Shown here in pieces: positions 1-64,000 of a DNA stretch of 64,000 bases. The stretch lies in assembly GCA_030430675.1 (NCBI GenBank), contig JAUIKU010000001.1, positions 4,152 through 68,151 of the forward strand. Direction: 5' to 3'. The translations under genes were made by a program, and so were the position numbers. The notes under the pieces are model-generated. The model made no database searches and had not been told where the DNA came from. It saw only the letters and a list, made by a program, of their open reading frames with translations. This DNA is from Bacteroidia bacterium. GTDB lineage: Bacteria > Bacteroidota > Bacteroidia > Cytophagales > Cyclobacteriaceae. How positions within the stretch are numbered: position 1 is the stretch's first letter; each line of letters starts with the position of its first letter.

Positions 1-893
1 AGTTTGGCCACCAGTTTGAAAAAAGGATCTTAGATGTTAAGGATATTTCACACTTAAAGACTTGGAATCCTAATTTTAGGCATGGGGCGCAATTCATGGG
101 TATGAGTCCATTTGAGGCAGCAGGTTTAGCGATAGCGGCCGTTAACGAAGGACACCAGGCTAAAGTAAGAAAGTACCACTCAGGAGGCATAGAGGGGTTT
201 ATTTCAAAAGGTAGCGGGGCAGATTCAGTGTTTACTCCTGATCAGTCCGAGAAATTAACCAACTACCTGCAAACTAAATACGCTGGATACAAGCGCAGTT
301 TGTACGCTACCGGGGCAAATGCTAAGTGGAATTCAATAGGAATGTCAGTGGTGGACTTAGCTATTTTAGATGCGTTAAACGCTGATAAGAGAACTATTTG
401 CTCAATGCTCAATGTAGATTCTAAGTTACTCAATGACCCCGGAGCTTCTACTTATAACAACATGACTGAGGCTGAGAAGTCCACTTATCAAAAGGCTATT
501 ATTCCCAGGGTAGAAGATGGACTGGATGAGTTGAACTTATGGCTTACACCTGCCTATGAGAAAAACGGGCGTTTCCATGGGACGAAAGGAAAACTTTCCC
601 TGGAGGCTGATTATTCTAAGATTGAGTGTTTGCAGGAGGATAAAAGCGATTTAATTGACAGATTTAATAAGTTAATCGCTGTCCGTCCTAAAGATCAATT
701 AGAGGCTATGGGCTTGGATGTGCCCGAAGATCCCTTGTTGCAGGAATACTGGATAACCGTACCAGGGGGAAGAATTCCGTTAAGCGATTACCAGAATAGA
801 AACTTAGATACTAACTTGGAAGAGGAAGCCGAAAAGGTTATAAAAAGACTGGTGCAGGAGAATCATTACTTGTTGAATGGCACTTCTGACTAA
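1..893 (+). CDS. Phage portal protein (5' partial, continues upstream of window)
   Basis: The frame is open from base 3 with no stop before the tracked ATG at 96. It sits immediately upstream of the head-morphogenesis and protease genes. The sequence is portal-like (…GANAKWNSIGMSVVDLAILDALNADKRTICSMLNV…). Confidence 0.8.
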   Translation, partial: FGHQFEKRILDVKDISHLKTWNPNFRHGAQFMGMSPFEAAGLAIAAVNEGHQAKVRKYHSGGIEGFISKGSGADSVFTPDQSEKLTNYLQTKYAGYKRSLYATGANAKWNSIGMSVVDLAILDALNADKRTICSMLNVDSKLLNDPGASTYNNMTEAEKSTYQKAIIPRVEDGLDELNLWLTPAYEKNGRFHGTKGKLSLEADYSKIECLQEDKSDLIDRFNKLIAVRPKDQLEAMGLDVPEDPLLQEYWITVPGGRIPLSDYQNRNLDTNLEEEAEKVIKRLVQENHYLLNGTSD

Positions 894-1626
894 ATCGGTA
901 TCCTGGGACACTTTTGACCGGGCAACCCGTACCTATGAGCAGCCCGCAGATTGGTTAATACGCCAAGCCTTGAGAAAGCAGTTTAAGGCGGTGCAAGTCC
1001 ACCTGGACCAATCAGCCACGTTAGACCAGGCGTTGAACCTTCCTGACGGCATTATCGATGAGCAGCCTATGTTTAATGCCTATGAAAAGCTATACACCTT
1101 AGTTGGGCCTCCCTTTGCCAAGATGACCATTGAAGCTATTCAGGGTTCACAACAAAAGCAGTTTGATCACTTGACAGAGTACTTTAGAATATTCTCTCAG
1201 ACTATCGCAGGGGATAAGATCAAAAATATTGCTCTAAATACCTTGGATGCTATCCGTACTATGCTTACCACCATGCCAAACGAAATAATCGAAAAAGGCA
1301 TACCGGCAGTTGGTAGGGAGTTGCGCAGCCAATACGAGGTGTTCACCCGTTGGAAGTCTGAGCAGATAGCACGAACTGAATTAATCACAGCGGCCAACTC
1401 TGGGAGCTTAAAGGGAGCCAGGTCATTAGGTTTTGATATGGAAAAAGAATGGATTGCGGGAGGTGGCAATGTGCGGCCCTCACATGCGGAAGCTCACGGC
1501 CAAAGGGTACCTATGGCTAAGATGTTCAGGGTAGGAGCAGAGAGGGCAGATTTTCCGGGGGATCCAAGGTTAAGTGCGGCGGAAAGGATTAATTGCAAAT
1601 GCACCAGTGGATTTATTGTCTTATAA
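877..1626 (+). CDS. Phage head morphogenesis protein (SPP1 gp7 / Mu F-like minor head protein)
   Basis: It overlaps the portal stop and sits at the canonical position after portal. The C-terminal region (…GGNVRPSHAEAHGQRVPMAKMF…DPRLSAAERINCKC) resembles the gp7/F-like domain. Confidence 0.8.
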   Translation: MALLTKSVSWDTFDRATRTYEQPADWLIRQALRKQFKAVQVHLDQSATLDQALNLPDGIIDEQPMFNAYEKLYTLVGPPFAKMTIEAIQGSQQKQFDHLTEYFRIFSQTIAGDKIKNIALNTLDAIRTMLTTMPNEIIEKGIPAVGRELRSQYEVFTRWKSEQIARTELITAANSGSLKGARSLGFDMEKEWIAGGGNVRPSHAEAHGQRVPMAKMFRVGAERADFPGDPRLSAAERINCKCTSGFIVL

Positions 1627-1846
1627 ACCCCGGAGGATAACTAAAGTCAGGCAGAATAGTAAATATTCGAAATCCGTTGGAATCCTGAAATCCGGTGTCT
1701 TTGTACTTCCAAAGTGTTAAGTCTTTATCCTGGCCATCAACTTCAGGGCCTTCCTCGAGTGAGTTGTATTCGTCGCCATTGATGAACAAAACATGACCGT
1801 GCTCTGGCCCGCTAATTAGGATGCTATATTGTTTTTTCTCTACCAT
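1613..1846 (-). CDS. Small hypothetical protein (77 aa), fifth gene of the antisense micro-operon; paralog of 1982..2251
   Basis: It shares SGPEHG and WKYKDT…NGFRIFTILP with GGPKHG and EYKDT…EGHHIFAILP of the 89-aa ORF. Its ATG lies inside the end of the upstream 52-aa ORF. Confidence 0.55.
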   Translation of the reverse strand: MVEKKQYSILISGPEHGHVLFINGDEYNSLEEGPEVDGQDKDLTLWKYKDTGFQDSNGFRIFTILPDFSYPPGFIRQ

Positions 1847-1982
1847 TCAATTTCTCAATCCTATCCTTTATTTTCTTGCACATTCCGTAGTCCTCTTGCT
1901 TTTCGTAGATCACTAGTAGATCTTTTAGCTGTTTAAGGTCTAAGTGGTCTAGTGCGTTTATGTTGGCTTCAAGAGAGGGCAT
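1824..1982 (-). CDS. Small hypothetical protein (52 aa, below ORF-track cutoff), UVR-motif-like helical peptide
   Basis: Hand translation gives MPSLEANINALDHLDLKQLKDLLVIYEKQEDYGMCKKIKDRIEKLNGREKTI. Its ATG overlaps the upstream TAA as TAATG (1980-1984). Confidence 0.4.
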   Translation of the reverse strand: MPSLEANINALDHLDLKQLKDLLVIYEKQEDYGMCKKIKDRIEKLNGREKTI

Positions 1983-2251
1983 TAAGGCAATATAGCGAAA
2001 ATATGATGGCCCTCTGAAGTTTTCAGCCTTGTATCCTTATACTCGATGTAGTCAAGTTTATAATGCCTTGAAGGTGGGTTAGGATTAGCCATTGGAGGGC
2101 CATCCGGTTCTATGGGGAATTTTAGGTACGGGGTAAGCGTTTTGTACTTTTTGCCATGCTTAGGGCCACCGACCATTATAGCGAAAAAGAATTCCTCACC
2201 GACAACATCAACACTTTTAACGCGGACGTCAACCGTTTCTCGCTTTTTCAT
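1982..2251 (-). CDS. Small hypothetical protein (89 aa from ATG 2251; track lists a GTG start at 2257), paralog of 1613..1846
   Basis: The ATG at 2251-2249 overlaps the TGA of the upstream ORF (ATGA). Paralog motifs are shared with the 77-aa ORF. Confidence 0.55.
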   Translation of the reverse strand: MKKRETVDVRVKSVDVVGEEFFFAIMVGGPKHGKKYKTLTPYLKFPIEPDGPPMANPNPPSRHYKLDYIEYKDTRLKTSEGHHIFAILP

Positions 2252-2448
2252 AACCACCCTGGATTTTCATTCTTACCCTTATGCTGCTCGGCCTTCCTTC
2301 GCTCGTTCTGGAAGTAGTTGCTTAGCTGGCCATTTGCTTTCATCCAATTCATCTTCAGAATATCGTCAGTACTTCGCTGCTTGATTTTGGCTAAGAGCTT
2401 AATAGCATCCCTGACAGTGTATTCGTAGGGTTCGTTAGGGTTTTTCAT
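2248..2448 (-). CDS. Small hypothetical protein (66 aa), predicted helical
   Basis: ATGA overlaps occur on both sides (2445-2448 and 2248-2251). I recognise no family. Confidence 0.5.
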   Translation of the reverse strand: MKNPNEPYEYTVRDAIKLLAKIKQRSTDDILKMNWMKANGQLSNYFQNERRKAEQHKGKNENPGWL

Positions 2449-2612
2449 CTCAATAATTCTTCATAATCCTTACTGAAAATAATCCTTTCCATTAAAAACT
2501 TGGTGAGTTCAGAGTTAGTCTTTCCCAGACGCTTTTGCAAATGCTCAAAACGTTTCTTACTCTCGCCAAAAAGTCTAGTCCGGGGCTGGACGTAGTTGCG
2601 ATCTTCTCCCAT
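2445..2612 (-). CDS. Ribbon-helix-helix-like small DNA-binding protein (55 aa, below ORF-track cutoff), first gene of the antisense micro-operon
   Basis: Hand translation gives MGEDRNYVQPRTRLFGESKKRFEHLQKRLGKTNSELTKFLMERIIFSKDYEELLR. It shows a short N-terminal strand followed by two helices, as in CopG/Arc-type proteins. It lies directly downstream of the phased repeat array. Confidence 0.5.
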   Translation of the reverse strand: MGEDRNYVQPRTRLFGESKKRFEHLQKRLGKTNSELTKFLMERIIFSKDYEELLR

Positions 2613-2650
2613 CAATTTCACCCTGTTTCCACTACTAATTTAAAAAACTC

Positions 2651-2694
2651 TGACCACATATCGACCATAGGTTGACCAATATTTGACCGTTTAG
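2651..2694. promoter_or_regulatory. Operator-like array: four direct YGACCR repeats at exact 11-bp spacing
   Basis: TGACCA is at 2651, CGACCA at 2662, TGACCA at 2673 and TGACCG at 2684. The array lies in the divergent intergenic region between the RHH-led - strand operon and the prohead protease gene. Confidence 0.5.
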
Positions 2695-2736
2695 TTTAAA
2701 AATGTTTGGCATTCCGTACCATTGAGTTGTACGGTC

Positions 2737-3456
2737 ATGCTATACAAAGGATTTTATTGCAAAATTGAGGATCTGGACACCAAAGGAGCGAAGGGTGTCA
2801 TAGTAGCCTATGTTAATGCCTTTGGCAACAAAGACCTTGACGGTGACATATCTGCCCCGGGGAGTTTTGACAAAACCATCAAAGAGAACTTCCGCAAAAT
2901 CAAGCATTTCGTGGATCATAATGTGTGGTCAAATAAAGACCTGGTTGGTGTTCCTTTGGAGTTGGTTCCTGACAGCGTAGGGTTGAAGGTCACCAGCCAA
3001 CTTAATTTAGAAAAGCAGACCGCCAGGGACCTGTATTCTGACTACAAGCTATTCTTAGAGCTTGACCGAGACCTGGAGCATTCCATTGGTTACAATGTCA
3101 TTAAACGGGATGACAACGATCAGGCGGTCATTACCGAGTACCGTCTGCACGAATACTCAACTATTTCCTTTAGAGCAGCCAACCCTTTGAGTTTGGCCTT
3201 GGATGCTAAATCCAGTGGCGACCCTTTCACCCCTGCCGATATCCTGGACTGGATACACTACCTGGAGCAGGCTTTGAAGAAGGGTGATTTTACCGATAAG
3301 AAATTTTTACAGATAGAAACTTCCTTGGAAGGTCTCAACCAGACTTGGAAAACACTTGAAAAGCCGGGAGGGGATTCCCTTTCACTTTCTGAGCCGTTGC
3401 CAGACATCGACCTAGTAGGAAGCCTTGATAACATTTTTAAAAAACTAGCGAGTTAA
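2737..3456 (+). CDS. HK97-family prohead (maturation) protease
   Basis: The N-terminal signature is …GVIVAYVNAFGNKDLDGDISAPGSFDKTIKE…. It sits directly before the major capsid gene. I prefer ATG 2737 to the TTG at 2722 used by the track. Confidence 0.85.
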   Translation: MLYKGFYCKIEDLDTKGAKGVIVAYVNAFGNKDLDGDISAPGSFDKTIKENFRKIKHFVDHNVWSNKDLVGVPLELVPDSVGLKVTSQLNLEKQTARDLYSDYKLFLELDRDLEHSIGYNVIKRDDNDQAVITEYRLHEYSTISFRAANPLSLALDAKSSGDPFTPADILDWIHYLEQALKKGDFTDKKFLQIETSLEGLNQTWKTLEKPGGDSLSLSEPLPDIDLVGSLDNIFKKLAS

Positions 3457-3460
3457 GACA

Positions 3461-4786
3461 ATGGCAAAGACATTAGAAGAAGTTCATCAGGACGTGTTGA
3501 CGGTCGGCAAGAAATTGCAAGACCTTGGTCCTGAAATTGATAAGAAGATTGATCTGATTAACGATCAGATCCAGAAAGCGGGTACCGAGTGGAAGAAGGA
3601 AGTTAAAGGCGATCTAAAAGAAGCCCTCGACCTTTACAGCAAGCTATCCGGCGATAAGGAAAAAGGGGAAAAGGCTTGGCACGAATTAGCCACCGACCAA
3701 CTGGCAGAGCTTGAAAAAAGTATCCAGCAAATCCAGGAATGGAAACCCAATAACCCTGCTCCCGAGACCAATAAGTTTCACCAGAAATTTATGGAGGTCA
3801 CCGAGAACGGGGAACGCCTGAAGAAAATGAAAGGTGAAGACGGCAACCGGGGCCAGAAGGATGAGGTTGTTATGGAGATTGAGCGCAAGGCGGTAGTAAC
3901 CGAGGCCGGAGCTTTGACAGGGGATGTAATTGTTCATGGTCGCGCCCCTGGGTTCAAGGTGAAGCCTGAAGAAGCCAATCACATACGCCAAATCATGCGA
4001 ACTGGTTTTACTGCATCAAACCGTTGGTGGCATGTAGCGGAAACCGGATACACCAATAACACCGCAGCTATCGCGGAAGGTGCCGCTTTCCCTCAGAACG
4101 ACTTCGACCTGACTCAGGTAGAGACTGTGAACAAAAAGCTGGCCGCTCACAAGAAGCTGTCCAACGAGATTTTGCAGGATTTACCAGGTGTGATGACTTA
4201 CGCCCAGGGTCGATTGATGACCAAAATGTTCCTTTTAGAAGACAATGAGGTTCTTTTGGCTGATGGTACTGGTCAGCATGTGGATTCTATCAACAACCAG
4301 GCTACCGCTTACGGTCCTGGAGCGTTGTTCCAGAACCTTTACGGCACAGGGGCAACCCGAATTGATGTATTGGGGACTGCTATCAACCAGGCCAGGGTGA
4401 CCACATCGGAAGGTTTGTACAATCCTAACGTGATCATTGTCCATCCAAGTGATGTGACTGTTGCTCAGTCTATCAAGCTGACTGACGATGATTACCTGTT
4501 AAGGGCTGCTTTGCTTACCGATGCTCCATTGCGAGTGAAGGGAGTGGGAACCTTTGAAACTACCGTACAGACTGCGGGAACCTACACTGTGGGCGATTTC
4601 AATCAAGGTGCTGAGTTGATAGACTCAGAAACCATGACCATTGAGATTTCCAACTCTGACCAGGATGACTTCATCAAGGATTTGGTAACCATCCGAATCA
4701 AAGAGCGAATCATACTTCCTGTGTACTTCACCGGTGCATTCATCAGCGGAACTTTTGCAGCTGGCATCACTTATTTGAACGCGTAA
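3461..4786 (+). CDS. Major capsid protein, HK97 fold, with N-terminal coiled-coil delta/scaffold domain
   Basis: At 441 aa it follows the protease. The first ~130 residues are charged and helical, followed by a capsid-like body (…NVIIVHPSDVTVAQSIKLTDDDYLL…). Confidence 0.85.
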   Translation: MAKTLEEVHQDVLTVGKKLQDLGPEIDKKIDLINDQIQKAGTEWKKEVKGDLKEALDLYSKLSGDKEKGEKAWHELATDQLAELEKSIQQIQEWKPNNPAPETNKFHQKFMEVTENGERLKKMKGEDGNRGQKDEVVMEIERKAVVTEAGALTGDVIVHGRAPGFKVKPEEANHIRQIMRTGFTASNRWWHVAETGYTNNTAAIAEGAAFPQNDFDLTQVETVNKKLAAHKKLSNEILQDLPGVMTYAQGRLMTKMFLLEDNEVLLADGTGQHVDSINNQATAYGPGALFQNLYGTGATRIDVLGTAINQARVTTSEGLYNPNVIIVHPSDVTVAQSIKLTDDDYLLRAALLTDAPLRVKGVGTFETTVQTAGTYTVGDFNQGAELIDSETMTIEISNSDQDDFIKDLVTIRIKERIILPVYFTGAFISGTFAAGITYLNA

Positions 4787-4812
4787 TTATCAGGAACCTA
4801 AACATATAAGTA

Positions 4813-5178
4813 ATGGCAATTAGTAAAGCAAAAGATGTCTGCATAAAGCCTTTTTATGGTGATGTGCAAGGCAAAGACGGCAAAATGGAGGCGCGCAGGT
4901 TTGCGCCCGGAAATATCGTAACCGGCCAGCGTGAAGAGGACCGCGAAAAGCGAAAAGCCCGCGGTGTGATCGGCTCAGAGGAAGACTTGAAAAAGTCTGA
5001 TCCAAGCTTGAAAAAACTGGCTGAAGGAGTCTGGCAACCTGACCCGGCATGGTTCAAGAAAAACGAGGGTTCTAACAGCCTGAAAAACCAGGCGAAGGCC
5101 ATCGTTGAAGCGGCCAAGGCAGAAGCAGAACAAATTCTGAAAGACGCCAAGGCAGAAGCATCTAAAGCAACAAAGTAA
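4813..5178 (+). CDS. Hypothetical phage head-associated protein (Lys/Ala/Glu-rich C-terminus)
   Basis: It lies between the capsid and connector genes. No family was recognised. The antisense ORFs listed over it are discounted. Confidence 0.5.
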   Translation: MAISKAKDVCIKPFYGDVQGKDGKMEARRFAPGNIVTGQREEDREKRKARGVIGSEEDLKKSDPSLKKLAEGVWQPDPAWFKKNEGSNSLKNQAKAIVEAAKAEAEQILKDAKAEASKATK

Positions 5179-5181
5179 CCA

Positions 5182-5793
5182 ATGTTTGATACTGACAATA
5201 TCGGACTTCAAACTGAGGTGACCACAGATCCACAAGGGCCTCCGGTAACCACTCCGGAGGTTCTTAACTACCTCAAAGCCCAATACGGGACCGATGCTGT
5301 AGAGGATGCGCTTGTCGATATAATGACCAACAAAGCGGTGGATTTACTTCAGGATTATACGGGCTTGAGTTTTATCACTCAGACACGCAAGATCTTCTTA
5401 GAAAGCTATGGGGAGAAAGTGCCAATACCTTATGGCCCGGTGCAGTCAGTAACCAGTGTATCAAGATTGGAGAACGGTGTAGCAACCGCCTTAGTGCAAG
5501 GCACAGATTACTACCTGTTAGGACTTAATGAGAAGTATCTAAAGTTCAGCAAGGTTTGGAAATCTGGGGTCTTGACCGATTACTCATTGGAGGTGGAATA
5601 TATCGCGGGGTTTACCGATCACAATGAGTTAGAGGATTTCCCGGATGGTCTAAAGGAGCCAATTTTTAGGCAAATCAATGATGATTACTACTACCGCAGC
5701 GAGTATTCAGAAGACGGGTTAACAACCCTCTCAAAGAATGCTATGAACGCGATACCGCCTAATTATGTGAAAAAAGCAACGGGAATCTGGTGA
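5182..5793 (+). CDS. Head-tail connector protein (gp6-like, putative)
   Basis: The call rests on position and size in an HK97-like module. Its stop overlaps the next start. Confidence 0.55.
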   Translation: MFDTDNIGLQTEVTTDPQGPPVTTPEVLNYLKAQYGTDAVEDALVDIMTNKAVDLLQDYTGLSFITQTRKIFLESYGEKVPIPYGPVQSVTSVSRLENGVATALVQGTDYYLLGLNEKYLKFSKVWKSGVLTDYSLEVEYIAGFTDHNELEDFPDGLKEPIFRQINDDYYYRSEYSEDGLTTLSKNAMNAIPPNYVKKATGIW

Positions 5794-6197
5794 AAAGGCT
5801 AACACATAAATGCTGGATAGCAGAGGATCAAAAAGTAGCGGGACAGCCCTCAGACGGCAGTCCTACTTCTTCCATGATGCTACTGGCTAATGTGTGGTGT
5901 AGGGTTACTCAGCAATCGGCTTCTAAGGTGGACCAGATAAGTCAGGGCTTATCCCTGGACGTGAAAGAGTTTGAAATAAAGGCAGACGTGGACTTACCAG
6001 GTGCTTCTAAGCCGCTAGATCCGGCAGGGTTTTACATCGTGTTCAATGACAAATTATACCATATCCACAGTGTTGAGGATATCAGGGAAAGGGGATGGTG
6101 GAAACGTATAACAGCGCATTCCGATGCAAAGGAAACACTTTTAATTGATACCTCACCGGGAGCGGGAAACACCGTGGATCGATCATGGGACGCTTAG
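5790..6197 (+). CDS. Head closure / head-tail adaptor protein (putative)
   Basis: The call rests on position and on overlapping start and stop codons with both neighbours. Confidence 0.5.
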   Translation: MKRLTHKCWIAEDQKVAGQPSDGSPTSSMMLLANVWCRVTQQSASKVDQISQGLSLDVKEFEIKADVDLPGASKPLDPAGFYIVFNDKLYHIHSVEDIRERGWWKRITAHSDAKETLLIDTSPGAGNTVDRSWDA

Positions 6198-6529
6198 TAA
6201 AAGGGTTCAAGGATCAAAAGCTGATAAGAAAGTTTACCAGCTACCCAAAAGAGGTTGAGCAAAGAATACAGCAAGCGGCCATTAAAACCGCTTACGAAAT
6301 AAACCGGGAACAGAAAACCCGAGCCAAAGTGAAAACAGGCTTTATGAGGGCCAATATAGTGGTGATCATAAAAAAGCTTGGCGCGGTACTTCGAAGCAGG
6401 GCAAGCTATTCAAGCTTCCTGAATTGGGGTACAGCATTCATAAAGGCAGACTTCTTTTTTACCGGGCCAATTGAGCGAAAGCGGCCTATTTATTTACGAA
6501 GGTTGAAGCGTGCATTAAAAAGCCGTTAA
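6185..6529 (+). CDS. HK97 gp10-like neck/tail-attachment protein (putative)
   Basis: The call rests on position and a KTGFMRANI-type motif resembling gp10-family proteins. Confidence 0.5.
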   Translation: MGRLVKGFKDQKLIRKFTSYPKEVEQRIQQAAIKTAYEINREQKTRAKVKTGFMRANIVVIIKKLGAVLRSRASYSSFLNWGTAFIKADFFFTGPIERKRPIYLRRLKRALKSR

Positions 6530-6546
6530 CCTGAATTTTTTACGAA

Positions 6547-7020
6547 ATGAAAAGTCCATTAAAGCCTTTGCGAGAGGCTTATGTGAGCGAGTTGTATAGT
6601 AATGTGACCATCACCAAAAATGGTTCACCATACAACCTGTTTTTCTGGGATCGTGTACCCGCAGATGCCCAATATCCATACGTAAAATTCACCGACCCTC
6701 AAGTAACTGACCTGGTAAGAGAAGAAGAAAAGTGCAAGGGGGATGCCAACCTGTTCCATAAAAGGTGGCTTTTGGGTCTCCAGGTAATAGGAAAGTTCAC
6801 CGAAAACGCGGGGGGCTCTGGCCCGCTGGATGACATTACAAGCCAGATACTACAAATTATCATTCCCAGCCCCAACACTACACCCCTGGACCTGTCCCCG
6901 GACTTTGTGATCACCGATATCGACTTAAACGACATCAGCAAGCCACAGGAAGAAAGAAAAGCAAACCTGGTGTATATCAGCCAGACATTAGTAATAGAAC
7001 ATCAAATTCAAGAGCAATGA
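6547..7020 (+). CDS. Tail completion / neck protein (putative)
   Basis: Position only. Confidence 0.4.
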   Translation: MKSPLKPLREAYVSELYSNVTITKNGSPYNLFFWDRVPADAQYPYVKFTDPQVTDLVREEEKCKGDANLFHKRWLLGLQVIGKFTENAGGSGPLDDITSQILQIIIPSPNTTPLDLSPDFVITDIDLNDISKPQEERKANLVYISQTLVIEHQIQEQ

Positions 7021-7256
7021 GCGAACAAGAAAAAGTATTGACCAAAAGTGATGTGGGCCTGAAAGATGACCGGTTTATCTACATCCAACTTACCAAGGAT
7101 GTAATAGGACCACACTGCACGTGGCCGAAGGGCTTTATTATGCAGCAGAAGCGCAGAAGCGAAAGAGCAAAGGAACTTCTGGCCGATGGTCACAAAGAAG
7201 TCAGCCGCGCAAAGCACAAAGCAGCTGTGGACGGCAAACAAAGAAAGAAATATTAA
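7017..7256 (+). CDS. Hypothetical phage protein (79 aa, basic C-terminus)
   Basis: It is coupled to the upstream gene by an ATGA overlap. No family was recognised. Confidence 0.4.
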   Translation: MSEQEKVLTKSDVGLKDDRFIYIQLTKDVIGPHCTWPKGFIMQQKRRSERAKELLADGHKEVSRAKHKAAVDGKQRKKY

Positions 7257-7275
7257 CAACTAAAACTATACAGCT

Positions 7276-7683
7276 ATGGCAGAAGATGCGATTGATATAG
7301 GGGTAACCATAGGGGGCAATCTGGTTTCCTGTGCCACCGATATTAGTTGGGATTATGTACAAAATGTTGAGAACCCAGACCCCTGTAAAGGGGATGCGGC
7401 CAATCAGTACATAGCCCCGGCACGAAGTGGTAAGGAGGTCAGGGGAACCTTGCGAGGGCTCATAGATTATGCGTCCACACAGGGACACCAGGAACTTAAA
7501 ACCGCTTGGCTCAACAACACCGATATCACTATTGTGATTGCGGGGCCGGACTCAGGAGATGACCAGGATACTATTGTGGCTATCCTTACCCGGGTGGGTG
7601 GTCAGGCAGGCTCCACGGGAAAAGGCGGCTATGATGCTGACTTTGTGGGTGACGGTACCGCACCAGTAGTAGACACCGTGTAA
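7276..7683 (+). CDS. Major tail protein (putative)
   Basis: This 135-aa ORF lies immediately upstream of the chaperone pair and the tape measure gene. Confidence 0.6.
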   Translation: MAEDAIDIGVTIGGNLVSCATDISWDYVQNVENPDPCKGDAANQYIAPARSGKEVRGTLRGLIDYASTQGHQELKTAWLNNTDITIVIAGPDSGDDQDTIVAILTRVGGQAGSTGKGGYDADFVGDGTAPVVDTV

Positions 7684-7686
7684 GAA

Positions 7687-8133
7687 ATGAGGATGGCAAC
7701 GGAAAAAATCAATTTCGGAGGTCAGGAACGGCAATTCTTGTTTTCTGTTTACATCACTTCGGTTTTTTCAGACCGGTTTCCCTCAGACATACTTACCCTT
7801 TTAAGGCAAGATCAGATCATGTTCTTCTTGAAAGTGGGCATGGTGTGTTTGGAGGAGGGCGACAAAGATTTACCGAAAGACTTTGACTTTAGAATGTATT
7901 GCTCCTGGTGGGACGAAGCACCAAAATCGATCAAACAGCAGATCAAGCGGGGAATCCGCAAGGTCTACGACTTGGGAGGTGCTGAAGATGACATTATGGA
8001 GCAGTTCAAGGCACTGGTGGAAAGTATGACCGATGAGGAGCGGGCTAAGGCCAAGAAGATCATTGTAGATGGTCTACCAAAAAACGGGAAGGGGGCGAAA
8101 AGCCCCCAAGTCCCAGAACGTGGAGCCAAATAG
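7687..8133 (+). CDS. Tail assembly chaperone (G-like, zero-frame product)
   Basis: It lies between the major tail and tape measure genes and contains the slippery heptamer 16 codons before its stop. Confidence 0.7.
   Translation: MRMATEKINFGGQERQFLFSVYITSVFSDRFPSDILTLLRQDQIMFFLKVGMVCLEEGDKDLPKDFDFRMYCSWWDEAPKSIKQQIKRGIRKVYDLGGAEDDIMEQFKALVESMTDEERAKAKKIIVDGLPKNGKGAKSPQVPERGAK
8079..8085 (+). promoter_or_regulatory. -1 programmed ribosomal frameshift site A_AAA_AAC
   Basis: Zero-frame codons are CCA AAA AAC (…LPKNG…), with 8080 in phase with ATG 7687. The -1 frame is open from 8049 to 8432. Confidence 0.65.
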
Positions 8134-8432
8134 AGGAAATAGCCCTGGGAGAGTTGGGGCTTACTGTTGATGAGTTCTACTTCAATTATACCTGGTCGCG
8201 GCTATGGAATCATTACCGGGGGTTCAAGAGAAAAACAGAGTTAAACCTGGTCTTGCAGCGGGCAATATTTGCTGGGTTAGCCGGGAAGCCAGGGAAGGAG
8301 ATTTGGCCTTTTAGTATCGATGAGGAGGAGAGTAACAAGTTTGAGTTAATGACTAACCAAGAAGTTGACGACCACTTTGAAAAACTAGCAAAAAAATTCG
8401 GGGCAAAGCTACCGAAGAAAGATAATGTCTGA
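8085..8432 (+). CDS. Tail assembly chaperone, -1 frame extension (T-like part of the G-T fusion; track lists 8154..8432)
   Basis: The -1 frame is open across the G stop codon. The arrangement matches the conserved G/GT strategy of long-tailed phages. Confidence 0.6.
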   Translation, partial: REGGEKPPSPRTWSQIEEIALGELGLTVDEFYFNYTWSRLWNHYRGFKRKTELNLVLQRAIFAGLAGKPGKEIWPFSIDEEESNKFELMTNQEVDDHFEKLAKKFGAKLPKKDNV

Positions 8433-10074
8433 TTTAGCGGCGGAAATAGGAGCGGATATTAGTGAGTTAAGGCGGGACATGCGCCAGGCACTCGGAATCA
8501 TTGAAAATTTTGAGAAGGACGCTACCCGGAACACTAATAATTTAGGAGATGTCTTTAAAGGTGTCTTTGCCGGCACTATTGTAGCTGATTTCGCTCAACA
8601 AGGAATACGGGCTATTCGTGAAATGGTGGTTGAGGGCGTACACCTTGCTGATGTAATGGCAGGGGTAGAACCAGCCTTTGAAAGGTTGGGGGACCCGTTG
8701 TTATTGAAAGATTTAGTTGACGCTACGGGTGGGGCGGTTACTAACCTGAACTTAATGAAGCAGGCTGTCCAGGCCAATAACCTGGGCTTGCCTATTCAGA
8801 CCCTTGCCAATCTATTTCAGGCAGCGTCTATCAGGGCGCGAGAAACGGGGGAATCCGTTGACTTCTTAACTAACTCCATAGTAACAGGTATCGGACGTAA
8901 AAGTCCGCTTATATTGGATAATTTGGGCATCTCGGCAGCCCAATTAAAAGAAGAACTTGGCGGGGTTTCTGTACAGGCAGCAAGCATTGGTGAGGTTGCC
9001 CAAGCTGTGGGAAATATTTTCCAAAAACAGATGGGGGATATGGGAGGCTCTGTTGCCGATGTGGTCAGTGAGGCCGATAAGCTAAAAACCGCTTTCACCA
9101 ATATTGCCACCGAAATAGGTGCAGCCCTACATCCGGCAATAACCACCGCCCAGAAACTGCTTGCAGATTGGCTTACAGAAGCAAAAGAAGCTATCCAGTT
9201 TGCCAGAACCGGGCTTTCTCCATTAAGTGGCACTGATGTACAGGAAATAGAGGAGCTAACACGGGCTTTCCAAAAAATGGGGGACGCGGCACGGGCCGAA
9301 GAATACGATCGCTTACAGGGGGCTTTGGCGTTAGCTGAAGAAGATGTTGAAAAATTCTCGGAAGCCTTAAAGCAGGCTGAATTTGAAAGAGCGAAGCGAG
9401 GTCTGGGAGGGTTTAGTACCGAGGTGGAGGCTGCGGAACAAAAACTAGATTCGGCACAAAAAGCGGTTTTAGCAATAAACACGCTGTTTGATAACTATGA
9501 AACCATACTCAACGGAGTTAAGTCCAGCACGGATAACCTTGCAGTTTCCACCGATACCCTAAAGGGGTCTTTTGATAAGTTATTTGAGCTTGAAACCTCT
9601 CCCTTTGGAGATTTTGCAGCACAGCTAAAGGCTATCCAAGATGCTCAGAATGAATTCAACCTATTGCAGGATATCTCAGGCTTGGCGGTTGGGCCTCCCC
9701 CTTCAGAAGCAGAAATAAACCGCTTTGTGGCAGAGAATGCCCCTGAAGAAGAAAAGATTACCGAATCTCTTATTAAACCCATCGAAGATGCCGAAAAGGT
9801 AGCCCTAAACTATCAATCTACCCTTTCAAGTCTATTCCAGACCATTTTTACCGAAGGCACCAAAGCGAAAGACATATTAGCTGAATTGGCCACAGGATTG
9901 ATTCCCGGTTTGCTGTCCAGCATCCCGATAGTTGGGCCTGCCCTCGGGGGGATATTTGGCGGTACGGCAAGAGGAATATTTTCTGAGCCCGGAAGTGTGA
10001 TATTATCCAATGGCGACATACGGGCTTCCATAGCATCTAATTCACGCACCAGGGACAATTTTGGAGGGTTCTAG
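8425..10074 (+). CDS. Tape measure protein
   Basis: At 549 aa it is Ala/Glu/Leu-rich and helical, with a Gly-rich hydrophobic segment near the C-terminus (…GLIPGLLSSIPIVGPALGGIFGG…). Its position is canonical. Confidence 0.8.
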   Translation: MSDLAAEIGADISELRRDMRQALGIIENFEKDATRNTNNLGDVFKGVFAGTIVADFAQQGIRAIREMVVEGVHLADVMAGVEPAFERLGDPLLLKDLVDATGGAVTNLNLMKQAVQANNLGLPIQTLANLFQAASIRARETGESVDFLTNSIVTGIGRKSPLILDNLGISAAQLKEELGGVSVQAASIGEVAQAVGNIFQKQMGDMGGSVADVVSEADKLKTAFTNIATEIGAALHPAITTAQKLLADWLTEAKEAIQFARTGLSPLSGTDVQEIEELTRAFQKMGDAARAEEYDRLQGALALAEEDVEKFSEALKQAEFERAKRGLGGFSTEVEAAEQKLDSAQKAVLAINTLFDNYETILNGVKSSTDNLAVSTDTLKGSFDKLFELETSPFGDFAAQLKAIQDAQNEFNLLQDISGLAVGPPPSEAEINRFVAENAPEEEKITESLIKPIEDAEKVALNYQSTLSSLFQTIFTEGTKAKDILAELATGLIPGLLSSIPIVGPALGGIFGGTARGIFSEPGSVILSNGDIRASIASNSRTRDNFGGF

Positions 10075-12128
10075 TGATTAGCGAACTACGATATCGAGCC
10101 AACATCAAAAGCGAGAATGACCGCCACTGGCGTATATGGGTATATGTACCGGGTACCTCCTATGTTGTATCCAACAACAATGCTGCCCAGTGGTATAACG
10201 AGAATGGAGAAGGTGTATATCAAATAGGGAAATATATTAACACCGAAGTAGGGCATAGTTGGATAGTGTCAGGCAGCCAGTATGAATCTAATAACGGACG
10301 GCTAAAGTTCATAACGCAAATAACTACTGCGGGCAACGGTGATAAGAAGTATCATTTCTCTGATACGGTAACCGAAGGTTCAGAGCCAGACGATATAACA
10401 ATTAACGTGGAGCCGGTAGTGGAATTTGACACGTTAGAACCGATCTGGCAGCTAGGAAGGAAAACCAATATTTCAGCAACCAATATCACCAGCAAGTTTG
10501 AGGCCATCCAGCCAAGCGAGTTTATACTCCCCATGTTTGATCCTACCGGGGATAGTTATTCTGACATCTTCGAGGCCGGTCACCAGCAGTGCATAGTGCA
10601 GATATTCGAAGGGGTACTAAACTACCAGGACCCTTACTGGACGGGGCGAAGTGTGGCCCAGGAATGGAAAGAGCGGGCTCAGGATGTATTGTACTACAAG
10701 GAAGCGGTGTTTAGCTGTGGGTTACAATCGGCCTCTGAGACGGGGTTTCACTGGCAGGACAACCCCGATGGCAACCACAGCTGGATGAAGACAATTAAAA
10801 ACTGCTTCGCTGATGGTGCCGGGATTGCTTTACCTATTCATGAGAACATTAATATCTATCGCACTACTGATGATACAGATGATAACGACAGTGTATTAAC
10901 CCAAAGGGATTGGAGCATAGAGCGGTATTTCGGCCGGACTTTCCTAGACCCGGTTAGAGATATTATGCAGCAGACCGTTTCAAGGGTGTTCCAATGGAAC
11001 GGTGCATGGATACTGCAAAGGATTAATGAGCTATCAGGGGAGTATTTGCAAAGGAGTTTCGATGCTGACGGGGTATTTGTTTCCTCTCAATGGCTGGGAA
11101 GTTCAGCACAGAATATAGGATCCGTAGAGCAGTCCAGGGACAGCAACTTTATAATTACAGTGGGTGCTGCTCCTAAAGTGGTTGTTACTTATGATGGATA
11201 TTATCCGGAAGAAAACGCAGTTGTAAACGGGTGGTTTGAAGAGTGGGACAACGAAGGCAACCCGCCTGAAAGCTGGTCATTAACAGGGACCAACTTCATA
11301 GAAAGGAGCCTGGTTAGAGAGACAGGGAGTTACTCAATTAAGATAACGCCTACTTCCGGCGTATTCAACTACTTGCAACAAACTTTATTAGCCAGAACCG
11401 AAGGGGAGTTGACCTTTGTTGTCAAGCCGTTTGCCAATACTCCCACGGTGATCGCCCAGCAGAACAACGTTCTTTTCTGGTCCCTGCAAAACAACAGTAC
11501 CGGGAATTGGTATGATTTGGAGAATGATAACTGGTCAGCGGTAGAGGTCAAGAACGATTTGACTTTACAATTCAGCCAGACCTCCAACAGATTTTACCAA
11601 GTAAACTACACCATTGACCAAGACCCTGCCGGGGGTGGCACCTTTTCGACACTCAGGATTTATGAAAGAACTTTTACCGGAGGGGATGGCGTCTACCTAG
11701 ATAGGGTCACTTATTTGGATGCCAACAACGGAACAACGGTAAGCGGAGAGCCTATTTTTGATCCTAGAGAGATTCCTATTGAGGCCACTAATAACCCGGA
11801 GGAAATCGGCACGGATCCAGCCGACATACAGTACAATGTAGGGCAGCCCATTGATAATTGGAACCTGTGGAAACGAAGGGGAGAAAGCACGGGCCAGCAC
11901 CCCGCTCAGTTAATAGTTCAGACGCTAGAAGAGGAGTCCAACGAAAACCAGAAGGTGTTAAAGTGTGAATTTTCGCATGGGTTCTTAAACCTAATGCTGC
12001 CCATATCCTGGAAGGGAGACAGATATATCCAAAACGGAGTGGAGTTTAATTTGGCGAAAGGAACGTGGAAGGGGCAGTGGGTTCAATTGATTTCTTCACC
12101 TCACTATACTGAATTGCCACAGATATGA
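10074..12128 (+). CDS. Tail tip/baseplate protein with a carbohydrate-binding-like segment (putative)
   Basis: It follows the tape measure gene. The segment NGWFEEWDNEGNPPESWSLTG…YSIKITP resembles CBM-type jelly-roll starts. Confidence 0.5.
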   Translation: MISELRYRANIKSENDRHWRIWVYVPGTSYVVSNNNAAQWYNENGEGVYQIGKYINTEVGHSWIVSGSQYESNNGRLKFITQITTAGNGDKKYHFSDTVTEGSEPDDITINVEPVVEFDTLEPIWQLGRKTNISATNITSKFEAIQPSEFILPMFDPTGDSYSDIFEAGHQQCIVQIFEGVLNYQDPYWTGRSVAQEWKERAQDVLYYKEAVFSCGLQSASETGFHWQDNPDGNHSWMKTIKNCFADGAGIALPIHENINIYRTTDDTDDNDSVLTQRDWSIERYFGRTFLDPVRDIMQQTVSRVFQWNGAWILQRINELSGEYLQRSFDADGVFVSSQWLGSSAQNIGSVEQSRDSNFIITVGAAPKVVVTYDGYYPEENAVVNGWFEEWDNEGNPPESWSLTGTNFIERSLVRETGSYSIKITPTSGVFNYLQQTLLARTEGELTFVVKPFANTPTVIAQQNNVLFWSLQNNSTGNWYDLENDNWSAVEVKNDLTLQFSQTSNRFYQVNYTIDQDPAGGGTFSTLRIYERTFTGGDGVYLDRVTYLDANNGTTVSGEPIFDPREIPIEATNNPEEIGTDPADIQYNVGQPIDNWNLWKRRGESTGQHPAQLIVQTLEEESNENQKVLKCEFSHGFLNLMLPISWKGDRYIQNGVEFNLAKGTWKGQWVQLISSPHYTELPQI

Positions 12129-12595
12129 TACAGCAGGTAAAACATGGCGCGGTGTTGAGGTTGTTTGTCAACAATGAAGTGTTGGCATTGGCTAAGAACT
12201 ATACTCTAACCTGGACCACCGAACCGGTAGAGCGAACCCCTTCCAATGCCGGGAAATGGCGAAGTGTGAGGGGTGGTAAATGCGGGTGGTCTCTGTCAGC
12301 AGACTATCTAATAAGCAAGACCGAGGGGAACCTTCAGCGACTAGTGGGATGGTTTAAGCAAGGGGATTCGATCCCATTTACAATGGATGACACTGACAAC
12401 GAGATACATGACTATTTCGGTGACGGATTGATAACAAATATTCAAAAAACTGCTTTGTCTAACCGGTGGGCAGGATTCAACTTTCAGGTATTGGGTGACG
12501 GTGAGCTTAATGATGTAGCTCCAGAACACCAATTAGCTGTTGATGAGCTTGTTGATAATTGGGTTGATGAAAGCGGACTATTTATGGAGGGATAA
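12125..12595 (+). CDS. Phage tail-associated hypothetical protein
   Basis: It is coupled to its neighbour by an ATGA overlap. Position only. Confidence 0.4.
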   Translation: MIQQVKHGAVLRLFVNNEVLALAKNYTLTWTTEPVERTPSNAGKWRSVRGGKCGWSLSADYLISKTEGNLQRLVGWFKQGDSIPFTMDDTDNEIHDYFGDGLITNIQKTALSNRWAGFNFQVLGDGELNDVAPEHQLAVDELVDNWVDESGLFMEG

Positions 12596-12598
12596 GCT

Positions 12599-12970
12599 AT
12601 GCCATTTACTATTGACGATAAGGGTGCCGTTTCTTCGCTGGTTGACGGGGATTATATCCCGGTATGGGTGACCAGTTTAGGGCAGCAGAAGAAAATATCA
12701 AAAACCAACATGGCTAGCCAGCTGGGCGCGCTGGCTAAAACTCCGGTAGCTAATCAGGCGGTTTTAACCGCGCTTGAAATCAATGATCTTTCTAACGGAG
12801 AGATACGTGGGGTTGAGGATGTAAGGAAAGTTTATCAGTGGCAGGAAAACGCTACAACAGGAGACTTAGAGCCTGACGATAAAGGAAACCCGGGAGTTGA
12901 TCCGGGGTACTGGATTGATATTACAGGTGGCGGTTTTGATGGAAACGACGAAGCACCACTAGGAGGATGA
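12599..12970 (+). CDS. Tail fibre-like small protein (putative N-terminal anchor type)
   Basis: The N-terminus …VSSLVDGDYIPVWVTSLGQQKKISKTNMASQLG resembles fibre attachment N-termini. Confidence 0.4.
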   Translation: MPFTIDDKGAVSSLVDGDYIPVWVTSLGQQKKISKTNMASQLGALAKTPVANQAVLTALEINDLSNGEIRGVEDVRKVYQWQENATTGDLEPDDKGNPGVDPGYWIDITGGGFDGNDEAPLGG

Positions 12971-13704
12971 GAAAGCTCTGGAAAACCATATTAGCAAAAA
13001 AACAAGGTTCCTTTAACCCTATTATTCTGGGAGCAAACTTGCTTGCCCTGTGGGATGGAAACGACCCGTTATTGCCTGCTGATGATGCCGATGTTCTGAC
13101 TTGGACTTCTTTAGCTTCCGGTGGGCATGTAGCCACTTTCGGGACAGGAGATCGCGGGGTCATGAAAACCGATGGAAACGGGAACCGCTATTTGCAAACT
13201 GGTGGCGTTGCCAATGGGATTGTGGATTTAACTACAGGGCTAACAGAATCAGTAGGAGATTATTACACCATCTGTGTAGCGAAATATACCGGGGCTCTGG
13301 GTCCAACACCGGGACAGGGAAGAGCCTTTGATATTGGCGGTACCGGAAGGCACCTTTTGGGTTTGCCGGGAAACGTGGCTGATGAGGTTGGTTTCTTCGC
13401 AAATCCCGGGCCTGCTTTTGAATCAGGCGGAGCGTTAAACGGTGATTTACACATTTATGAATCTCGGTTAGAGTCTCCAAACTTCATTTGCTCTGTAGAT
13501 GGGGTCGAGGTAGTCAATGTAGCTACTTATTCCTCTCAGCAGATACTAGGGCCAGACGGAGGGACCATGGTACTATGCGATCAGGAAAACGGGGCGCAAG
13601 GAACACCGTTATTGGGTGATTTCTATTACCTGGGGATTGGAAAAGATTTAACAGCGCAGCAGAAAAGCGACTGGTACAGTATGGTTTCAGCAAGATACTT
13701 ATAA
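12967..13704 (+). CDS. Tail fibre-associated protein, possible lectin-like (ConA/LamG-type) fold
   Basis: The call rests on position and Gly-rich, beta-rich composition. It is weak. Confidence 0.4.
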   Translation: MRKLWKTILAKKQGSFNPIILGANLLALWDGNDPLLPADDADVLTWTSLASGGHVATFGTGDRGVMKTDGNGNRYLQTGGVANGIVDLTTGLTESVGDYYTICVAKYTGALGPTPGQGRAFDIGGTGRHLLGLPGNVADEVGFFANPGPAFESGGALNGDLHIYESRLESPNFICSVDGVEVVNVATYSSQQILGPDGGTMVLCDQENGAQGTPLLGDFYYLGIGKDLTAQQKSDWYSMVSARYL

Positions 13705-13706
13705 TT

Positions 13707-16103
13707 ATGGGAGTAACGCCATTACAAATACGAAGGGCCACGATGGCCGAGATAGATGCCGAGGCGGGGGCCGGGTATGTTGGAAGCCCTGTTTTATCAT
13801 CTGACGGGGGGTATTTGATTCTTCAGGATGGTTCTACACCAACTAACCAACTTGAAAAAATAGCCCCCACTGTTCAGGTCAATGTCAAACACTACGGGGT
13901 AAAAGAAGATTACACTGCCTTAGCCGATGTGTCCACTTCTGGAACGACCTTAACTAAAGTTGGGGGCGATGCTTTTACATCAGCAGACGTTGGAAAATCA
14001 ATAGGGTTTAATTGGGGTTTTGATCTGAATGCAAACGGCCATATGCCGGGAGGTGGTTCCAATCCAGGGCCATTTCCTACTCCTACCGTGGTAGCTGACA
14101 TTACTGCCCGTGATGCGTTAAGTCCTACTCACCAGGACATGGTAGAGGTTACGGATCCTTCAGCCGATGTAGGGGTAAACCTTCCGGCAGACTGGACCGG
14201 GAAAGCCTTTTATCTGAGGGTTTATACTACCTGGATGTGGGTAAACCACAAGGCCCGCCATTACACTACTATCGCAAGTATAACAAGTGATGACGTGGTA
14301 GAGTTAACCGATGCCCCGGATATAGACGTTTCAAATGTGACGGGATTCTACGCTACCGACAATTTCACAGCGGTAAGAACCTTGATAAATCAGTTTCCCG
14401 GTAAGAAGTTGCAGGTGTTCTTCCCTAAAGAGGCTTCAGGATATTATGTAGCCCCTCAGAGCGGGGTGTACTGGAACTTCACCAATGAGAATGTTGAATT
14501 ATTCTCTAATGGGGCTACTATCTACATTCAGAGCAGCCCTATTGCGGTATCTACTTTCATTTGGCCAGCAGGCAAAAGCAATATATCTATTAAGGGGCTA
14601 AAGTTTGTTTCCTGGATGGATGGGATTTCTCAGGATGCTACCTATGCCAATTTTAATAATGCCAACCTGGTAGTAATACGATTAGGCAACTCATCTGGAA
14701 GTGCGGGATCTGTCAATGAAAACTATGAACTTAAAGATTTAGAGTTTACCAATGTCGGCAACCCATTAACAGTAAAAGAGCAGAGTTCAACGGCCCTATA
14801 CTATACTAAGAATATCAATGTTGATGGGGTGAAAGTTGTGAACGGAGTAAATCCGATTTTCATTCAACAAGCCGATAAGGTTAGGTTTAACAATACCGAT
14901 GTAGACCATGAGATTACCGGAGACGGCCAGCACCACTTCTACATATCTCACGGGGTATCAAATATGAAGGTGGAGAATACCATTTGTCGTAGAGGTCAGG
15001 GGTATAACATCCAAATACAATCTGCACAGACGACTTTACCAATCAAAAGTATCTCATTCAAAAATATTCAGTTTGAGGATATGGTGTTTGGGTTCGTGTT
15101 CTCAGGGAACGTAAAAGGGGTTTCTATTCAGAACTTTATCGCTACGGTTGACACCTCTTTGGGTTCTGGTTCCGAGATAGTGATAAACGTCAATAGTGCG
15201 AACTCTGACAGGACTGTCGATGGAGTGGTAATAGATGGAGGTGAGATCTCAGGAGGCGGTTGGCTTTACACTGATTTTGACACAGGGGCCAATGGTTATA
15301 ATGAAAACGTTACCCTGAAAAACCTAAAAATATTTGGTAACACTTCAGGGATATTTCACCGGTATGCCAACCTTACTGTTGAAAACTGTGAATTTATCGC
15401 GGACAATACTGATAACGCGATCTTACAAGAGTACGGACTATCAGCAGATAAGCGAGTAGTATTCAGGAATAATACTTATCGCTTAACCGCAGGGGCGGGG
15501 AATGCTCAAGGGTTCCGGTTACTCAATGGTGCTGCTGGCGGTGTGTTTGTTCAGGGCAATACTTTGATTCAAACCGGCTCATGGGATTCCAATGCAAGGT
15601 TCTTTAACCTGGAATCGGGATACGGTTCGTGGGGGGCGATCAATGACAACACTATTGAGAACACCACACTTATCACTAATGACGGGTCATACGATGTAAC
15701 CAAGAACCTAAAACTGTACAACAACTTCCTGACAGACGGGGCAGAGCCACTAGCGAGTTACGGAGTGGTTAGAAGGCCATACGACTTAACCGGTACAGCA
15801 CAAACATTGAACCGAACTTTCCAACAGAGGTTTACGCGAACCACTAACGGTTCAGAAGTTACAATCACAATAAACGCCGATGGAAGTACTCCGCTAACAG
15901 ACATGGAGGCGCCTTTCCAAAAGTGCGGGGATGGTGATATAGTTTTTGCCTTCAACGGGGCAATTACCGTGGATGGGGTAGAGACAAGCCCCGGGTCGGG
16001 GGAATACCGCCAATCTATAAAGGGTGGAGTGGTATGGTTGAAAAGGACAGGCGCAAATACTTGGAGCATTTGGGGAGCATCATTAGGAGTTTCAGGAGGA
16101 TAG
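13707..16103 (+). CDS. Tailspike / depolymerase with right-handed parallel beta-helix repeats (putative)
   Basis: Repetitive N/G/I-V rungs are present (…NISIKGLKFVS…, …NMKVENTICRRGQGYNIQIQS…, …VTLKNLKIFGN…, …LTVENCEFIADN…). These are typical of pectate-lyase-fold spikes. Confidence 0.65.
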   Translation: MGVTPLQIRRATMAEIDAEAGAGYVGSPVLSSDGGYLILQDGSTPTNQLEKIAPTVQVNVKHYGVKEDYTALADVSTSGTTLTKVGGDAFTSADVGKSIGFNWGFDLNANGHMPGGGSNPGPFPTPTVVADITARDALSPTHQDMVEVTDPSADVGVNLPADWTGKAFYLRVYTTWMWVNHKARHYTTIASITSDDVVELTDAPDIDVSNVTGFYATDNFTAVRTLINQFPGKKLQVFFPKEASGYYVAPQSGVYWNFTNENVELFSNGATIYIQSSPIAVSTFIWPAGKSNISIKGLKFVSWMDGISQDATYANFNNANLVVIRLGNSSGSAGSVNENYELKDLEFTNVGNPLTVKEQSSTALYYTKNINVDGVKVVNGVNPIFIQQADKVRFNNTDVDHEITGDGQHHFYISHGVSNMKVENTICRRGQGYNIQIQSAQTTLPIKSISFKNIQFEDMVFGFVFSGNVKGVSIQNFIATVDTSLGSGSEIVINVNSANSDRTVDGVVIDGGEISGGGWLYTDFDTGANGYNENVTLKNLKIFGNTSGIFHRYANLTVENCEFIADNTDNAILQEYGLSADKRVVFRNNTYRLTAGAGNAQGFRLLNGAAGGVFVQGNTLIQTGSWDSNARFFNLESGYGSWGAINDNTIENTTLITNDGSYDVTKNLKLYNNFLTDGAEPLASYGVVRRPYDLTGTAQTLNRTFQQRFTRTTNGSEVTITINADGSTPLTDMEAPFQKCGDGDIVFAFNGAITVDGVETSPGSGEYRQSIKGGVVWLKRTGANTWSIWGASLGVSGG

Positions 16104-16106
16104 ATT

Positions 16107-17231
16107 ATGAAGAAGATACTAGTTGTAATACTAACACTATTTGCCCTGCAAGGGTGGGCGCAGACAGATGACTACCCGCAGGCGGTAGAGGATTTAATTT
16201 ATAATCCTATCCATCTTGATTCACTGGAAAAGGCCATAACACTTAACCTTTTCTTAGGGCACTTCGCAGATTCGGCAACATTGGCCGGGGCGTTCACCGC
16301 CTCTTCTTACGATGGCTATTGGGGCTTTACAGATGATGCGCCGTGGCGCATATTCATTTCAGATGGTTCTAACTGGAATGCTATTGCCGGCTCCGGTGGG
16401 GGAGGCGGTGGAATATCCGATGTTGTAGATGACACTACCCCTCAATTAGGGGGTAATTTGGACGCCCAAACTTTCACAATTTCCAATGCCGGAAACATAA
16501 CCATGGACGGAACATCAACCGTTGACGGCATAGATATTTCAGTAGATGTTGCAGCTAATACCGCCAAGGTTTCAGAAACAGTTATAACTACCGAGACAGA
16601 AACCGGGTCAACCAGGACTTTAGATGAAAACGATATTACCCACGTCAAAAGAGGGCTAACCATTAATGCGGCACCCACAGGAACCAAGCTGGATATCACT
16701 TTTGATCCTGGAACAGCTAATGACTGGTTTGAGATCATTCTTATTACTTCCGGGGATTCAGTAGAGTTTGAGGGCAACGGGGTAACCATTCACGGTGATA
16801 CCTTAATGACCTTTCAGTATCAATATGCACTTGCCCGCTACATCGATGCCACCAATGTAGTGCTGAAGATAGAGCAGCGGGAGCGGATAGAATTAATCTA
16901 TGCTATCAGTGATGAAAGCACAGCAATAACGGCAACTACGGGTTTAGTGCCAGACTTAATTACTCAGGCTTTCACTTTAACTGAAGTGGTAGCTTTTTGC
17001 TCAACTGGCCCAAGCGGGGGAGCTATTGTGTTTGATATTAACCTGGACGGGACCACAACATTGAGCACGAAGCTATCTATTGATTCGGGGGAACAAAGCT
17101 CAAGATCGGCAGCCACACCAGCGGTTATTTCGGATTCAGGTCTAGGGAACAATGAGGTCGTAAGTTTTGATGTGGAGAGCTCAAACGGATCTCCCGTAGG
17201 GGCAAAAATCCACCTAATAGGCTACAAATGA
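16107..17231 (+). CDS. Secreted fibre-like protein with Sec signal peptide and a poly-Gly / DDTTPQLGGNLD motif
   Basis: The N-terminus is MKKILVVILTLFALQGWAQ. The GGGGGGISDVVDDTTPQLGGNLDAQ motif is one I recall from phage fibre-type proteins. Confidence 0.55.
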   Translation: MKKILVVILTLFALQGWAQTDDYPQAVEDLIYNPIHLDSLEKAITLNLFLGHFADSATLAGAFTASSYDGYWGFTDDAPWRIFISDGSNWNAIAGSGGGGGGISDVVDDTTPQLGGNLDAQTFTISNAGNITMDGTSTVDGIDISVDVAANTAKVSETVITTETETGSTRTLDENDITHVKRGLTINAAPTGTKLDITFDPGTANDWFEIILITSGDSVEFEGNGVTIHGDTLMTFQYQYALARYIDATNVVLKIEQRERIELIYAISDESTAITATTGLVPDLITQAFTLTEVVAFCSTGPSGGAIVFDINLDGTTTLSTKLSIDSGEQSSRSAATPAVISDSGLGNNEVVSFDVESSNGSPVGAKIHLIGYK

Positions 17232-17995
17232 GAATACTAATCTTTCTTCTTTTCAGTATTCAGGTTTACGGGCAAAATCTTGTAAACCCGTATCGGTTTG
17301 CTACGGGTCCCGGAACCGATCCAGGCGCCCCGGATGCTCATTGGGATTTTGACAATGATCTTGATGATGATATAAATACCTATACGGAGGCAGACGGAAC
17401 CGCAGTTGGTACAATGTCTTATAGTTCAGGAGATAAAGTAGAGGGTACTCATTCGCTTGATCTGGATGGGTCTACTAATGCGGTTCTTATCAACAACTCA
17501 GGTGCCACCGATGACTTCATGCACCAAGCAAATGAGGACATTACTTTTTCGGGATGGATAAAGGTTGACACCGATGGCACAGATTACATCATCCTTGATG
17601 AGGGTGGTCAAGGCAAAGGGATGTATTTAGGGATCGGGGCAGCCGATGTGCTGGAGTTTGAAATTGACCCATCCTCCAGCACGGAATACACGGGGTCTGG
17701 GTCTTACCCCACCGATAATGGGTGGCATCATGTCGCGTTTGTTCTCGATGGTAGCGCCTCTACAGTAATTGTTTACCTGGACGGCTCATCTCTGTTTACG
17801 GTTAACATATCACCAGATACAGACTTTGAATCCCACAACGATAATGGGGGCTTTGGCCAGGTACATCAAAGCATAGCAGAGTTTGGAGTTAGTGACCAGG
17901 CCAGAAAATTCGATGGACATTTTGATGATTTCAAGTATTGGGAGAGCGCATTAACTGCGGACAATATTCTATGGCTATATCATGAGCATGATTAG
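17228..17995 (+). CDS. Secreted LamG/concanavalin-A-like lectin domain protein
   Basis: The signal peptide is MRILIFLLFSIQVYGQ. LamG-type motifs TFSGWIKV and GWHHVAFVLDG…VYLDG are present. Confidence 0.65.
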   Translation: MRILIFLLFSIQVYGQNLVNPYRFATGPGTDPGAPDAHWDFDNDLDDDINTYTEADGTAVGTMSYSSGDKVEGTHSLDLDGSTNAVLINNSGATDDFMHQANEDITFSGWIKVDTDGTDYIILDEGGQGKGMYLGIGAADVLEFEIDPSSSTEYTGSGSYPTDNGWHHVAFVLDGSASTVIVYLDGSSLFTVNISPDTDFESHNDNGGFGQVHQSIAEFGVSDQARKFDGHFDDFKYWESALTADNILWLYHEHD

Positions 17996-20900
17996 AATAC
18001 TAACCATATTAATACTATTCTCTTTGGGATGTGACGGACAATCCAGGGTAGGGTTTATTATCGCGGCAAAGAAAAGCCAGAACCCGGCACCCTATGTTGA
18101 GCCTGGTCAGGAATCCGGGATGTCATGGCCCGAATTAGTGGCTCCAACCAGCCCCGTAACTTTGAGTGCCTCAGATGAGGATACCGACAATGATGTATTG
18201 GGCGTTATAACCGACAATGAAAATACTTCCGAGTGGGTGCCTATAAACAGGTATTTGAGAGTAGCGAGTTACAAAGACTCAGTTTATGTATCCTATGTCG
18301 ATGATGCAAATCTAAGACCCAAGATTGGGGTAGTACATGTTGATGGAGGAAGCGTAACAACAGACTTTGTTGACAAGGATGAAACGGGTTGGAGTGTAAA
18401 TGACGATGACCATCATCATCCATCCTTTATAGTAGACGGAAACGGATATATTCACTATTGGGTAGACATGCACGTTTACCCACAGTCCAACGATTCACAC
18501 CTTCCCGCTGCCCGGTTAGATGAAGAAATAATGTGGTACATGAGCGACAACCCACAAGATATATCCTCATTTACTTTTATGGGCACACTGGATGCAGTAG
18601 AAGCCCCGCAAGGGTGGGGGTGGAGTTATTTGTATCCGTTCTTAACCCAAGACAGGGTATTGTTATTTAAAGCAAGGTCTGCTCCGTGGAGTACAAATGA
18701 CACTGAGAACACAGGTGACTATACCTTTCCGGGTGGCGCGGGACTATCTATGTACAAGTGGAACGGCTCAACATGGACAGGACTAGGGAACCCTCCCGAC
18801 GATCTTACCAATGGCGCTGGCACAAGGTATGGAACCTACCCTATGATATTTCAGGCTAACTACGGGGAGGAAAACCAGCCACCCGGAGAAAGTGACCCGC
18901 TCGACCAGTTTTACAATTCTATCTTTCATTACCCACGGGTAACATTTGATAACAAGATAGTAGCTATACAGGCCATCAATAAAGATTTTGAAATAGCCGA
19001 TGCCTCCACTATACTTTACGGGCACTCATGGGATTTAGGAGAGTCGTGGTTAAGCTGGAATGGTGACACCCTGACTACCCCAATAAGCTCCAATTCTATC
19101 CCCGGCATTCCTGCCCAAATGGATGGGGGAAACCATACGGGGGTAGACGGAAAAGGAAACCCTTATGTATCGTGGACAGCAGCATCCCCTTCAGGGACAT
19201 ATCAAAACACCAAATGGAAATATTACGATGGAAGTAGTTGGAGTGATTCGGCTGACTTTGAGCCGGAAAACGTATCGCGAAGTGCAGCATGGTATATTGA
19301 TGCCAATGAAGTTGTTTCCAGACTCGGCACAAACTTCTCAAGCGATATTTACAGATCATTAGGTGAGGATGCTACGGGGTATCAGGATGCTACATTAGGC
19401 ACACACTTCTTGCCGGGAGAACCCATCAGGGGGGCGGTGGATCACAATGCAATGTTTGGTGTAAGTTGGTCAGCTTCAACTTCTGGTGACCTACAAATAA
19501 GAAAGGTAAGGTGGGATCTAGCATCTATTCCTTCGATAGATTCTGAGTGGACTACAACTCAAATAGGTACATCTGCGGGAAGCACCGGAATATGGAACGG
19601 CATCTATCAAATGCAGTCAAGCGGTACTGGAATTTGGGGTGATGATATGGACTTGCAGTTTGTCCACAAAACAACTACAGGGGATTTTGATAGGGTGGTT
19701 CGGGTGAACGGCATTGAGTATGTGAGCGATTCAACTTTTACCGGATTAATGGTATCCGAGGAACTTGATGGAACCGGAGAATATATGGCGGTAACAATAT
19801 CCAACTATAATGGCTTGCGTGCAGACTCAAGAAATGAAAGCAATGTGAGAGACTCGGTTATAGTTCAAGATTATCCCGTTATTTGGTTGTGGCTAAAAAG
19901 AGAGGGTGACCAATTCACGGTTTACTATGGACACAACACTGTAACAGAGCCAACCTTATTGCTTCAGAAAGAGATCGCAATGGATGCAGTGGTGTATGTT
20001 GGTATAGTCACTGGATCCGGCCACTCATCTACCCAAACCCATGCCAGACTTTCCAGATATACAGAGATAGGGTACAGCCAGGAAGCTGCTCAGGCTATTG
20101 AGAACATAGGGTTGGAAGATGCTGAACCCTGGGAGGTGTCCGCTATTGCATGGGCGGTAGATTCATTGGTATTAGCCGGTCAATATGATGCGGCAGATTA
20201 TATCAACAGGTTGGGGGTAACGGTAACCCCGGCAAACTGGAAGGACGGGACCGACATTACAGAGGTTAATTCCCCTGAGTACTTGCAAGGCCAAGGGTAT
20301 AGATTGTTAGCAGATGATTCCACAGCCATAGACTTGAACTACCAGCCTTCAACAGATCGCAACGAGAACGTAACCTATATCTGGAAGGGCCGGCCAATAA
20401 ACAATTCATCCAACGATAACTATTTGTGGGGTGCAGATGACGGCACTGACAGGGCAGCGCTAAAGCTCAACACAGATGAAAATAATTGGGTATCATACAT
20501 TCATGCTAACGGTCTTTTGGGGCAGTACTTTTCAATTGATACCACTAACATTGTTTCAGTTACCAGGACTTACGATGATACCACAAGAATCTACAAAGAC
20601 GATACCGAACAATGGGAGAAAGTTGAAGCCTTTGACGGGCCGGTGGGTCAGGATATTCACATTGGAGCATTAGACAACAACGGTACTTTACAGCACTACT
20701 CAAGCCAGTTAGCTGAATGGTTTGTGGTTGGCGATTCTACCTTAGATTTATCGGTATGGCAGCGGGTAATGTATCGCACTGATTCGGTTTACTATGCTAA
20801 CTTAGGTAGTGCTTCCGATGAAACCGCACCAACAACCCCCGTAATAGCTTACAATTCCGGGTCAAGCACTTCACTTACTTTTGATATTACCACCCCCTCA

Positions 20901-21878
20901 ACTGATGCCAATGGGATTGCTCATTACCAGGTTGACCTAGACCAGACCTTTAACAAAAATATAGATGGTGGATCCACTCAGTTTACCGTTACCGGCCTGT
21001 CAGCTTCCACCGCTTACGATGTGAGGCTAAGTGCCTTTGACCCTTCGGGAAATCAATCTGCCACCTATGAGGTAACAAGTGTATCTACCGAGGCAGCAGG
21101 GGAAGAATTTACAGAGGACTTTGAAAGCGGTTTAGTTACCCCGCCTTTTGATACCAAGAATGGAGCCAACGACCCTACCTTTGGCGATGACCCTACCGAG
21201 GGCGGCAGTAATGATGTAATGATTTCCGACCTCCCGCCACCTACTACCTCATGGTCAAACATTGACCGCAGGAGCGAGATTAAGCGCACAGGGGGAACGT
21301 ATCAGGATGTGCCGGTATGGCACCCCAACGGCACCAGTTGGTCTTACCAGTTCAGGATATTTGTTCCCTCAGACCACTACTGCGACCCGGACTTTCCAGA
21401 GCTTATCGCACAGTGGCACCACAGCAATGTTAGCCCGGTCAGCGGTGGCCCGCCATTGATGATTAGAATTGAAGATTGCGAGATTAAAATAAAGTACCGC
21501 TATCAATCAACTGAAGGTGGTAGCGTGACAGAGAACACGGTAGCCTCCGGGCAAGACCTCACCTTGGATTCATGGAATTACTTTATCGTGGATGTTACCT
21601 GGGACTACTCCGGGTCGGGTTCGGTAGATGTGCATTGGGATGACGAAGGCTGGCCACTGGTGGGAGATGAGATTATAGATTACGATGGGGCTATTGGGTT
21701 TAATGACGGCGATGACCTGGGGGTAAACCAGGAGTTTGGAGTGTATAAATGGGACTTCAACAGCGCCACCGATGCCACCACATACAAAGATAACAGGGCG
21801 TCAAATTGCCCGGCCTGTGATGACAACAGGTTATTTTATTACGACGACATTACAATCCAGGAGGGGTTAGAGTTTTGA
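17982..21878 (+). CDS. 1298-aa putative lipoprotein: beta-propeller-like region + FN3-like module + C-terminal polysaccharide-lyase-like jelly roll
   Basis: A lipobox is present (…LILFSLGCDGQ). A His-rich block DDHHHPSFIVDGNGYIHYWVDMH is present. The FN3-like segment reads …TSLTFDITTPSTDANGIAHYQVDLDQ…YDVRLSAFDPSGNQS. The C-terminal segment reads RSEIKR…WSYQFRIFVP…IAQWHH…PPLMIRIE. Confidence 0.6.
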   Translation: MSMIRILTILILFSLGCDGQSRVGFIIAAKKSQNPAPYVEPGQESGMSWPELVAPTSPVTLSASDEDTDNDVLGVITDNENTSEWVPINRYLRVASYKDSVYVSYVDDANLRPKIGVVHVDGGSVTTDFVDKDETGWSVNDDDHHHPSFIVDGNGYIHYWVDMHVYPQSNDSHLPAARLDEEIMWYMSDNPQDISSFTFMGTLDAVEAPQGWGWSYLYPFLTQDRVLLFKARSAPWSTNDTENTGDYTFPGGAGLSMYKWNGSTWTGLGNPPDDLTNGAGTRYGTYPMIFQANYGEENQPPGESDPLDQFYNSIFHYPRVTFDNKIVAIQAINKDFEIADASTILYGHSWDLGESWLSWNGDTLTTPISSNSIPGIPAQMDGGNHTGVDGKGNPYVSWTAASPSGTYQNTKWKYYDGSSWSDSADFEPENVSRSAAWYIDANEVVSRLGTNFSSDIYRSLGEDATGYQDATLGTHFLPGEPIRGAVDHNAMFGVSWSASTSGDLQIRKVRWDLASIPSIDSEWTTTQIGTSAGSTGIWNGIYQMQSSGTGIWGDDMDLQFVHKTTTGDFDRVVRVNGIEYVSDSTFTGLMVSEELDGTGEYMAVTISNYNGLRADSRNESNVRDSVIVQDYPVIWLWLKREGDQFTVYYGHNTVTEPTLLLQKEIAMDAVVYVGIVTGSGHSSTQTHARLSRYTEIGYSQEAAQAIENIGLEDAEPWEVSAIAWAVDSLVLAGQYDAADYINRLGVTVTPANWKDGTDITEVNSPEYLQGQGYRLLADDSTAIDLNYQPSTDRNENVTYIWKGRPINNSSNDNYLWGADDGTDRAALKLNTDENNWVSYIHANGLLGQYFSIDTTNIVSVTRTYDDTTRIYKDDTEQWEKVEAFDGPVGQDIHIGALDNNGTLQHYSSQLAEWFVVGDSTLDLSVWQRVMYRTDSVYYANLGSASDETAPTTPVIAYNSGSSTSLTFDITTPSTDANGIAHYQVDLDQTFNKNIDGGSTQFTVTGLSASTAYDVRLSAFDPSGNQSATYEVTSVSTEAAGEEFTEDFESGLVTPPFDTKNGANDPTFGDDPTEGGSNDVMISDLPPPTTSWSNIDRRSEIKRTGGTYQDVPVWHPNGTSWSYQFRIFVPSDHYCDPDFPELIAQWHHSNVSPVSGGPPLMIRIEDCEIKIKYRYQSTEGGSVTENTVASGQDLTLDSWNYFIVDVTWDYSGSGSVDVHWDDEGWPLVGDEIIDYDGAIGFNDGDDLGVNQEFGVYKWDFNSATDATTYKDNRASNCPACDDNRLFYYDDITIQEGLEF

Positions 21879-22075
21879 CACAGAAAGAGCAAATACAGGA
21901 ACTTGATAAGAAGATTGGCCATATCGAAACCATACTTTTTGGGCATGACGGCAGCAACGGCATGAATGGCGATTTGAAAGAAATCAAGCGAAAGCAAACT
22001 GATATGATGATATGGGTCAGGGGTATAGCGTTGGCGGTTCCTTTTCTGCAATGGATTATTAATCATTTCCTATGA
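21875..22075 (+). CDS. Small membrane protein, holin candidate (66 aa, C-terminal TM)
   Basis: The TTG start overlaps the upstream stop. The hydrophobic C-terminus is IWVRGIALAVPFLQWIINHFL. It is the first gene of the lysis block. Confidence 0.4.
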   Translation: MTQKEQIQELDKKIGHIETILFGHDGSNGMNGDLKEIKRKQTDMMIWVRGIALAVPFLQWIINHFL

Positions 22076-22521
22076 AGCGGGCGAAGGTTAGCGGGGCATT
22101 ACTATTGATTACAGGGGTCTTATTGGGGGTTCTTATTACTTATCACCAATGCACCAGACCCTGGAAAGAAAAGTTCTATGAGTGGCAACAGAACACTTAT
22201 GGGGAGCCGGGTTATTATTCATGGTTGTGTAATCAGGTTGAAGCTGACCTAACCGATACATTCCATTATGATACCGTTTACTACTACGCTTTAGACAAGC
22301 CCAAATACCAGGAAGGGAAGATAATATTTGATGGTGACAATGTTACCTTTTCCCGGTCAGGGCAAGACTATTCTTACCATGCCGATCATAGCGGAGAAGG
22401 CTACTACTGGATATTAAAAGACGGCTACCCTACAGAGGTAATACAAAATGAGAACTCAGTAATAACCATGTCTTATGTGGCGGGTTACCCGCAATTGGAC
22501 ACTATAATCATTTATCACTGA
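22072..22521 (+). CDS. N-terminally membrane-anchored protein of the lysis block
   Basis: It has an ATGA overlap with the upstream gene and a TM segment GALLLITGVLLGVLITY. Confidence 0.4.
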   Translation: MKRAKVSGALLLITGVLLGVLITYHQCTRPWKEKFYEWQQNTYGEPGYYSWLCNQVEADLTDTFHYDTVYYYALDKPKYQEGKIIFDGDNVTFSRSGQDYSYHADHSGEGYYWILKDGYPTEVIQNENSVITMSYVAGYPQLDTIIIYH

Positions 22522-22886
22522 TGAGATTGGCCGACCATAAAACTAATGTTATCGGGGTTCACCCGGTTCTATTTTCTTACTGGTTTTTAGCAGATGAGGT
22601 TTGCCGAAAGATACTAGGCTATGAAATGATTATCACTCATTGCCTGGACGGGAAGCACATGGCGAAGTCATTGCATTATGTGGGGTTGGCATGGGATGTT
22701 AGGACGTGGACCACTCCAACAAGCGGCATTCAGATTGACCAGTATTTAAGAAGATTATTGGCTGAGACATTGCAAGAGGTTTTAGGGGATGCCTTTGATG
22801 TGGTAGAGCATGACACGCATTTACATATCGAACTGCAACCTAAGAATATTATAGAAGCAATAGAGGTGTTTAAACTATTATCATGA
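22521..22886 (+). CDS. Endolysin, LAS-type zinc peptidase (peptidase M15 family)
   Basis: The motifs are H-x6-D (SLHYVGLAWD) and H-x-H (HDTHLHIE). Size and position fit a phage lysin. Confidence 0.75.
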   Translation: MRLADHKTNVIGVHPVLFSYWFLADEVCRKILGYEMIITHCLDGKHMAKSLHYVGLAWDVRTWTTPTSGIQIDQYLRRLLAETLQEVLGDAFDVVEHDTHLHIELQPKNIIEAIEVFKLLS

Positions 22887-23080
22887 GACCGAAAAATAAA
22901 GGGCATCGAGAGCGCATAAGACAACACAAGTATAAGAAGCGAATTGAGGTTCTTGGGTTAAATCCTGGGGATTGGCAAGGGAAAAAATCGGACGCAAAAC
23001 CATGTAGTTGTTGGATGTGCAAAAACGAAAGGTATTCAAGAAAGGTAAAGCATACTATTGGAATAGAATCAATCGATTGA
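22883..23080 (+). CDS. Small basic Cys-containing protein (65 aa)
   Basis: It has an ATGA overlap with the lysin gene, is Lys/Arg-rich and carries CSCWMC. No family was recognised. Confidence 0.4.
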   Translation: MRPKNKGHRERIRQHKYKKRIEVLGLNPGDWQGKKSDAKPCSCWMCKNERYSRKVKHTIGIESID

Positions 23081-23096
23081 CCTTAAAACATTAAAT

Positions 23097-23399
23097 ATGG
23101 ACTTATTAGGATCAATAATATCAGGACTATTGGCCGGGGTGCTAATCCCATTTGGCCGAGCAGTGCAGCAAAAGTGGGCTGTTTTCAAATGGTCAATCTA
23201 TTGGAATGAAAACAAGTATAGACTAGCATGGGGGTTTTTATGCTCGGTAACTGCGGTATTGGCAACATGGTCACTCACACCAGAATCAATTAAGCAGATG
23301 GTAGATGTTTACAAGGGTGCTTTATTTGTGGCAGCAGCCAGCCCGGTAACCGTACTAAGTTTCCTGATAAAGAAGAATACACCAAAGGACAGTGACTAG
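23097..23399 (+). CDS. Small multi-TM membrane protein (holin-like)
   Basis: Three hydrophobic segments occur in 100 aa, followed by a charged C-terminus. Confidence 0.45.
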   Translation: MDLLGSIISGLLAGVLIPFGRAVQQKWAVFKWSIYWNENKYRLAWGFLCSVTAVLATWSLTPESIKQMVDVYKGALFVAAASPVTVLSFLIKKNTPKDSD

Positions 23400-23685
23400 C
23401 CTTAAAAAGACATTAGATAACCTGGAAAATCATATCAGGTCATCAAACAATATCACTAAAAGCAGAAAGATGAATATCAAGGGAGTTTTTGAGTATTTTG
23501 ATTTGGCCGCAATTTTTAAGCTAGCGGCAGTAGTGTTATTTATTGACCTTTCCTTTACAGCAAAGGTTGGTATAGTTATAGCTATTGGATTGTTTCTGGT
23601 GCATACCGGATACAAGCGGTATAAGCTAAAGAAAGCATCTTCAGTAGTTAGTAGCGAGGTGCCAAGTAAGGCGTTTAAGAACTAG
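23392..23685 (+). CDS. Small membrane protein (97 aa)
   Basis: It overlaps the upstream gene by 8 nt and has two adjacent hydrophobic segments. Confidence 0.4.
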   Translation: MTSLKKTLDNLENHIRSSNNITKSRKMNIKGVFEYFDLAAIFKLAAVVLFIDLSFTAKVGIVIAIGLFLVHTGYKRYKLKKASSVVSSEVPSKAFKN

Positions 23686-23686
23686 C

Positions 23687-24571
23687 ATGGCGTTGTACAA
23701 GGGCCGTGAGCTTTGGCGCAATGTTCACGAGGTAGAGATACCCGATGTAAGGAAAAAGGATAACCCTTTAGACCTGTTTCTTTGCTCGGATGTCCACATG
23801 GAGAGTAAGAAGTGTGATCTTGATTTATTCATTAAGCACTTAGATGAAGCGAAGCGCAAGGGGGCATTGATAGCAATCATTGGTGACCTGTTCGATTTAA
23901 TGGAGGGACGGTATGACCCCCGAAGCAACAAGGGGGTATTGAATGAGGAGATAGTGAAACTCTCAGTAGACAATAGCATTCCTTATTTGAGCGCAGTGGT
24001 AGAGTGGGCGTTTAGAATACTTGAGCCGTACGCTGAGAACATCTGTTTGATAGGAAAGGGTAACCATGAAACCAATATCGAAAAGCGGGCAGAGTTCGAT
24101 TTAATAAATGCCCTGGTACACCGGCTGAACATGGTCAGTAATACACAGGTATTTCGTGGCGGTTATTCAGGATATTTAAAATTCAAGATGCCTAAAACCG
24201 GCACTCCATGGTTATCCTATCTGGTGAAGTACCACCACGGGTTTGGTGGAGCCAAGCGAAGCAAGGGAAGTTTAAACGTGGATCTCAACGCCGCTAATTG
24301 GCCAAGTGCCGATTTAGTTATTACCGGGCACACACACCACAAATGGATAATTCCAAAGCAACGTGAAATTCTCACGCAATACGGAAAGCTGACCAATACC
24401 GTGCAGTACCATATCTGTTTAGGAGGTTACAAAAATGACGTTGAGGATGGTTACGGTGGTTGGGCTGTGGAGCGTGGTTTTGAATCACTGGCATTAGGTG
24501 GCTGGTGGGGCAAACTATGGTTGTCCGGTCATGCGCAGAAGAATGTTTTACAGGAATGGGTTATGGCATGA
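23687..24571 (+). CDS. Calcineurin-like metallophosphoesterase
   Basis: The motifs occur in the canonical order: CSDVH, IGDLFD, GNHE, GHTHH. Confidence 0.8.
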   Translation: MALYKGRELWRNVHEVEIPDVRKKDNPLDLFLCSDVHMESKKCDLDLFIKHLDEAKRKGALIAIIGDLFDLMEGRYDPRSNKGVLNEEIVKLSVDNSIPYLSAVVEWAFRILEPYAENICLIGKGNHETNIEKRAEFDLINALVHRLNMVSNTQVFRGGYSGYLKFKMPKTGTPWLSYLVKYHHGFGGAKRSKGSLNVDLNAANWPSADLVITGHTHHKWIIPKQREILTQYGKLTNTVQYHICLGGYKNDVEDGYGGWAVERGFESLALGGWWGKLWLSGHAQKNVLQEWVMA

Positions 24572-25143
24572 GAATGACAGATTTAATTATCATAGCGGCC
24601 ATATTGATTTTGCTGGGTGGCGGCATTGGCTGGCTAACCAATACAGATAAGGAGCGCAATAAGATTGAGCAACTTGAGCGGGCTTCACAGTTTCAACAAC
24701 AGCGTGCCGATAGTTTACATAGAGTAAACAAATCTTTATTAAGCGAACTCGCTATTAAAGAAAATGAGGCAAAACTTAAAAAGCAGGACTATGATAGTTT
24801 CAAGGTTGAGGCGAACAAGCGTATAAGTGAGCTTACACAGCAACTGGATACCGGAAAAACTTCAGCACCATTCAGGGAGTATGCCCATATCAAGGCACAG
24901 CAGATTAAGAAACTTGAATCTGCCTACGCCAATTTAGATGCCTTGAGTATCAAAAAAGACAGCATTATTCATATCCAGGCAAAGCAGATTGAGCATTTAA
25001 ATAAAGTTCTCGATTACCGGAACGAGCAGCTAAAATCTTATGAAAAGATGGTTCGCAAGAAAGAACTAGGAGGTGCCAAAGGTGTCTTATTTGCCTTGGG
25101 TGCTTTTGTTACCGGCATGGTATTAGGAATGGTTGGGCAGTAA
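24568..25143 (+). CDS. Membrane protein with N- and C-terminal TM segments flanking a coiled coil
   Basis: I prefer the ATG at 24568, which overlaps the upstream TGA (ATGA). The track starts at 24505. TM1 is LIIIAAILILLGGGIGW and TM2 is VLFALGAFVTGMVLGMV. Confidence 0.5.
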   Translation: MRMTDLIIIAAILILLGGGIGWLTNTDKERNKIEQLERASQFQQQRADSLHRVNKSLLSELAIKENEAKLKKQDYDSFKVEANKRISELTQQLDTGKTSAPFREYAHIKAQQIKKLESAYANLDALSIKKDSIIHIQAKQIEHLNKVLDYRNEQLKSYEKMVRKKELGGAKGVLFALGAFVTGMVLGMVGQ

Positions 25144-25298
25144 CCCATCCCCACTTATCACCTACCCATATTAAATACAGGGGGCCTTCCTTAATTCCCT
25201 GGATAGTACCTGTATATTCCTTCCCTTTATAGGAGAAGCGAACCGTTTGATTGACTGAATATTTGGGCATGGGTTTACCTGAAAATTTACCCTCATAT

Positions 25299-25333
25299 AT
25301 AAAAAACGCCCCATACGTTCAGTATAAGGCGTT
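25299..25333 (-). terminator. Rho-independent terminator downstream of tRNA-Gln
   Basis: On the - strand the stem is AACGCC…GGCGTT, extended by ATAC/GTAT, and is followed by TTTTTT (plus-strand A-run 25301-25306). Confidence 0.5.
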
Positions 25334-25338
25334 TATAG

Positions 25339-25411
25339 TTGCCCGACCAGGGCTCGAACCTGGACTCTTCTGAACCAAAATCAGACGTGTTGCCAGTTAC
25401 ACCATCGGGCA
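25339..25411 (-). tRNA. tRNA-Gln (anticodon UUG)
   Basis: Hand-folded cloverleaf with a 7-bp acceptor stem including U1-A72. The D stem is GTGT/ACAC and the anticodon stem is TCTGA/TCAGA. The anticodon loop is TT-TTG-GT. The T arm is CCAGG-TTCGAGC-CCTGG. No CCA is encoded. Confidence 0.9.
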
Positions 25412-25485
25412 TTCCATTTTAGAAGCACAAATGTAGAACTATTTTGACTTAAGAAAAAACAATCTTTTAATCAATTATTCTATCC

Positions 25486-28400
25486 CTACAATTGTTCTTG
25501 CTGCTGGCCGATTTGCGCTGCCACCCAATTCCGGGCATTGGCAAATGCTTCCATCCAGGGGGTAACCCGGGCGTTATCAGGCAAACCGGCTTTGTGAGCC
25601 CAGTGCCAGGGAAAGATCGATCGTTCCAGGTGTGGCATCATGGCCAGATGTCTGCCGTCTTCCGAACAGATAGCGGCGGCGTTGTATTGCGACCCGTTGG
25701 GGTTGCCTGGATATTGTTCATAACCATAAGTGGCAGCGATATGGTAGTGATTTGGTTCCATGGGAAATTGGAACTGACCTTCACCATGTGCCACCCAGAT
25801 ACCCAGTCGGGAACCAACCAGGGATCGTAACATGATACTGGGAGTTTCATGGATGTCCACACTTAAAAAGGCCGATTCGAATTTGCCCGATTGGTTATGC
25901 AGCATCCTGGGATGTTCCCGGTGTTCCGGATGGATCAATCCCAGCTCCATCATCAACTGGCAACCATTGCAGACCCCCAGGCTAAGAGTATCCGGTCTGC
26001 TGTAAAAGCTGTCCAGAGCTTCCTTAGCTTTTTCATTATAACGAAAGGCCCCTGCCCATCCCTTGGCAGACCCCAATACATCGGAATTGCTGAAGCCGCC
26101 TACAAATACGATGAAGTTGATATCTTCCAGTGTTTCACGTCCGGTTACCAAATCCGTCATATGCACATCTTTGACTTCAAATCCGGCCAGGTATAGAGAA
26201 TAAGCCATCTCACGATCACCATTGACTCCTTTTTCCCTGATAATGGCAGCCTTGCAGGGGCTGGGAGCAGTGTGCGTCGGGCTTAGTGATAAAGAAGCGT
26301 GTGTTCCGGTAAAATGATCCGGAATCCGGAAATCAAGAGGTTGCTGATTATAATTTTGATACCGTTGCCTGGCCAATTCGGGTTTGGTCTGATGCTGATC
26401 CAGCAGGTAGGATGTTTCAAACCATTGATTCCGGTATCGGTGAATATCCAGACTGTAATTTCCAGCGCCTACCTTTATTTTGGCGGTGGGTGCACCGGTG
26501 ACTTCACCGAGTATTTGATAACCTATTTCCTGCCCCTGCAAAATAGCGGCTACTTCCTGAATTTCGGATACCTGGAGAACAACCGCAGGATTTTCATTGA
26601 ACAGAATCTTTACTTCATCTGGTCCCAAAGAGGATAGATCAATTGAGAACCCGGTGGATACATTGGGAAATGTCATTTCCAACAGGGCTACCAGAAGGCC
26701 ACCTTCACTTACATCATGTCCTGCTAACACCAGGCCCTCCAATATCAATTGCTGTACCGCCGTAAACCCGCGTTTGAAATAATTGATATCCGATATATCG
26801 GGAGTGGAACCTCCCAGTTGGTTTAACACCTGTCCTAAACTGGATCCTCCCAAATTATGGGGGCAAGACGACAGGTCGATATAGACCAACTTGCTATGTT
26901 CTGCGTGCTTTAGTTCCGGGGTGACCACCCGGGTAATGTCACTTACTTCGGAACAAGCTGAAACGATCACGGTTCCGGGTGCCGGCACGGTGGTACCATC
27001 GGGATATTTTTGCTTAAGGCTTAGGGAGTCTTTTCCGGTGGGGACGTTTATTCCCAGCTGGCAAGCCATATCGCTAAGGGCTTTCACCGCGCTGTATAGC
27101 CGCGCATCTTCGCCATCGGATTTTGCCGGCCACATCCAGTTGGCACTCAGGGATACTCCTGCTAATCCATTGGATAACGGGGCCCAGACCAGGTTGGTTA
27201 ATGCCTCAGCTACGGAGAGCCGGGATCCTGCCGCCGCATCCAATAACGCGGGTACCGGGGCATGGCCTATTGAGGTGGCTACACCTTTATTGCCGGCATA
27301 ATCCAAGGCCGCTACTCCCAGGTTGTTAAGTGGCAATTGTAGGGCACCGGTGGTTTGTTGCAGAGCTACCTTGCCAGTTACGGAGCGGTCCACCTTATTG
27401 GTAAGCCAGTCTTTACAACCTACACTTTCCAGTTGCAGTACCATTGAAAGATATGATTCAATTTTATCCGGTTCATAAGATAACGGAGTGAAATTGCTCT
27501 CCCGTGTTTTATCATTCAACACTGTTTTGGGAGAGCTGCCGAACAGATGTTTGAGCTCCATGTCCATGGGGTTCGGCGGGTTTTTCGACTCGAACTTCAG
27601 ATGATGATCTCCGGTTATTTCACCTACCTGATAGATAGGGGCCCGCTCTCTTTCTGATACCGTTCTCAGCAAATCCACATCCTGTGATTTAAGTACCAGT
27701 CCCATGCGCTCCTGGCTTTCATTGCCCACAATTTCTTTGGCGCTCAGGGTAGGATCGCCCACCGGTAATTTATCCATGGAAATGGTGCCCCCTGTATCTT
27801 CGACCAGTTCCGAGAGACAGTTGAGATGCCCACCGGCACCATGGTCGTGTATGGATACAATGGGATTTGAATCACTTTCGGCCATGGCCCGGATGGCGTT
27901 GGCCACTCTTTTTTGCATTTCCGGATTGGCCCGTTGTACCGCATTTAACTCCAGGCTGTGATGGTATTCACCGGTAGCTACGGAGCTAACCGCGCCACCA
28001 CCCATACCAATGCGATAGTTATCGCCTCCCAGTACTATGATCTGATCACCTTTATGCGGGTGGTCTTTCCTGCTATGATTGGCATTGGCAAATCCGATGC
28101 CACCGGCCAGCATAATCACTTTGTCATAGCCTGTAATCTGATCCTGACCCTGGTGTTCGAAGGTCAATACACTGCCGCATATTAGCGGCTGACCAAACTT
28201 GTTGCCAAAGTCGCTGGCACCATTAGAGGCCTTGATCAACAGGTCCAAAGGTGTCTGGTAGCGCCAGCTTCTGGCGGGGATCTTAGATTCCCATGGCTTG
28301 GGCTGGCTCAGGCGGCTATAAGGTGTCATGTAAACCGCAGTACCCGCCAGAGGGATACTGGCCTTTCCTCCCGCCAACCGATCCCTGATTTCACCTCCGG

Positions 28401-29190
28401 TACCGGTAGAGGCCCCGTTGAACGGTTCCACGGTGGTGGGGAAATTATGTGTTTCCGCCTTTAAAGAGATTACCGATTCAATTTCCCTGGTCTGGAAAAA
28501 ATCGGGTCCATGCGATGTCCTGGGGGCAAATTGTTCAATCACCGGTCCCGTAATGAAGGCCACATTGTCCTTATAGGCAGAGACCAGGTTATCGGGACTG
28601 GCCTTTGAGGTGTCCTTGATCATCTGGAATAATGACTTCTCCTGGGTTATGCCATCGATGATGAATTGTCCGTTGAAGATCTTGTGCCGACAGTGCTCCG
28701 AGTTGACCTGAGAGAATCCGAACACCTCACTATCGGTCAGACTACGTCCTAACTCCCGACTTACACCCTCCAAATAGTCCACTTCATCCTGGCTAAGTGC
28801 CAGTCCTTCCTGCTGGTTATAGCTGTTGATATCATCTATATAGATCACCGGGTCTGCCTGTTTGTCCACGGTAAAAATTGATTGGTCCAGGCCCTGGTAT
28901 TTTACCTGTAGCATGGGGTCAACCTGGTAATCTGGCTCAATCCGGGTAAACTCTTCAATCCTGGCAATACCCACAATGCCCATATTCTGCGTTATTTCCA
29001 CCGCATTGGTACTCCAGGGAGTGATCATTTCCTTGCGGGGGCCACAGAAAACACCGCCCACGGAAGAATCCGGTGATTTATCCGCTCCACCAAAGAGCCA
29101 TTGCAATTTTTCCAGGTCGGAGTTTGAGAGTTCGGAAGAGGTTTGGATTGCGAAAATAGTAGTATCAGGTACTAAAAAAAAAGTCACCAT
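25486..29190 (-). CDS. purL: Phosphoribosylformylglycinamidine synthase (single-chain large PurL)
   Basis: At 1234 aa it has an FGAM synthetase body and a C-terminal glutamine amidotransferase domain (…LSLGVCNGCQLMMELG…, …VAHGEG…). Confidence 0.95.
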   Translation of the reverse strand: MVTFFLVPDTTIFAIQTSSELSNSDLEKLQWLFGGADKSPDSSVGGVFCGPRKEMITPWSTNAVEITQNMGIVGIARIEEFTRIEPDYQVDPMLQVKYQGLDQSIFTVDKQADPVIYIDDINSYNQQEGLALSQDEVDYLEGVSRELGRSLTDSEVFGFSQVNSEHCRHKIFNGQFIIDGITQEKSLFQMIKDTSKASPDNLVSAYKDNVAFITGPVIEQFAPRTSHGPDFFQTREIESVISLKAETHNFPTTVEPFNGASTGTGGEIRDRLAGGKASIPLAGTAVYMTPYSRLSQPKPWESKIPARSWRYQTPLDLLIKASNGASDFGNKFGQPLICGSVLTFEHQGQDQITGYDKVIMLAGGIGFANANHSRKDHPHKGDQIIVLGGDNYRIGMGGGAVSSVATGEYHHSLELNAVQRANPEMQKRVANAIRAMAESDSNPIVSIHDHGAGGHLNCLSELVEDTGGTISMDKLPVGDPTLSAKEIVGNESQERMGLVLKSQDVDLLRTVSERERAPIYQVGEITGDHHLKFESKNPPNPMDMELKHLFGSSPKTVLNDKTRESNFTPLSYEPDKIESYLSMVLQLESVGCKDWLTNKVDRSVTGKVALQQTTGALQLPLNNLGVAALDYAGNKGVATSIGHAPVPALLDAAAGSRLSVAEALTNLVWAPLSNGLAGVSLSANWMWPAKSDGEDARLYSAVKALSDMACQLGINVPTGKDSLSLKQKYPDGTTVPAPGTVIVSACSEVSDITRVVTPELKHAEHSKLVYIDLSSCPHNLGGSSLGQVLNQLGGSTPDISDINYFKRGFTAVQQLILEGLVLAGHDVSEGGLLVALLEMTFPNVSTGFSIDLSSLGPDEVKILFNENPAVVLQVSEIQEVAAILQGQEIGYQILGEVTGAPTAKIKVGAGNYSLDIHRYRNQWFETSYLLDQHQTKPELARQRYQNYNQQPLDFRIPDHFTGTHASLSLSPTHTAPSPCKAAIIREKGVNGDREMAYSLYLAGFEVKDVHMTDLVTGRETLEDINFIVFVGGFSNSDVLGSAKGWAGAFRYNEKAKEALDSFYSRPDTLSLGVCNGCQLMMELGLIHPEHREHPRMLHNQSGKFESAFLSVDIHETPSIMLRSLVGSRLGIWVAHGEGQFQFPMEPNHYHIAATYGYEQYPGNPNGSQYNAAAICSEDGRHLAMMPHLERSIFPWHWAHKAGLPDNARVTPWMEAFANARNWVAAQIGQQQEQL

Positions 29191-29269
29191 ATTCAGAAGG
29201 AAGCGATGGGTTATCTATACCGGCAAATGTACCTAATATAGAGATAAGTTTGTAGTGTTAAGATTTAAC

Positions 29270-30343
29270 TTATTGTACGGATTCAACAGCGTACAACGCT
29301 ATCGGTTTTTCTTTTCCCCTGGGTACCGTTTCTTCAATAAACTCTATTTTCAGCCCATTTTGACTATTGATTTTTTCAGCAACTTGACCTGAGATCAACA
29401 GGTCATGCCCCAGCCGCTTACAATCCTCCTGGATTCGTGCAGTGGTATTCATAACGTCTCCGATGAAAAGTATTTCTTTCTTTAATTCTCCTACCCAGGT
29501 GACCAATACCTGTCCCACATGGATACCAGTACGAAACCTGGGTAAGTGGCCATATTTTTGACCATAATACTCCGCAAGATTATCAATGGTTTGTTGTATT
29601 CCGATAATGCAATCAATTACATTGTTGTTTTCAAATCCCCGATGAGGCTCCCAGCAAAGAATTATTTCATCCCCTACATATTGATAAATTTCTGCTTTGG
29701 TATTACTGATAGGTTTGGAAATATCTGAGTAGTAGTCTTTGAGAAACTGTCCAAACTTGCGATGGCCGAGATGTTCGGCAATGGTGGTAGATCCCACCAG
29801 ATCAATAAAAGCAAATATTCTTTCCACTTCCTTGGGTTGATGATACCTGCCGCTAATAAAGTCCAGTAGTTCTCCCTTTCGATGAAGACTGTTGATCTGG
29901 ACCACCGAAGAATGAATAAGAATCAGGAGAAATATTGTCCATAGATTTATTACAAACATCTCTGAATTCAGGTATTCAATCATGCCTTCCAGAAATTCTT
30001 TTCCATTGATCATCTCCCAGATGCCGTTAACCAGTATCAGGCTTGAAGAAAGAATCAGGGTATAGCTAATGGCTTTTACCAGTACCAGGTATAAAAATGT
30101 TCGTTTCCTGAAGTGATTGATAAAAGTAAGATCAAAAACTCCGATCAGCGTGCCTATTAACATACCGCTTATTCCCGCTCTAAGAATTAATGGCCATAAA
30201 GGCTTGGGATCCGTACTTTGAGTAAGGGCATGTTCTATTATGGCATAAATTACCCCAATGAACAGAAAGGGTAGACCGTGTTTGGCAATAATCGATTTGA
30301 CGGATTTCATCCGCCCAGCTTTAATAGTGAGTACATGCTTCAA
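29270..30343 (-). CDS. Membrane-bound class III adenylate/guanylate cyclase
   Basis: The N-terminal half has multiple TM segments. The cyclase domain carries FAFIDLVGSTTIAE…YVGDEII…GIHVGQV…GDVMNTTARIQ. Confidence 0.8.
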   Translation of the reverse strand: MKHVLTIKAGRMKSVKSIIAKHGLPFLFIGVIYAIIEHALTQSTDPKPLWPLILRAGISGMLIGTLIGVFDLTFINHFRKRTFLYLVLVKAISYTLILSSSLILVNGIWEMINGKEFLEGMIEYLNSEMFVINLWTIFLLILIHSSVVQINSLHRKGELLDFISGRYHQPKEVERIFAFIDLVGSTTIAEHLGHRKFGQFLKDYYSDISKPISNTKAEIYQYVGDEIILCWEPHRGFENNNVIDCIIGIQQTIDNLAEYYGQKYGHLPRFRTGIHVGQVLVTWVGELKKEILFIGDVMNTTARIQEDCKRLGHDLLISGQVAEKINSQNGLKIEFIEETVPRGKEKPIALYAVESVQ

Positions 30344-30416
30344 CTAAAGTGCATAAATTTCCCTGTTCATGCAACTCAGGCTTACAAGTCCCTGTATTGG
30401 TGATAGCAGGTATTTT

Positions 30417-30827
30417 CTACAAGTGCTTTATATCGATCTTACGTCGTTGGTCTTCGGTGATTTCCTGAAACGGCAGTATAATCTGCAGCTGTCCGGGCTG
30501 GTAGTGTGCCACAATATTGGCGGTATCGACATAAGCTGGCAAATTAAACGTACGTGTCATTATAGGATGGTATGCGGCGGCTTCCGTATAGGGATGGGGT
30601 AGATTGACAGCTATATTTAGCCTGTTCAGATCAAGCATAATGTCATAGGCGTCCATGCTTACGCCTGGAGCAGTTATTTTTATTACAAATTCATTTTGAT
30701 GCTGTTTTACACTTACTCCAACCTGTACACGCCCCCCGTTCAATGTGTTTAATACATCACCGTGTTTCAATAAATTGATCAGCGCTTTCTTATTCTTCAA
30801 CAAATTCATCATTTCTCCTCTTTTCAC
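30417..30827 (-). CDS. Hsp20/alpha-crystallin family small heat-shock protein
   Basis: An alpha-crystallin-like core is present (…EFVIKITAPGVSMDAYDIMLDLNRLNIAV…AHYQPGQLQIILP). Confidence 0.75.
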   Translation of the reverse strand: MKRGEMMNLLKNKKALINLLKHGDVLNTLNGGRVQVGVSVKQHQNEFVIKITAPGVSMDAYDIMLDLNRLNIAVNLPHPYTEAAAYHPIMTRTFNLPAYVDTANIVAHYQPGQLQIILPFQEITEDQRRKIDIKHL

Positions 30828-30896
30828 ACTGGTAATTGAGCAAAATGTGTACCAGGTGACAAAATCGCTGTTTTTATGACAGAATGACCGGGTTCA

Positions 30897-30924
30897 ATTA
30901 AGGATTAAGGATTAAGGATTAAGA
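30897..30924. repeat. Tandem heptamer array (ATTAAGG) x4
   Basis: Read directly: attaagg attaagg attaagg attaaga. Confidence 0.9.
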
Positions 30925-30941
30925 ATGCTCCATGCCCCATA

Positions 30942-31004
30942 CCCTCTGCTCTAAGCTCTCTGCCCTCTGCTCTCTGCTCTCTGCTCTCTGCCCTCTGCCC
31001 TCCG
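30942..31004. repeat. Tandem heptamer array (CYCTCTG) x9, G-tract-rich on the - strand
   Basis: Read directly: CCCTCTG CTCTAAG CTCTCTG CCCTCTG CTCTCTG CTCTCTG CTCTCTG CCCTCTG CCCTCCG. The array lies between the lipoprotein stop and the hsp20 upstream region. Confidence 0.9.
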
Positions 31005-31005
31005 C

Positions 31006-31533
31006 CTATTCCGGAGCCGCATACTGAAACCGGGTGAAGATTTCGACAATTTTTTGTTCTACCTTTTCCAGGTTGTCATCTCTCCGGGGTTTAAGAGTAA
31101 GGTCTGCACTACCGGTCCATACGGTTTTCTTGGAGCCAGCCTCAATCATTTCAATTTCCACCAAAGCTTCAACGTCCTGAGGTTGGACAGAATAATCATA
31201 GGTGGGATAGTACCAGTAGTAGGAGTACCGATCGTATCGTTGGTTTGGAGTATTTTGACTCAGTCCGGTGCTAATATCGTAATCAATTATCAGATCGGGA
31301 TCGTGACTGTATTGATAGCCTCTGGATTGCATTTGATCAGCAATTAACTGGTCAACCCTTTCAAAAGTATCACGAGCTTTATTGGAGAGCTCCTTTATTT
31401 TTGAATGGGGTTTAATGCTAAAACTGCGGTAGCGGTCAAACTCGGCGCCGGCATGCGCATAGGTTATTATTCGCGGGGAGCTGCATCCGAAGCAAAAGCA
31501 CAGCAGCAATAAGGTCAGAAGTCTGGTCTTCAT
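31006..31533 (-). CDS. Lipoprotein (DUF4136-like)
   Basis: The lipobox is LLLLCFCFGCSS. Size and composition match DUF4136-type lipoproteins as I recall them. Confidence 0.6.
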   Translation of the reverse strand: MKTRLLTLLLLCFCFGCSSPRIITYAHAGAEFDRYRSFSIKPHSKIKELSNKARDTFERVDQLIADQMQSRGYQYSHDPDLIIDYDISTGLSQNTPNQRYDRYSYYWYYPTYDYSVQPQDVEALVEIEMIEAGSKKTVWTGSADLTLKPRRDDNLEKVEQKIVEIFTRFQYAAPE

Positions 31534-31798
31534 TATTCAGAAATTTACAAAACAAAAAGTAGTCAGCAAAACAACACTCAGCACACCAGGCTCAATCCTG
31601 GAATATTGTTCGAAATCCAGACTGGCATTCTTCCGATTTTACCTGTTATCTTGCCATAAGGGTTTACACCGGTAGTACCGTCTTTTCTTTAACAACCAAT
31701 GGAAAAAGCGCGCTGTTCATCTAACCTTGTCAGATGAATAGCATTACTGAAAGCGGCAAAACTAAAATTTAAATCTTACTATATAAACACCTGTAACT

Positions 31799-33193
31799 AT
31801 GAAAGAACAATCGAACCAATCTACCCGCAGGGGCTTCTTAAATACCTTGGGATTAGGTGGGCTGAGCCTGGCAGGAATGGCCTTTTCGCCCATCGAAGAG
31901 CAGCTGGAATATTCCACCCAAAAGGTAAATAGAAATTCTGCGCCATCGGATTTGAAGATAACCGATATGCGAATTGCTGAAATAAGTGGAGTGGTTTTTA
32001 GAACCCCCATCGTGAGAATTTATACCAACCAGGGTATTATCGGACACGGTGATGTGCGCGATGGAGCTGCCAAGGAATATGCCTTGTTCCTGAAGAGCCG
32101 GATACTGGGCGAAAACCCCTGTAACGTGGAGCGCCTGTTTAAGATCATAAAGCAATTTGGGCATCACGGTCGACAGGGGGGTGGTGTTTCGGGAGTTGAA
32201 ATGGCCCTTTGGGATATCGTAGGAAAAGCTTATGGGGTACCGGTATACCAGCTGCTGGGTGGAAAATACCGGGACCGGGTTCGGGTTTACTGCGATACCA
32301 CGGTTTCTAACGATCCTCATGAATACGCCAAAAGAATGCAGGAGCGGATCGATAAGGGTTATACGGCGCTAAAAATGGATATAGGCACCAGGCTGCTGAG
32401 TAATTTCCCGGGAACTTTGATCAACGCCCCCGACGGTCCCTATGATCCATACAAATACGAATACCGGAACTATCGACTAACCCAGCATCCGTTTACCCGA
32501 ATGCAGGTGACCGATAAGGGCGTTGCAAAGCTTTGTGAATTTCTGGAGGTAATGCGCAATCAGATCGGCTACGAAATTCCTATGGGTACTGATCACTGGG
32601 GCCATTTTGGGGTAAATGAAGCCATTAAGATCGCCCGGGCGGTAGAGAAGTACAACCTGGCGTATATCGAAGACATCATTCCCTGGCATTACACCGATCA
32701 GTGGCGGGAGATTACCACCTCTACCACCACCCCCACCCAGACAGGAGAGGACATATTTGCTTTGGAAGGAGGGTTTATAGATTTGATTGACAACCGTGCA
32801 GTAGATATCGTTCACCCTGATCCCAATACCGCTGGTGGTATACTGGAGACCAAGCGAATCGGTGATTATGCCTCCAGTCGTGGTATCGGCTTTATGCACC
32901 ATCACGCGGCCGGGCCGGTCTCATTCCTGGGCTGTGTCCACAGCGCTGCTGCCACTGAGAACTTCATGTGGTTGGAACACCATGCCGTGGATAAACCCAA
33001 GTGGGAAGATTTAGTGACCGGTATTGAGAAGCCTATTGTTCAGGATGGATACGTTAAGGTTCCTGAAAAGCCCGGCATTGGCGTCGAACTCAACGAAGAT
33101 GTAGTCAAAGAATTTCTGGTGGAGGGAGAAAAGTTATTTGCTCCAACACCTGAATGGGATGAGATCAGGGCCAATGACAGGTTATGGAGCTAG
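31799..33193 (+). CDS. Enolase-superfamily enzyme (mandelate racemase/muconate lactonizing family, sugar-acid dehydratase-like) with Tat-type signal
   Basis: The N-terminus is STRRGFLNTLGLGGLSLAG. MR/MLE-like segments are present (…GVSGVEMALWDIVGKAYGVPVYQLLGG…, …YIEDIIP…). Confidence 0.8.
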   Translation: MKEQSNQSTRRGFLNTLGLGGLSLAGMAFSPIEEQLEYSTQKVNRNSAPSDLKITDMRIAEISGVVFRTPIVRIYTNQGIIGHGDVRDGAAKEYALFLKSRILGENPCNVERLFKIIKQFGHHGRQGGGVSGVEMALWDIVGKAYGVPVYQLLGGKYRDRVRVYCDTTVSNDPHEYAKRMQERIDKGYTALKMDIGTRLLSNFPGTLINAPDGPYDPYKYEYRNYRLTQHPFTRMQVTDKGVAKLCEFLEVMRNQIGYEIPMGTDHWGHFGVNEAIKIARAVEKYNLAYIEDIIPWHYTDQWREITTSTTTPTQTGEDIFALEGGFIDLIDNRAVDIVHPDPNTAGGILETKRIGDYASSRGIGFMHHHAAGPVSFLGCVHSAAATENFMWLEHHAVDKPKWEDLVTGIEKPIVQDGYVKVPEKPGIGVELNEDVVKEFLVEGEKLFAPTPEWDEIRANDRLWS

Positions 33194-33201
33194 CCCCTGG
33201 G

Positions 33202-33322
33202 GAATGTTGAATGTCGACTGTCGAATACGGAATGCCCAATGAATGCGGAAGGTTAATATTTAATTTCAGAAGTTAGAGATTTAAAATTAACTTGGGTGTT
33301 CGACATCCGGCATTCAACATTC
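33202..33322. repeat. Imperfect inverted repeat flanking an AT-rich spacer, GAATG-rich
   Basis: The left arm is gaatgttgaatgtcga (33202-33217). The right arm is tcgac[atccggc]attcaacattc (33300-33322). GAATG/CATTC is reiterated. Confidence 0.6.
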
Positions 33323-33329
33323 GATATTC

Positions 33330-34175
33330 ATGAGGCTCTTAGTTTCAAACGATACAATTTTGGGTGAAGGTCCCGCATGGGATCACAGAAACAACACCCT
33401 ATACTGGGTTGATATCCAAAGGGGACACCTGCAGGCCTATGATTATGCTTCTGGCGAAAACAGTATTTACCCCATGGGTGAATTTGTAGGTGCAGCTGTT
33501 CCCACTACCGATGGCAGATTAATAGTAGCACTTCAGAATAGGCTGGGCATTTTTGATGTTGAGACCAGGCAGTTGGATATTGTCTGTACCCCGGAGCCGG
33601 GTCAGATTTCAAATCGTTTTAATGATGGAAAATGTGATCCGGCAGGGAGATTCTGGATTGGTTCCACCCAAATTAACCATCAGGATCCCACTGGAAAGCT
33701 GTATTGTGTGGCACCCTCTTTTGCTTTCTCATCGAAGTTGGACGATCTGTTGATATCCAACGGTTTGGCCTGGTCCCTCGACCACAAAACCATGTACTTT
33801 ATCGATAGCCCCACTCACAAAGTGGGAGAATTCGATTATGATGAAACTTCCGGCGAAATTGAGTTTCGACGAAACGCGCTCTCTTTCGACCAGCGGCAGG
33901 GCACTCCCGATGGTATGTGTATCGATTCAGAAGGTATGTTGTGGATAGCTTTCTATGGAGGAGGTAAAGTGGCTTGCTATGATCCTGGGAGTGGTCGATG
34001 CCTGAAGGAGATACCGGTTCCTGCCCGAAATACTACGTCCTGTTGTTTTGGAGGCCCCGATTTGGATGTTTTATTTATTACCACTGCCAAAAGGGACGAT
34101 CCTCAGGGTGGAGGACTGTATTGCTGTAGCCCTGGAGTTGGCGGGCTCCCTACTAATTTTTTTGGTAAACCATGA
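33330..34175 (+). CDS. SMP-30/gluconolactonase/LRE-family protein
   Basis: It carries LGEGPAWDHRNNTLYWVDI and other beta-propeller lactonase hallmarks. Confidence 0.85.
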   Translation: MRLLVSNDTILGEGPAWDHRNNTLYWVDIQRGHLQAYDYASGENSIYPMGEFVGAAVPTTDGRLIVALQNRLGIFDVETRQLDIVCTPEPGQISNRFNDGKCDPAGRFWIGSTQINHQDPTGKLYCVAPSFAFSSKLDDLLISNGLAWSLDHKTMYFIDSPTHKVGEFDYDETSGEIEFRRNALSFDQRQGTPDGMCIDSEGMLWIAFYGGGKVACYDPGSGRCLKEIPVPARNTTSCCFGGPDLDVLFITTAKRDDPQGGGLYCCSPGVGGLPTNFFGKP

Positions 34176-35752
34176 AAGTGAATAACCTGTACAGGTTGGT
34201 ACTGGGAATTTCCCTGTTGGGAAGTCTGATGCTGGTTCCCTCCTGTAAAAAGCCTAATACCAATTACAACGTATTGTTTATCCTGGTAGATGATCTGGGC
34301 CATAGAGACCTCAGCATTACCGGCAGTCAGTTTTATGAAACCCCCAATGTAGATGCTATCGCCAGGGAGGGCATGGTATTTACCCAGGGGTATGCCGGAT
34401 CCAGGGTCTGTAGTCCCTCCAGGGCTACCCTTATGACAGGGAAGTTTACTGCCCGGCATGGCATTACAGACTGGATAGGGGCCAGGTATGGAGAAGACTG
34501 GAGGCTACACCAACGCCATGATAAATTACTCCCGGCGGCATACAACTCCCATCTCGATCATGCTGAAGTCACCCTGGCAGAAGCCTTGAGATCAAAAGGT
34601 TATAAAACGTTCTATGCGGGAAAATGGCATCTGGGTGATGCGGGTTCCTATCCCGAGGACCATGGGTTTGATATTAATAAAGGTGGATGGGAAAAGGGAT
34701 CTCCTATGGGTGGGTATTTCTCTCCCTGGGAAAACCCCAGTTTACCAAACCACAGTCCCGGTGAGAATTTATCCATGCGATTGGCCCGGGAAACCGCTTC
34801 ATTTATCAAGGAAAACAAAGACTCCGCTTTTTTTGCTGTACTGGCATTCTACGCCGTTCACAGCCCCATCCAGACCACCAGGGAAAAATGGCATAAATAT
34901 CGCCGGAAAGCGGAACAGGCAGGGATAGATTCCACGGGCTTCGACATGGAGCGGGTGCTGCCGATACGAGAGGTCCAGGACAATCCGGTTTACGGAGGCC
35001 TGGTGGAAACTATGGATGATGCCGTGGGGCTGGTACTGGATGAACTGACCCGGCTGGGATTGGATGATAATACCATCGTGGTTTTTACCTCCGACAATGG
35101 CGGTGTCTCCTCCGGAGATAATTACTCTACTTCAAATTTGCCACTTAGAGGAGGAAAGGGCTATCAGTGGCAAGGGGGCTTAAGGGTGCCTTTTTTTATC
35201 CGGGTACCCGGATTGCCAGCCGGTAGCAGCGATTACCCCGTTACCGGTGCGGATTTTTACCCCACGTTGCTGGATTTGTTGGGGTTGCCTTTGAACCCCG
35301 ATCAGCATCAGGACGGGATAAGTGTGAAGTCCGTCATTGAAGGCCAGGAAGACCCAACTCCCAGGGCTTTGTTTTGGCATTATCCGCACTATGGAAACCA
35401 GGGGGGAGAGCCTTCATCTATTGTGTTGGATCATCCCTGGAAGTTGATCCATTATTGGGAAGATAACAGAGTGGAACTATACCAGATTACGGAAGATATC
35501 CATGAGGATCGTAACGTATCGGATCAGTTTCCGGATAAAAGAGACCAGTTATCTCAGCAGTTGGATAACTATCTAAATAGGATGGAAGCCAGTTTGCCCG
35601 ATCCTGATCCGGAATTTGATTCTCTTCAGGCAATCAACAGAAGGCATTATTTAACTACGGAGTGGAAATCCCGGTTGGAAAAACAAAGACTGGGTTTTTT
35701 ATCTCCCGATTTTCAGCCTGACAGTACCTGGTGGGGCAGTGAACCGCAGTAA
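34172..35752 (+). CDS. Sulfatase (formylglycine-dependent), lipoprotein
   Basis: The C-x-P-x-R motif is present (RVCSPSRATLMTGK) with a lipobox-like LMLVPSCKK. Its start overlaps the lactonase gene as ATGA. Confidence 0.9.
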   Translation: MKVNNLYRLVLGISLLGSLMLVPSCKKPNTNYNVLFILVDDLGHRDLSITGSQFYETPNVDAIAREGMVFTQGYAGSRVCSPSRATLMTGKFTARHGITDWIGARYGEDWRLHQRHDKLLPAAYNSHLDHAEVTLAEALRSKGYKTFYAGKWHLGDAGSYPEDHGFDINKGGWEKGSPMGGYFSPWENPSLPNHSPGENLSMRLARETASFIKENKDSAFFAVLAFYAVHSPIQTTREKWHKYRRKAEQAGIDSTGFDMERVLPIREVQDNPVYGGLVETMDDAVGLVLDELTRLGLDDNTIVVFTSDNGGVSSGDNYSTSNLPLRGGKGYQWQGGLRVPFFIRVPGLPAGSSDYPVTGADFYPTLLDLLGLPLNPDQHQDGISVKSVIEGQEDPTPRALFWHYPHYGNQGGEPSSIVLDHPWKLIHYWEDNRVELYQITEDIHEDRNVSDQFPDKRDQLSQQLDNYLNRMEASLPDPDPEFDSLQAINRRHYLTTEWKSRLEKQRLGFLSPDFQPDSTWWGSEPQ

Positions 35753-36310
35753 ATCCGCACCAGCCCAGGTGTGGCCTGAAAGCCTTTTTGCTGCTCCGTT
35801 AATGACTGGTGGCAGCCCATTGCCACTTAAGGCAAAGGTTTTTATCGAGAAGTCTACATCATTTCGCCTAAGTTCACCCAGGTATAAAGTCTTGATATCC
35901 GATTGGTCACGTACGGCTTTTTGCACCGGTCCGGATAAGTATATTCCACCCGGCTCAGCAATAGCCCGCAGCCGGGAAGCAATAATTTCGCAGTCATTTG
36001 AGATCTCACTTTCCTCTTTTTGAATTTTTCCCAGATGAATACCGATACGCAACTCCAAATCATATTCCCTTAGATGTTCCTGAATTTCCAGGGCACAGTA
36101 AACTGCATCGGAAGCTTGGTTGAAAGTACTCATTGCACCGTCACCCACTTCTTTCCACCAATTTCCTTCGAATTCCTCTACCAGGCGCTTTTGAACGGTC
36201 CTGCTCAGCTGCATATCGTTTAGCGCCTTGGTTTCGTTCTTTCCCATCAGGGCACTATATCCAACTATATCTGTGAACATTATTGCAGTCAGATATCTTC
36301 CCTGTGACAT
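35699..36310 (-). CDS. Soluble class III adenylate/guanylate cyclase domain protein
   Basis: It carries AIMFTDIVGYSALMG…EVGDGAMSTF…GIHLGKI. Its 3' end overlaps the sulfatase 3' end by 54 nt (convergent). Confidence 0.75.
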   Translation of the reverse strand: MSQGRYLTAIMFTDIVGYSALMGKNETKALNDMQLSRTVQKRLVEEFEGNWWKEVGDGAMSTFNQASDAVYCALEIQEHLREYDLELRIGIHLGKIQKEESEISNDCEIIASRLRAIAEPGGIYLSGPVQKAVRDQSDIKTLYLGELRRNDVDFSIKTFALSGNGLPPVINGAAKRLSGHTWAGADLLRFTAPPGTVRLKIGR

Positions 36311-36510
36311 GAATATTGGTTTAACTCTTTAATATAAACTATCCGGTACTTAAAAAACGAGCGTCGTACGGGCACGGTATTCGGGATACAGTTCACTTTA
36401 ATACACCAGTTAGTAGTTGGGATTAAAATAGGTAACCCGGGCGCGATGTAAATTTTTTTGTATCTTTTCTAGGTTACTTTTTCCGGTAACAATTACCAAT
36501 CAGTAGCAAC

Positions 36511-37071
36511 ATGTCAGAACAGGAGATATTTGAGAATATTCAAGCGGGTGATAAAAAGGCCCTGGAACAAGTGTATAGATCCAATCGGGAATCAATAATT
36601 AACTGGATTACCAGAAAACACAGTTGTTCACTGGAAGAGGCCAAAGATATATATCAGGACGCCATTGTGATTTTTTACAACAATGCGGTAAAGGGTAAAA
36701 TATCCGAGATCAACTTTAGTATCAGCTCTTATTTACACGAAGTGGTGAGAAGACAATTTTTAAACAAATTAAAGAAAGAGAACCGGATGAGCCGGGGGCT
36801 TTCGGGCTTTTTACAGGCTCCGGAGGCGTCGAATCTGGAAAGCGAACACCTCTTCGAGCAGAAATTAGAACTGGTACACAAAGCGATGCAGGAGATGAGT
36901 GAAGCCTGTAAGCAACTCATTAAACTAAGGTATTATTCCAACATGGACATGCAGGCCATATGCCAGCAGCTGGGCTATAAAAACCCGGATACCGCCAAGA
37001 ATTTAAAGTATAAATGCATGCGCATTCTCAGGAGGAAGGTCAATACCATGACCATGGGAATGCAAATATAA
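36511..37071 (+). CDS. ECF-type RNA polymerase sigma-70 family factor
   Basis: Region 2-like (…DIYQDAIVIFYNN…) and region 4-like (…CKQLIKLRYYSNMDMQAICQQLGYKNPDTAKNLKYKCMRIL) segments are present. Confidence 0.8.
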   Translation: MSEQEIFENIQAGDKKALEQVYRSNRESIINWITRKHSCSLEEAKDIYQDAIVIFYNNAVKGKISEINFSISSYLHEVVRRQFLNKLKKENRMSRGLSGFLQAPEASNLESEHLFEQKLELVHKAMQEMSEACKQLIKLRYYSNMDMQAICQQLGYKNPDTAKNLKYKCMRILRRKVNTMTMGMQI

Positions 37072-37077
37072 CAGCCA

Positions 37078-37860
37078 ATGAAGAGTGAATATATAGATAT
37101 GTTTGATACCTACTTCTCCGGAATGCTCACTGAGCAGGAGCGGATGGATTTTGAGACTAGATTGAAATCCGATTCAAAACTAGATCAGGCATTTCAGGAG
37201 TACAGCCATTTAAGACGAGGTATAGATTATTCCATTATGAAATCCTTGAAAGAAGAACTACAGGAGCTGGAAGCCAGTCTGCCTGAGATCGAACTGGAAC
37301 CAGATGTTAAACGGATCATTAACCGAAAAACCCACGGGCATCGCAACCTGTGGTGGAGAGCAGCGGCAATTATTGTCATCGTGGCGATTTCCGCTACTGT
37401 TCTCCTGTTACAGATGCAGCGACCCTCAAACCCCCAGGATCTTTTCAGCCAGCATTTCGAACCCTATGAAAACCAATTTGTAAGCGCCAAAAGAGGAGAT
37501 GATATAGCTTCTGATCCGTTGGTGCAGGCATTTCAGGCATATGATGCAGGAGACTATGCTGCTGCCGTTGCCGGGTTCGAATCGATCCTGGGGCATGAGA
37601 GGTACCAGGAGGAAAACAACATGCTGCTATTTTTTATGGGTAGTGCACAACTGGCCCAGGATCAAAGTCAGCAGGCCATTATTACTTTCGAACAGTTTCT
37701 GGAGCAATCAGGAGAGCATGTCGCAGAGGCCAAATGGTACCTGGCGTTGAGCTATCTGAATGAAAACAGGGTCGATGATGCTCAAGGCCTGTTGGTTGAG
37801 CTACGGTCAAATGAGAAATATGAAAAAGAGGCTGACAGTATACTGAAGCAGTTGAAATAA
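37078..37860 (+). CDS. Putative anti-sigma factor: single-pass membrane protein with periplasmic TPR-like domain
   Basis: It starts 6 nt after the sigma gene. The TM segment is WWRAAAIIVIVAISATVLLL. The C-terminus has helical repeats (…AAVAGFESIL…AIITFEQFL…KWYLALSYL…). Confidence 0.55.
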   Translation: MKSEYIDMFDTYFSGMLTEQERMDFETRLKSDSKLDQAFQEYSHLRRGIDYSIMKSLKEELQELEASLPEIELEPDVKRIINRKTHGHRNLWWRAAAIIVIVAISATVLLLQMQRPSNPQDLFSQHFEPYENQFVSAKRGDDIASDPLVQAFQAYDAGDYAAAVAGFESILGHERYQEENNMLLFFMGSAQLAQDQSQQAIITFEQFLEQSGEHVAEAKWYLALSYLNENRVDDAQGLLVELRSNEKYEKEADSILKQLK

Positions 37861-37900
37861 TAGTCCAGAGGCACCCTTATTTCCCCTAGAACGTATTAAT

Positions 37901-37920
37901 TTAAGTATTCGAATACTTAA
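37901..37920. promoter_or_regulatory. Perfect 20-bp palindrome TTAAGTATTCGAATACTTAA
   Basis: Read directly. It lies 28 nt upstream of the ATG at 37948 and 41 nt after the anti-sigma stop. Confidence 0.6.
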
Positions 37921-37947
37921 TATCTAACCTTAAAATTTTAAAAAATT

Positions 37948-38424
37948 ATGCCAGTTGAAGCAGATAGTCAGGACTCAAGAGATCCTAATTCTCCCCAGTG
38001 GGGTTATGTAAAAGTTCAGAATCCGGAAGACGGTTTACAATATCCGGCAAAGGATGATAACTGGAATGAGTATGTCATGTTTGTTCATGATCAACAGGTA
38101 ATCCCCATAGAGGGATTTGACCCCAAGCAGGGAAAAGTACCTGCCAGAACAAAACTTGAATGCGTTATGGTTCCGGCTAGCTTGACTATTGGCAGTCACA
38201 AACAGCTAAAACAACAAATAACCAGTGCGATTAACTCCTGCAATCCGGCTGATCAAAGGACTTTGAACGAATTAAATAAAACTTTGGCGTACCTGGAAGA
38301 AAAAGAATTTGATGAAATTTCCATTCCAAGCCGGCAAAAGCAAGAAAAGAATGCATCCGATGATGGCACATTGATACCAGATCGCACTACGCTTTGGGTA
38401 GCCCTGGTGGTTGGGTCAAAGTAG
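37948..38424 (+). CDS. Hypothetical protein (158 aa)
   Basis: The ORF has an ATG start and no recognised family. Its 3' end overlaps the CHAT gene 3' end by 9 nt (convergent). Confidence 0.45.
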   Translation: MPVEADSQDSRDPNSPQWGYVKVQNPEDGLQYPAKDDNWNEYVMFVHDQQVIPIEGFDPKQGKVPARTKLECVMVPASLTIGSHKQLKQQITSAINSCNPADQRTLNELNKTLAYLEEKEFDEISIPSRQKQEKNASDDGTLIPDRTTLWVALVVGSK

Positions 38425-41400
38425 GTTAAGGCCCACCGGATCCTTACGTTTTTTTAGCGCTTTTATTACAACTATCGCTAAGATTAGTGCGGTTAAGGCA
38501 ATTGCCGTAAACAACCAGGTGTTGGATGGTTTCACCACCGGCATTGTGGTTCCATGGACCACCATAGCTGCCCAGTAGTTGGGGTGTGACAGTGCTCCGG
38601 AATTTTCTGATAAGTATTTTAGTTTGGCCCCGCGCAAGGCCTGATCGACGCCCTCACCATTCTTAATTTGATGATAAAACTGTCCCAGGATTTCCGGGGT
38701 AGTTTTATCGCTTATTTTCCACAGGCTCATTACCGTCGTGGGGCAACCTGCGTAGGAGAAAGCTCTGGACATGCTGTAAACACCTTCACCACGGAAATTC
38801 CTTCCGGTCCCTGATTCACAGGCACTTAAAACTGCCAATCGGGCAGTTAGTCTCAAGTTATATAGTTCATAGGTATACAGGGGGTCGCTTTTGTTTTGGT
38901 CGTCAGGGGTCCGAAAAAGTAGACGGTTATTCAAGCGGGAAATAGTATCCGAGATCCCGTGGATAGCCAGATGAACAATGTCGAAGTCCCCGGCCTGGTT
39001 GAGGAACTGTTGTTTGGTTGCTTTCAGGCCTGAAAAAAACTGACCCTGGAGCTGTCCCTTTAAAAGTTCTATTTCTACTGCGGTTCCGGACAATTCGTTC
39101 TTTCCCCGCATGGCCTGTGGGTTGGGGTCGCTATGGCTAAATCCCAGGACTTTTAATTTTTGCCGTTGAGCGGTTGGTGCCATGGCCCAGAGATTAGCCG
39201 AATAGACGTAACTGGTAGAAAAATGATTTACCAGGTAATCCAGTTTGCTGTAGTCGTTATTGGGGCTTACCGGCTGGGTTATCACTAATCCTTCAAAAGG
39301 AATAAAGCGCAAAGGGCCATCAGCGGCGATTACCAGGGCATTACCTTCCAGTTCAATTCCGTAAAACAACTGCTGGTAAAGGTCCTGGGCAGTTTTAACA
39401 TAGTCGCGGAACTGGGATTCCTGGTTGGAGAATTGTGGAGGTGTCAGCAAATGACGCTGATAATCCAAAACCAATTGATTAACCGCTTTTATCGGTTTTT
39501 TGAAGAAGTCAATTTGCTGACCCCGCAGTACTACTGAAAATATGGAGCTGTCACCCCAGAAATAATTTATCAACGTTTGATTCTCTTGCCGGGACTGATG
39601 CTGAATGCGGGACAGATCCAGTAATTCATTTTCTAAGGCAGAAGCATAGGAGGGATAAGCAGCTTCCAGAGATTCCTTAAACTCATCTAGTGCAACAGTA
39701 GCTTCGAACAATTGGTCTTCCAGGTTTCTGATTTTCTGTACGTCCACCGTACTGCTGGCTTTTTCGTTTTCAAGATCCCTGGAAACGGAATCCATCCTGG
39801 ATCTAATGTTATTCTCTAAATGGATTAACGAGTCCGGCACGCCCACCATGCGACTTTGTTGCAAGTCACTAAAAGTATCAAACAGCAGCCTGGCCTTGCT
39901 GCTTTCGATAACAAAAAAAGCTGTTTCCAAATAAGTGTTGCTGCCGGTAAACTTATAAAGGGAATAACACAGGTTTAGGGCTTCTTCGAACAAGCCGTAA
40001 TAATCTTCAGCCATCAACAGGGTGGAGCCTTCCAGCAGGTACAACTGTTGATTTTGATCCATCAACTCCATTGCCAATAGCAACGTTTCCAATGAAAGCT
40101 CAAGCGTCTTCAGGTCTTTATTCGTGGTATAAGTCCGGTGCAATACTTTGCCTTTGCTGTACAGAGCCTGCAACAGGTTACCATCATCATCGTGAGAGTG
40201 CAGTGCTAATGTAGGATTGTCGGAAAGTTTATCACTGATGAATTCAGGACCTGAACCCGCAATTATGGCTTGCTGATGGTAGTATAAGGCAGAATCCAGT
40301 TGTCCCAGGTTTTCATAAAAAGTGCCCTTGGCACGCAAACTGGCAGAGGTTCTGAAATGTTTGGGACCATGGATCCGTTTTCTCAGCGCTATAGCCCGGG
40401 ACAGATAATAGTTAGCGGAATCGTAATGACCCAGTCCGTAATAATTGGTTCCTATATTTTGGTAAGCCAGAATGACCCCGTTCTGATCATTGATTCCGTG
40501 GTAAATTTCAAGTGATTGCTGATAATATTTATGAGCGCTGTGGTAATTATGGGTACTGGTATGGATACTACCAATCGACTGCAAGTAATTCGCCAGATTT
40601 CTTTGTTGAGAAATACTCAACGGTTTATGTTCCTGCAAAAGGTTAATGGCGATCGCATTGTAAGAAAGAGACTTTTCGAATTCATTTTTGTCCTGTAAAA
40701 CATTGGCGATCAGGCTATAACAGCGGGATTTTTTGAATGGGTTATTTTCGAAGAGAGAAAGTGTCTTTAACCCGTAGATCTCCGCTTTTTCCAAATCTCT
40801 CATTCCCCGGTAAGTCGATGCCAGGCTGTAGTAAATGTCGCCAACCGCTGTTGAATTCTCACAGTTAAGGCTGGCCAGTATATCATCCGCTTTTGACAGA
40901 TATTCCAGGGCCTTTAGGTTTTGGTCATCAAATGCCAACATATCTCCAATGCCGCGGTACCCTCTGGCCACATCTATATGATTCTCTCCGAAAAGATCAA
41001 TACGAAGTCCCAAGGACTGGTTGTACTCTGCCAGTGCTTTCTCTTTTTGTCCGTCCCAATCATAGCATATCCCGGTTATAAAATGTACCTCTGCAAGTTC
41101 AGAAGGGTTGTTCCCAAGATGTTTCTCAATGATCTCCAGATTCTCCTGAAGCATAGGGAAGGCACTATCTCTTCGTGAAGTGAATCGTAGACAATCTGCC
41201 CAGCGATTGCGGGCTTTTAGTAACCCTTCCCAATTTTGTTGTTGCTCAAACCTTTCTGCGGCCAACTGATAAAGAGCAAGTGCCTCGGTAAAGCGTTCTA
41301 CACTATATAACCTGTCTGCCTTATCGAGATAGGAATGCCGGTATGAAAGTTCCCAATAATCTGTGCAAGGATCAATGGTATTGGTGACGGAACCATTTAT

Positions 41401-41463
41401 TTGCGAATAAAGAGAAAAAAAATGAAGTGTAAACAGCAGGTTTAATAGTAATAACCGACCCAT
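38416..41463 (-). CDS. Secreted TPR-repeat CHAT-domain (caspase-like) protease with C-terminal TM anchor
   Basis: The signal peptide is MGRLLLLNLLFTLHFFSLYSQ. There are many TPR-like repeats. The CHAT dyad context is FDIVHLAIHG and LAVLSACESGTG. The C-terminal TM segment is WLFTAIALTALILAIVVI. Confidence 0.85.
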   Translation of the reverse strand: MGRLLLLNLLFTLHFFSLYSQINGSVTNTIDPCTDYWELSYRHSYLDKADRLYSVERFTEALALYQLAAERFEQQQNWEGLLKARNRWADCLRFTSRRDSAFPMLQENLEIIEKHLGNNPSELAEVHFITGICYDWDGQKEKALAEYNQSLGLRIDLFGENHIDVARGYRGIGDMLAFDDQNLKALEYLSKADDILASLNCENSTAVGDIYYSLASTYRGMRDLEKAEIYGLKTLSLFENNPFKKSRCYSLIANVLQDKNEFEKSLSYNAIAINLLQEHKPLSISQQRNLANYLQSIGSIHTSTHNYHSAHKYYQQSLEIYHGINDQNGVILAYQNIGTNYYGLGHYDSANYYLSRAIALRKRIHGPKHFRTSASLRAKGTFYENLGQLDSALYYHQQAIIAGSGPEFISDKLSDNPTLALHSHDDDGNLLQALYSKGKVLHRTYTTNKDLKTLELSLETLLLAMELMDQNQQLYLLEGSTLLMAEDYYGLFEEALNLCYSLYKFTGSNTYLETAFFVIESSKARLLFDTFSDLQQSRMVGVPDSLIHLENNIRSRMDSVSRDLENEKASSTVDVQKIRNLEDQLFEATVALDEFKESLEAAYPSYASALENELLDLSRIQHQSRQENQTLINYFWGDSSIFSVVLRGQQIDFFKKPIKAVNQLVLDYQRHLLTPPQFSNQESQFRDYVKTAQDLYQQLFYGIELEGNALVIAADGPLRFIPFEGLVITQPVSPNNDYSKLDYLVNHFSTSYVYSANLWAMAPTAQRQKLKVLGFSHSDPNPQAMRGKNELSGTAVEIELLKGQLQGQFFSGLKATKQQFLNQAGDFDIVHLAIHGISDTISRLNNRLLFRTPDDQNKSDPLYTYELYNLRLTARLAVLSACESGTGRNFRGEGVYSMSRAFSYAGCPTTVMSLWKISDKTTPEILGQFYHQIKNGEGVDQALRGAKLKYLSENSGALSHPNYWAAMVVHGTTMPVVKPSNTWLFTAIALTALILAIVVIKALKKRKDPVGLNLL

Positions 41464-41565
41464 AACAATTGTGAAAAGTGCATAATTTAGAGATTTTAGC
41501 TCCTTGATACAATGACTATCACTCAGAAATAATATATTGTCTCAGCCCCTGATTTAGCGAAGGAT

Positions 41566-42624
41566 ATGAATGCCAAGATCAATTACCGTACGGTAAATTT
41601 TACCACCAACCTGTTTCTTTTCTGCCTGATTGTATTCATTCTGGTAATTGCCAAGAACTTCCTGGTACCCATAGCCTGGGCCCTGCTGATCAGCCTGGCA
41701 TCACTAAGATTCCTGGAACGCATGCATGAAAAGCTCAAAATTAAATGGGGGTTGCTGATATTAATTCACTTGTTGTTGTTGATGATCATTATTCTGGGTG
41801 TGTTAACTTTTCTCTTTGCAGAAGTTAAGTTGATTATTGAGAATTCACCGGAGATTGACCAAAAGATCCAATTGATCGACCAGAATTTCAGAGGCTGGCT
41901 GACCGGGATGGGGGTCGATACCCATGAGATTTACAGCGTTCGGTCCTTGGCCAAGAGATTGTCCGACTTTTCTCAATACCTGGTAGAGTTCGTGGGCAAT
42001 GTGGGTCATGTTTTCGGAGATATCGTGTTGAGCCTTATCTATTCTTTCTTTTTTCTCTTCTACAAGGATGTGTTGGAGCGATTCTTTATAATGAAGTATC
42101 ACGAAGGCAGCAGGTTGAAAAAAATAAAGGGCATAGCCAATAACTCCCTGTCCATCATAAGCGACTATCTTTTTGGAACATTAATTATGACAGTATTGAT
42201 GGGTGTCTTGATTTATGTAATGCTGCTGGCGTTGGGCATCCGGTATGCACTATTCTGGGCGGTGTTTGCCGCGGTACTCAATTTGATTCCCTACATCGGT
42301 AACGCTATTGCATTAATCGCACTGGTGGCTTATGCCCTTTTGACAAAAGACGGTCTGTGGTATCCGGTATTGGCAGCCGGTGCCCTGTTTTTTGCAAATA
42401 CCATACAGGAGAATATACTGAGACCACTGGTAGTGGGAGATAAGCTCAGCCTCAATGCACTGACAGTTTTTATTTCGGTGATTGCAGGAGGCATGTTGTG
42501 GGGCGTTACTGGAATGATTGTTTTCATACCTATTGCCGGAATAATCAAGATTGTCCTGGAAAGCAGGGAGCAGACCAGACCGTATTCCTTGTTTTTTGGT
42601 GAGCCTCAAATACCTGATGAATAA
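41566..42624 (+). CDS. AI-2E family (PerM-like) transporter
   Basis: It is a multi-TM protein of 352 aa with family-typical segments (…NFLVPIAWALLISL…, …LNLIPYIGN…). Confidence 0.75.
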   Translation: MNAKINYRTVNFTTNLFLFCLIVFILVIAKNFLVPIAWALLISLASLRFLERMHEKLKIKWGLLILIHLLLLMIIILGVLTFLFAEVKLIIENSPEIDQKIQLIDQNFRGWLTGMGVDTHEIYSVRSLAKRLSDFSQYLVEFVGNVGHVFGDIVLSLIYSFFFLFYKDVLERFFIMKYHEGSRLKKIKGIANNSLSIISDYLFGTLIMTVLMGVLIYVMLLALGIRYALFWAVFAAVLNLIPYIGNAIALIALVAYALLTKDGLWYPVLAAGALFFANTIQENILRPLVVGDKLSLNALTVFISVIAGGMLWGVTGMIVFIPIAGIIKIVLESREQTRPYSLFFGEPQIPDE

Positions 42625-42734
42625 ATAACCAGGATCAAAATTCAAATCTCTAATCACGCATTCCAAATCCCGAACAAGTTCCGAATTCTCAATCTCAAAA
42701 TATGAGCTATTTTCGGGAAAGAAATTCTTTACCG

Positions 42735-43844
42735 TCAAAATGCTTCGTTTACACCGAAATAGAAGCCGCTGTTATCGTCTTTACCCAAACCAACATCCAG
42801 ACGCAGTACGGTATTCTGGTCTTTGACCAGTTTGAATCTTACCCCGCCTCCCACGCTGGGCTTGAGATCGTCAAAATACTCACCGGGAATTTCGGCTACT
42901 TCACCCACTAAGGCAAACCCTGCCAAAGTCCACCTCGGGTGAAATTTGTGACGGTATTCAGCCTGCAATACATACTGGTTATTATCGATAAACCTGCCCC
43001 TGAAATAGCCCCGTGCTCTTTCTCCACCACCGAACCAGGCCATGGCCTGGAAGGGAACATCTCCAAAGGTACTTTCAGAATATGCCTGCAGTGCCAGAAT
43101 ATTCTTTGCCCCCATCGGAATGTAAGTCCGTAAATCGAATATGAACTTGTTAAAACTGGAAGTGGCACCGAGAATTTCGCTGGAAAACCGGGCATTCAAT
43201 TGCAGAAAGTGGCCCTTGGTAGGGGCTTCTACGATATCACGGCTGTCCAGATTAAAAACTACACCCAGTCCGCTTACTATGGCTTTATCAGCTCCTGGTA
43301 TATCTCCTGTATCCAGCATGCCTCCTTCTTCCACCATGGTTACATTGTGATATTGATAGTGGTACTCAAATCCAAAATTCAGGGATGGGGGTAATCGCTT
43401 CAGGAAGCGGGTCTGCAACTCGAAGGAAGTCATGTCGTAGGACTCCTCATTCTCTTCCGGAGTTTTGTTCCCTATACCCCAAAAACTGTTGGGGAAAATG
43501 CGAAATTTCAAAATGTTATCTAAAAAATAGTTGCCCCGCTCCAGGTATATCTGGGGCTTGGCTTCAAACATGAATTGTTCCTTGGTGGTGTATATGGCGC
43601 TGACAAACATGTTGGAAAGCCTGGCATTGTAAATATTGCTTTTTCTCAACATGAACATCTGTGCTCCTGCTCCAAAACCGAACCCGGTTTCCGGGGTGGA
43701 GAATACCACCGGTAATGCAATGATCCTGAATTTTTTACCCTGACCCAGGGTGTCGAATTGATATACTGCCCCCTGGTCCTGTTGTGCCCTTAAAGTCCCA
43801 TTCAGGCCTGTTATAAAAATCAACAGAAATAGCGCTTTTTTCAC
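42735..43844 (-). CDS. Omp85/BamA-family-like outer-membrane beta-barrel protein lacking POTRA region
   Basis: It has a signal peptide, alternating beta-strand pattern, a terminal …YFGVNEAF and a surface-antigen-like C-terminal half. Confidence 0.6.
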   Translation of the reverse strand: MKKALFLLIFITGLNGTLRAQQDQGAVYQFDTLGQGKKFRIIALPVVFSTPETGFGFGAGAQMFMLRKSNIYNARLSNMFVSAIYTTKEQFMFEAKPQIYLERGNYFLDNILKFRIFPNSFWGIGNKTPEENEESYDMTSFELQTRFLKRLPPSLNFGFEYHYQYHNVTMVEEGGMLDTGDIPGADKAIVSGLGVVFNLDSRDIVEAPTKGHFLQLNARFSSEILGATSSFNKFIFDLRTYIPMGAKNILALQAYSESTFGDVPFQAMAWFGGGERARGYFRGRFIDNNQYVLQAEYRHKFHPRWTLAGFALVGEVAEIPGEYFDDLKPSVGGGVRFKLVKDQNTVLRLDVGLGKDDNSGFYFGVNEAF

Positions 43845-44494
43845 TAGAAAAAGAATTGGTCCAACACGACATTAAACCCAAATGAAAAGATGACAGTACC
43901 AATATGAATATTGGCCTTGTTGACAGATCTACTGGCATCGAACTCTCTGTTAGCTCCAATCCAGGTATTATTAACCCCCAGTCCCAGATCAAATACTATG
44001 TGGTCATGGAGCACGTATGAGTATCCTAATTGTACAAACAACCCAAATCCTCCTCCTTCCAGTACTTCCTGAGTGGGAGTGGTTGCGATCAGAACCACTG
44101 TTTTTTCTCTGAAGCGAGCATATCCTGGAGCCATGGAAAAGAAGATGGAACCCTGAGGGTTATCGGTCAGATAATAACTTAGAATAGGGCCAACCAACAG
44201 TGATTCGGATTCCAGTTCCACAAACTGCCGACTGTTGTCTCTTTGCATTCTCAAGATCCCGCCCAGAAGCCATTTGTCCTTAAAAAATTTTCCGGTGCTA
44301 AAATCGAAGGCATATTGATTGCCAAAGGCGCGTTGCGAGGCAGTGTCCAGTTTGGTACTCGATGAACTTATGCCTCCGGACAGTCCGGTTAACCATCTTC
44401 CCTTGCGAAAGGGGGTAGATAGCGAATCCGAGCTCTGGGCAAGAGCTGCACCAGCCAAGAAAGTCAAAAGTAATGCAAAGGTGATAAGTCGCAC
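43844..44494 (-). CDS. Outer-membrane beta-barrel protein (porin-family-like)
   Basis: The signal peptide is MRLITFALLLTFLAGAALAQ. It has a beta-strand pattern and a terminal Phe (…LDQFFF). Its stop abuts the next start. Confidence 0.55.
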   Translation of the reverse strand: MRLITFALLLTFLAGAALAQSSDSLSTPFRKGRWLTGLSGGISSSSTKLDTASQRAFGNQYAFDFSTGKFFKDKWLLGGILRMQRDNSRQFVELESESLLVGPILSYYLTDNPQGSIFFSMAPGYARFREKTVVLIATTPTQEVLEGGGFGLFVQLGYSYVLHDHIVFDLGLGVNNTWIGANREFDASRSVNKANIHIGTVIFSFGFNVVLDQFFF

Positions 44495-44581
44495 CGGCCT
44501 CAGTTTTCAAGAAAATTAATATACCTATAACCTGCTAAATAACCTACCAGCGAGCTGGTTGACAATACATGTATAATAGAT

Positions 44582-46030
44582 TTAAGCCCTTTGGAAGGAT
44601 AAAATAAAGGTAGTTCCTTTACCGGGCTCACTATCAACTTCAATGTTCGCATTATGGCTGTTCAGTATATTTAGGGTGGTGGTTAATCCCAATCCCAGGC
44701 CTTTCTTCTTGTTAGTATAGAATGGATCGAATAGTTGATTGAGCCGGTCCTGGGGAATTCCCACACCATTATCAGTGATCTCTACGATGCACTCCTCATC
44801 AGTCAGCCTGGTAGAAATATAAAGTAGTCCGTGGTCTTTCATGGCTTCTACCGCATTGATAATAATGTTCAATATGGCAACTTTCAATTTCTCCTGGTCC
44901 AGCGACAACTCACACATGTCTTGCTGATAATCCTTGGCAACTTCGATCTCTCTTAGCTTAATCCTGTCAAGAGCCAGAGACAGTGCATCATCTAAAATAT
45001 GGTTGATGTTGTAATTGCCCATTTGCATCTCTGCCTGCTTGGCCGAGTCCATCAATTGCTGGATCAACCCTTCGATACGGTTGCAGTTTCTGGAGATGAG
45101 GTCCAGAAACAGTTCGGAATCTTCAGGATCATTTTGGGCTTTAAGCTGTTCAGTGGCCAAAGTGATATTGGTAAGGGGATTTCGAATCTCATGGGCAATT
45201 GATCTGGCCAACCGTTCACTGCTGGCCACTTTCTCCATTTGTTTTGCCTTCTTCTGAGACTTTACCAGTGCCTGTTGCTGGGCTTTTTCAGCGGTCACAT
45301 CTTTTATAATCCCCAGGTACTCCTGGATCTCGTTTTCCTCATTTAGCTTGGGAACAGCCCTGGCTTCCAAATGCTTGATAGCATGGTTTGGCTTGATCCT
45401 GAATGTGATTTCATATGGCAACCCGTTGTTGATGGCTTCACTGATGGTTTTTTCAACAAACGGCTGATCCTCATCAATTACCTGTTCCAGCAGGAATGTG
45501 TAACTGGGAGTAAAGCCTTCCCTGCTTGTTTCAAAAATATCATACACCTTGTTGGACCAGTTGACGGTATTGTTGGCCAAATCCCAGGACCAACTTCCCA
45601 GGTTGGCCAGATCCTGGGCTTCAGATAATAACTTTTCTTTGCGAACCAGCTCATTTTCAAAATGCTTGAGCTTGGAAATGTCCAGAAAGGTCACCACAAA
45701 ACCGTCGTCAAGTTTCACCGCCTGCACATGAAACCAACTGTCAACCAGGCGGTCGTGATATTGAATATCAAAGATGCTCGATTCCCCTGTTTCCACTACT
45801 TTCAGGTATTGATCGAATAAGCCCAACTCGCGATTGCCGGGCATTTCCTTTAAGAGCTTTTTGCCTACTAGCTGTTCCGGGTTTCGATCAACCAATATGC
45901 CCGCCTGGGCATTTACAAAGGTCCATTCAAAATCGATAATTTCATGCTGGCTGTTCCTGACTGATTTGAAGACCATTATTCCGTTCAGGGAACTGTCCAG
46001 AATTTTTAATAATGCATCTAAGGATTTCAA
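44582..46030 (-). CDS. PAS-domain sensor histidine kinase
   Basis: Two PAS-like regions are present. The H-box is SIAHEIRNPLT, with N/G boxes (…IINAVEAM…, …DNGVGIP…, GLGLGL). Confidence 0.85.
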   Translation of the reverse strand: MKSLDALLKILDSSLNGIMVFKSVRNSQHEIIDFEWTFVNAQAGILVDRNPEQLVGKKLLKEMPGNRELGLFDQYLKVVETGESSIFDIQYHDRLVDSWFHVQAVKLDDGFVVTFLDISKLKHFENELVRKEKLLSEAQDLANLGSWSWDLANNTVNWSNKVYDIFETSREGFTPSYTFLLEQVIDEDQPFVEKTISEAINNGLPYEITFRIKPNHAIKHLEARAVPKLNEENEIQEYLGIIKDVTAEKAQQQALVKSQKKAKQMEKVASSERLARSIAHEIRNPLTNITLATEQLKAQNDPEDSELFLDLISRNCNRIEGLIQQLMDSAKQAEMQMGNYNINHILDDALSLALDRIKLREIEVAKDYQQDMCELSLDQEKLKVAILNIIINAVEAMKDHGLLYISTRLTDEECIVEITDNGVGIPQDRLNQLFDPFYTNKKKGLGLGLTTTLNILNSHNANIEVDSEPGKGTTFILSFQRA

Positions 46031-46051
46031 TCTCGATAAGGTTGAGGAAGT

Positions 46052-47413
46052 TTAAAGTTCGATGTTGTAGGCTTTGAGCTTGTTGTAAAGTGTTTTGCGA
46101 TGAATTTTCAGAATATTGGCCGTCATGGTTTTGTTGTTACCGGTCTTTTCCAAAATTTCCAGAATGGCTTTCTTTTCAGCCACTTCGGCCACAGATTTTA
46201 AATCATCGGAGTTCTTTGACTTCGCCACTTCCGCAGACAGGCCAGGGTCCTCAATCGTATATATGGGATTTGCAATTTCTTGAGGCAAATGGTCCTCGGT
46301 TATCTGATCTCCGTCACACAACAGAACGGCTCGTTTAATTACATTCTTTAGTTCTCTCAGGTTGCCGTGCCAGTAATAGTTCTGAAGTTTGGTGGAAGCC
46401 GGGCCATCGAATGACTTTATTGATTTACCCAGTGATTGATTGGCCAACTCCAGAAAATGCTCACTGTATACCAGAATATCCTGTTTTCTTTCACGTAAGG
46501 GAGCAAGGTTTATGGTAAACTCGTTAAACCTGTAGAACAGGTCCTCTCTGAATTTCCCTTCCCGTACCGCCTGGATAAGATCTTCATTGGTGGCGGTAAG
46601 TACCCTGACATCTACCTTCACCTGTTTATTACTGCCTAAGCGCTTTATTTTTTTCTCCTGTAGCACTCGAAGCAGCTTAACTTGATTCTCATAGGACAAA
46701 TTCCCAATTTCATCTAAAAATAAGGTGCCGCCGTCGGCATATTCAAAACTTCCTTGTTTGTCTTTTATGGCCCCTGTAAATGCTCCTTTTACGTGTCCGA
46801 ACAATTCGCTCCCAGCCAACTGCTCCGGAAGGGCACCGCAGTCTACAGTTACGAAAGGACCTTTTTTTCGTTCGCTTTTGTCGTGGATGGCCCGGGCCAC
46901 GTATTCTTTGCCAGTACCTGTTTCTCCCAGGATTACTACCGACATATCGGTTGGAGCAATTAGGGTGATGTGCTTGAATACCTGTTTAGCCTGATTGCTG
47001 GAACCCTTTATATATTTGTTGACAGGAGATCTTTTTTTCTTTCTGGGGCTGCGTTTGTTGGTTAGCGCTTCTTTAACCAGTTGCAGGAATTCATCGGGAT
47101 ACAACGGTTTGGTTACGTAGTCGTATACGCCCAGCTTCATCGCTTTGACAGCCACTTTTACATCGGAATAGCCGGTAATCATAATAATCTGACACTCATG
47201 ATCGAGAACCTTTATCTTTTGCACCAGTTCCAACCCGGTGTCATCCGGCAGTTTGAAATCGCATACGATTAGATCAAACTTCGACTTCCTCAATAGCATG
47301 AGTGCCTGCTTACTTCCTTCTGCCTCTTCGGTGCTATACCCTTCTTTTTCAAGAAACCGTGACAACAATAGGCGTATATCCCTGTCATCATCAATAATCA
47401 AGATGCGACTCAT
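46052..47413 (-). CDS. Sigma-54-dependent response regulator (NtrC family)
   Basis: It has a receiver domain and an AAA+ domain (GETGTGKE, GAFTGA, ESELFGH-like) followed by a C-terminal HTH. Confidence 0.9.
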   Translation of the reverse strand: MSRILIIDDDRDIRLLLSRFLEKEGYSTEEAEGSKQALMLLRKSKFDLIVCDFKLPDDTGLELVQKIKVLDHECQIIMITGYSDVKVAVKAMKLGVYDYVTKPLYPDEFLQLVKEALTNKRSPRKKKRSPVNKYIKGSSNQAKQVFKHITLIAPTDMSVVILGETGTGKEYVARAIHDKSERKKGPFVTVDCGALPEQLAGSELFGHVKGAFTGAIKDKQGSFEYADGGTLFLDEIGNLSYENQVKLLRVLQEKKIKRLGSNKQVKVDVRVLTATNEDLIQAVREGKFREDLFYRFNEFTINLAPLRERKQDILVYSEHFLELANQSLGKSIKSFDGPASTKLQNYYWHGNLRELKNVIKRAVLLCDGDQITEDHLPQEIANPIYTIEDPGLSAEVAKSKNSDDLKSVAEVAEKKAILEILEKTGNNKTMTANILKIHRKTLYNKLKAYNIEL

Positions 47414-47416
47414 AGT

Positions 47417-47779
47417 TTAATTAATACAATTGTCAACAATTGATTTAGTGATAGTTTGCATATCGAAGGGCTTCTTTACAAATGCAAAAGCACCTTCCCT
47501 AAGGGCCTGGTCTTTTTTATCCTCATAGGCACTAATAACCATAAAAGCGGCCCTTTGTTTTTTCAGGCTGGGAATCATGTCCAATCCTGAACCGTCCGGT
47601 AAATTGATATCCAACAGCACAATATCCGGTTGGTATTGTTCCAATTTTTCACCGGCATCTTCCAGGTTCAGCGCATATTCAATATTATAACCAAGCCGTG
47701 ATAATGCATATGTCAATAATATACAAAGCTCCTCCTCGTCATCAATGATCAAAATAGTCTGTAAAGTTTGCCTGTTCAC
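47417..47779 (-). CDS. Stand-alone response regulator receiver protein
   Basis: The CheY-like motifs ILIIDDEEE…VLLDINLPDGSG…K are present. Confidence 0.85.
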   Translation of the reverse strand: MNRQTLQTILIIDDEEELCILLTYALSRLGYNIEYALNLEDAGEKLEQYQPDIVLLDINLPDGSGLDMIPSLKKQRAAFMVISAYEDKKDQALREGAFAFVKKPFDMQTITKSIVDNCIN

Positions 47780-47939
47780 AATAATTTCGATTTTAAAAAA
47801 CTAGCAACAACGTTTGTGCCAGTAGTGATGTGTTGTCATTGCTTCCTTCAGGCCAATGTGCCGGCCGAATTGGATAAAGTTTACCCCGCAGTGTGCAATA
47901 ATTTACACAAAAAAATAGACTTGCACAGGTTGGAGGAGA

Positions 47940-49061
47940 TTACCCTATTCCTTTTAGTATTTTTTGCCTGGCTTGCTTTTCTTCATGCCCTCCGGCGGAA
48001 GGGACAGGTTGCTGTTTGGTGGCTGCAGGATCGTATTCCAATTCTGCGAAAATGGGAAAATGATCTGAACCGATATTGGGTAGTCTGCTGATTCGGGATA
48101 GTTTGAAGTGACTGGAGTGAAAAATATGGTCCAGAGGCCACCTTAAAAAGGGATAGTTGGCATGAAAGGTATTGAAAAACCCCCTTCCTTTTCGAGGGTC
48201 CAACAGACCGCTTACCTTTTGAAACAAGCGGGTATTGAATGACCAGGCTACATCGTTCAAATCACCCATAACAATAGTCGGTATTTCCCCCGTTTTTACT
48301 GTTTTGGCCACCAGCATTAATTCGGCATCTCTTTCAATGGTGGTATCATTTTGAGTGGGCACCGGAGGTGCAGGGTGCAGGCAGTGCAATTGAATGGTCA
48401 ATTCGCTGCTTATAGCAACTTTTGCATGAATACTGGGAACGTCTTTTTCTACCAGGTAGAGCACCTCATTCTCTATGAATTCATATTTGGAGAATAGCAA
48501 CATTCCATAGGTGTTATCCTGGGGCACAGCCACTTGATGGGGGTATTTTTTTGATAATGGTCTGGTTTGCTGTTGCCACCATTGGTCGGTTTCCACCAAC
48601 AGTACGATATCGGGGTCTAATTCCGAAATCACCTCCAGACAAGACTCTACTTCCCGGTTTTCCATAAATACATTGCCTGCCAGTAGCTTGAGACCAATAC
48701 CTATACCGGATTTTTGCATAACCTCTTTATTGGCCAGAGTAGTGTAAGGGTATAGAATATAGCACTGATAGACCAGGCCGGACAGAAGGGCAATTACCAC
48801 TGCTGAATTCAAAAAACTCCAGGGTAATAGAGTGACTGCCAGCACCAAACTGACAAATGTTAGAAAAGTAAGCTGGGCATGGGGAAAATCAAATATCCTT
48901 ACCCACCATTTGTGGTGTGCCAACAGGGGAATCAATGTGGCAATTACGCAAAATCCCGTTAACAAATAAATAGCCAGATCCAAGGTCCTTAACGGTATCT
49001 CATTACTGTCGAATATAGCAACTAAAGTTAATACCCGGCTAATGTACACCTTTATAAGCAT
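47940..49061 (-). CDS. Endonuclease/exonuclease/phosphatase (EEP) family protein with N-terminal TM domain
   Basis: Several N-terminal TM segments are present, with EEP motifs GDLND and GSDHFPI. Confidence 0.7.
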   Translation of the reverse strand: MLIKVYISRVLTLVAIFDSNEIPLRTLDLAIYLLTGFCVIATLIPLLAHHKWWVRIFDFPHAQLTFLTFVSLVLAVTLLPWSFLNSAVVIALLSGLVYQCYILYPYTTLANKEVMQKSGIGIGLKLLAGNVFMENREVESCLEVISELDPDIVLLVETDQWWQQQTRPLSKKYPHQVAVPQDNTYGMLLFSKYEFIENEVLYLVEKDVPSIHAKVAISSELTIQLHCLHPAPPVPTQNDTTIERDAELMLVAKTVKTGEIPTIVMGDLNDVAWSFNTRLFQKVSGLLDPRKGRGFFNTFHANYPFLRWPLDHIFHSSHFKLSRISRLPNIGSDHFPIFAELEYDPAATKQQPVPSAGGHEEKQARQKILKGIG

Positions 49062-49198
49062 GAATTATCCACCGATATTCACAGGTCCTGATTAGAGTTA
49101 ATAAACCTGGCATGATGTTTTTACTGTAATTGATGATCGTGAAAGAAACGCTTTCACCGCGGGCAACCGCACCTCATGAGAAAACTTTTTAATAATAT

Positions 49199-49699
49199 AT
49201 GAATAAAGAAAATAATTTGCTTTCAGCTAAGATCCTGTCTGGAATGGATGTGGTGAATCCCACCCATGAAGCACTGGGAGAAATCGAGGACATCATGATC
49301 GATCCCGCTACCGGGAACATTGTGTATGCTGTGCTAACCTTTGGCGGATTTATGGGTTTTGGAGAAAAATACTTTGCCATACCCTGGGAGGCATTTTACC
49401 TGGATACCAAAAATGAAGATGTAGTAATTCTGAACATACCAAGAGAAAAACTGGAGAACGCTCCTGGTTTTGATAAAAATGACTGGCCAGACAATGGGCA
49501 GTGGGAGTTTGTGGACAAGATCTACCGTCACTTCGGTTACCGGGCTTACACCAATAATATCCCGTTGGGGAAGAAACGAGAAATTCCCACTGAGGTGGTT
49601 TTGAAAGGCAATTCAGGACTGGGTAACTCCGGAAAATTGTCTTCGTTCAAGGATGGAAAAATAGTAAGCAGCAGAATTAAACAAAGTGGAATCTCCTGA
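49199..49699 (+). CDS. PRC-barrel domain protein
   Basis: The segment …GEIEDIMIDPATGNIVYAVLTFGGFMGFGEKYFAIPWEAF is typical of PRC-barrel stress proteins. Confidence 0.7.
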   Translation: MNKENNLLSAKILSGMDVVNPTHEALGEIEDIMIDPATGNIVYAVLTFGGFMGFGEKYFAIPWEAFYLDTKNEDVVILNIPREKLENAPGFDKNDWPDNGQWEFVDKIYRHFGYRAYTNNIPLGKKREIPTEVVLKGNSGLGNSGKLSSFKDGKIVSSRIKQSGIS

Positions 49700-49731
49700 T
49701 CTTAAAGGTCAGCAGAACTACCCATCGACCA

Positions 49732-49759
49732 AGCCAGCAAACTCTTGCTGGCTTTTTTT
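49732..49759 (+). terminator. Rho-independent terminator
   Basis: The hairpin is AGCCAGCAA-ACTC-TTGCTGGCT followed by TTTTTT. Confidence 0.75.
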
Positions 49760-49960
49760 ATACAGGAATCACCCCAAGGGAATCCGGATAGAAATTTGTG
49801 CAATTATTTACACAACAGCTGAGACTTTAGGTGCCGTTATTTTTTAAGAAGTGATCTTAAATACCTCATAATCAGATACATGCTAAAATTTAAATAAACT
49901 GGAACGATCTTTTTAGTTGGGTACAGTAAAAATTTAAAACAAAAAATTAACACGAGTATA

Positions 49961-50470
49961 ATGGAAGTTCAAACTGAAAATAATACCAAAAAGAGAAAAG
50001 CATATGTACATCTGGGCTTCAGACCGCTGGAGGCCGCTGAACTGGTGATCAAGTTGAACCAGCTTTTGGCCAATTATCATGTACACTACCAGAAGTTGAG
50101 GAATTTTCACTGGAATGTAAAAGGTGGAGATTTTTTCGATCTCCATGAAAAATTCGAAATACAATACAATCAGGCCAAAGTCAATATCGACGAGATAGCG
50201 GAACGGGTTAGGGTTTTTGGTAAAACTCCCTACAGCACCATGCAGGAGTATCTTGAACAAAGTGAAATAAAAGAAGTAGGAACCAATCTCACTGCCACCG
50301 AGATGGTGAACGAAGTATTGGCCGATTACCGAATACTATTGGAGCATATGGTAGATGTGGTCGACTCGGCTATTGATGTAGGAGATATAGGCACCCAGGA
50401 TCTGGTAAATACTTTTATAAAGAACATAGAGAAAAGTCATTGGATGTTTAGCGCATTCATACAAAAGTAA
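49961..50470 (+). CDS. dps: Dps-family DNA-protection/ferritin-like protein
   Basis: It carries NFHWNVKGGDFFDLHEKFE and is of Dps size. Confidence 0.85.
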   Translation: MEVQTENNTKKRKAYVHLGFRPLEAAELVIKLNQLLANYHVHYQKLRNFHWNVKGGDFFDLHEKFEIQYNQAKVNIDEIAERVRVFGKTPYSTMQEYLEQSEIKEVGTNLTATEMVNEVLADYRILLEHMVDVVDSAIDVGDIGTQDLVNTFIKNIEKSHWMFSAFIQK

Positions 50471-50500
50471 CAGCTATTCCCAACAGACCAGTAACCGAAG

Positions 50501-51403
50501 ATGTTAGAACAATTCACCGTCAGTATTGATAAATTATTCGAAAAGCTGCAGTCCTGGTTGGACCAGTTGATCCTTATGTTTCCCAACCTGGTTCTGGCCC
50601 TGATCATCGTGCTGTTGTTTGCCCTGATGGCAAAACTGACTCAAAAATTGACAGGCAAGGCATTGAGGCGGCTTTCGGATAACCTGGCGGTCAATAGGTT
50701 GCTTTCCAGTGTTGCCTATCTGGTGGTAATTACCATAGGGATTTTTGTGGCGCTGGGAGTGCTTCAACTGTCGAAAACAGTTACTTCGTTATTGGCCGGA
50801 GTGGGAGTGGTGGGTCTAGCTTTGGGATTTGCCTTTCAGAATACCGCAGCAAATTTTATTTCAGGGATATTCATGGCTACCCGCCACCCAATCAATGTTG
50901 GTGATGTGGTGGAAGCCAATGGGTTTTTTGGCAAGGTAGAAACCATTGATATGAGATTTACCAAAATCAAAAGTCCACAGGGCCAGCGAGTGATTATTCC
51001 CAATCGCACCATCCTGGAAAACCCGCTGATCAATTATTCCATCAGCGGTGAACGGAGGGTCGATTTGAGCTGCGGTATTAGTTATGGAGAGGATCTGGAA
51101 AAGGTAAAACAGGTTGCGTTGTCATGTATAAAGCAAAACGTGGATTTTAACAAGACCAAGCCGCTGGAATTTATGTTCAAAGAGTTTGGAGACAGCTCTA
51201 TCAATTTCGTTCTGCGTTTTTGGATTGACGAGACGGCTCAAAGTGAATATCTGAAGACGCTGAGTCAGGCTATTGTTTCCTTAAAACAGGCCTTTGACGA
51301 CCAGGGAATCGTGATACCGTTTCCCATTCGAACATTGGATTTTGGGATCAAGGCAGGAGCAACTCTGGGCGATGTGTTACCCATGGAACTATCTAAAAGT
51401 TAA
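50501..51403 (+). CDS. Mechanosensitive ion channel (MscS family)
   Basis: Three TM segments are followed by the beta domain (…GDVVEANGFFGKVETIDMRFTKIKSPQGQRVIIPN). Confidence 0.85.
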   Translation: MLEQFTVSIDKLFEKLQSWLDQLILMFPNLVLALIIVLLFALMAKLTQKLTGKALRRLSDNLAVNRLLSSVAYLVVITIGIFVALGVLQLSKTVTSLLAGVGVVGLALGFAFQNTAANFISGIFMATRHPINVGDVVEANGFFGKVETIDMRFTKIKSPQGQRVIIPNRTILENPLINYSISGERRVDLSCGISYGEDLEKVKQVALSCIKQNVDFNKTKPLEFMFKEFGDSSINFVLRFWIDETAQSEYLKTLSQAIVSLKQAFDDQGIVIPFPIRTLDFGIKAGATLGDVLPMELSKS

Positions 51404-51413
51404 GCAAATAACA

Positions 51414-51764
51414 ATGAAAATATTGCTAATTACAATTATACCGGCTGTGGTGCTGACCTTGTCTTTTAACCAGACTGCCAGTGCTAAAACCCTGGCAATG
51501 TTTCACCCGAATGGGGTGGAGGTAGACCAGGAAGTTGACAGCCCGAAACAGTTCATAAAGGAATTAAAGCGGTTCGTCCGATCCGTCAACAAGGAACGGT
51601 ATCAACCCGATGGTTACTGGGATGAAGTGGATGATTTATGGGAGTCGCTGCAGGTCCGCAAGGAAATTTTAAGCGATCAGTTTAGTAAATCACAATGGTC
51701 GCAGGTGAAATCCCTGGAACGTAAATTCCAGAACCTCAGAAAGAAAAAAACCCGGCTGTCCTGA
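51414..51764 (+). CDS. Secreted hypothetical protein (116 aa)
   Basis: I prefer the ATG at 51414 (MKILLITIIPAVVLTLSFNQTASA signal) to the track start at 51342, which overlaps mscS. Confidence 0.5.
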   Translation: MKILLITIIPAVVLTLSFNQTASAKTLAMFHPNGVEVDQEVDSPKQFIKELKRFVRSVNKERYQPDGYWDEVDDLWESLQVRKEILSDQFSKSQWSQVKSLERKFQNLRKKKTRLS

Positions 51765-51798
51765 AAGTCATCGCTTCTTACCATTCCAAACCCACCAC

Positions 51799-54036
51799 AT
51801 GAGTCTTTCCAATAAGACCACTTCCAGGAAATCTGGTATGGGAACCGCTCCGGTCTTTCTCACCGCTATATCTACCATTCTGGGAGCGGTGTTGTTTCTG
51901 CGTTTCGGATATGCAGTAGGCAGCGTGGGATTTTTGGGAGCCCTGGGCGTTATTGTAATCGGCCATCTGGTCACCATTCCCACCTCTATGGCCATTGCTG
52001 AGATTGCTACCAATCAAAAAGTTGAGGGTGGTGGAGAATACTACATTATTTCCCGTTCATTCGGGCTAACTATCGGCGGTACTATCGGTATTGCCCTGTT
52101 TTTTTCTCAAGCCATCAGTGTAGCGTTTTACATCATTGCTTTTGCAGAAGCTTTTTCCCCAGCGCTGGATTGGCTGGCCTCAGAATTGTCACTGGAGGCC
52201 ATCGATAAACGATTCATCAGTGTACCCACGTTGCTGCTTTTTGCCGGTCTGATGCTCACAAAGGGGGCAAATGCAGGGGTGAAATTACTTTATGCGGTAG
52301 TAAGTGTGTTGTTTTTGGCACTGGTGTTGTTTTTCCTGGGGAATACCGGTTATCAACCGGAACAGGGAGTCAACGTGCTGTTGGACAAAGTCGATCAGCC
52401 GGATCCGTTTTTTACTGTTTTCGCAATAATTTTCCCGGCATTTACCGGGATGACCGCAGGGGTGGGGCTTTCGGGAGACCTGAAAGAACCTGGCCGCAGC
52501 ATTCCCCTGGGAACCATTGCGGGTACCCTGGTAGGGATGGTTATGTATATTTTTATCGCCTACAAGCTGGCGATTTCTGTTACCCCGGAACGTATGGTGG
52601 AGGACCAGCTGGTAATGGGATATGTAGCATTGTGGGCTCCTGTAATCCCTATTGGCCTGGCTTGTGCAACGGTTTCTTCTGCACTGGGATCGGTAATGGT
52701 GGCACCCAGGACCTTGCAGGCGCTGGGCAGGGACCAGATTTTCCCCAGCAAAATGCTTAATAACTGGCTGGCCTTTGGTAAGCGGGAGACAAATGAGCCC
52801 TACAATACCAGCATTATTACCTGTATGCTGGCATTGGTGATCATCATTATGGGTGATATCGATTTCGTGGCAAAAATTATATCGATGTTTTTTATGGTAA
52901 CCTATGGGTCATTATGCCTCATTTCATTCCTGGAACATTTTGCCAGCAATCCTGCCTATCGTCCACGCTTTAAGTCCCGGTGGTATATCTCCCTTTTGGG
53001 AGCAATCATGTGCGTCTGGCTGATGTTCAAGATGAATACCACCTACGCCTTTATTTCAATTATTTTGATTTTACTTATCTACTTTACTATCAGCCGTTTT
53101 AAAAGAGATGAGAGAAGTATGGCGGCGATCTTTCGGGGAGTTATCTTTCAGATGAGCCGTACCTTACATGTGTTTTTGCAGAAGCGGAGTCATACTTCTG
53201 TCACCGAAGAATGGCGACCCTCGGTTGTCAGTATCACCAGCGACTCTCCCGATAACATGGACCAGTTTAACTTGATCAGATGGATCTCTGAAAGATACGG
53301 CTTCGGTACGCATATTCATTTACACAAGGGATATCTTTCTCACGAATCGGTAGACGAATCGGAAAAGTCGCTTACCCAGTTGCTGGCTATGACCGAACAC
53401 ACCGGCAGCAATGTCTATATGGATACCATCGTAAGCCCCTCCTATACCACTGCCATCGCCCAGGCCATCCAGCTTCCGGGGATTTCCGGGAAAGCCAACA
53501 ACATGATATTACAGAGCTATATCAAACATTCTCCCCATAACCTCCAGGAAATTATAGAAAACATCCCACTGGTAAAATGTCTGTATTTCGATATCATGAT
53601 CCTGGCCAGTTCCGACCGTGGATTCGGCATGAAAAAAGAGATCCAGATATGGATCAGGCCAAAGGACTATGTAAATGCCAACCTCATGATCCTTCTGGGT
53701 TATGTGATCCTGGGACACAAAGACTGGTCTAAGGCCAATATGAAGATCAATGCTATCTATCCCGCAGATCAGATGGAAGATAAACGCAAGGAATTGTTTA
53801 ATTTGATTGATGAGGGCCGGTTGCCGATATCAATGAAAAACGTAAATATTATATCCCAGGAGCCGGAGAAAAGTATAAAATCAATAATAAACCAGCACTC
53901 CAGGTTCAGCGACCTAACTTTAATTGGGTTCAGGACAGAAACAATTAAGAAAAAGGGTGTTGAAGCTTTTAGCGGTTATGACGAAGTGGGGAACATTCTG
54001 TTTGTAAATGCTTCCAGTCTGATAAAGATTCATTAA
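51799..54036 (+). CDS. APC-superfamily permease with large cytoplasmic C-terminal domain (cation-chloride cotransporter/SLC12-like)
   Basis: It has about 12 TM segments followed by a ~300-aa soluble C-terminus. The N-terminal GTAPVFLTAISTILGAVLFLRFGY is SLC12/APC-like. Confidence 0.65.
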   Translation: MSLSNKTTSRKSGMGTAPVFLTAISTILGAVLFLRFGYAVGSVGFLGALGVIVIGHLVTIPTSMAIAEIATNQKVEGGGEYYIISRSFGLTIGGTIGIALFFSQAISVAFYIIAFAEAFSPALDWLASELSLEAIDKRFISVPTLLLFAGLMLTKGANAGVKLLYAVVSVLFLALVLFFLGNTGYQPEQGVNVLLDKVDQPDPFFTVFAIIFPAFTGMTAGVGLSGDLKEPGRSIPLGTIAGTLVGMVMYIFIAYKLAISVTPERMVEDQLVMGYVALWAPVIPIGLACATVSSALGSVMVAPRTLQALGRDQIFPSKMLNNWLAFGKRETNEPYNTSIITCMLALVIIIMGDIDFVAKIISMFFMVTYGSLCLISFLEHFASNPAYRPRFKSRWYISLLGAIMCVWLMFKMNTTYAFISIILILLIYFTISRFKRDERSMAAIFRGVIFQMSRTLHVFLQKRSHTSVTEEWRPSVVSITSDSPDNMDQFNLIRWISERYGFGTHIHLHKGYLSHESVDESEKSLTQLLAMTEHTGSNVYMDTIVSPSYTTAIAQAIQLPGISGKANNMILQSYIKHSPHNLQEIIENIPLVKCLYFDIMILASSDRGFGMKKEIQIWIRPKDYVNANLMILLGYVILGHKDWSKANMKINAIYPADQMEDKRKELFNLIDEGRLPISMKNVNIISQEPEKSIKSIINQHSRFSDLTLIGFRTETIKKKGVEAFSGYDEVGNILFVNASSLIKIH

Positions 54037-55421
54037 TGATAAACATGACGGGAATAGAAAAAGATCCGGTAGATGTTTGGTTGGTTGATCCCATAAAGGT
54101 CTTTATCAATAACTCCTCAATGAGCGGGGTAGTGTTGTTTGTTTCCGCCCTGGTGGCCCTGGCCATTTCCAACTCCCCCTGGGGACATGCCTATCACGAA
54201 TTCTGGGAGATGGAGATCTCCATTAAAATCGGCGAAGCTTTTATTGAGAAATCCCTTCATCACTGGATAAACGACGGACTGGTGGCGGTTTTCTTTTTTG
54301 TGGTGGGCCTGGAATTAAAACGCGAAGTGCTGGCCGGAGAACTGAGTACACCCCGGCATGCCATACTTCCCCTGGCCGCTGCTGTCGGCGGTATGGTGGT
54401 GCCAGCGGTAATTTACCTGTTGGTAAATCCTCAGGGACCTGCCTCAGACGGCTGGGGAATTCCCATGGCCACCGATATTGCTTTTGCACTTGGTGTGGTC
54501 TATTTGCTGGGTGACCGGGTACCGGTGGCGCTGAAAGTATTTCTCACTACCCTGGCCATTGCCGATGACCTGGGCGCGGTGTTGGTCATCGCTTTCTTTT
54601 ACACTTCACAAATAGATGTGACCAGTTTAAGTCTGGGATTAGGGTTTTTATTATTGCTGGTCCTGTCAAATAAAATGGGGATACGCAGTACACTTTACTA
54701 TGCAGTAGTTGGAATTGCAGGCCTGTGGTTGACTTTTTTAATGTCAGGTATCCATCCTACCATAGCAGCGGTACTGGTGGCTTTTACCATTCCGGCCCGT
54801 CCCAAGATTTCCAAACCCGCCTTCAGAGACATTCTTGAAAAGAAAATCAATCGCCTGAAACAGGCCAATACTATTGACGCTCCGGTGGTGAGTGAAGAAC
54901 GGCGAGAAATCCTGTACAACATCCAGAAGGCTTCCAAACTTGCCGGGACTCCATTGCAAAGGCTGGAGCATGGTCTGCATCCATTCGTTTCGTTTGTAGT
55001 GATGCCCATCTTTGCCCTGAGTAACGCCGGGGTCTCTTTTTCTGACCCTTTCCTGGAGAATCTGATGTCTCCGGTGGCTATTGGGGTGATGTTAGGACTT
55101 CTGGTGGGTAAGGTCCTGGGCATTAGTTCAATAGTCTGGCTGCTGGTTCGTTTTGGCCTTGCAAAACTGCCGCATGAGATGAATAGCCGGCATGTATTGG
55201 GGGCGGGATTCCTGGCGGGAATAGGTTTTACCATGTCGTTGTTTGTATCAGGACTGGCTTTTACCAACCCCGATAATTTGGAACAGGCAAAAATTGCCAT
55301 TTTGGTATCTTCTTCAATTGCCAGCATCGCAGGTTATCTGCTGTTAAAATCTACTGCCAGAGCACCTTCAGAGAAACCAGCTGAAACAACGGAGGCAGCA
55401 CCTGCGGATCCTGTCTGGTAA
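54036..55421 (+). CDS. nhaA: Na+/H+ antiporter NhaA
   Basis: NhaA hallmarks are present (…WINDGLVAVFFFVVGLELKRE…, …LAIADDLGAV…). Its start overlaps the upstream stop. Confidence 0.9.
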   Translation: MINMTGIEKDPVDVWLVDPIKVFINNSSMSGVVLFVSALVALAISNSPWGHAYHEFWEMEISIKIGEAFIEKSLHHWINDGLVAVFFFVVGLELKREVLAGELSTPRHAILPLAAAVGGMVVPAVIYLLVNPQGPASDGWGIPMATDIAFALGVVYLLGDRVPVALKVFLTTLAIADDLGAVLVIAFFYTSQIDVTSLSLGLGFLLLLVLSNKMGIRSTLYYAVVGIAGLWLTFLMSGIHPTIAAVLVAFTIPARPKISKPAFRDILEKKINRLKQANTIDAPVVSEERREILYNIQKASKLAGTPLQRLEHGLHPFVSFVVMPIFALSNAGVSFSDPFLENLMSPVAIGVMLGLLVGKVLGISSIVWLLVRFGLAKLPHEMNSRHVLGAGFLAGIGFTMSLFVSGLAFTNPDNLEQAKIAILVSSSIASIAGYLLLKSTARAPSEKPAETTEAAPADPVW

Positions 55422-55589
55422 TATGTGTAGAATATTGCACACACCTGGTGGTGTTGGTTACACCCTTTAGCAGTTCTTTCTTACAGATTGGTGCTCTAGC
55501 GAAAGCCCTGTAGCGGTTTAAGGCCAGAAGCGGGGCCTGGCATGGTTTTTCCACTATGTAAGTCAAACAGGAGTTAAAAAATAAACTCA

Positions 55590-56444
55590 ATGTCAAAAAA
55601 GAAACACATACTAATTCCCATACATCTCAATGAACAGGGTGCAGGTGTAGTAGCTTATGGTGTATCACTAGCTCGTGACCTGGGTCTTGGTGTCAAATTG
55701 TTGCACGTCCTGAGCATGCACGGCGTACCATCTCCTGTTACCGCCCATGCGGGGACAGCAGATTACAACGTACCCATAGGTGAGATAACCGAGGAAAAGA
55801 TTAAACTGGCCAATACCAAGCTTGAGGCCCTGGCCACCAGGATAAAAGAAGAAAGCCGGGTAAGGTGCGAATATGAATGCACCACCGGATTTGTGGACAT
55901 ACAAATTCTGGAACATACGGAACAGGGAGATATTGCCATGGTGGTAATGGGTACGCCCAGAAGCGATACTTTACTCAATCAACTGCTGGGATCACGGTCG
56001 CTCAAGGTAGTGAACCACAGTAAGACACCGGTACTGCTTGTACCCAAGCTAAGTACCTACCTGCCGGTAAAGAAAATTGTAGTAGGCGTTAGCTATCAGG
56101 ATTACAGCAGTGAGCAAAATCGATGGTTGTTGCAGATGGCGTCAGCTTTACAGGCCGACCTGCATTTTGTAAGAATAGTGGAAGAGAACACCGACAAGCA
56201 ACAGCTGATGTTCGACGGTTATCAGAAGCAGTTACAAAGCAGTATGCCGGAAGGTACAAACGGAACATTTAAACTGCTTAGAGAAAGCTCAATAGATGAG
56301 GGTTTAAGAAATTATCGACGGCAAGTCAATGCCGACCTGATCGCGCTACAGCGTTCCGGTAAATCTGCCTGGGACCACTTGTTTGCCACTGATGTGTCCC
56401 AGGAGCTGGCGTTAGATACCAGCGTTCCACTACTAGTTTACTAG
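55590..56444 (+). CDS. Tandem-domain universal stress protein (UspA family)
   Basis: Two Usp-like halves are present (…MVVMGTPRS…LGSRSLKVVNHSKTPVLLVP…). Confidence 0.8.
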   Translation: MSKKKHILIPIHLNEQGAGVVAYGVSLARDLGLGVKLLHVLSMHGVPSPVTAHAGTADYNVPIGEITEEKIKLANTKLEALATRIKEESRVRCEYECTTGFVDIQILEHTEQGDIAMVVMGTPRSDTLLNQLLGSRSLKVVNHSKTPVLLVPKLSTYLPVKKIVVGVSYQDYSSEQNRWLLQMASALQADLHFVRIVEENTDKQQLMFDGYQKQLQSSMPEGTNGTFKLLRESSIDEGLRNYRRQVNADLIALQRSGKSAWDHLFATDVSQELALDTSVPLLVY

Positions 56445-56472
56445 ACATAGGGGGAAGGAAAAAAATAAATGA

Positions 56473-56766
56473 ATGTTTAACCAAATGAATAACAATAAAA
56501 TGAATAAAGAATTGAAAATAGTCTCGGGATTTATGTTAGGAGCGGTAACTGGTGCCGCCATAGGAATTTTATATGCGCCATACAGCGGAAAGAGGACCCG
56601 AAAAAAAATCAAAAAGAAAACAGTTAGAATGGTCGACGATGCAAAAGATACCCTGGTAGAGGTCGCAGATGACGCAGTTGACAAAGCAAATGAAGGTATT
56701 CAGGATATTTCTGAAAAGACCAAAGAGTCGATGGTAAGACTGAGAGAGAAAATAGCCGCTAACTAA
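56473..56766 (+). CDS. YtxH-domain stress protein
   Basis: It has an N-terminal TM segment followed by GILYAPYSGKRTRKKI and a charged helical tail. The start among several ATGs is uncertain. Confidence 0.7.
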   Translation: MFNQMNNNKMNKELKIVSGFMLGAVTGAAIGILYAPYSGKRTRKKIKKKTVRMVDDAKDTLVEVADDAVDKANEGIQDISEKTKESMVRLREKIAAN

Positions 56767-56795
56767 TCAAAATAACAACTTAAATACATATAATC

Positions 56796-56960
56796 ATGCT
56801 TAGATGGATATTGATCTTCCTGGTGATCGCGCTGATCGCCGCCTTGTTAGGATTTGGTGGCATAGCTGCGGGAGCAGCCGGGATCGCAAAAATTATTTTT
56901 TACGTTTTCCTGGTATTACTGGCGGTTTCGGTGGTAATGCATTTGGTTAAAAGGGTCTGA
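56796..56960 (+). CDS. DUF1328 (UPF0391) family small membrane protein (54 aa, below ORF-track cutoff)
   Basis: Hand translation gives [54 protein letters not shown], which matches the family consensus as I recall it. Confidence 0.7.
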
Positions 56961-56975
56961 CCGGACCCTTTTTTC
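56949..56975 (+). terminator. Rho-independent terminator
   Basis: The stem is AAGGGTC/GACCCTT with loop TGACCG, followed by a T-run. Confidence 0.65.
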
Positions 56976-56991
56976 CTCTTTTAAATGATAA

Positions 56992-57684
56992 ATGGTAACC
57001 ATGCAAATCTCAAAGAAAGAAATCTTATTTATATACAATTCAAACGATCTACAGGACCGGCAGGCACTGGGTTATGCCAAAAGTCTGCCCAACCATAAGG
57101 TGAAAGAACTGGATCTGCAAAAAGACAACTTTACGGAAACGCAGGTCAAGCAGATTGCGGACCTGTTGGAAGTAGAGCCCGTGTCACTGATGGATCGAAG
57201 TTCCGATACTTTTAAAAAGAGCTTTGCCAATGTTGATTTGTCGGGTAGCGATGCATTGAAAGCGATGGCTTCGAAACCGGAACTGATAAAAACCCCCATT
57301 GCGGTTTATAACGATCAGGCGGTTTCGATACGATCTCCATTTCAGCTGGTAAAGCAGGATTTGGATCAACTGCCATCCATACAAGACTATTCGGCACCGT
57401 CAAATGGAATCGAGATAGTCCACGATACGGGCAATCATAAGTTTTTCGCAAACTTGGGCAAAGAACAAATGGTGCTGGAATATCAACCATTGTCACCCGG
57501 TGCCATTGATTTCACTTCTACTTATGTGCCTGTTGATTACCGGAACCAGGGTCTTGGGACCAAGCTGGTGAGCTTTGCATTGAGATACGCCGATGTAGAA
57601 AACCTGAAAGTCAGGGCATCCTGCCCATTTGTAGCGGAATATTTGGAGGACCACCCAAAGTACAGTCATCTGTTGATGAAATAG
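56992..57684 (+). CDS. Fusion protein: ArsC/Spx-like thioredoxin-fold N-domain (no Cys at the usual position) + small GNAT-like C-domain
   Basis: The N-terminal part reads …ILFIYNSNDLQDRQALGYAK…ELIKTPIAVY…. The C-terminal part reads …NQGLGTKLVSFALRYADVENLKVRASCPFVAEYLEDHPKYSHLL. Confidence 0.5.
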   Translation: MVTMQISKKEILFIYNSNDLQDRQALGYAKSLPNHKVKELDLQKDNFTETQVKQIADLLEVEPVSLMDRSSDTFKKSFANVDLSGSDALKAMASKPELIKTPIAVYNDQAVSIRSPFQLVKQDLDQLPSIQDYSAPSNGIEIVHDTGNHKFFANLGKEQMVLEYQPLSPGAIDFTSTYVPVDYRNQGLGTKLVSFALRYADVENLKVRASCPFVAEYLEDHPKYSHLLMK

Positions 57685-57828
57685 ATATGCCTGGCTACAG
57701 GTCATCTTTCTGTTGCCGGGGTTTATTGAAAGTAAGTTTACCGGATAGTGTTTCCCTTGTCGGCAGCCCATATCATTAACCACCAGTTTATCGTAAATAG
57801 AGATACAGATATTAACCAATCCCAATCA

Positions 57829-60546
57829 ATGAACACAGGCAATAACCCGGATAAACCTCAGAAAGTAGATCTATCAAAGTTTGATCAGATAAAGAATTTA
57901 CCTTTTTCCATTCGGATCCTGCTGGAAAATGCAGTGCGTAATCAGGATGGACTGGCAGTTACCAAACAGCATGTGGACACCCTGGCCCATTGGGATCCCC
58001 GGGGAACCAGCAAGGATATCCCTTTCAAGCCCGCCCGGGTACTCATGCAGGATTTTACCGGGGTGCCTGCGGTGGTTGATATTGCTTCCATTCGCTCTGA
58101 AGTGATCCGTAAAGGCCGGGATGGTACTAAGATCAATCCGCTTATTCCTGTTGACCTGGTGGTCGATCACTCGGTCCAGGTAGATTTTTTTGCGTCGGAA
58201 CAGGCCTATGAGAAAAACGTGGCCCGTGAATACCAGCGCAATGCCGAACGGTATGCCCTACTAAAGTGGGCCCAAAAGAATTTCGACAATTTTACAGTAG
58301 TACCTCCGGGCATGGGTATCTGTCACCAGGTAAACCTGGAATACCTGGCACAAGGTGTGGTGGAAAGAGACCACTGGTGGTTTCCCGACACTGTGGTAGG
58401 CACAGATTCACATACCCCCATGGTGAATGGGATCGGTGTACTGGGGTGGGGAGTTGGAGGTATCGAAGCTGAAGCAGCCATGTTGGGCCAGCCCATCTAT
58501 TTTACCTGCCCCGAAGTGATCGGTCTGGAACTAACCGGACAATTGCCGGAAGGGGTAACGGCTACTGACATGGTGTTGGGGATCACCTCCTTGCTGAGAA
58601 GCTACGGAGTGGTTGGAAAATTCGTGGAAGTATTCGGTGAGGGACTGGATCACCTTTCGGTTCCGGACCGCGCCACCATTTCCAATATGTCACCCGAGTT
58701 TGGTTGTACTGCCACCTACTTTCCCATCGACGCCCAGACCATCAGGTATATGGAAAGCACCAACCGGCCCGGACCAGTCTTGGAACGGGTGGAATCGTAT
58801 TGCCGGGAGAATTACCTGTGGCGTACCGGGACGGAGCAGATCAACTACACGGATACGCTGCACTTTGACCTCTCATCTCTGGAACCTACCGTATCCGGCC
58901 CTAGCAGGCCTCAGGACAAGATAGCCGTGAGGGAGCTGAAAAAGACTTTTTACCAGCTGATAAAAGAAGTTTATGATAAGGATGCCACGGTCCCCGCGGA
59001 AGCGGAGTCAAAATGGCTGGATGAAGGTGGGGCTGTTGCGGAAGTGACGGTTGAAGCGATGGATCCAAAACTGGATGTCCAGCTGAAATCTGCTCCGGTA
59101 CATTACCGGGAACAGGATTTTGAACTTTATGATGGGTCGGTGGTAATTGCTGCCATTACCAGCTGTACCAACACCAGCAACCCATCGGTAATGGTTGGCG
59201 CGGGATTGGTTGCCCGCAAAGCTCGTGAAAAGGGTCTTCAGGTAAAACCCTGGGTAAAAACCAGCCTGGCCCCCGGATCGAAGGTAGTGACCCGCTACCT
59301 GGAAAAATCCGGACTGCAGGATGACCTGGAAGCGCTTAACTTTCATACCGTGGGGTACGGTTGTACATCATGTATAGGCAACAGCGGCCCCTTGCCAGAT
59401 CCCATAGCGGAAGCGGTCACCAAATTCGATTTGAATGTCTCGGCCGTACTATCGGGTAACAGGAACTTCGAAGCCCGGGTGCATCCACAGGTACGCATGA
59501 ACTTCCTTGCCTCGCCCATGCTGGTAGTGATATATGCACTCACCGGCAAGGTAAACATCGACCTTTTCACCGAACCAATTGGAGAGGATCAGCAAGGTAA
59601 ACCGGTTTTTATGAAAGACCTGTGGCCTTCCGGACAGGAGATCAATGAGATCATTCACAATTCCTTATACCAGGATGATTTTAAGGAAACGTACCAGGTG
59701 ATCTATGAGGGAGAGACACAGTGGAAGCAACTTGAAGCTCCTGCAGCCATCGACTACCAGTGGCAGCCAGATTCCACTTATATAAAGGAGGCACCATTTT
59801 TTAAGGAAATTTCCGAACAACCGATCCCTCATGGTAATATTAAGGAGGCACGGGTACTGCTTAAGCTGGGAGATTCCATCACTACCGATCATATTTCTCC
59901 TGCGGGTGCCTTCTCCGTGGAAACCCCTGCCGGCAAATACCTTTTAGAATCGGGTATTGAACCATCGTCGTTCAATTCATACGGATCGAGAAGGGGCAAC
60001 CACGAAGTGATGGTACGGGGAACATTTGCCAATGTGAGGCTCAAGAACCAGTTGGTGCAGAAAGAGGGTAATTTCACCCGGTATTTTCCGGAGAATAAGG
60101 TTATGTCGGTCTTTGAAGCATCCATGAAGTATCAGAACAGCGGTACCGACCTGATCGTGCTGGCAGGCAAGGAATATGGCAGTGGCTCCTCCCGGGATTG
60201 GGCAGCCAAAGGTACCAGTCTGCTGGGTATCAAAGCGGTGATTGCGGAAAGCTATGAAAGGATACACCGCAGCAATCTCATTGGTATGGGAGTTCTTCCA
60301 TTGCAATTTATTGAAGGTGAAAGTACCGAAACACACGGGCTGGAAGGGGAGGAGGTCTTCAATATCGAAGGACTACAGCAGGACCTGGAGCCAAACCAAA
60401 CATTGCGGGTTACTGCCAAAAATAAAGAAGGTAACACCACTTCATTTGAAGTAACCACCCGGCTGGATTCTGCCATTGAAATCGAATACTACCGGCACCG
60501 GGGAATACTTCATTACGTATTGCGCAAATTCTTATATGACAGCTGA
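57829..60546 (+). CDS. acnA: Aconitate hydratase A
   Basis: The Fe-S cluster Cys context is present (…ITSCTNTSNP…, …GCTSCIGNSG…) and the swivel domain follows. I prefer ATG 57829 (MNTGNNPDKPQK) to the track start at 57748. Confidence 0.9.
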   Translation: MNTGNNPDKPQKVDLSKFDQIKNLPFSIRILLENAVRNQDGLAVTKQHVDTLAHWDPRGTSKDIPFKPARVLMQDFTGVPAVVDIASIRSEVIRKGRDGTKINPLIPVDLVVDHSVQVDFFASEQAYEKNVAREYQRNAERYALLKWAQKNFDNFTVVPPGMGICHQVNLEYLAQGVVERDHWWFPDTVVGTDSHTPMVNGIGVLGWGVGGIEAEAAMLGQPIYFTCPEVIGLELTGQLPEGVTATDMVLGITSLLRSYGVVGKFVEVFGEGLDHLSVPDRATISNMSPEFGCTATYFPIDAQTIRYMESTNRPGPVLERVESYCRENYLWRTGTEQINYTDTLHFDLSSLEPTVSGPSRPQDKIAVRELKKTFYQLIKEVYDKDATVPAEAESKWLDEGGAVAEVTVEAMDPKLDVQLKSAPVHYREQDFELYDGSVVIAAITSCTNTSNPSVMVGAGLVARKAREKGLQVKPWVKTSLAPGSKVVTRYLEKSGLQDDLEALNFHTVGYGCTSCIGNSGPLPDPIAEAVTKFDLNVSAVLSGNRNFEARVHPQVRMNFLASPMLVVIYALTGKVNIDLFTEPIGEDQQGKPVFMKDLWPSGQEINEIIHNSLYQDDFKETYQVIYEGETQWKQLEAPAAIDYQWQPDSTYIKEAPFFKEISEQPIPHGNIKEARVLLKLGDSITTDHISPAGAFSVETPAGKYLLESGIEPSSFNSYGSRRGNHEVMVRGTFANVRLKNQLVQKEGNFTRYFPENKVMSVFEASMKYQNSGTDLIVLAGKEYGSGSSRDWAAKGTSLLGIKAVIAESYERIHRSNLIGMGVLPLQFIEGESTETHGLEGEEVFNIEGLQQDLEPNQTLRVTAKNKEGNTTSFEVTTRLDSAIEIEYYRHRGILHYVLRKFLYDS

Positions 60547-60613
60547 TTTATTCCCAATTAGGACCCATGGCCAATAAATTTAACAAAGCCTTCATCAAAA
60601 CTTAATTTCTCCT

Positions 60614-60621
60614 TACTTTTG
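60614..60621 (+). promoter_or_regulatory. Candidate Bacteroidota sigma-A -7 box TACTTTTG
   Basis: It matches TAnnTTTG exactly and lies ~95 nt upstream of tRNA-Leu. No clear -33 TTG was seen. Confidence 0.3.
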
Positions 60622-60632
60622 CACACCAAATT

Positions 60633-60686
60633 GAGTGTGAGTGTGAGTGTGGGTGTGGGTGTGAGTTTTAGGTGTGGGTGTGAGGG
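60633..60686. repeat. GT-rich hexamer array (GRGTGT)n with four GGG tracts
   Basis: Read directly: GAGTGT x3, GGGTGT x2, then degenerate copies. It lies directly upstream of tRNA-Leu. Confidence 0.9.
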
Positions 60687-60716
60687 TTGATAACACTTAA
60701 TCAAGGCCACTTATTT

Positions 60717-60800
60717 GCCCAGGTGGCGGAATTGGTAGACGCGTTGGTCTCAAACACCAATGTCTTCACGGACGTGCCGGTTCGACTCCGGCCCTGGGTA
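60717..60800 (+). tRNA. tRNA-Leu (anticodon CAA), type II with long variable arm
   Basis: Hand-folded. The acceptor is GCCCAGG/CCTGGGT with a G1-U72 wobble. The anticodon stem is TTGGT/ACCAA with loop CT-CAA-AC. The T arm is GCCGG-TTCGACT-CCGGC. Confidence 0.9.
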
Positions 60801-60814
60801 CAAAAATACTGTTT

Positions 60815-60839
60815 AAACCGCCTTTATGGCGGTTTTTTT
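60815..60839 (+). terminator. Rho-independent terminator after tRNA-Leu
   Basis: The hairpin is AAACCGCC-TTTAT-GGCGGTTT followed by TTTT. Confidence 0.75.
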
Positions 60840-61073
60840 GTTTGCTGGCGGCTACCCCATCTGAACAACCAAATAAAATAGCCGATGTACTAATTGATTA
60901 TTTTAAGAATTAACGGCAATACTGAAATCAGATGCTGTCGTACACCATAAATCCGAACCGCTTTCCTGATATTTTGGTGCCGTTGACAGTGCCTATGGTG
61001 ATTATCAAAGTCAAGGGTGGATTGTTAATAAGCCAGAGAATTTGTAAATTCCATAGGTGATGTCAAGTTTATC

Positions 61074-61778
61074 GTGACTGTATTTTCAAACCGTGGACGC
61101 TTGGCTAGACTTCTAAGTCTGGTAGTCTTTTCAATGTTTGGGGGCATCAATGGTTTCTCTCAAACCGTTGGAACTTTCATGCCCAATCCAGATAGAACCT
61201 TCATGGCGGGAAATTCTTATCCTTGGCCGGATGATAGAAACTATGAGCCTACTCCTTATCTTTTTGATGATTTCATTGCGGGCAATTTATATTTTCAGGG
61301 TGACCTGTTATTCGCGCAATTACCAATTAGGCTGAACCTTTACAACGATGAAATAGAATTTCTGAGAAACGATTCTGTCTTTGTGCTGCCGCCCTATATA
61401 AAAGTTGACCAAATAATCACCAATGGACAGGTACTACTGTTTCTCGATGGAGAGTATAACCACATGGTTGAGGGAATTGTTAAAACCTGGAGCACTGATT
61501 TTCCAACGGTGCTGACTAAGATGAACAAGTTTTATATTTGGGAATCTTATAAACCTTACGTGGTAAAACCGACGCTATTTAATCGAGTTGACAAACACTT
61601 TGTTTGGGTTTCTGAAGATAAACTCCTCGAGGTAAATACTGTAAAGCAGCTCATTAAAGCATTGGGCAACTCAACTCAACTTACTGCTTTTGCTAAAGAG
61701 CAGAAGATCTCGGTGAATAACCCGGTTGAGTTAACAAAATTATTGGATCATTATCGTTTTCTGACAGAAGAACAATGA
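61074..61778 (+). CDS. Secreted hypothetical protein, paralog A
   Basis: It has a signal-like N-terminus. It shares LPIRLNLYNDEIEF and KTWSTDFPTVLTKM motifs with the next gene. Confidence 0.5.
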   Translation: MTVFSNRGRLARLLSLVVFSMFGGINGFSQTVGTFMPNPDRTFMAGNSYPWPDDRNYEPTPYLFDDFIAGNLYFQGDLLFAQLPIRLNLYNDEIEFLRNDSVFVLPPYIKVDQIITNGQVLLFLDGEYNHMVEGIVKTWSTDFPTVLTKMNKFYIWESYKPYVVKPTLFNRVDKHFVWVSEDKLLEVNTVKQLIKALGNSTQLTAFAKEQKISVNNPVELTKLLDHYRFLTEEQ

Positions 61779-62548
61779 GTCAGGCAGCCAAAAAAATCAC
61801 TAAGTTAAAATATGTCTCATTGGAATTTATGGCGCTGCCAATAGGGATTTATTCCGGCATGAAGTGGTGTTTGTTTGTACTCATTTATTTGCTAACAGTT
61901 ATAAACCTTTTTTCTCAGGGTTTTCCTTACCCCATGTACGATCAGCAAAATCTGCCTGATCTTGAACCGGAAATCGAGTTGGATGATGTGGAGGGCACAG
62001 CATATTTGAATGAGGAATTTATATTCGGAGCCATCCATTATGGTGGAGGTAAGAAAATAACACAGATTCCATTGAGGCTAAATATCTATCATGACAGACT
62101 CGAGTATCAAGATGAGAATGGAAAGATCATGGCTTTTGGTAATCCGGAGTTCATTGATTACATCGTGATGGAAAAAGAGGTATTCGTTTACCTAAGGAAG
62201 AGCAAGGCATACAAGGTTTCTGGATTTGTTAAAATGTGGCACTTGTACTTGCCAACTTTATTAACGAAAATGGAGGTGAAGTTCCTTAAAGGAGAAGGGA
62301 AAAAACCATTTGATCTTCATGAATCACCAAATCAAAGACGTTTAGAGCGTATTCCAGACATTCACTACGTTATGAAAAGCAGAGATGAAATTGAAAAAGT
62401 AACCTCTGTTAAAAAACTCATTGAGTACCTGGGGACGCACGAGGATGAACTGAATGAATTTGTGGAGAATGCCGAAATATCCACCAAGGAGCCAGAAAAA
62501 TTAGCCTTACTCCTCAATTTTTATCACCAACTTGATCAAAATCCGTAG
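61775..62548 (+). CDS. Secreted/membrane-anchored hypothetical protein, paralog B
   Basis: It has an ATGA overlap with paralog A. Its motifs IPLRLNIYHDRLEY and KMWHLYLPTLLTKM mirror paralog A. Confidence 0.5.
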   Translation: MSQAAKKITKLKYVSLEFMALPIGIYSGMKWCLFVLIYLLTVINLFSQGFPYPMYDQQNLPDLEPEIELDDVEGTAYLNEEFIFGAIHYGGGKKITQIPLRLNIYHDRLEYQDENGKIMAFGNPEFIDYIVMEKEVFVYLRKSKAYKVSGFVKMWHLYLPTLLTKMEVKFLKGEGKKPFDLHESPNQRRLERIPDIHYVMKSRDEIEKVTSVKKLIEYLGTHEDELNEFVENAEISTKEPEKLALLLNFYHQLDQNP

Positions 62549-62661
62549 CCGGGGACAATTGCAAATTGCCCAATGCTAATTACAACCGCTTTACAGCTGC
62601 TCACCTACTAGATACTGCTATCCTTTTAAATTGGTGGGTCTTGCAGACCGGTGCAACTTCT

Positions 62662-62820
62662 TTATTCGCCGCGGAGGCTCTCCACCGGGTTAATATGGGC
62701 AGCTTTAAATGTCTGAATACCCACTGTTAGCCAGGCGATTGTCAAGGTGATTGCGGCCACCAGGGGAAATATCGCAGTGCAAATGGCTACCCCCAATGCA
62801 ATTCCCAAAGCGAGTTTATT
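62662..62820 (-). pseudogene. Remnant of the C-terminus of an FtsX-like (MacB-type) ABC transporter permease
   Basis: Hand translation gives NKLALGIALGVAICTAIFPLVAAITLTIAWLTVGIQTFKAAHINPVESLRGE*, with an in-frame TGA directly upstream and no start codon. The ending resembles the …NPV.SLR.E tail of these permeases. Confidence 0.5.
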
Positions 62821-62968
62821 TCATTTTTCATCTGTTTAAATAGACCCGGCGGCTCAGGCATTGACTCGATTATTCCTGATCAAAACCTTCGATTACCCTG
62901 GTCAAAAGGATTTTCGCGGTATTTGTAAGTTTCAATGCCCAATATCCGTCATATTGAACAAAACGCAA

Positions 62969-63463
62969 TTGGTGGTTGATGAAAAAAAATTTACAGAGTT
63001 GCTCTATGAGAACCAGGGTATAGTTCATAAAATATGCAATTTATACTTTATGGACAGGCCTGAAAAAGAGGACTATCATCAAGAGCTTATTATTCAACTT
63101 TGGAAGGCTTTTCCCAGCTTTAATAACTCTTCCAAATTTTCTACCTGGATGTATCGTGTTTGCATTAACGCAGCTATCGATATTATCAGGAAGGAAAGCA
63201 GACGGTTAAAGCAGGTGAGATTATCTGAGATCAATACCCAAAATATACCTGTCAGCACTGATATGATCTGTTCCGATCAGGAAAAACTGTATCAGGCCAT
63301 AAGCAGATTATCAGATGTTGAAAAGGCTATTATTACTTTATATCTGGATGAATACAGTTATAAGGAAATATCCGAGATAATAGGTATTTCAGAAACGTAT
63401 ACCGGTGTTAAAATAAATCGTATCAAGTCGAAACTTATAAAATCATTTGATAATGGAGATTAA
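62969..63463 (+). CDS. ECF-type sigma-70 family factor (start uncertain; TTG 62969 or GTG 62972; track starts at TTG 62861)
   Basis: Region 2-like (…YHQELIIQLWKAF…FSTWMYRVCINAAIDIIRKE) and region 4-like (…EKAIITLYLDEYSYKEISEIIGISETYTGVKINRIKSKL) segments are present. Confidence 0.75.
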   Translation: MVVDEKKFTELLYENQGIVHKICNLYFMDRPEKEDYHQELIIQLWKAFPSFNNSSKFSTWMYRVCINAAIDIIRKESRRLKQVRLSEINTQNIPVSTDMICSDQEKLYQAISRLSDVEKAIITLYLDEYSYKEISEIIGISETYTGVKINRIKSKLIKSFDNGD

Positions 63464-64000
63464 TGAATTAAAGAAGATCTGGAACACGCTGGCCCATGAA
63501 AAGCTGATAGATCGGAGTCTGGCCAGAGAAAACATTTTGGAAATCATTACCCAAAAAGGCAATGGAGTGATAAATAAATTACAGCGTAAGCACCGTCGTG
63601 ATTTTAATGGATACTTAGGCGTAGTGATCCTGATACCATTCGGTATCCTATTCCTCTTATACCGTGATAGTCAGGGATTAATTCCCCCCAACAGCTCACT
63701 TCTTGGTGGACCTTATCTCATCCCATGTCTTATTGAAGCATTTATGATTTATTGCCTGATGAGCATACGAAACAACTTGAATTTTTTGAAGATTACCTAT
63801 AACACGGACTCATTAAAGGAATCATTGGTTAATGTGAAGTCCTACTTTAAAAGGATAACTGGAAAGGGTTTCTGGATAGGCACAATTTCCCTGATGGCTA
63901 TTCTGGCATTTATTGAAGTGGACACATTAGTTAAAATTGGCGGGGTTAAGAACATTAATATTTTTACCGGCCCCTACTTATACGAATCTTATTTTTCAAT
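63453..64000 (+). CDS. Membrane protein downstream of the ECF sigma (putative anti-sigma partner), 3' partial
   Basis: The ATG at 63453 overlaps the sigma stop. By hand translation the frame stays open to the window end (MEINELKKIWNTLAHEKLIDRSL…). Hydrophobic segments follow. Confidence 0.5.
   Translation, partial: MEINELKKIWNTLAHEKLIDRSLARENILEIITQKGNGVINKLQRKHRRDFNGYLGVVILIPFGILFLLYRDSQGLIPPNSSLLGGPYLIPCLIEAFMIYCLMSIRNNLNFLKITYNTDSLKESLVNVKSYFKRITGKGFWIGTISLMAILAFIEVDTLVKIGGVKNINIFTGPYLYESYFS

Follow-up and report, generated by a model that had tools for sequence, protein, structure and literature searches.

The window (the whole stretch of 64,000 nucleotides that was analysed) contains a 25-kb prophage, and within the head module of this prophage both the ORF listing and the sequence itself place five abutting small ORFs on the minus strand at 1613-2621, with products of 55/58, 66, 89/91, 52, and 77 AA. 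These ORFs, their flanking genes, and the elements of the adjoining intergenic region are as follows.

96-893, plus strand: portal gene, the upstream flank
877-1626, plus strand: MuF-like head-morphogenesis gene, with Pfam PF04233 at residues 144-243 of 249 and PHROG 2468 at E = 3.7e-40
1613-1846, minus strand: ORF5, 77 AA, paralog of ORF3, with a 23-nt overlap with ORF4
1824-1982, minus strand: ORF4, 52 AA, near-neutral product, its start overlapping the ORF3 stop (TAATG)
1982-2251, minus strand: ORF3, 89 AA, or 91 AA from a GTG at 2257, paralog of ORF5
2248-2448, minus strand: ORF2, 66 AA, its start overlapping the ORF1 stop (ATGA)
2445-2612, minus strand: ORF1, the leader gene, 55 AA from the ATG at 2612, or 58 AA if the GTG at 2621 is used
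2613-2736, unstranded: intergenic region separating the divergent ORF1 and protease genes, 124 bp, AT-rich (GC 0.37)
2652-2688, plus strand: four direct GACC(A/G) boxes starting at 2652, 2663, 2674, and 2685, with exact 11-bp spacing, a candidate operator array
2731-2737, plus strand: ACGGTCA, which repeats the last box (TGACCGT, 2684-2690) in inverted orientation
2737-3456 (from 2722 if a TTG start is used), plus strand: S78 prohead protease gene, Pfam PF04586
3461-4786, plus strand: HK97-type capsid gene, the downstream flank

The original prediction described five packed minus-strand ORFs joined by four junctions, and re-reading of the sequence matched that description exactly, with ATGA at 2445-2448, ATGA at 2248-2251, TAATG at 1980-1984, and a 23-nt overlap at 1824-1846. 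The flanking genes are all on the plus strand, which agrees with the predicted antisense placement between the head-morphogenesis and prohead protease genes, and nowhere else in the prophage do minus-strand ORFs of 50 AA or longer form an abutting chain, even of two. ORF5 is convergent with the MuF gene, the last 14 nt of ORF5 (1613-1626) overlapping the MuF 3' end. The further proposal that the block is one operon was likewise upheld, its genes being small, non-structural, compactly arranged on the same strand, and antisense within the head module. The prophage itself is integrated beside a tRNA-Gln gene and host genes.

By codon log-likelihood, the annotated frame was the best of the six for each of ORF1 to ORF5. 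The scores of ORF2 (0.192), ORF4 (0.223), and ORF5 (0.204) compare with a mean of 0.217 for the real genes of the prophage, and those of ORF1 (0.056) and ORF3 (0.043) were lower, yet exceeded 92-96% of spurious antisense ORFs. Plus-strand frames across the cassette region had negative scores, and there is no plus-strand gene there. The exact sequences of all five products are present in a public protein collection, each as a singleton cluster, and the cassette has a lower GC content than the prophage (0.42 versus 0.457). We conclude that the five genes form a real operon, oriented against the late head genes, and the cassette looks like accessory cargo rather than a component of the virion.

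In 70 of 106 related loci the MuF gene abuts the protease gene, a slot counting as empty if no more than 150 bp separate the protease from the upstream anchor (MuF or portal); Pq0 and P12026, relatives of Alteromonas phage PB15, are annotated empty examples. The other 36 loci carry an insert, which lies on the plus strand in 26 and is antisense-dominated in seven. The MuF/protease junction is a variable, recurrent cargo slot. In a TARA phage contig (L002) that is 37-38% identical to the window in MuF, 51% in the protease, and 48% in the capsid, this slot holds an antisense three-gene cassette with a basic 55-AA leader, an ATGA junction, and a 20-nt overlap with MuF. PB15, with a MuF 33% identical to that of the window, also has an antisense three-gene cassette at the junction, with a basic 48-AA leader, GTGA and ATGA junctions, a 9-nt MuF overlap, and an intergenic region of 124 bp, the same in length and place as that of the window. 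This phage is cultured and plaque-isolated and has no annotated integrase, so such cassettes do not depend on lysogeny. In another locus (L039), the same place is taken by a single small antisense gene.

The cassettes of the window, L002, and PB15 share no sequence similarity, and the intergenic regions of the three phages do not align. Conservation as a block in related phages had been put forward as a test of the cassette, and what is conserved is the architecture, not the sequences. The absence of similarity among the three cassettes fits rapid turnover or repeated replacement, and the shared architecture could be the outcome of independent insertions into a permissive site. Comparison of ORF3 and ORF5 with gene B of L002 was not significant by BLASTP (z = 3.2 and 1.4; hhalign P = 0.05), and ORF3 compared with the C-terminus of a 190-AA protein of locus L029, a post hoc choice, gave z = 6.2 and hhalign P = 0.0026. 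We took both likenesses to be motif-level resemblance only.

Searches of wider scope were largely empty. Nothing significant was found for the five products in Pfam, PHROGs, PADLOC, or NCBIfam, and PDB sequence searches gave no function-bearing homology for them. The suggested defence or toxin-antitoxin identity gained no support: PADLOC was empty at E <= 1, and neither toxins nor antitoxins were matched in Pfam, NCBIfam, or PADLOC. When window positions 1-5200 were compared with 50,697 phage genomes by blastn, there was no match, and tblastn of the five concatenated proteins against these genomes gave chance matches only (E >= 2). ORF3, the sole query in a search of 5.8 billion protein clusters, matched only itself. 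An exhaustive profile search with ORF3 and ORF5 over 1.84 billion representatives recovered the two window proteins and seven large repeat proteins (Big_9, cadherin, PPC), which we judged to be spurious because their scores add up over many weak repeats. Run with hmmsearch against every ORF in 162 related loci, the ORF3/ORF5 paralog profile had no match. Rfam returned no RNA family in the cassette region, and there are no flanking repeats marking an insertion around the cassette. HIP1 sites, counted as a rapid indicator of a cyanobacterial host, showed no enrichment.

The products of ORF1 to ORF5 are hydrophilic and soluble, and none of them has a membrane segment or lipoprotein feature, the highest 19-residue Kyte-Doolittle mean being 1.14; the conventional cut-off for a transmembrane segment is about 1.6. 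The ORF3 product is basic (pI 9.4) and carries the motifs FAIMVGGPKHGK and YKDT...HHIFAILP, and the ORF5 product is acidic (pI 4.6). Their similarity (BLASTP E = 3e-7; shuffle z = 9.4, with the score reached in 0 of 2000 shuffles) bears out the paralogy originally claimed, and we regard the two as true paralogs. An AF2 model of ORF3 was all-beta with a pLDDT of 45, which made it unusable, and it was kept out of the fold search. The ORF2 product is basic (pI 9.7) and hydrophilic, and its one PDB sequence match, 3l7w_A (SMU.1704), is borderline (E = 0.049); by eye, the aligned stretch looks PadR/winged-helix-like. A UVR-like motif had been proposed for ORF4, and we found the UVR domain (PF02151) to be unsupported, with Pfam empty at E <= 1 and also at E <= 10. 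The PDB offered no meaningful match for ORF4 either, its one hit being a designed repeat protein (E = 0.58).

ORF1 encodes a basic product (pI 9.8) for which a ribbon-helix-helix (RHH) fold had been suggested. The likeness is one of pattern only: no RHH match was found in Pfam at E <= 1, and none in the PDB by phmmer or profile search. In the AF2 monomer model (pLDDT 71), helices span residues 10-29, 33-44, and 49-54, the first two of them flank a G30-K-T turn as in Arc, and the N-terminal strand is absent. Foldseek with this model returned two matches only, to MatP and MazE6-N (E ~7, probability 0.07), each of which contains an RHH domain; there was no significant structural match in the PDB or BFVD. 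In hhalign, ORF1 aligned in register with an RHH profile of four sequences (P = 0.048), and its helix-turn-helix-B stretch resembles that of Arc (GKT-NSELTKFLME against GRSVNSEIYQRVME). This likeness was not significant (pairwise BLASTP E = 0.07; shuffle z = 0.5), and shuffle tests revealed no significant pairwise similarity among the leaders of the window cassette, L002, and L039 and Arc. Small RHH repressors in the late region of a temperate phage are known from P22 immI (arc, ant, mnt), where they control a short operon; the non-significant resemblance to Arc recalls that system, from which the window differs in having no antirepressor-sized gene and in genome position. As judged from these patterns, it is plausible that ORF1 is a small DNA-binding autoregulator of RHH-like type.

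The promoter and operator of the cassette are presumed to lie in the 124-bp divergent region at 2613-2736, where the region upstream of ORF1 itself contains repeated candidate operator sites, the four GACC boxes. The array pattern occurs once in the window against 0.01 occurrences expected by chance, and three of the four GACC-N7-GACC pairs in the 64 kb fall within it. The boxes precede the ORF1 ATG by 40-76 bp and the protease start by 49-85 bp; for the latter start, the ATG at 2737 (MLYK...) is more likely than the TTG at 2722, judging from the alignment with the L002 protease (51% identity), which starts at MLYK in both. The inverted copy ACGGTCA ends on the first base (A, 2737) of this ATG, a coincidence that may be due to chance in a sequence of only seven bases. 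A sigma-70 scan found no promoter-like site in 2613-2736, and the consensus may not be that of the host. Few genes carry Shine-Dalgarno sites, and the host appears not to use them; its promoters may likewise depart from the sigma-70 consensus, so the scan may not apply. No intrinsic terminator was found in 1300-3000.

Several known systems resemble the cassette in part. An ORF of <150 AA follows 25.5% of 952 short MuF genes (PMC5576092), and in the window, too, small genes lie directly next to a MuF gene. A MuF polymorphic toxin and immunity pair was considered and rejected, as PF04233 runs to residue 243 of 249 with no extension and the neighbouring genes form a five-gene operon on the opposite strand; since the MuF product is short (249 AA) and without a C-terminal toxin extension, no immunity gene is needed.

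A closer parallel is offered by the Mu-like Pseudomonas phages, in which the Mu G homolog and the protease/scaffold gene flank an anti-CRISPR region (PMC3993853), and by Aca14, an RHH protein that represses anti-defence operons (PMC13551039). Like the acr-aca operons of the JBD30 group, the cassette occupies the slot of the head module that has the MuF/G genes on one side and the protease/scaffold on the other, an equivalent position; it encodes small, fast-evolving proteins without wider homologs, together with a candidate regulator; and its gene content differs among otherwise related phages. The regulator type known for Aca14 operons is matched in ORF1 by an RHH-like pattern only, and in PHROGs and Pfam no known Acr or Aca family was matched. 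Known acr-aca operons usually have the regulator gene after the acr genes and run in the same direction as the late genes, whereas the window operon runs against the late genes and its putative regulator is encoded first, not last. The operators also differ, acr-aca operons having an inverted repeat over the -10 and the window a candidate operator of four direct repeats with 11-bp phasing. Gene order and orientation count against an acr-aca-like reading of the cassette, as do the weaker codon scores of ORF1 and ORF3.

The reading that we consider the best, and hold tentatively at somewhat less than even confidence, is that of a self-regulated accessory operon in a cargo slot of a marine siphovirus lineage, whose products, like those of acr-aca operons, would serve in counter-defence or host takeover; the anti-defence role would follow by analogy with those operons. 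Transcription would start in the divergent intergenic region, and several dimers of ORF1, with its Arc/CopG-like pattern, would occupy the four GACC boxes, which are phased one helical turn apart, thereby autoregulating the operon and perhaps also affecting the adjacent protease-capsid start. Translational coupling through the ATGA, ATGA, and TAATG junctions and the 23-nt overlap would set fixed ratios of ORF2 to ORF5, which, as small soluble proteins, would act by binding other proteins or nucleic acids. As the operon would end within the convergent MuF gene without a terminator, late transcription and cassette transcription would be expected to collide, such that the cassette would be on while the late operon is off, in early infection or lysogeny, and silenced late.

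A bolder form of this proposal, which we regard as speculative and on the whole unlikely, would make the junction a positionally fixed, antisense, fast-diversifying counter-defence island, in which a basic leader (RHH-like here) gates expression through phased boxes, collision at the MuF overlap acts as an early-on/late-off switch, and ORF2 to ORF5, including the opposite-charge 'GGPxHG' pair, represent new families of defence inhibitors.

Among the alternatives, the first, and the leading idea of the original prediction, is a lysogenic-conversion moron, active in the repressed prophage and shielding the lysogen by superinfection exclusion or anti-phage defence. Integration of the element beside tRNA-Gln and host genes is in keeping with this idea, as are an AT-rich cassette that lies antisense to a silent late operon with its own upstream region, and a slot that is empty in most relatives. 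The morons ('more DNA' in the sense of Hendrix) of lambdoid and other temperate phages are likewise non-structural, of deviant base composition, and inserted between genes that are adjacent in most relatives. That part of the original moron reading stood (70 of 106 slots empty), but the cassette's own promoter/terminator pair was not found: no terminator closes the unit, and its 3' end overlaps the neighbouring gene. PADLOC gave no match, and the lack of membrane segments and lipoprotein features in the five products argues against classical, membrane-anchored superinfection-exclusion proteins (of the SieA, Sie2009, Imm, or Cor type). Moreover, the same architecture recurs at the junction in phages 33-38% identical in MuF, one of which is the plaque-former PB15 with no annotated integrase. 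We consider this explanation unlikely.

We think it distinctly unlikely that the cassette is instead a timing or regulatory module for the head genes, in which the leader and convergent antisense transcription control MuF/portal and protease/capsid and the remaining products are co-regulators or antirepressor-like; the Arc/Mnt immI region within the late region of P22 would be a comparable case. Such a module would account for position and architecture being kept, and sequences not, in three phages 33-38% identical in MuF, with the cassette 3' end overlapping MuF in all three (by 14, 20, and 9 nt), and for the lone antisense gene of L039. The placement of the GACC array and of its inverted copy relative to the protease start points the same way, as does the borderline winged-helix-like match of ORF2. 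However, most relatives, including Pq0 and P12026, build heads without a cassette, and sequence conservation, which these cassettes lack, would be expected of a core regulator.

An atypical toxin-antitoxin or abortive-infection module, with ORF1 as an antitoxin encoded ahead of one or more toxins and acidic ORF5 possibly neutralising basic ORF3, would suit the tight coupling, a candidate regulator in first position, and paralogs of opposite charge. It is nonetheless improbable, as no toxin or antitoxin family was matched, five genes are atypical for such a module, and a 55-AA ORF1 would appear to have almost no space for a toxin-binding C-terminal extension. Real ORFs without current function, left as the decaying cargo of a mobile element such as a homing-endonuclease insertion, are brought to mind by other occupants of the slot, namely an antisense GIY-YIG endonuclease with two small ORFs (L012) and an antisense ImmA/IrrE-type peptidase (L120). 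The window cassette, however, has no nuclease and no flanking repeats, and its five frames are intact, tightly coupled, and endowed with a coding signal, making decay quite improbable. Finally, chance open frames on the antisense strand would explain why the ORF3 cluster search and the ORF3/ORF5 profile search found no homologs and why the codon scores of ORF1 and ORF3 are modest, but are very improbable indeed given the negative scores and lack of a gene on the plus strand, the only abutting antisense chain in 25 kb, the correct frame scoring best for all five, the protein-level similarity of ORF3 and ORF5, and the same layout in L002 and PB15.

Small-gene cassettes without an assigned role are not rare in phage structural modules, and the five window proteins are ORFans, which calls for caution. 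The overlap of the cassette with a convergent late gene points to transcriptional interference as a candidate regulatory mechanism, a simple switch in time, and Alteromonas phage PB15, which is in culture and has an equivalent cassette, provides an experimental handle. If the conservation of architecture is functional, position itself would become a guide: in marine phages, where sequence searches fail, new accessory genes, some perhaps anti-defence, could be sought as antisense, coupled small genes abutting the MuF 3' end.

Re-reading of the minus strand between the MuF-like head-morphogenesis gene and the protease gene recovered five packed small ORFs (ORF1-ORF5) joined by ATGA, ATGA, TAATG and a 23-nt overlap, exactly as claimed in the original prediction. 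Including an alternative GTG start, the cassette spans 1613-2621 on the minus strand, and at its 3' end it runs into the convergent MuF gene. The accompanying claim that the other prophage genes lie on the plus strand held for all non-embedded ORFs of at least 90 aa up to ~25.1 kb. Nowhere else in the 25-kb prophage do minus-strand ORFs of 50 aa or more abut one another; the other antisense ORFs are solitary. The prophage probably ends on the right at a tRNA-Gln gene, where an attachment site is likely, and beyond it lie chromosomal genes such as those for purL, a sulfatase, a sigma-54 regulator and aconitase. The window also encodes TPR proteins, and its GC content is ~45%.

Features of the prophage and its probable right end
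96-893, plus strand, flanking portal gene
877-1626, plus strand, flanking gene for a short MuF-like head-morphogenesis protein
1613-1846, minus strand, ORF5, 77 aa
1824-1982, minus strand, ORF4, 52 aa
1982-2251, minus strand, ORF3, 89 aa, or 91 aa from the GTG at 2257
2248-2448, minus strand, ORF2, 66 aa
2445-2612, minus strand, ORF1, 55 aa from the ATG, or 58 aa from the GTG at 2621
2652-2688, four GACC(A/G) boxes at a spacing of exactly 11 bp
2737 (or 2722), plus strand, start of the flanking S78 prohead protease gene
3461-4786, plus strand, flanking gene for the HK97-type capsid protein
25338-25411, minus strand, tRNA-Gln, directly after the last plus-strand phage ORFs
25486-29190, purL and other chromosomal genes following tRNA-Gln

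A codon log-likelihood score trained on 23 prophage genes was compared across the six frames, and for each of the five ORFs its own frame scored best. Scores for ORF2, ORF4 and ORF5 (0.19-0.22) lay among those of real genes (mean 0.217, minimum 0.101), against a null set of 47 spurious antisense ORFs with a mean of -0.097 and a maximum of 0.124. ORF1 (0.056) and ORF3 (0.043) were weaker, still exceeding 92-96% of the null set. The predicted paralogy of ORF3 and ORF5 was borne out by BLASTP (E = 3e-7) and by shuffling (z = 9.4, with the score reached in 0 of 2000 shuffles). All five exact products are present in a public protein collection, each as a singleton cluster, and all from one NCBI contig. 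The cassette ORFs exceed what chance would give.

No membrane segment was seen in any of the five proteins, all of them hydrophilic. ORF1-ORF3 have a basic pI (9.4-9.8), that of ORF5 is acidic (4.6), and ORF4 lies near neutrality. No significant match was found for any of them in Pfam, PHROGs, PADLOC or NCBIfam, nor in PDB sequence searches, and tblastn against 50,697 phage genomes returned chance matches only. When 5.8 billion clusters were searched by word index, ORF3 found only itself. A profile built from ORF3 and ORF5, run exhaustively with HMMER over 1.84 billion representatives, recovered the two window proteins and seven large repeat proteins. The latter were judged to be spurious as relatives because their scores are sums over many weak repeats.

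For ORF1, the proposed ribbon-helix-helix (RHH) layout appears reasonable as a pattern, with an alternating stretch at residues 8-15 and two helices, one reaching 29 and the other at 33-44, joined by a G-K-T turn, and its GKT-NSELTKFLME resembles Arc GRSVNSEIYQRVME, although none of the RHH tests was significant. Neither Pfam nor the PDB sequence searches gave an RHH match; BLASTP against Arc gave E = 0.07, and hhalign against a small RHH profile gave an in-register alignment with P = 0.048. An AF2 monomer model from a shallow alignment (pLDDT 71) placed the two helices correctly and lacked the strand; the only Foldseek matches to this model were MatP and the MazE6 N-domain (both E ~7), which both contain an RHH domain. 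Residues 5-53 of ORF2 gave a borderline match to PDB 3l7w_A (SMU.1704; E = 0.049), and by eye this stretch looks like a PadR-type winged helix, a likeness we do not rely on; Pfam PadR did not match ORF2. The UVR-like hairpin suggested for ORF4 found no Pfam match even at E <= 10 and is not supported.

The intergenic region between ORF1 and the protease gene (2613-2736; 124 bp, GC 0.37) contains the GACC array. Chance would give 0.01 occurrences of its four-box pattern in the window, which has one; of the four GACC-N7-GACC pairs across all 64 kb, three fall within this region. Phasing by one helical turn fits several dimers binding cooperatively along a single DNA face, a mode of binding shown by ParR, ParG, omega and MetJ, among other RHH proteins. 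An inverted 7-mer copy, ACGGTCA, has as its final base the A of the protease ATG; being so short, it may have arisen by chance. Inside the protease gene (2921-2931, minus strand), ~260 bp from the array, 10 of the 11 bases of the first operator-like box with its flank recur inverted, as TGACCACATAT; allowing up to one mismatch, the pattern has 4 matches in the window, with 1.2 expected. A sigma-70 scan found no promoter-like site in the intergenic region, but the sigma-70 consensus may not suit this host: very few of ~45 phage and host gene starts in the window carry a Shine-Dalgarno sequence, so the host may be of a kind outside the coverage of that scan. Taken with the sulfatase gene, the TPR proteins and the GC content, this scarcity hints at a marine host of Bacteroidota or PVC type. 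No intrinsic terminator was found in 1300-3000.

Judged by sequence, no cultured phage is close to the prophage: its DNA had no match in the phage collection, and its MuF protein had only two relatives in 5.8 billion clusters. The nearer of these, the TARA Oceans contig L002, has MuF, protease and capsid identities of 37-38%, 51% and 48%, and its gene order runs portal, MuF, three antisense small genes, protease and capsid. The first antisense gene encodes a basic protein of 55 aa (pI 10.1), an ATGA junction is present, and there is a 20-nt overlap between the last gene and the 3' end of MuF. The L002 protease aligns from MLYK, matching the window ATG at 2737 (MLYKGF...), which is probably the start rather than the upstream TTG at 2722. 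In the nearest cultured phage, Alteromonas phage PB15 (KX982260; MuF 33% identical), the depositor annotation gives the same layout as in the window, with three antisense genes of 48, 56 and 70 aa joined by GTGA and ATGA, a basic leader (pI 10.6), a 9-nt overlap of the last gene with MuF, and a divergent intergenic region of 124 bp. PB15 is an infective seawater isolate with no annotated integrase. The cassettes of the window, L002 and PB15 had no detectable similarity in protein or in intergenic DNA; the case for a conserved architecture comes from these three phages.

With MuF, capsid and protease queries we gathered 162 related loci, and 106 of them (the window counted) allowed a protease to be placed together with MuF or portal as its upstream anchor. 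Anchor and protease lay at most 150 bp apart in 70, and the remaining 36 carried an insert, consisting mostly of plus-strand ORFs in 26, without an ORF in 3 and mostly antisense in 7 (the window, L002 and its duplicate L003, L012, L120, L039, and the ambiguous L141). In the PB15 relatives Pq0 and P12026, MuF abuts the protease. The survey and this turnover among PB15 relatives mark the junction as a cargo slot with frequent turnover, and the homing endonuclease that L012 carries there shows that selfish elements target it too. Coupled antisense cassettes of small genes recur in the slot as a minority of its occupants. Antisense cargo also recurs more widely in head modules of this group, the related cultured phages PB15 and PHS3 having some at a second junction.

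Antisense cargo in related head modules
L012, 4804-5940, minus strand, GIY-YIG/NUMOD homing endonuclease (239 aa) and two small ORFs
L120, 3691-4185, minus strand, ImmA/IrrE-type metallopeptidase (Peptidase_M78, E = 1e-19)
L039, 4908-5117, minus strand, lone gene of ~60 aa between MuF and protease
PB15 (L163), 7209-7748, minus strand, gene annotated AP2/ERF-like, after the major capsid gene
PHS3 (L166, a Pseudoalteromonas phage), 4396-4931, minus strand, three-gene small cassette, after the major capsid gene instead

The lone L039 gene has a strand-helix-helix look by eye (KNIRVADDVYDLLKANL...LSKYVEQAIVEKI) and reached P = 0.009 by hhalign against the RHH profile, with no Pfam RHH match. Slot cargo in L029 (4394-4966, plus strand), L041 (4579-5151, plus strand) and L002 (7472-7750, minus strand) carries a similar short motif, namely a hydrophobic run, then GG(P/V)xxGK, then LKF..EP (this last in L029), which resembles ORF3 FAIMVGGPKHGK...LKFPIEP. 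Comparisons for L029 and L002 gave z = 6.2 and 3.2 and hhalign P = 0.0026 and 0.05, none significant given the post hoc choice; the motif may reflect a very divergent shared small beta domain.

The five genes form a genuine unit, compact and antisense, that occupies a variable slot and encodes small soluble proteins, two of them paralogs; upstream lies a unique phased repeat array, and no terminator was found. ORF1, its leader, would bind DNA at the GACC boxes as a small autoregulator, and translational coupling would supply the ORF2-ORF5 products in fixed ratios, acting by binding. The cassette would be active while the late operon is silent and shut off late, since its transcription and that of the late genes would run head-on with no terminator between them. 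We favour counter-defence or host takeover as the functional class because the proteins are small, soluble, in some cases acidic and without wider homologs, because the cassette turns over between relatives, because it is accompanied by a putative small repressor, and because Mu-like Pseudomonas phages have their anti-CRISPR region in the equivalent slot, flanked by the Mu G homolog and the protease/scaffold gene (PMC3993853). Aca14, reported recently, is a regulator of RHH type for anti-defence operons (PMC13551039). The window's cassette differs from acr-aca loci (anti-CRISPR genes with a small regulator) in being antisense, with its putative regulator first and a candidate operator of direct repeats. 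Behind counter-defence or host takeover stand the lysogen-expressed defence or exclusion moron of the original prediction, a module for head-gene timing, a toxin-antitoxin-like module, decaying mobile-element cargo and a reading of the ORFs as non-coding.

A small ORF follows 25.5% of 952 short MuF genes (PMC5576092), and groups of leftwards-transcribed genes occur within the structural operons of Microbacterium cluster EJ phages (PMC7302621), so the general phenomenon is already known. The combination seen in the window, L002 and PB15 seems new to the literature: antisense orientation, overlapping junctions that suggest translational coupling, a basic first gene of ~50 aa that adjoins a divergent intergenic region, a 3' end overlapping that of MuF, and complete sequence turnover. 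We rate the cassette as belonging with the known accessory or anti-defence cassettes of phage structural modules, and PB15 offers a cultured model phage in which ideas about such cassettes can be tested.

Follow-up and report, generated by a model that had tools for sequence, protein, structure and literature searches.

Introduction

Several systems are known in which a small protein, or a response regulator, reads short and regularly spaced boxes in DNA. In the immI region of phage P22, Arc is the first gene of an accessory operon that is embedded in the late region of the genome. Direct repeats with an 11-bp periodicity are familiar as pho boxes, which are read by winged-helix response regulators. 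Four CopG dimers bind cooperatively along a single face of the DNA, at four sites that follow one another at intervals of one helical turn (PMC2724298), and ParG places one dimer on each tetramer box, with AT-rich spacers between the boxes (PMC3130281). For R1 parC, direct repeats that flank the promoter are described in work cited in PMC5016525. Among phage accessory genes, the ribbon-helix-helix (RHH) protein Aca14 represses phage accessory operons and also neighbouring operons (PMC13551039).

Here we compare with these systems a locus in a prophage of a Bacteroidia bacterium (Cyclobacteriaceae), contained in a 64,000-nucleotide stretch of genomic DNA that we refer to as the window. A preliminary description of the window had pointed to four direct repeats of the form YGACCR between a small leftward gene, ORF1, and a rightward prohead protease gene, and had read them as a plausible operator for the ORF1 product, which it labelled an RHH protein. 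We find that the array is genuine, non-random and unique in the genome, and that it lies beside a small basic ORF. The features discussed below are collected in Table 1.

Table 1. Features of the array region and of the flanking genes; positions are those of the window.
Feature	Position	Strand	Remarks
Four-box YGACCR array, exact 11-bp period	2651..2689	+	Cores kept; 5-bp AT-rich spacers dissimilar
TAAATTAG, best leftward (ORF1) -7 candidate	2635..2642	-	One mismatch to TAnnTTTG; 8 nt from box 1
Rightward promoter candidates TAGTTTAA (2692-2699) and AATGTTTG (2701-2708)	2692..2708	+	
Two TTTAAA palindromes	2639-2644 and 2695-2700		Symmetric about the array centre, ~2670
Hairpin, core CCGTAC/GTACGG (2714-2734)	2707..2742	+	Stem extended onto protease AUG; modest stability
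Inverted fifth copy, ACGGTCA (complement of TGACCGT)	2731..2737	-	Abuts protease start codon
Prohead serine protease (Peptidase_S78)	2737..3456	+	Divergent from ORF1
ORF1, 55 aa, basic	2445..2612	-	First gene of five-gene antisense cassette; candidate binder
Four packed small genes after ORF1 (66, 89-91, 52 and 77 aa)	1613..2448	-	
Third cassette gene	1982-2251	-	Paralogue of the fifth
Fifth cassette gene	1613-1846	-	Paralogue of the third

Results

A prophage head module interrupted by an antisense cassette

The order of genes along the contig is that of a phage head module: a partial integrase, the small and large terminase subunits, a portal protein and a Mu F-like protein are followed by the five small minus-strand ORFs (2612 to 1613), and beyond these lie the S78 protease, an HK97-type capsid protein and tail genes. 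The integrase is represented by the C-terminus of a tyrosine integrase (contig C220:1-354), located 4.1 kb upstream of window position 1 and 1.4 kb upstream of the small terminase gene, on the same strand as that gene. No lysogeny or replication module lies between the two. The protease ATG at 2737 is backed by an alignment with eight homologues, several of which begin with M-x-Y-K at that point.

None of the five cassette proteins has a family match in Pfam, PHROGs, NCBIfam or PADLOC. Two of them, the third and the fifth, are paralogues (E = 3e-7) and have the motifs G-P-x-H-G and Y-K-D-T...I-F-x-I-L-P in common, and a homologue search with the 89-aa cassette protein returned only the protein itself. 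Close relatives of the phage were absent, at both the DNA and the protein level, from 100 related genomes and the phage collection, and viral and genome contigs, searched with the protease and the capsid protein, likewise had none.

An array of direct repeats with an exact 11-bp period

The four repeats are confirmed at the positions first reported: TGACCA at 2651-2656, CGACCA at 2662-2667, TGACCA at 2673-2678 and TGACCG at 2684-2689 on the plus strand, with start-to-start spacings of 11, 11 and 11 bp. On that strand the array reads TCTGACCACAT ATCGACCATAG GTTGACCAATA TTTGACCGTTT. It occupies a 124-bp gap between the ORF1 ATG (2612, minus strand) and the protease ATG. The first box is 39 nt from the ORF1 ATG, as had been stated, and the array ends 47 nt before the protease ATG rather than the approximately 45 nt given earlier. 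In addition to the GACC core, the flanking Y and R positions are conserved in all of the boxes, and each hexamer is partly two-fold symmetric, in its outer positions only (YG..CR). The three inter-box spacers (CATAT, TAGGT and ATATT) are all different, which argues that the array is not a recent tandem duplication; Tandem Repeats Finder reported nothing in the region. The combination of intact cores with diverged, AT-rich spacers looks like the product of constraint on a binding site, rather than of recent duplication.

Even when up to two mismatches are tolerated, the window contains a single occurrence of the full array pattern, which did not arise in any of 100 shuffles; the array is also the only one in the whole 4.96-Mb genome with at least three copies of GACC at period 11. 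Among 737 other intergenic stretches of 70-160 bp in the same genome, no 4-mer recurs four times with a period of 10 or 11 bp, and threefold recurrence is seen in only 0.8%. When the 124-bp spacer was shuffled, four in-phase copies of any 4-mer arose in 5 of 5000 trials (p ~0.001), and the phasing signal in the real spacer is present at period 11 and absent at 9, 10 and 12. As a look-elsewhere control, any 4-mer repeated four times at period 11 was counted throughout the genome, which gave five cases. The GACC 4-mer count by itself is thus only moderately rare, and it is the flanking Y and R positions together with the intergenic location that make the array exceptional.

These figures bear on the possibility that the array has no function at all, being either a chance occurrence or a decaying repeat in fast-evolving accessory DNA. 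That reading can draw on the five genome-wide cases, on the fact that the motif was defined after it had been seen, and on the lack of boxes at the only homologous locus (L123, described below). It is harder to square with the absence of such a repeat from all 737 other intergenic regions and with the shuffling result, with the conservation of the Y and R flanks, with cores that stayed intact while the spacers diverged, and with the presence of an independent phased array in the same slot of another phage (L124, below). We consider a functionless array quite improbable.

No intergenic pair of YGACCR hexamers spaced at 11 bp occurs anywhere in the genome outside this array. This makes it unlikely that the array serves a host regulon or a late activator acting across the phage; the lone genomic target favours a local regulator with a single site. 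A regulon of a host response regulator of the OmpR/PhoB type was rejected on this ground, as all of the intergenic 11-bp YGACCR pairs belong to one array. An explanation at the level of RNA structure was also rejected, because the region folds no better than its shuffles (z = -1.06) and has no Rfam match. Elsewhere in the window, three YGACCR hexamers lie at 41856-41905, with spacings of 21 and 23 bp, inside a 352-aa ORF; as a second array this trio was judged to be due to chance, given its spacings and its location within a gene.

The ORF1 protein

The ORF1 sequence, NYVQPRTRLFG-ESKKRFEHLQKRLG-KTNSELTKFLMERIIF, would fit a strand, a helix A, a G-x-T-x-S-E turn and a helix B. It agrees with the RHH turn pattern G-x-[ST]-x-[SN]-E preceded by a short alternating strand (RTRLFG...LGKTNSELTKFL), and the succession of RTRLF, a helix, LGKTNSEL and a second helix is RHH-like. 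A local BLASTP comparison with Arc (GRSVNSEIYQRVM) gives a match of 11 residues at the equivalent position (E = 0.072), and the two proteins have an N-S-E-[IL] stretch in common at the same position. The turn motif, G-K-T-N-S-E-L, is not exclusive to RHH proteins and would also fit a helix-turn-helix (HTH).

A Pfam scan of ORF1 up to E = 1 returned only TBCA (0.035) and no RHH profile, the RHH profile PF01402 had no match in the whole genome, and phmmer against the PDB returned no RHH entry. Alignments of ORF1 and its L123 homologue by hhalign against Arc, and against the small proteins of loci L121, L124 and L133, gave nothing. AlphaFold monomers, predicted from ORF1 alone and with one homologue, have helices at residues 10-29, 33-45 and 48-54; residues 1-5 and 8-14 have pLDDT values below 50, and no strand is predicted in either run. 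The two Foldseek matches of the model in the PDB are MatP and nMazE6, both RHH-containing proteins, at a weak E of ~7, and a Foldseek comparison with viral structures was uninformative. The earlier RHH label accordingly finds no support from Pfam, the PDB or hhalign, nor a strand in the two AlphaFold runs. As an unproven assignment, it depends on the sequence pattern and on the 11-residue Arc match with its E of 0.072.

ORF1 is an orphan. Searches of 5.8 billion proteins and of 1.84 billion representatives recovered only ORF1 itself, a search of viral contigs with ORF1 alone found nothing, and the same was true for the ORF1 and L123 alignment against metagenome and viral contigs. The sole sequence homologue is the C-terminal half of the L123 protein, with 38% identity over 37 residues (E = 9e-8).

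Promoter candidates and a hairpin around the array

Genes in this genome use the Bacteroidota -7 box: TAnnTTTG has a 3.1-fold enrichment at positions -50 to -11, and the exact motif is absent from both strands of the 124-bp spacer. For a leftward promoter that would serve ORF1, TAAATTAG is the best candidate, although a weak one: its motif class is enriched 2.2-2.7x upstream of genes, barely above the 1.5-2.2x of AT-rich controls. In the rightward direction, neither the TAGTTTAA nor the AATGTTTG motif class is clearly enriched upstream of this genome's genes. The latter had been put forward as a near-consensus -7 box at 2700-2707; it is in fact located at 2701-2708, and the class AAnnTTTG to which it belongs has an enrichment of 0.96x (0.35x for the exact word), compared with the 3.1-fold of TAnnTTTG. 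We therefore rejected AATGTTTG as a supported promoter element. An overlap of the array with core promoter elements is plausible.

The CCGTAC/GTACGG inverted repeat reported earlier is real, with arms at 2714-2719 and 2729-2734, and the stem can be extended at the RNA level such that UGGCAU pairs with AUGCUA, which holds the protease start codon (-13.6 kcal/mol, z = -1.87). On transcripts with a nearby start, such a hairpin could hold back protease translation. The inverted fifth copy of the box at the protease start is 48 bp from box 4 and out of phase, and alone it is not significant.

The same slot in related phages

Protease relatives exist at 40-50% identity, and ten were fetched, which allowed sixteen loci to be compared. 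Where the Mu F-like gene meets the protease, the fetched relatives have a hypervariable slot. In L121 it holds an RHH-looking 55-aa gene and two more genes, all antisense (L122, a shorter contig, is arranged alike). In L123 it holds a lone antisense gene of 88 aa at the same position as ORF1. In L124, a prophage of Nibribacter koreensis (Bacteroidota), an RHH-looking 58-aa gene is followed by a further 11 small antisense genes and one sense-strand gene. The slot of L133 and L134 contains a lone, RHH-looking antisense gene of 64 aa with a textbook TTVTLPK strand motif, and that of L135 and L136 a lone antisense HTH gene of 60 aa (Sigma70_r4_2, E = 2.9e-5). Antisense GIY-YIG genes, which are homing-endonuclease-like, occupy the slot in L125-L128. 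No antisense gene is present in L129-L132, L129 having one small sense-strand gene, and in Cellulophaga phage phi18:1 (L120) two antisense genes adjoin a palindrome. The second gene of L121 weakly resembles the cassette paralogues of the window (FVVFEGGVLHGK; hhalign E = 0.05).

Thus in six loci, representing four distinct phages, the first antisense gene divergent from the protease encodes a small RHH-looking or HTH protein. Of the indirect evidence for a regulatory role of ORF1, this recurrence is the strongest. No relatives of the L124 and L133 regulators were found.

With the protease start corrected, the spacer of L123 is likewise 124 bp long. It contains no GACC boxes and no phased repeats, and its alignment with the window spacer reveals no meaningful conservation. 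The only homologous locus therefore does not carry the repeat of the window, and the conservation check proposed in the preliminary description fails at this distance, which weakens the operator hypothesis without killing it, considering that the proteins are only 38% identical. In L124, the region between the RHH-looking gene and the prohead protease (L124:3891-4000) contains TACC cores at 3904, 3915, 3970 and 3992, all in phase modulo 11 (p ~0.001, at period 11 only). The first two of these boxes are adjacent copies of GTACCT, which lie 13 nt from the start codon of the regulator and inside an ATTGAG...CTCAAT inverted repeat. In L133, AATGTAA occurs twice at 10 bp, 8 nt from the regulator start codon; the background rate of this type of 7-mer repeat is 2.2%. 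Helically phased direct repeats thus recur beside these small genes, with cores that differ from locus to locus.

Two of the relatives have GC-rich hairpins followed by T-runs, resembling terminators, just past the upstream head gene (L133:2700-2735 and L129:2005-2040). Their placement suggests that the protease and capsid genes of L133 and L129 are transcribed as a separate unit.

In a competing explanation, the array binds a protein other than ORF1 (for example another cassette product, a phage late-gene activator or a winged-helix protein of the OmpR/PhoB type) and serves mainly to activate or time the rightward protease-capsid unit. In L123, L133 and L135 the slot insert is a small regulator gene by itself, so cargo is not the sole target there and a promoter on the protease side becomes a plausible one. 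The terminator-like hairpins of L133 and L129, situated before the protease region, imply a separate protease promoter; direct hexamer repeats at an 11-bp period also mark the sites of winged-helix response regulators; and the RHH fold of ORF1 is unproven. Against these points, in-phase intergenic YGACCR pairs are confined to this one array in the genome and prophage, and hence there is no regulon, searches of the cassette revealed no other DNA-binding domain, and the spacer offers no good rightward -7 box. We judge a binder other than ORF1, acting mainly on the protease side, to be unlikely.

Phased arrays in other phages

Arrays with the same period are not confined to the window. More than 117 viral contigs from IMG/VR (L003-L119) contain 4-7 YGACCA boxes at an exact 11-bp period. 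Examples are L008:12850-13572, L045:1305-2015 and L025:283-1158, and the arrays are typically followed by repeats of the AAGAATGAAAAG type. The IMG/VR arrays resemble origin iterons of the lambda-O style, embedded in the coding sequence of the initiator.

One might accordingly read the boxes of the window as replication-origin iterons, or else as a packaging (pac) recognition site. The pattern is the same as in the IMG/VR contigs, where 90 of the 117 fetched contigs have the array within an ORF of 100 aa or more (mostly ~200-290 aa); 29 of 30 array-bearing ORFs that were compared link into one family, and the members of that family that were tested are DnaD-like or O-like replication initiators. 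AT-rich TTTAAA tracts also flank the window array. On the other hand, a tblastn search of the whole genome with 30 array-bearing initiator proteins had no match, the window array is intergenic, within the head module, with the small terminase gene 4.5 kb away, and it lacks the repeats of the AAGAATGAAAAG type found after the initiator iterons. Origin iterons were rejected as an explanation for the window array because the genome contains no member of the initiator family and the array is intergenic, and the reading as a whole, pac site included, seems to us very improbable indeed.

An unrelated group of phages (L038:1042-1080, L058, L073 and L113:4855-4893) carries, in a divergent spacer, four TGACCAAA boxes spaced at 11 bp. 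These boxes adjoin a consensus TTGACA-N17-TATAAT promoter that contains a ACGCTAATATTAGCGT palindrome.

Discussion

The best reading of the array is that it constitutes a cooperative operator, in the style of CopG, for the adjacent small protein, and we put the case for this reading at about evenly balanced. Its components differ in strength. That the array is bound by some sequence-specific protein is probable; that the binder is ORF1 could go either way. The operator proposal of the preliminary description therefore stands in so far as the divergent region does contain an exceptional array, unique in the genome as the target of a local regulator would be, and it falls short with regard to the RHH fold of ORF1. 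Its further suggestion, that the same site might gate read-through into the late genes, is conjecture.

In the mechanism that we envisage, the boxes would form a cooperative array for a small DNA-binding protein that the element itself encodes, most probably the 55-aa ORF1 product. One dimer might occupy each box, with all of the dimers on one face of the helix, as CopG does. With the boxes occupied, leftward transcription of the five-gene antisense cassette would be repressed at its promoter, amounting to negative autoregulation by the first gene of the operon, a role that a single genomic target fits. Because the array fills nearly the whole of the space between the two genes, occupancy may also influence transcription into the protease and capsid genes. 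For this scheme we infer the binding to the array, the role of ORF1 as an RHH binder, the sign of the regulation and the positions of the promoters.

A broader scenario can also be considered, in which the gap upstream of the protease in this Bacteroidota siphophage group is a dedicated control node that gates the protease-capsid unit itself; we regard this as a distinctly speculative idea. It would involve a fast-diversifying, divergent RHH-like or HTH protein acting on phased NACC-type boxes that span the gap, a component that we find similarly doubtful. The node would further act as a second layer of silencing or timing, apart from the main immunity repressor, with cargo having been added later, and this part too appears improbable. 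The lone regulators of L123, L133 and L135, along with the L124 boxes that reach the protease start codon, are compatible with such a scenario.

To our knowledge, phage gene regulation has been little studied in Bacteroidota. If the CopG-style reading were confirmed, an orphan regulator of a Bacteroidota prophage would gain a defined operator, and such a protein-operator pair would open a way into the variable accessory slot inside the head module. The mechanism itself would be of a known kind, since a small repressor on phased repeats is already textbook biology. The more interesting part is the comparative pattern, that is, the presence of small divergent regulators beside the protease, sometimes without cargo, which raises the question of whether transcription of the head genes is separately gated in these phages.

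Finally, we consider how the locus compares with the described systems. By analogy, CopG is the closest mechanistic precedent. CopG (RepA), which acts at Pcr of pMV158, is similarly tiny (45 versus 55 aa) and, as is proposed for ORF1, comes from the first gene of the operon that it represses; its operator also presents four sites on a single DNA face, at steps of one helical turn. However, the CopG operator has a 13-bp pseudo-symmetric centre with weaker outer sites, whereas the window boxes are all direct repeats. The two proteins have no sequence similarity, the RHH fold of ORF1 is putative, and the context is a plasmid copy-control operon for CopG but a prophage head module in the window.

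In its setting, P22 Arc would be the closest known system. Arc, like the ORF1 product, is small, a 53-aa repressor, and its half-sites are bound by two dimers approximately one helical turn apart. The Arc operator is nevertheless a 21-bp inverted arrangement for two dimers, in contrast to the four direct repeats of the window. The partition systems ParG/parH-OF and ParR/parC resemble the window in having short core boxes with AT-rich spacers and in tolerating direct orientation (PMC3130281). They differ in that the period of ParG is 8 bp rather than 11, in that arrays of the ParG/ParR type comprise 8-20 boxes rather than four, and in that these systems include a gene for a partner partition NTPase, whereas the window cassette has no match to the ParA or ParM families.

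The Aca systems are like the scheme proposed here, in that a small autorepressor controls the strong promoter of a phage accessory cassette. Aca genes, however, lie at the end of the operon and their products bind inverted repeats over the -10 element, while ORF1 comes first and is accompanied by direct repeats. The window cassette is moreover antisense to the head genes, and it contains no Acr or Aca homologue according to Pfam, PHROG, NCBIfam and PADLOC. The iterons of phage DnaD-like and O-like initiators have the same DNA pattern as the window array, with YGACCA cores, an 11-bp period and 4-7 copies, but they are embedded in the gene of the initiator itself, AAGAAT-type repeats come after them, and the genome of the window lacks such an initiator. 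The locus is unlike all of the systems compared, with four purely direct repeats beside the gene of an orphan protein, placed antisense in a Bacteroidota head module.

What the first reader, a model, noticed from the sequence alone, without database searches (positions are those of the whole stretch)
16107..21878. Three consecutive signal-peptide/lipobox proteins with glycan-binding or glycan-degrading domains sit where virion fibre genes are expected
- The three genes between the beta-helix tailspike and the lysis cassette all begin with textbook export signals: MKKILVVILTLFALQGWAQ, MRILIFLLFSIQVYGQ and MSMIRILTILILFSLGCDGQ (a lipobox).
- Virion structural proteins assemble in the cytoplasm and normally lack Sec or lipoprotein signals.
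- One possibility is that the host cell exports these proteins as lysogenic-conversion cargo. That would give the lysogen a secreted lectin and a polysaccharide-lyase capacity, or remodel its own capsule or receptor.
- Alternatively the hydrophobic N-termini have a different role in the virion.
- Both alternatives are unusual and testable.
Basis: partly seen in the sequence, partly recalled or inferred. Interest (0 to 1): 0.62.

Follow-up and report, generated by a model that had tools for sequence, protein, structure and literature searches.

The report
Phage fibre and lyase genes with export signals
A prophage in a Bacteroidota chromosome puts genuine host-style secretion signals on its last three tail-module proteins (a fibre-like protein, a sugar-binding protein and a double polysaccharide lyase), and because signal-bearing counterparts were found in purified particles of cultured marine phages, this looks like part of the phage's host-recognition kit made outside the cytoplasm rather than cargo for the lysogen.

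Summary
ORFs 16107-17231, 17228-17995 and 17982-21878 start with textbook Sec signal peptides. They are the only ones among about 29 prophage genes, apart from one membrane anchor in the lysis cassette.

All three have a small residue followed by Gln at the predicted cleavage site (the Bacteroidetes Q-rule), as do four host proteins in the window. The host is Bacteroidota.

The signals are conserved in three other phage contigs (L001, L002, L097) with the same layout. There the protein bodies are swapped (LamG / CBM6-35 / arabinofuranosidase-type; PL25-like / pectate-lyase) but the signal-bearing N-termini are kept.

P1 folds like a phage tail fibre with a C1q-like knob. The genes are translationally coupled to the tail operon. 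They show no promoter, terminator or GC anomaly and no T9SS domain.

In Cellulophaga phages phi10:1, phi39:1 and phiSM, nine analogous proteins carry Q-rule signals. GenBank marks seven of them as virion proteins by MS/MS.

The lysogenic-conversion reading is therefore poorly supported. The best reading is a set of Sec-exported, late-expressed glycan-recognition and depolymerase proteins, probably virion-associated. How exported proteins would join a particle assembled in the cytoplasm is unexplained, and I found no paper describing it.

The parts
13707..16103 (+). 798-aa spike-like tail protein WITHOUT a signal peptide. Its N-terminal ~50 aa anchor module is conserved with the L001 998-aa protein, and the body is swapped.
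Evidence: 45% identity over residues 1-50 only. No Pfam or PDB sequence hit.
16107..17231 (+). P1: a fibre-like protein. Signal peptide residues 1-18 (cleavage A18|Q19); conserved N-domain 20-95; Gly-rich/TPQLGG linker 96-156; two beta-sandwich domains 160-257 and 260-373 (C1q/jelly-roll-type knob).
   Evidence: signal conserved in P0002 and P0003; AF2, C-terminal pLDDT >90; Foldseek hits to phage tail fibres and spikes; knob in the S-CRM01 tail fiber; knob domain in 10,828 cluster representatives.
17228..17995 (+). P2: a lectin-type protein. Signal peptide residues 1-15 (G15|Q16); conserved post-cleavage motif NLVNPYRF; LamG_3 (concanavalin-like) domain 99-247.
   Evidence: PF13385, E 6e-19. 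(only the first 26 aa are shared with the L001 CBM6/35 protein). (motif shared with L097, L002, L095 and phiSM gp08).
17982..21878 (+). P3: a 1298-aa multidomain polysaccharide lyase. Signal peptide residues 1-19 (G19|Q20), or a lipoprotein cleaved at G16|C17. Domains: BNR_4 (PL25 ulvan-lyase-type propeller) ~102-422; unassigned middle ~520-940; fn3 955-1027; PF14099 lyase 1090-1271.
   Evidence: (the signal and the C-terminal fn3+lyase are shared with the L001 1271-aa protein; the middle is replaced there by He_PIG plus a PelZ-like pectate lyase).
21875..22886 (+). Start of the lysis cassette immediately downstream: a 66-aa protein with a C-terminal TM (holin-like; a counterpart follows the lyase in L001), a 149-aa N-anchored protein, and an M15-type peptidase.
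   Evidence: The peptidase motifs were read from the sequence; there was no Pfam hit at E<0.1.
25338..25411 (-). tRNA-Gln(UUG) at the right-hand prophage/host junction.
   Evidence: Host purL starts at 25486 on the minus strand.

Best explanation
The three genes are the distal, exported part of the phage's host-glycan recognition and degradation module. They are not lysogen cargo.

**Proposed sequence of events**
1. They are transcribed late, together with the tail genes. This is inferred from translational coupling and from the absence of separate signals.
2. They are made as pre-proteins with Sec signal peptides. This is shown by the sequence and by conservation.
3. They are translocated and cut by signal peptidase I in front of Gln: A18|Q19, G15|Q16 and G19|Q20. 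P3 may instead be lipidated at C17.
4. The new N-terminal Gln is presumably cyclised to pyroglutamate by the host glutaminyl cyclase. This is inferred from the Bacteroidetes Q-rule.
5. Outside the cytoplasm they fold into three proteins:
   - a fibre with a C1q-like knob (P1);
   - a LamG lectin (P2);
   - an enzyme with two lyase-type domains, PL25-like and PF14099 (P3), aimed at a uronic-acid-containing capsule or exopolysaccharide.
6. By analogy with Cellulophaga phages, whose signal-bearing counterparts are found in purified virions, they most likely end up on the particle. They would join it when the compartments merge at lysis. There they would serve adsorption and capsule penetration, and perhaps also free progeny from the matrix of the lysed cell.

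Steps 3 to 6 are inferred, not shown.
For: - **Real signals.** The n/h/c regions are present and the signals are unique to these genes within the prophage.
- **Q-rule.** Gln follows a small residue at +1 in 20 of the 21 signal-bearing proteins examined. These come from the window, L001, L002, L097, L095, phi10:1, phi39:1 and phiSM. The one exception is the L095 287-aa protein. The same pattern is seen in 4 host proteins of the window.
- **Host.** The host is Bacteroidota (purL). The Q-rule is specific to that phylum (PMC5837995, PMC10653852).
- **Signals under selection.** The signal is retained at 42-43% overall identity in P0002 and P0003. It is retained in P2 and P3 counterparts whose bodies were exchanged.
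- **Tail-module membership.**
  - The genes are tightly coupled to the spike gene.
  - The order spike - fibre - CBM/lectin - lyase - holin-like is the same in L001. The order TMP - large protein - three signal proteins - lysis - metallophosphoesterase is found in L097.
  - P1 has a tail-fibre fold.
  - Conserved N-termini with swapped bodies is the pattern typical of receptor-binding proteins.
- **No moron signature**.
- **Virion association of analogues.** GenBank notes 'experimental MS/MS proteomics' for phi10:1 gp091-094, phi39:1 gp25-26 and phiSM gp08. All of them carry Q-rule signals.
Against: - There are no expression, localisation or proteomic data for this prophage. No RNA run holds it.
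- Similarity to the Cellulophaga proteins is at the level of architecture and fold only. BLAST between P1 and gp094 finds nothing, and P2 and P3 have no tblastn hit in cultured phages.
- MS/MS detection in virion preparations could reflect co-purifying envelope material or lectin-like sticking.
- No mechanism is known by which periplasmic proteins join a tailed particle that is assembled in the cytoplasm.
- The feature is not general in Bacteroidota phages: the B40-8 fibres have no signal.
- The signal prediction is heuristic.
Confidence: 0.55

Rival explanations
1. These are exported helper proteins that never become part of the virion. They are made late, sent to the periplasm or envelope, and degrade or bind the cell's own capsule or exopolysaccharide. 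This lets progeny escape and stops them re-adsorbing to debris (a receptor-destroying role), or it masks the receptor against superinfection.
For: - The signals are genuine and there is no T9SS domain, so the end point would be the periplasm or inner envelope.
- The genes lie directly upstream of the lysis cassette.
- P3 has bacterial-type, probably monomeric CAZyme domains (BNR_4/PL25-like, fn3, PF14099) and not a trimeric beta-helix spike.
- The phage already has a signal-less spike for the virion.
- phi10:1 gp095 and phiSM gp09, both signal-bearing pectate lyases, were NOT flagged as MS-detected.
Against: - Seven of nine analogous signal proteins in Cellulophaga phages were MS-detected in virions, including the phi39:1 lyase gp26.
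- P1 has a tail-fibre fold.
- The short post-signal motif is conserved on swapped bodies. That suggests docking to a constant partner more than free enzymes.
Confidence: 0.25
2. This is the first reader's reading: lysogenic-conversion cargo, comparable to lambda lom/bor or secreted prophage CAZymes. The proteins would be expressed in the lysogen and give it a secreted lectin and lyase, for nutrition or for surface remodelling.
For: - The element is an integrated prophage at about the same depth as the host.
- Prophage CAZymes with signal peptides are documented (about 5% of prophage CAZymes; PMC13507307).
- P. gingivalis prophages carry Q-rule signal-peptide genes that were proposed to modify the host surface (PMC10367356).
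- BNR_4 and PF14099 domains are typical of bacterial polysaccharide-utilisation enzymes.
Against: - The genes are translationally coupled within the late tail operon, with no own promoter or terminator and no compositional anomaly.
- The block has a conserved position in four phages, with bodies exchanged in the way receptor-binding proteins are.
- P1 is a fibre, not a metabolic enzyme.
- The same set occurs in Cellulophaga phages described as lytic, and phi10:1 has no annotated integrase.
Confidence: 0.1
3. The hydrophobic N-termini are not cleaved export signals. They would be structural elements (membrane or virion anchors, or trimerisation helices) of ordinary fibres assembled in the cytoplasm.
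For: Virion detection of the analogues is most simply compatible with assembly in the cytoplasm. AF2 models residues 2-15 of P1 as a helix.
Against: - Gln sits at +1 after a small-x-small site in 20 of 21 proteins. That matches the processing rule of the host phylum and has no rationale for a structural helix (PMC5837995).
- The N-termini look exactly like those of host secreted proteins in the same window.
- The signal-less spike and the 245-aa protein of the same module use a different, hydrophilic conserved N-terminus as their anchor.
Confidence: 0.07

Closest known systems
Tail-end 'structural proteins' and pectate lyases of Cellulophaga phages: phi10:1 gp091-gp095 (KC821618), phi39:1 gp25-gp26 (KC821626), phiSM gp08-gp09 (KC821616)
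   Same: - Consecutive genes at the end of the tail module, just before the membrane proteins and endolysin.
- Each starts with a Bacteroidota Q-rule signal peptide.
- The content is fibre-like, CBM-like and polysaccharide-lyase proteins.
- Foldseek links P1 to phi10:1 gp094 (R9ZYK6, E 4e-7) and to the phi12:1 tail fibre.
- The major capsid proteins of the window phage and phi10:1 are homologous (27% identity, E 2e-16).
   Different: - There is no BLAST-level similarity between the three window proteins and the Cellulophaga proteins.
- In phi10:1 the large (777-aa) spike-position protein gp093 also carries a signal, whereas the window's spike does not.
- The lyase types differ: PL25-like plus PF14099 here, PL1-type pectate lyase there.
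- The window phage is integrated, whereas the Cellulophaga phages were described as lytic.
- Virion presence is measured there and only inferred here.
Q-rule signal-peptide genes of unknown function in Porphyromonas gingivalis prophages ('Nixviridae'; Matrishin et al. 2023, PMC10367356)
   Same: These are Bacteroidota prophage genes whose predicted signal-peptidase-I cleavage exposes Gln, which was read as adaptation to the host's Sec pathway.
   Different: Those genes have no assigned function and were proposed to modify the host outer membrane. No link to fibre, lectin or lyase domains or to the tail module was reported in the passages read.
Lambda-type morons with export signals (lom, bor) and secreted prophage CAZymes (PMC13507307)
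   Same: These are prophage-encoded proteins with Sec or lipoprotein signals lying near the tail and lysis genes. They include carbohydrate-active enzymes.
   Different: Morons have their own promoter and terminator and are expressed in the lysogen (established knowledge, not tested here for lambda). The window genes are coupled into the late operon and show the modular exchange seen in receptor-binding proteins.
Classical virion-associated depolymerases and tail fibres (e.g. CBA120 TSP4, T4 gp9, phage 7-7-1 fibres, S-CRM01 tail fiber)
   Same: P1 shares the fold and the C-terminal knob domain with these proteins. The position in the genome and the pattern of conserved N-terminus with variable C-terminus also match.
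   Different: These proteins have no signal peptide and assemble in the cytoplasm. About 90% of proteins that carry the P1 knob domain also lack a signal.

Membership tests
Sec / signal peptidase I substrates obeying the Bacteroidetes Q-rule | N-terminal basic n-region, an uncharged hydrophobic h-region of 8-15 residues, and small residues at -3 and -1 | tested here: met
   heuristic. P1 has KK + ILVVILTLFAL + GWA. P2 has R + ILIFLLFSI + VYG. P3 has R + ILTILILFSLG + CDG.
Sec / signal peptidase I substrates obeying the Bacteroidetes Q-rule | Gln at +1 of the cleavage site | tested here: met
   A18|Q19, G15|Q16 and G19|Q20. The same holds in the homologues and analogues and in 4 host proteins of the window.
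Sec / signal peptidase I substrates obeying the Bacteroidetes Q-rule | The organism belongs to Bacteroidota | tested here: met
   The best purL matches (61-64% identity) are mostly Bacteroidota, chiefly Cytophagales such as Roseivirgaceae, Fulvivirga and Cyclobacteriaceae.
Sec / signal peptidase I substrates obeying the Bacteroidetes Q-rule | Actual translocation, cleavage and pyroglutamate formation | not testable with these tools
   This needs reporter fusions or N-terminal proteomics.
Bacterial lipoproteins (signal peptidase II) - P3 only | Lipobox [LVI][ASTVI][GAS]C at the end of the h-region | tested here: inconclusive
   P3 has S-L-G-C17 and the L001 counterpart has A-I-S-C, so the Cys is conserved. 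Both also have a small|Q site 3-5 residues later. Host lipoproteins in the window also have loose lipoboxes (CFGC, VPSC).
Moron / lysogenic-conversion gene | Autonomous transcription unit (own promoter and terminator), with composition often differing from the neighbours | tested here: not met
   Start and stop codons overlap or lie 3 nt apart. Promoter-like sites are no more frequent than in shuffles, and no Bacteroidota -33/-7 match or strong terminator flanks the block. GC is 0.46-0.48, like the rest of the prophage.
Moron / lysogenic-conversion gene | Expressed in the uninduced lysogen | not testable with these tools
   No RNA run holds the stretch.
Virion-associated tail fibre / depolymerase module | Encoded in the late tail operon, downstream of the tape measure and baseplate genes | tested here: met
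   The order is portal ... MCP ... TMP (8425-10074) ... spike ... P1-P3 ... lysis.
Virion-associated tail fibre / depolymerase module | Fibre or spike fold, and modular exchange with a conserved N-terminus | tested here: met
   Foldseek on P1. Window versus L001 comparisons.
Virion-associated tail fibre / depolymerase module | Physical presence in the virion | not testable with these tools
   Only analogues have data: GenBank MS/MS notes for phi10:1 gp091-094, phi39:1 gp25-26 and phiSM gp08.
Type IX secretion cargo | C-terminal sorting domain (TIGR04183 / TIGR04131 type) | tested here: not met
   The NCBIfam scan at E<=1 finds no CTD in P1, P2, P3 or the L001 counterparts.
Polysaccharide lyases (PL25-type BNR_4; PF14099 PL13/PL20-type) | Domain match above Pfam's gathering score | tested here: met
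   BNR_4 scores 29.6 bits against 27.3 when the N-terminal segment is scanned alone, covering profile positions 3-266 of 272. PF14099 scores 64.5 bits against 29.9. BNR_4 is the domain of PL25 ulvan lyases (PMC13193363).
Polysaccharide lyases (PL25-type BNR_4; PF14099 PL13/PL20-type) | Catalytic residues and activity | not tested
   No alignment to characterised enzymes was made. The single-sequence AF2 model of the N-terminal part failed (pLDDT 32).

The most novel reading that the evidence does not exclude
A sizeable group of tailed phages, at least in Bacteroidota, completes its host-recognition apparatus outside the cytoplasm. Fibre, lectin and depolymerase subunits would be Sec-exported, trimmed by signal peptidase I and capped with pyroglutamate. 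They would join the otherwise finished particle only in the periplasm or at lysis, perhaps through short conserved post-signal docking peptides such as NPYRF. That would be an assembly route not described for Caudoviricetes.
Probability: 0.35. Interest if true: 0.85.

Novelty: new variant of a known kind. Interest (0 to 1): 0.64.

Why it matters
- **Assembly.** Textbook tailed-phage assembly is entirely cytoplasmic. If fibre and depolymerase subunits with cleaved Sec signals really are on the particles, there is an unrecognised extracytoplasmic maturation or attachment step. Possible reasons for it include disulfide formation, pyroglutamate protection, host glycosylation, or keeping lyases away from cytoplasmic precursors.
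- **Annotation.** Such genes are currently split between 'structural protein', 'AMG/CAZyme' and 'moron'. The public gene call even truncates the signal of P3.
- **Applied work.** It affects how depolymerases from Bacteroidota phages should be expressed recombinantly, namely as mature forms without the signal.
- **Testability.** Cultured Cellulophaga phages give a direct test system.

Tried and rejected
- **Bacteroidota O-glycosylation motif D-[ST]-[AILVMT].** It is not significantly enriched in P1 (5 against 2.9 expected), P2 (0 against 1.8) or P3 (11 against 7.8). There is no support here for a 'sent out to be glycosylated' reading.
- **T9SS C-terminal domain.** None was found.
- **Promoter and terminator scans, including a Bacteroidota -33/-7 pattern.** Nothing flanks the block. 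This is weak negative evidence, because the promoter models are crude.
- **Searches for more P1-family loci.**
  - The viral-contig scan gave one distant jumbo-phage fibre repeat.
  - The genome-contig scan gave none.
  - The metagenome-contig scan gave only TPQLGG-motif hits.
  - A full HMM search of 1.84 billion representatives gave only the three known full-length members.
- **Homologue searches for P2 and P3.** P2 found only itself. P3 gave only fn3 and lyase domain-level hits. Neither has a hit in cultured phages.
- **PDB sequence searches.** Nothing useful was found for P1, P3 or the spike.
- **AF2 of the P3 N-terminal 510 aa without an alignment.** The model was unusable (pLDDT 32), so no fold search was run on it.
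- **RNA evidence.** No RNA run holds the stretch. DNA runs (biofloc metagenomes) show only that the prophage and host flank have similar low depth.
- **Direct homology of tail genes to phi10:1.** BLAST finds none for the 684-aa protein, the 156-aa protein, the spike or P1. Only the MCP is homologous.
- **Generality check.** Bacteroides phage B40-8 fibres lack signals, so the feature is lineage-restricted.
- **Holmfeldt et al. 2013 (PNAS).** The paper could not be read. The virion claim therefore rests on the GenBank notes.

Full report
**1. Observation**

The window from 1 to about 25200 is the late region of a siphovirus-type prophage. In order it holds the portal, a head-morphogenesis protein, the prohead protease, an HK97-type capsid protein, adaptors, the tape measure (8425-10074) and further tail proteins. 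It ends beside tRNA-Gln (25338-25411) and host purL.

- P1, 16107-17231;
- P2, 17228-17995;
- P3, 17982-21878.

They follow a 798-aa spike-like protein that has no signal, and they precede the lysis cassette. The gaps are 3 nt, an ATGA overlap and a 14-nt overlap.

A simple signal-peptide scan of every ORF flags only these three, plus one membrane anchor of the lysis cassette, among about 29 prophage genes.

The public gene call for P3 starts at a downstream TTG and loses the signal. The counterpart in locus L001 keeps a homologous signal, so the ATG start is the better one.

**2. Are the signals real?**

The host is Bacteroidota. Its purL is 61-64% identical to that of Roseivirgaceae, Fulvivirga, Cyclobacteriaceae and relatives.

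In this phylum most signal-peptidase-I substrates expose Gln at +1, which is then cyclised to pyroglutamate. This is the 'Q-rule' (PMC5837995, PMC10653852).

All three proteins have a small residue followed by Gln at the expected distance from the hydrophobic core: GWA|Q, VYG|Q and CDG|Q. Four host secreted proteins in the same window do the same: LRA|QQ, ALA|QS, LYS|QI and GFS|QT.

The two full-length homologues of P1 are 42-43% identical to it and keep the signal and the A|Q site. I conclude that these are genuine, selected Sec signals.

For P3 a lipoprotein reading (S-L-G-C17; the Cys is conserved in L001) cannot be separated from a signal-peptidase-I reading.

No type IX secretion domain is present.

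**3. What the proteins are**

*P1.* The AF2 model, built with a 40-sequence alignment, shows:
- the signal helix;
- a poorly modelled Gly-rich/TPQLGG stretch;
- two beta-sandwich domains, the last with pLDDT above 90.

Foldseek finds phage tail fibre and spike modules: CBA120 TSP4, T4 gp9 and phage 7-7-1 fibres. It also finds C1q-type knobs. Among predicted viral structures it finds tail fibres, including Cellulophaga phage proteins.

The C-terminal knob occurs in the annotated tail fibre of cyanophage S-CRM01 and in a virion structural protein of a Rhodobacteraceae phage. It occurs in 10,828 cluster representatives overall, and only three of those have the full P1 architecture.

About one in twelve of the best knob-domain hits has a signal-like N-terminus. 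Most of those have a Q-rule site.

*P2.* This is a LamG_3 (concanavalin-like) protein.

*P3.* It combines:
- a BNR_4 domain, which passes the Pfam threshold when scanned alone and is the domain of PL25 ulvan lyases (PMC13193363);
- an unassigned middle region;
- an fn3 domain;
- a PF14099 polysaccharide-lyase domain.

**4. Related loci**

*L001.* This 10.4-kb metagenome contig has the same order:
- a 236-aa protein;
- a 998-aa spike;
- a P1 homologue;
- a 203-aa CBM6/35-like protein with a signal (CYA|Q);
- a 1271-aa protein with a signal (SFS|Q) that carries He_PIG, a PelZ-like pectate lyase, fn3 and PF14099;
- a holin-like protein.

*L002.* It shows the P1 homologue followed by another signal protein (LDA|Q).

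*L097.* It shows the tape measure, a 925-aa protein, and then three consecutive Q-rule signal proteins. These are a 655-aa fibre with the P1 knob, a 328-aa arabinofuranosidase-type protein and a 203-aa protein. Lysis genes follow, and then a metallophosphoesterase like the one in the window.

*Window compared with L001:*
- the spikes share only their first ~50 residues;
- the P2 pair shares only the signal plus the next ~10 residues (NPYRF / NPFRY);
- the P3 pair shares the signal and the C-terminal fn3+lyase.

A similar short motif follows the signal in the second gene of L097 and L002, in an L095 protein and in phiSM gp08.

A conserved N-terminus with an exchanged body is how receptor-binding proteins of phages evolve. 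Here the signal-bearing N-terminus plays the part of the conserved module.

**5. Cargo or phage apparatus?**

Nothing marks the block as an autonomous moron:
- there is no promoter-like or terminator-like signal around it, and promoter-like sites are no more frequent than in shuffled sequence;
- there is no Bacteroidota-type promoter match;
- GC content is like that of the neighbours;
- the genes are translationally coupled.

Prophage and host flank have the same low depth in the biofloc metagenomes that hold them. No RNA data exist.

The decisive comparison came from following a lead in earlier notes of this scan, which I checked myself against GenBank records:

| Phage | Signal-bearing proteins (predicted cleavage) | Flagged 'experimental MS/MS proteomics' (virion) |
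|---|---|---|
| phi10:1 | gp091 (LSA\|Q), gp092 (SFG\|Q), gp093 (VSA\|Q), gp094 (LNA\|Q), gp095 pectate lyase (CFS\|Q) | gp091-gp094 |
| phi39:1 | gp25 (MAA\|Q), gp26 pectate lyase (SYG\|Q) | both |
| phiSM | gp08 (VLS\|Q), gp09 pectate lyase (AVA\|Q) | gp08 |

In phi10:1 the five genes lie between a tail protein and the membrane-protein/lysozyme block.

The MS flags in these records are selective. They fall on the portal, capsid, connector, tape-measure-region and these proteins, and not on replication genes.

The phi10:1 record lists no integrase. These phages were published as lytic (title cited). The phi10:1 capsid protein is homologous to the window's, but the tail proteins are not detectably similar.

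Bacteroides phage B40-8 fibres have no signal, so the trait is restricted to some lineages.

**6. Interpretation**

The best-supported reading (confidence about 0.55) is that P1-P3 are the exported, late-expressed part of the phage's glycan-recognition and depolymerase module. They would be processed by the host Sec/SPI/glutaminyl-cyclase route and probably end up on virions.

Rivals:
- exported helpers that act on the producing cell's capsule or matrix without joining the particle (0.25);
- lysogenic conversion cargo (0.10);
- uncleaved hydrophobic anchors (0.07).

The step that no evidence explains is how periplasmic proteins would meet particles assembled in the cytoplasm. Attachment after holin and endolysin action is the simplest guess.

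An O-glycosylation rationale finds no support here.

**7. Novelty**

Three things are already in the literature:
- the Q-rule;
- Q-rule signal genes of unknown function in P. gingivalis prophages (PMC10367356);
- a minority of prophage CAZymes carrying signals (PMC13507307).

I found no paper that notes Sec signals on virion-detected fibre or lyase proteins of tailed phages. The flavophage paper I read (PMC8776804) does not contain the term 'signal peptide' at all.

Earlier notes of this scan report the same pattern in other windows. This window is therefore one more instance of a recurrent, apparently undescribed variant of the phage tail-fibre/depolymerase module.

Noticed in passing
window 17982-18026: The public gene call for the 1298-aa protein (P0112, 1284 aa) starts at TTG 18024 and so drops the signal peptide. 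Automated annotation would therefore miss that this protein is exported.
   Followed up: yes
window 17273-17300 (P2 residues 16-25); L001 5163-5195; L097 ~10025-10060: A short motif directly after the predicted cleavage site (Q-x3-[ND][PS][YF]-x-[RK][FY], e.g. QNLVNPYRF) recurs in the second signal-bearing gene of several phages. The domains behind it differ (LamG, CBM6/35, arabinofuranosidase-type). It may be a docking peptide.
   Followed up: partly
window 23687-24571; L097 12103-12954: A calcineurin-like metallophosphoesterase follows the lysis genes both in the window prophage and in the unrelated-looking contig L097. It therefore seems to be a conserved accessory of this phage group and not a random moron.
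   Followed up: no
L095 1967-3749: A 310-aa protein with a Q-rule signal peptide and the P1-type knob sits upstream of the tail terminator and tube genes of another phage contig, that is, on the head-module side. The next gene begins MYRFSLALLSLCLIASGGPLVNPF. Signal-bearing knob proteins are thus not confined to the tail end.
   Followed up: no
L094 (Bacteroides phage B40-8) 17380-17796: B40-8 ORF013 begins MKEEVKLFRVLIIVFVLLVFTFVLTSCGDDSDN. This is a lipobox followed by an acidic run that resembles the Bacteroidota lipoprotein surface-export signal. The B40-8 tail fibres themselves have no signal.
   Followed up: no
window 16107-17231 (C-terminal 110 aa): The P1 knob domain is a very large, apparently unnamed family. 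It has 10,828 cluster representatives at E<=0.001, is often combined with TPQLGG repeats, Mtd_N, DUF2793 or collagen-like repeats, and has no Pfam model hit.
   Followed up: partly
window 12967-13704 and L001 249-959: The 245-aa protein upstream of the spike, and its L001 counterpart, appear by eye to share a short N-terminal stretch (ILAKKQGSF versus ILSAKQGGLPG) and to differ afterwards. This would be the same conserved-N-terminus, swapped-body pattern as the spike. No alignment was run on this pair.
   Followed up: no
window 13707-16103: The signal-less 798-aa spike contains none of the D-[ST]-[AILVMT] O-glycosylation motifs, against about 3 expected from its composition. This is borderline, is not significant on its own, and was not pursued.
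   Followed up: no
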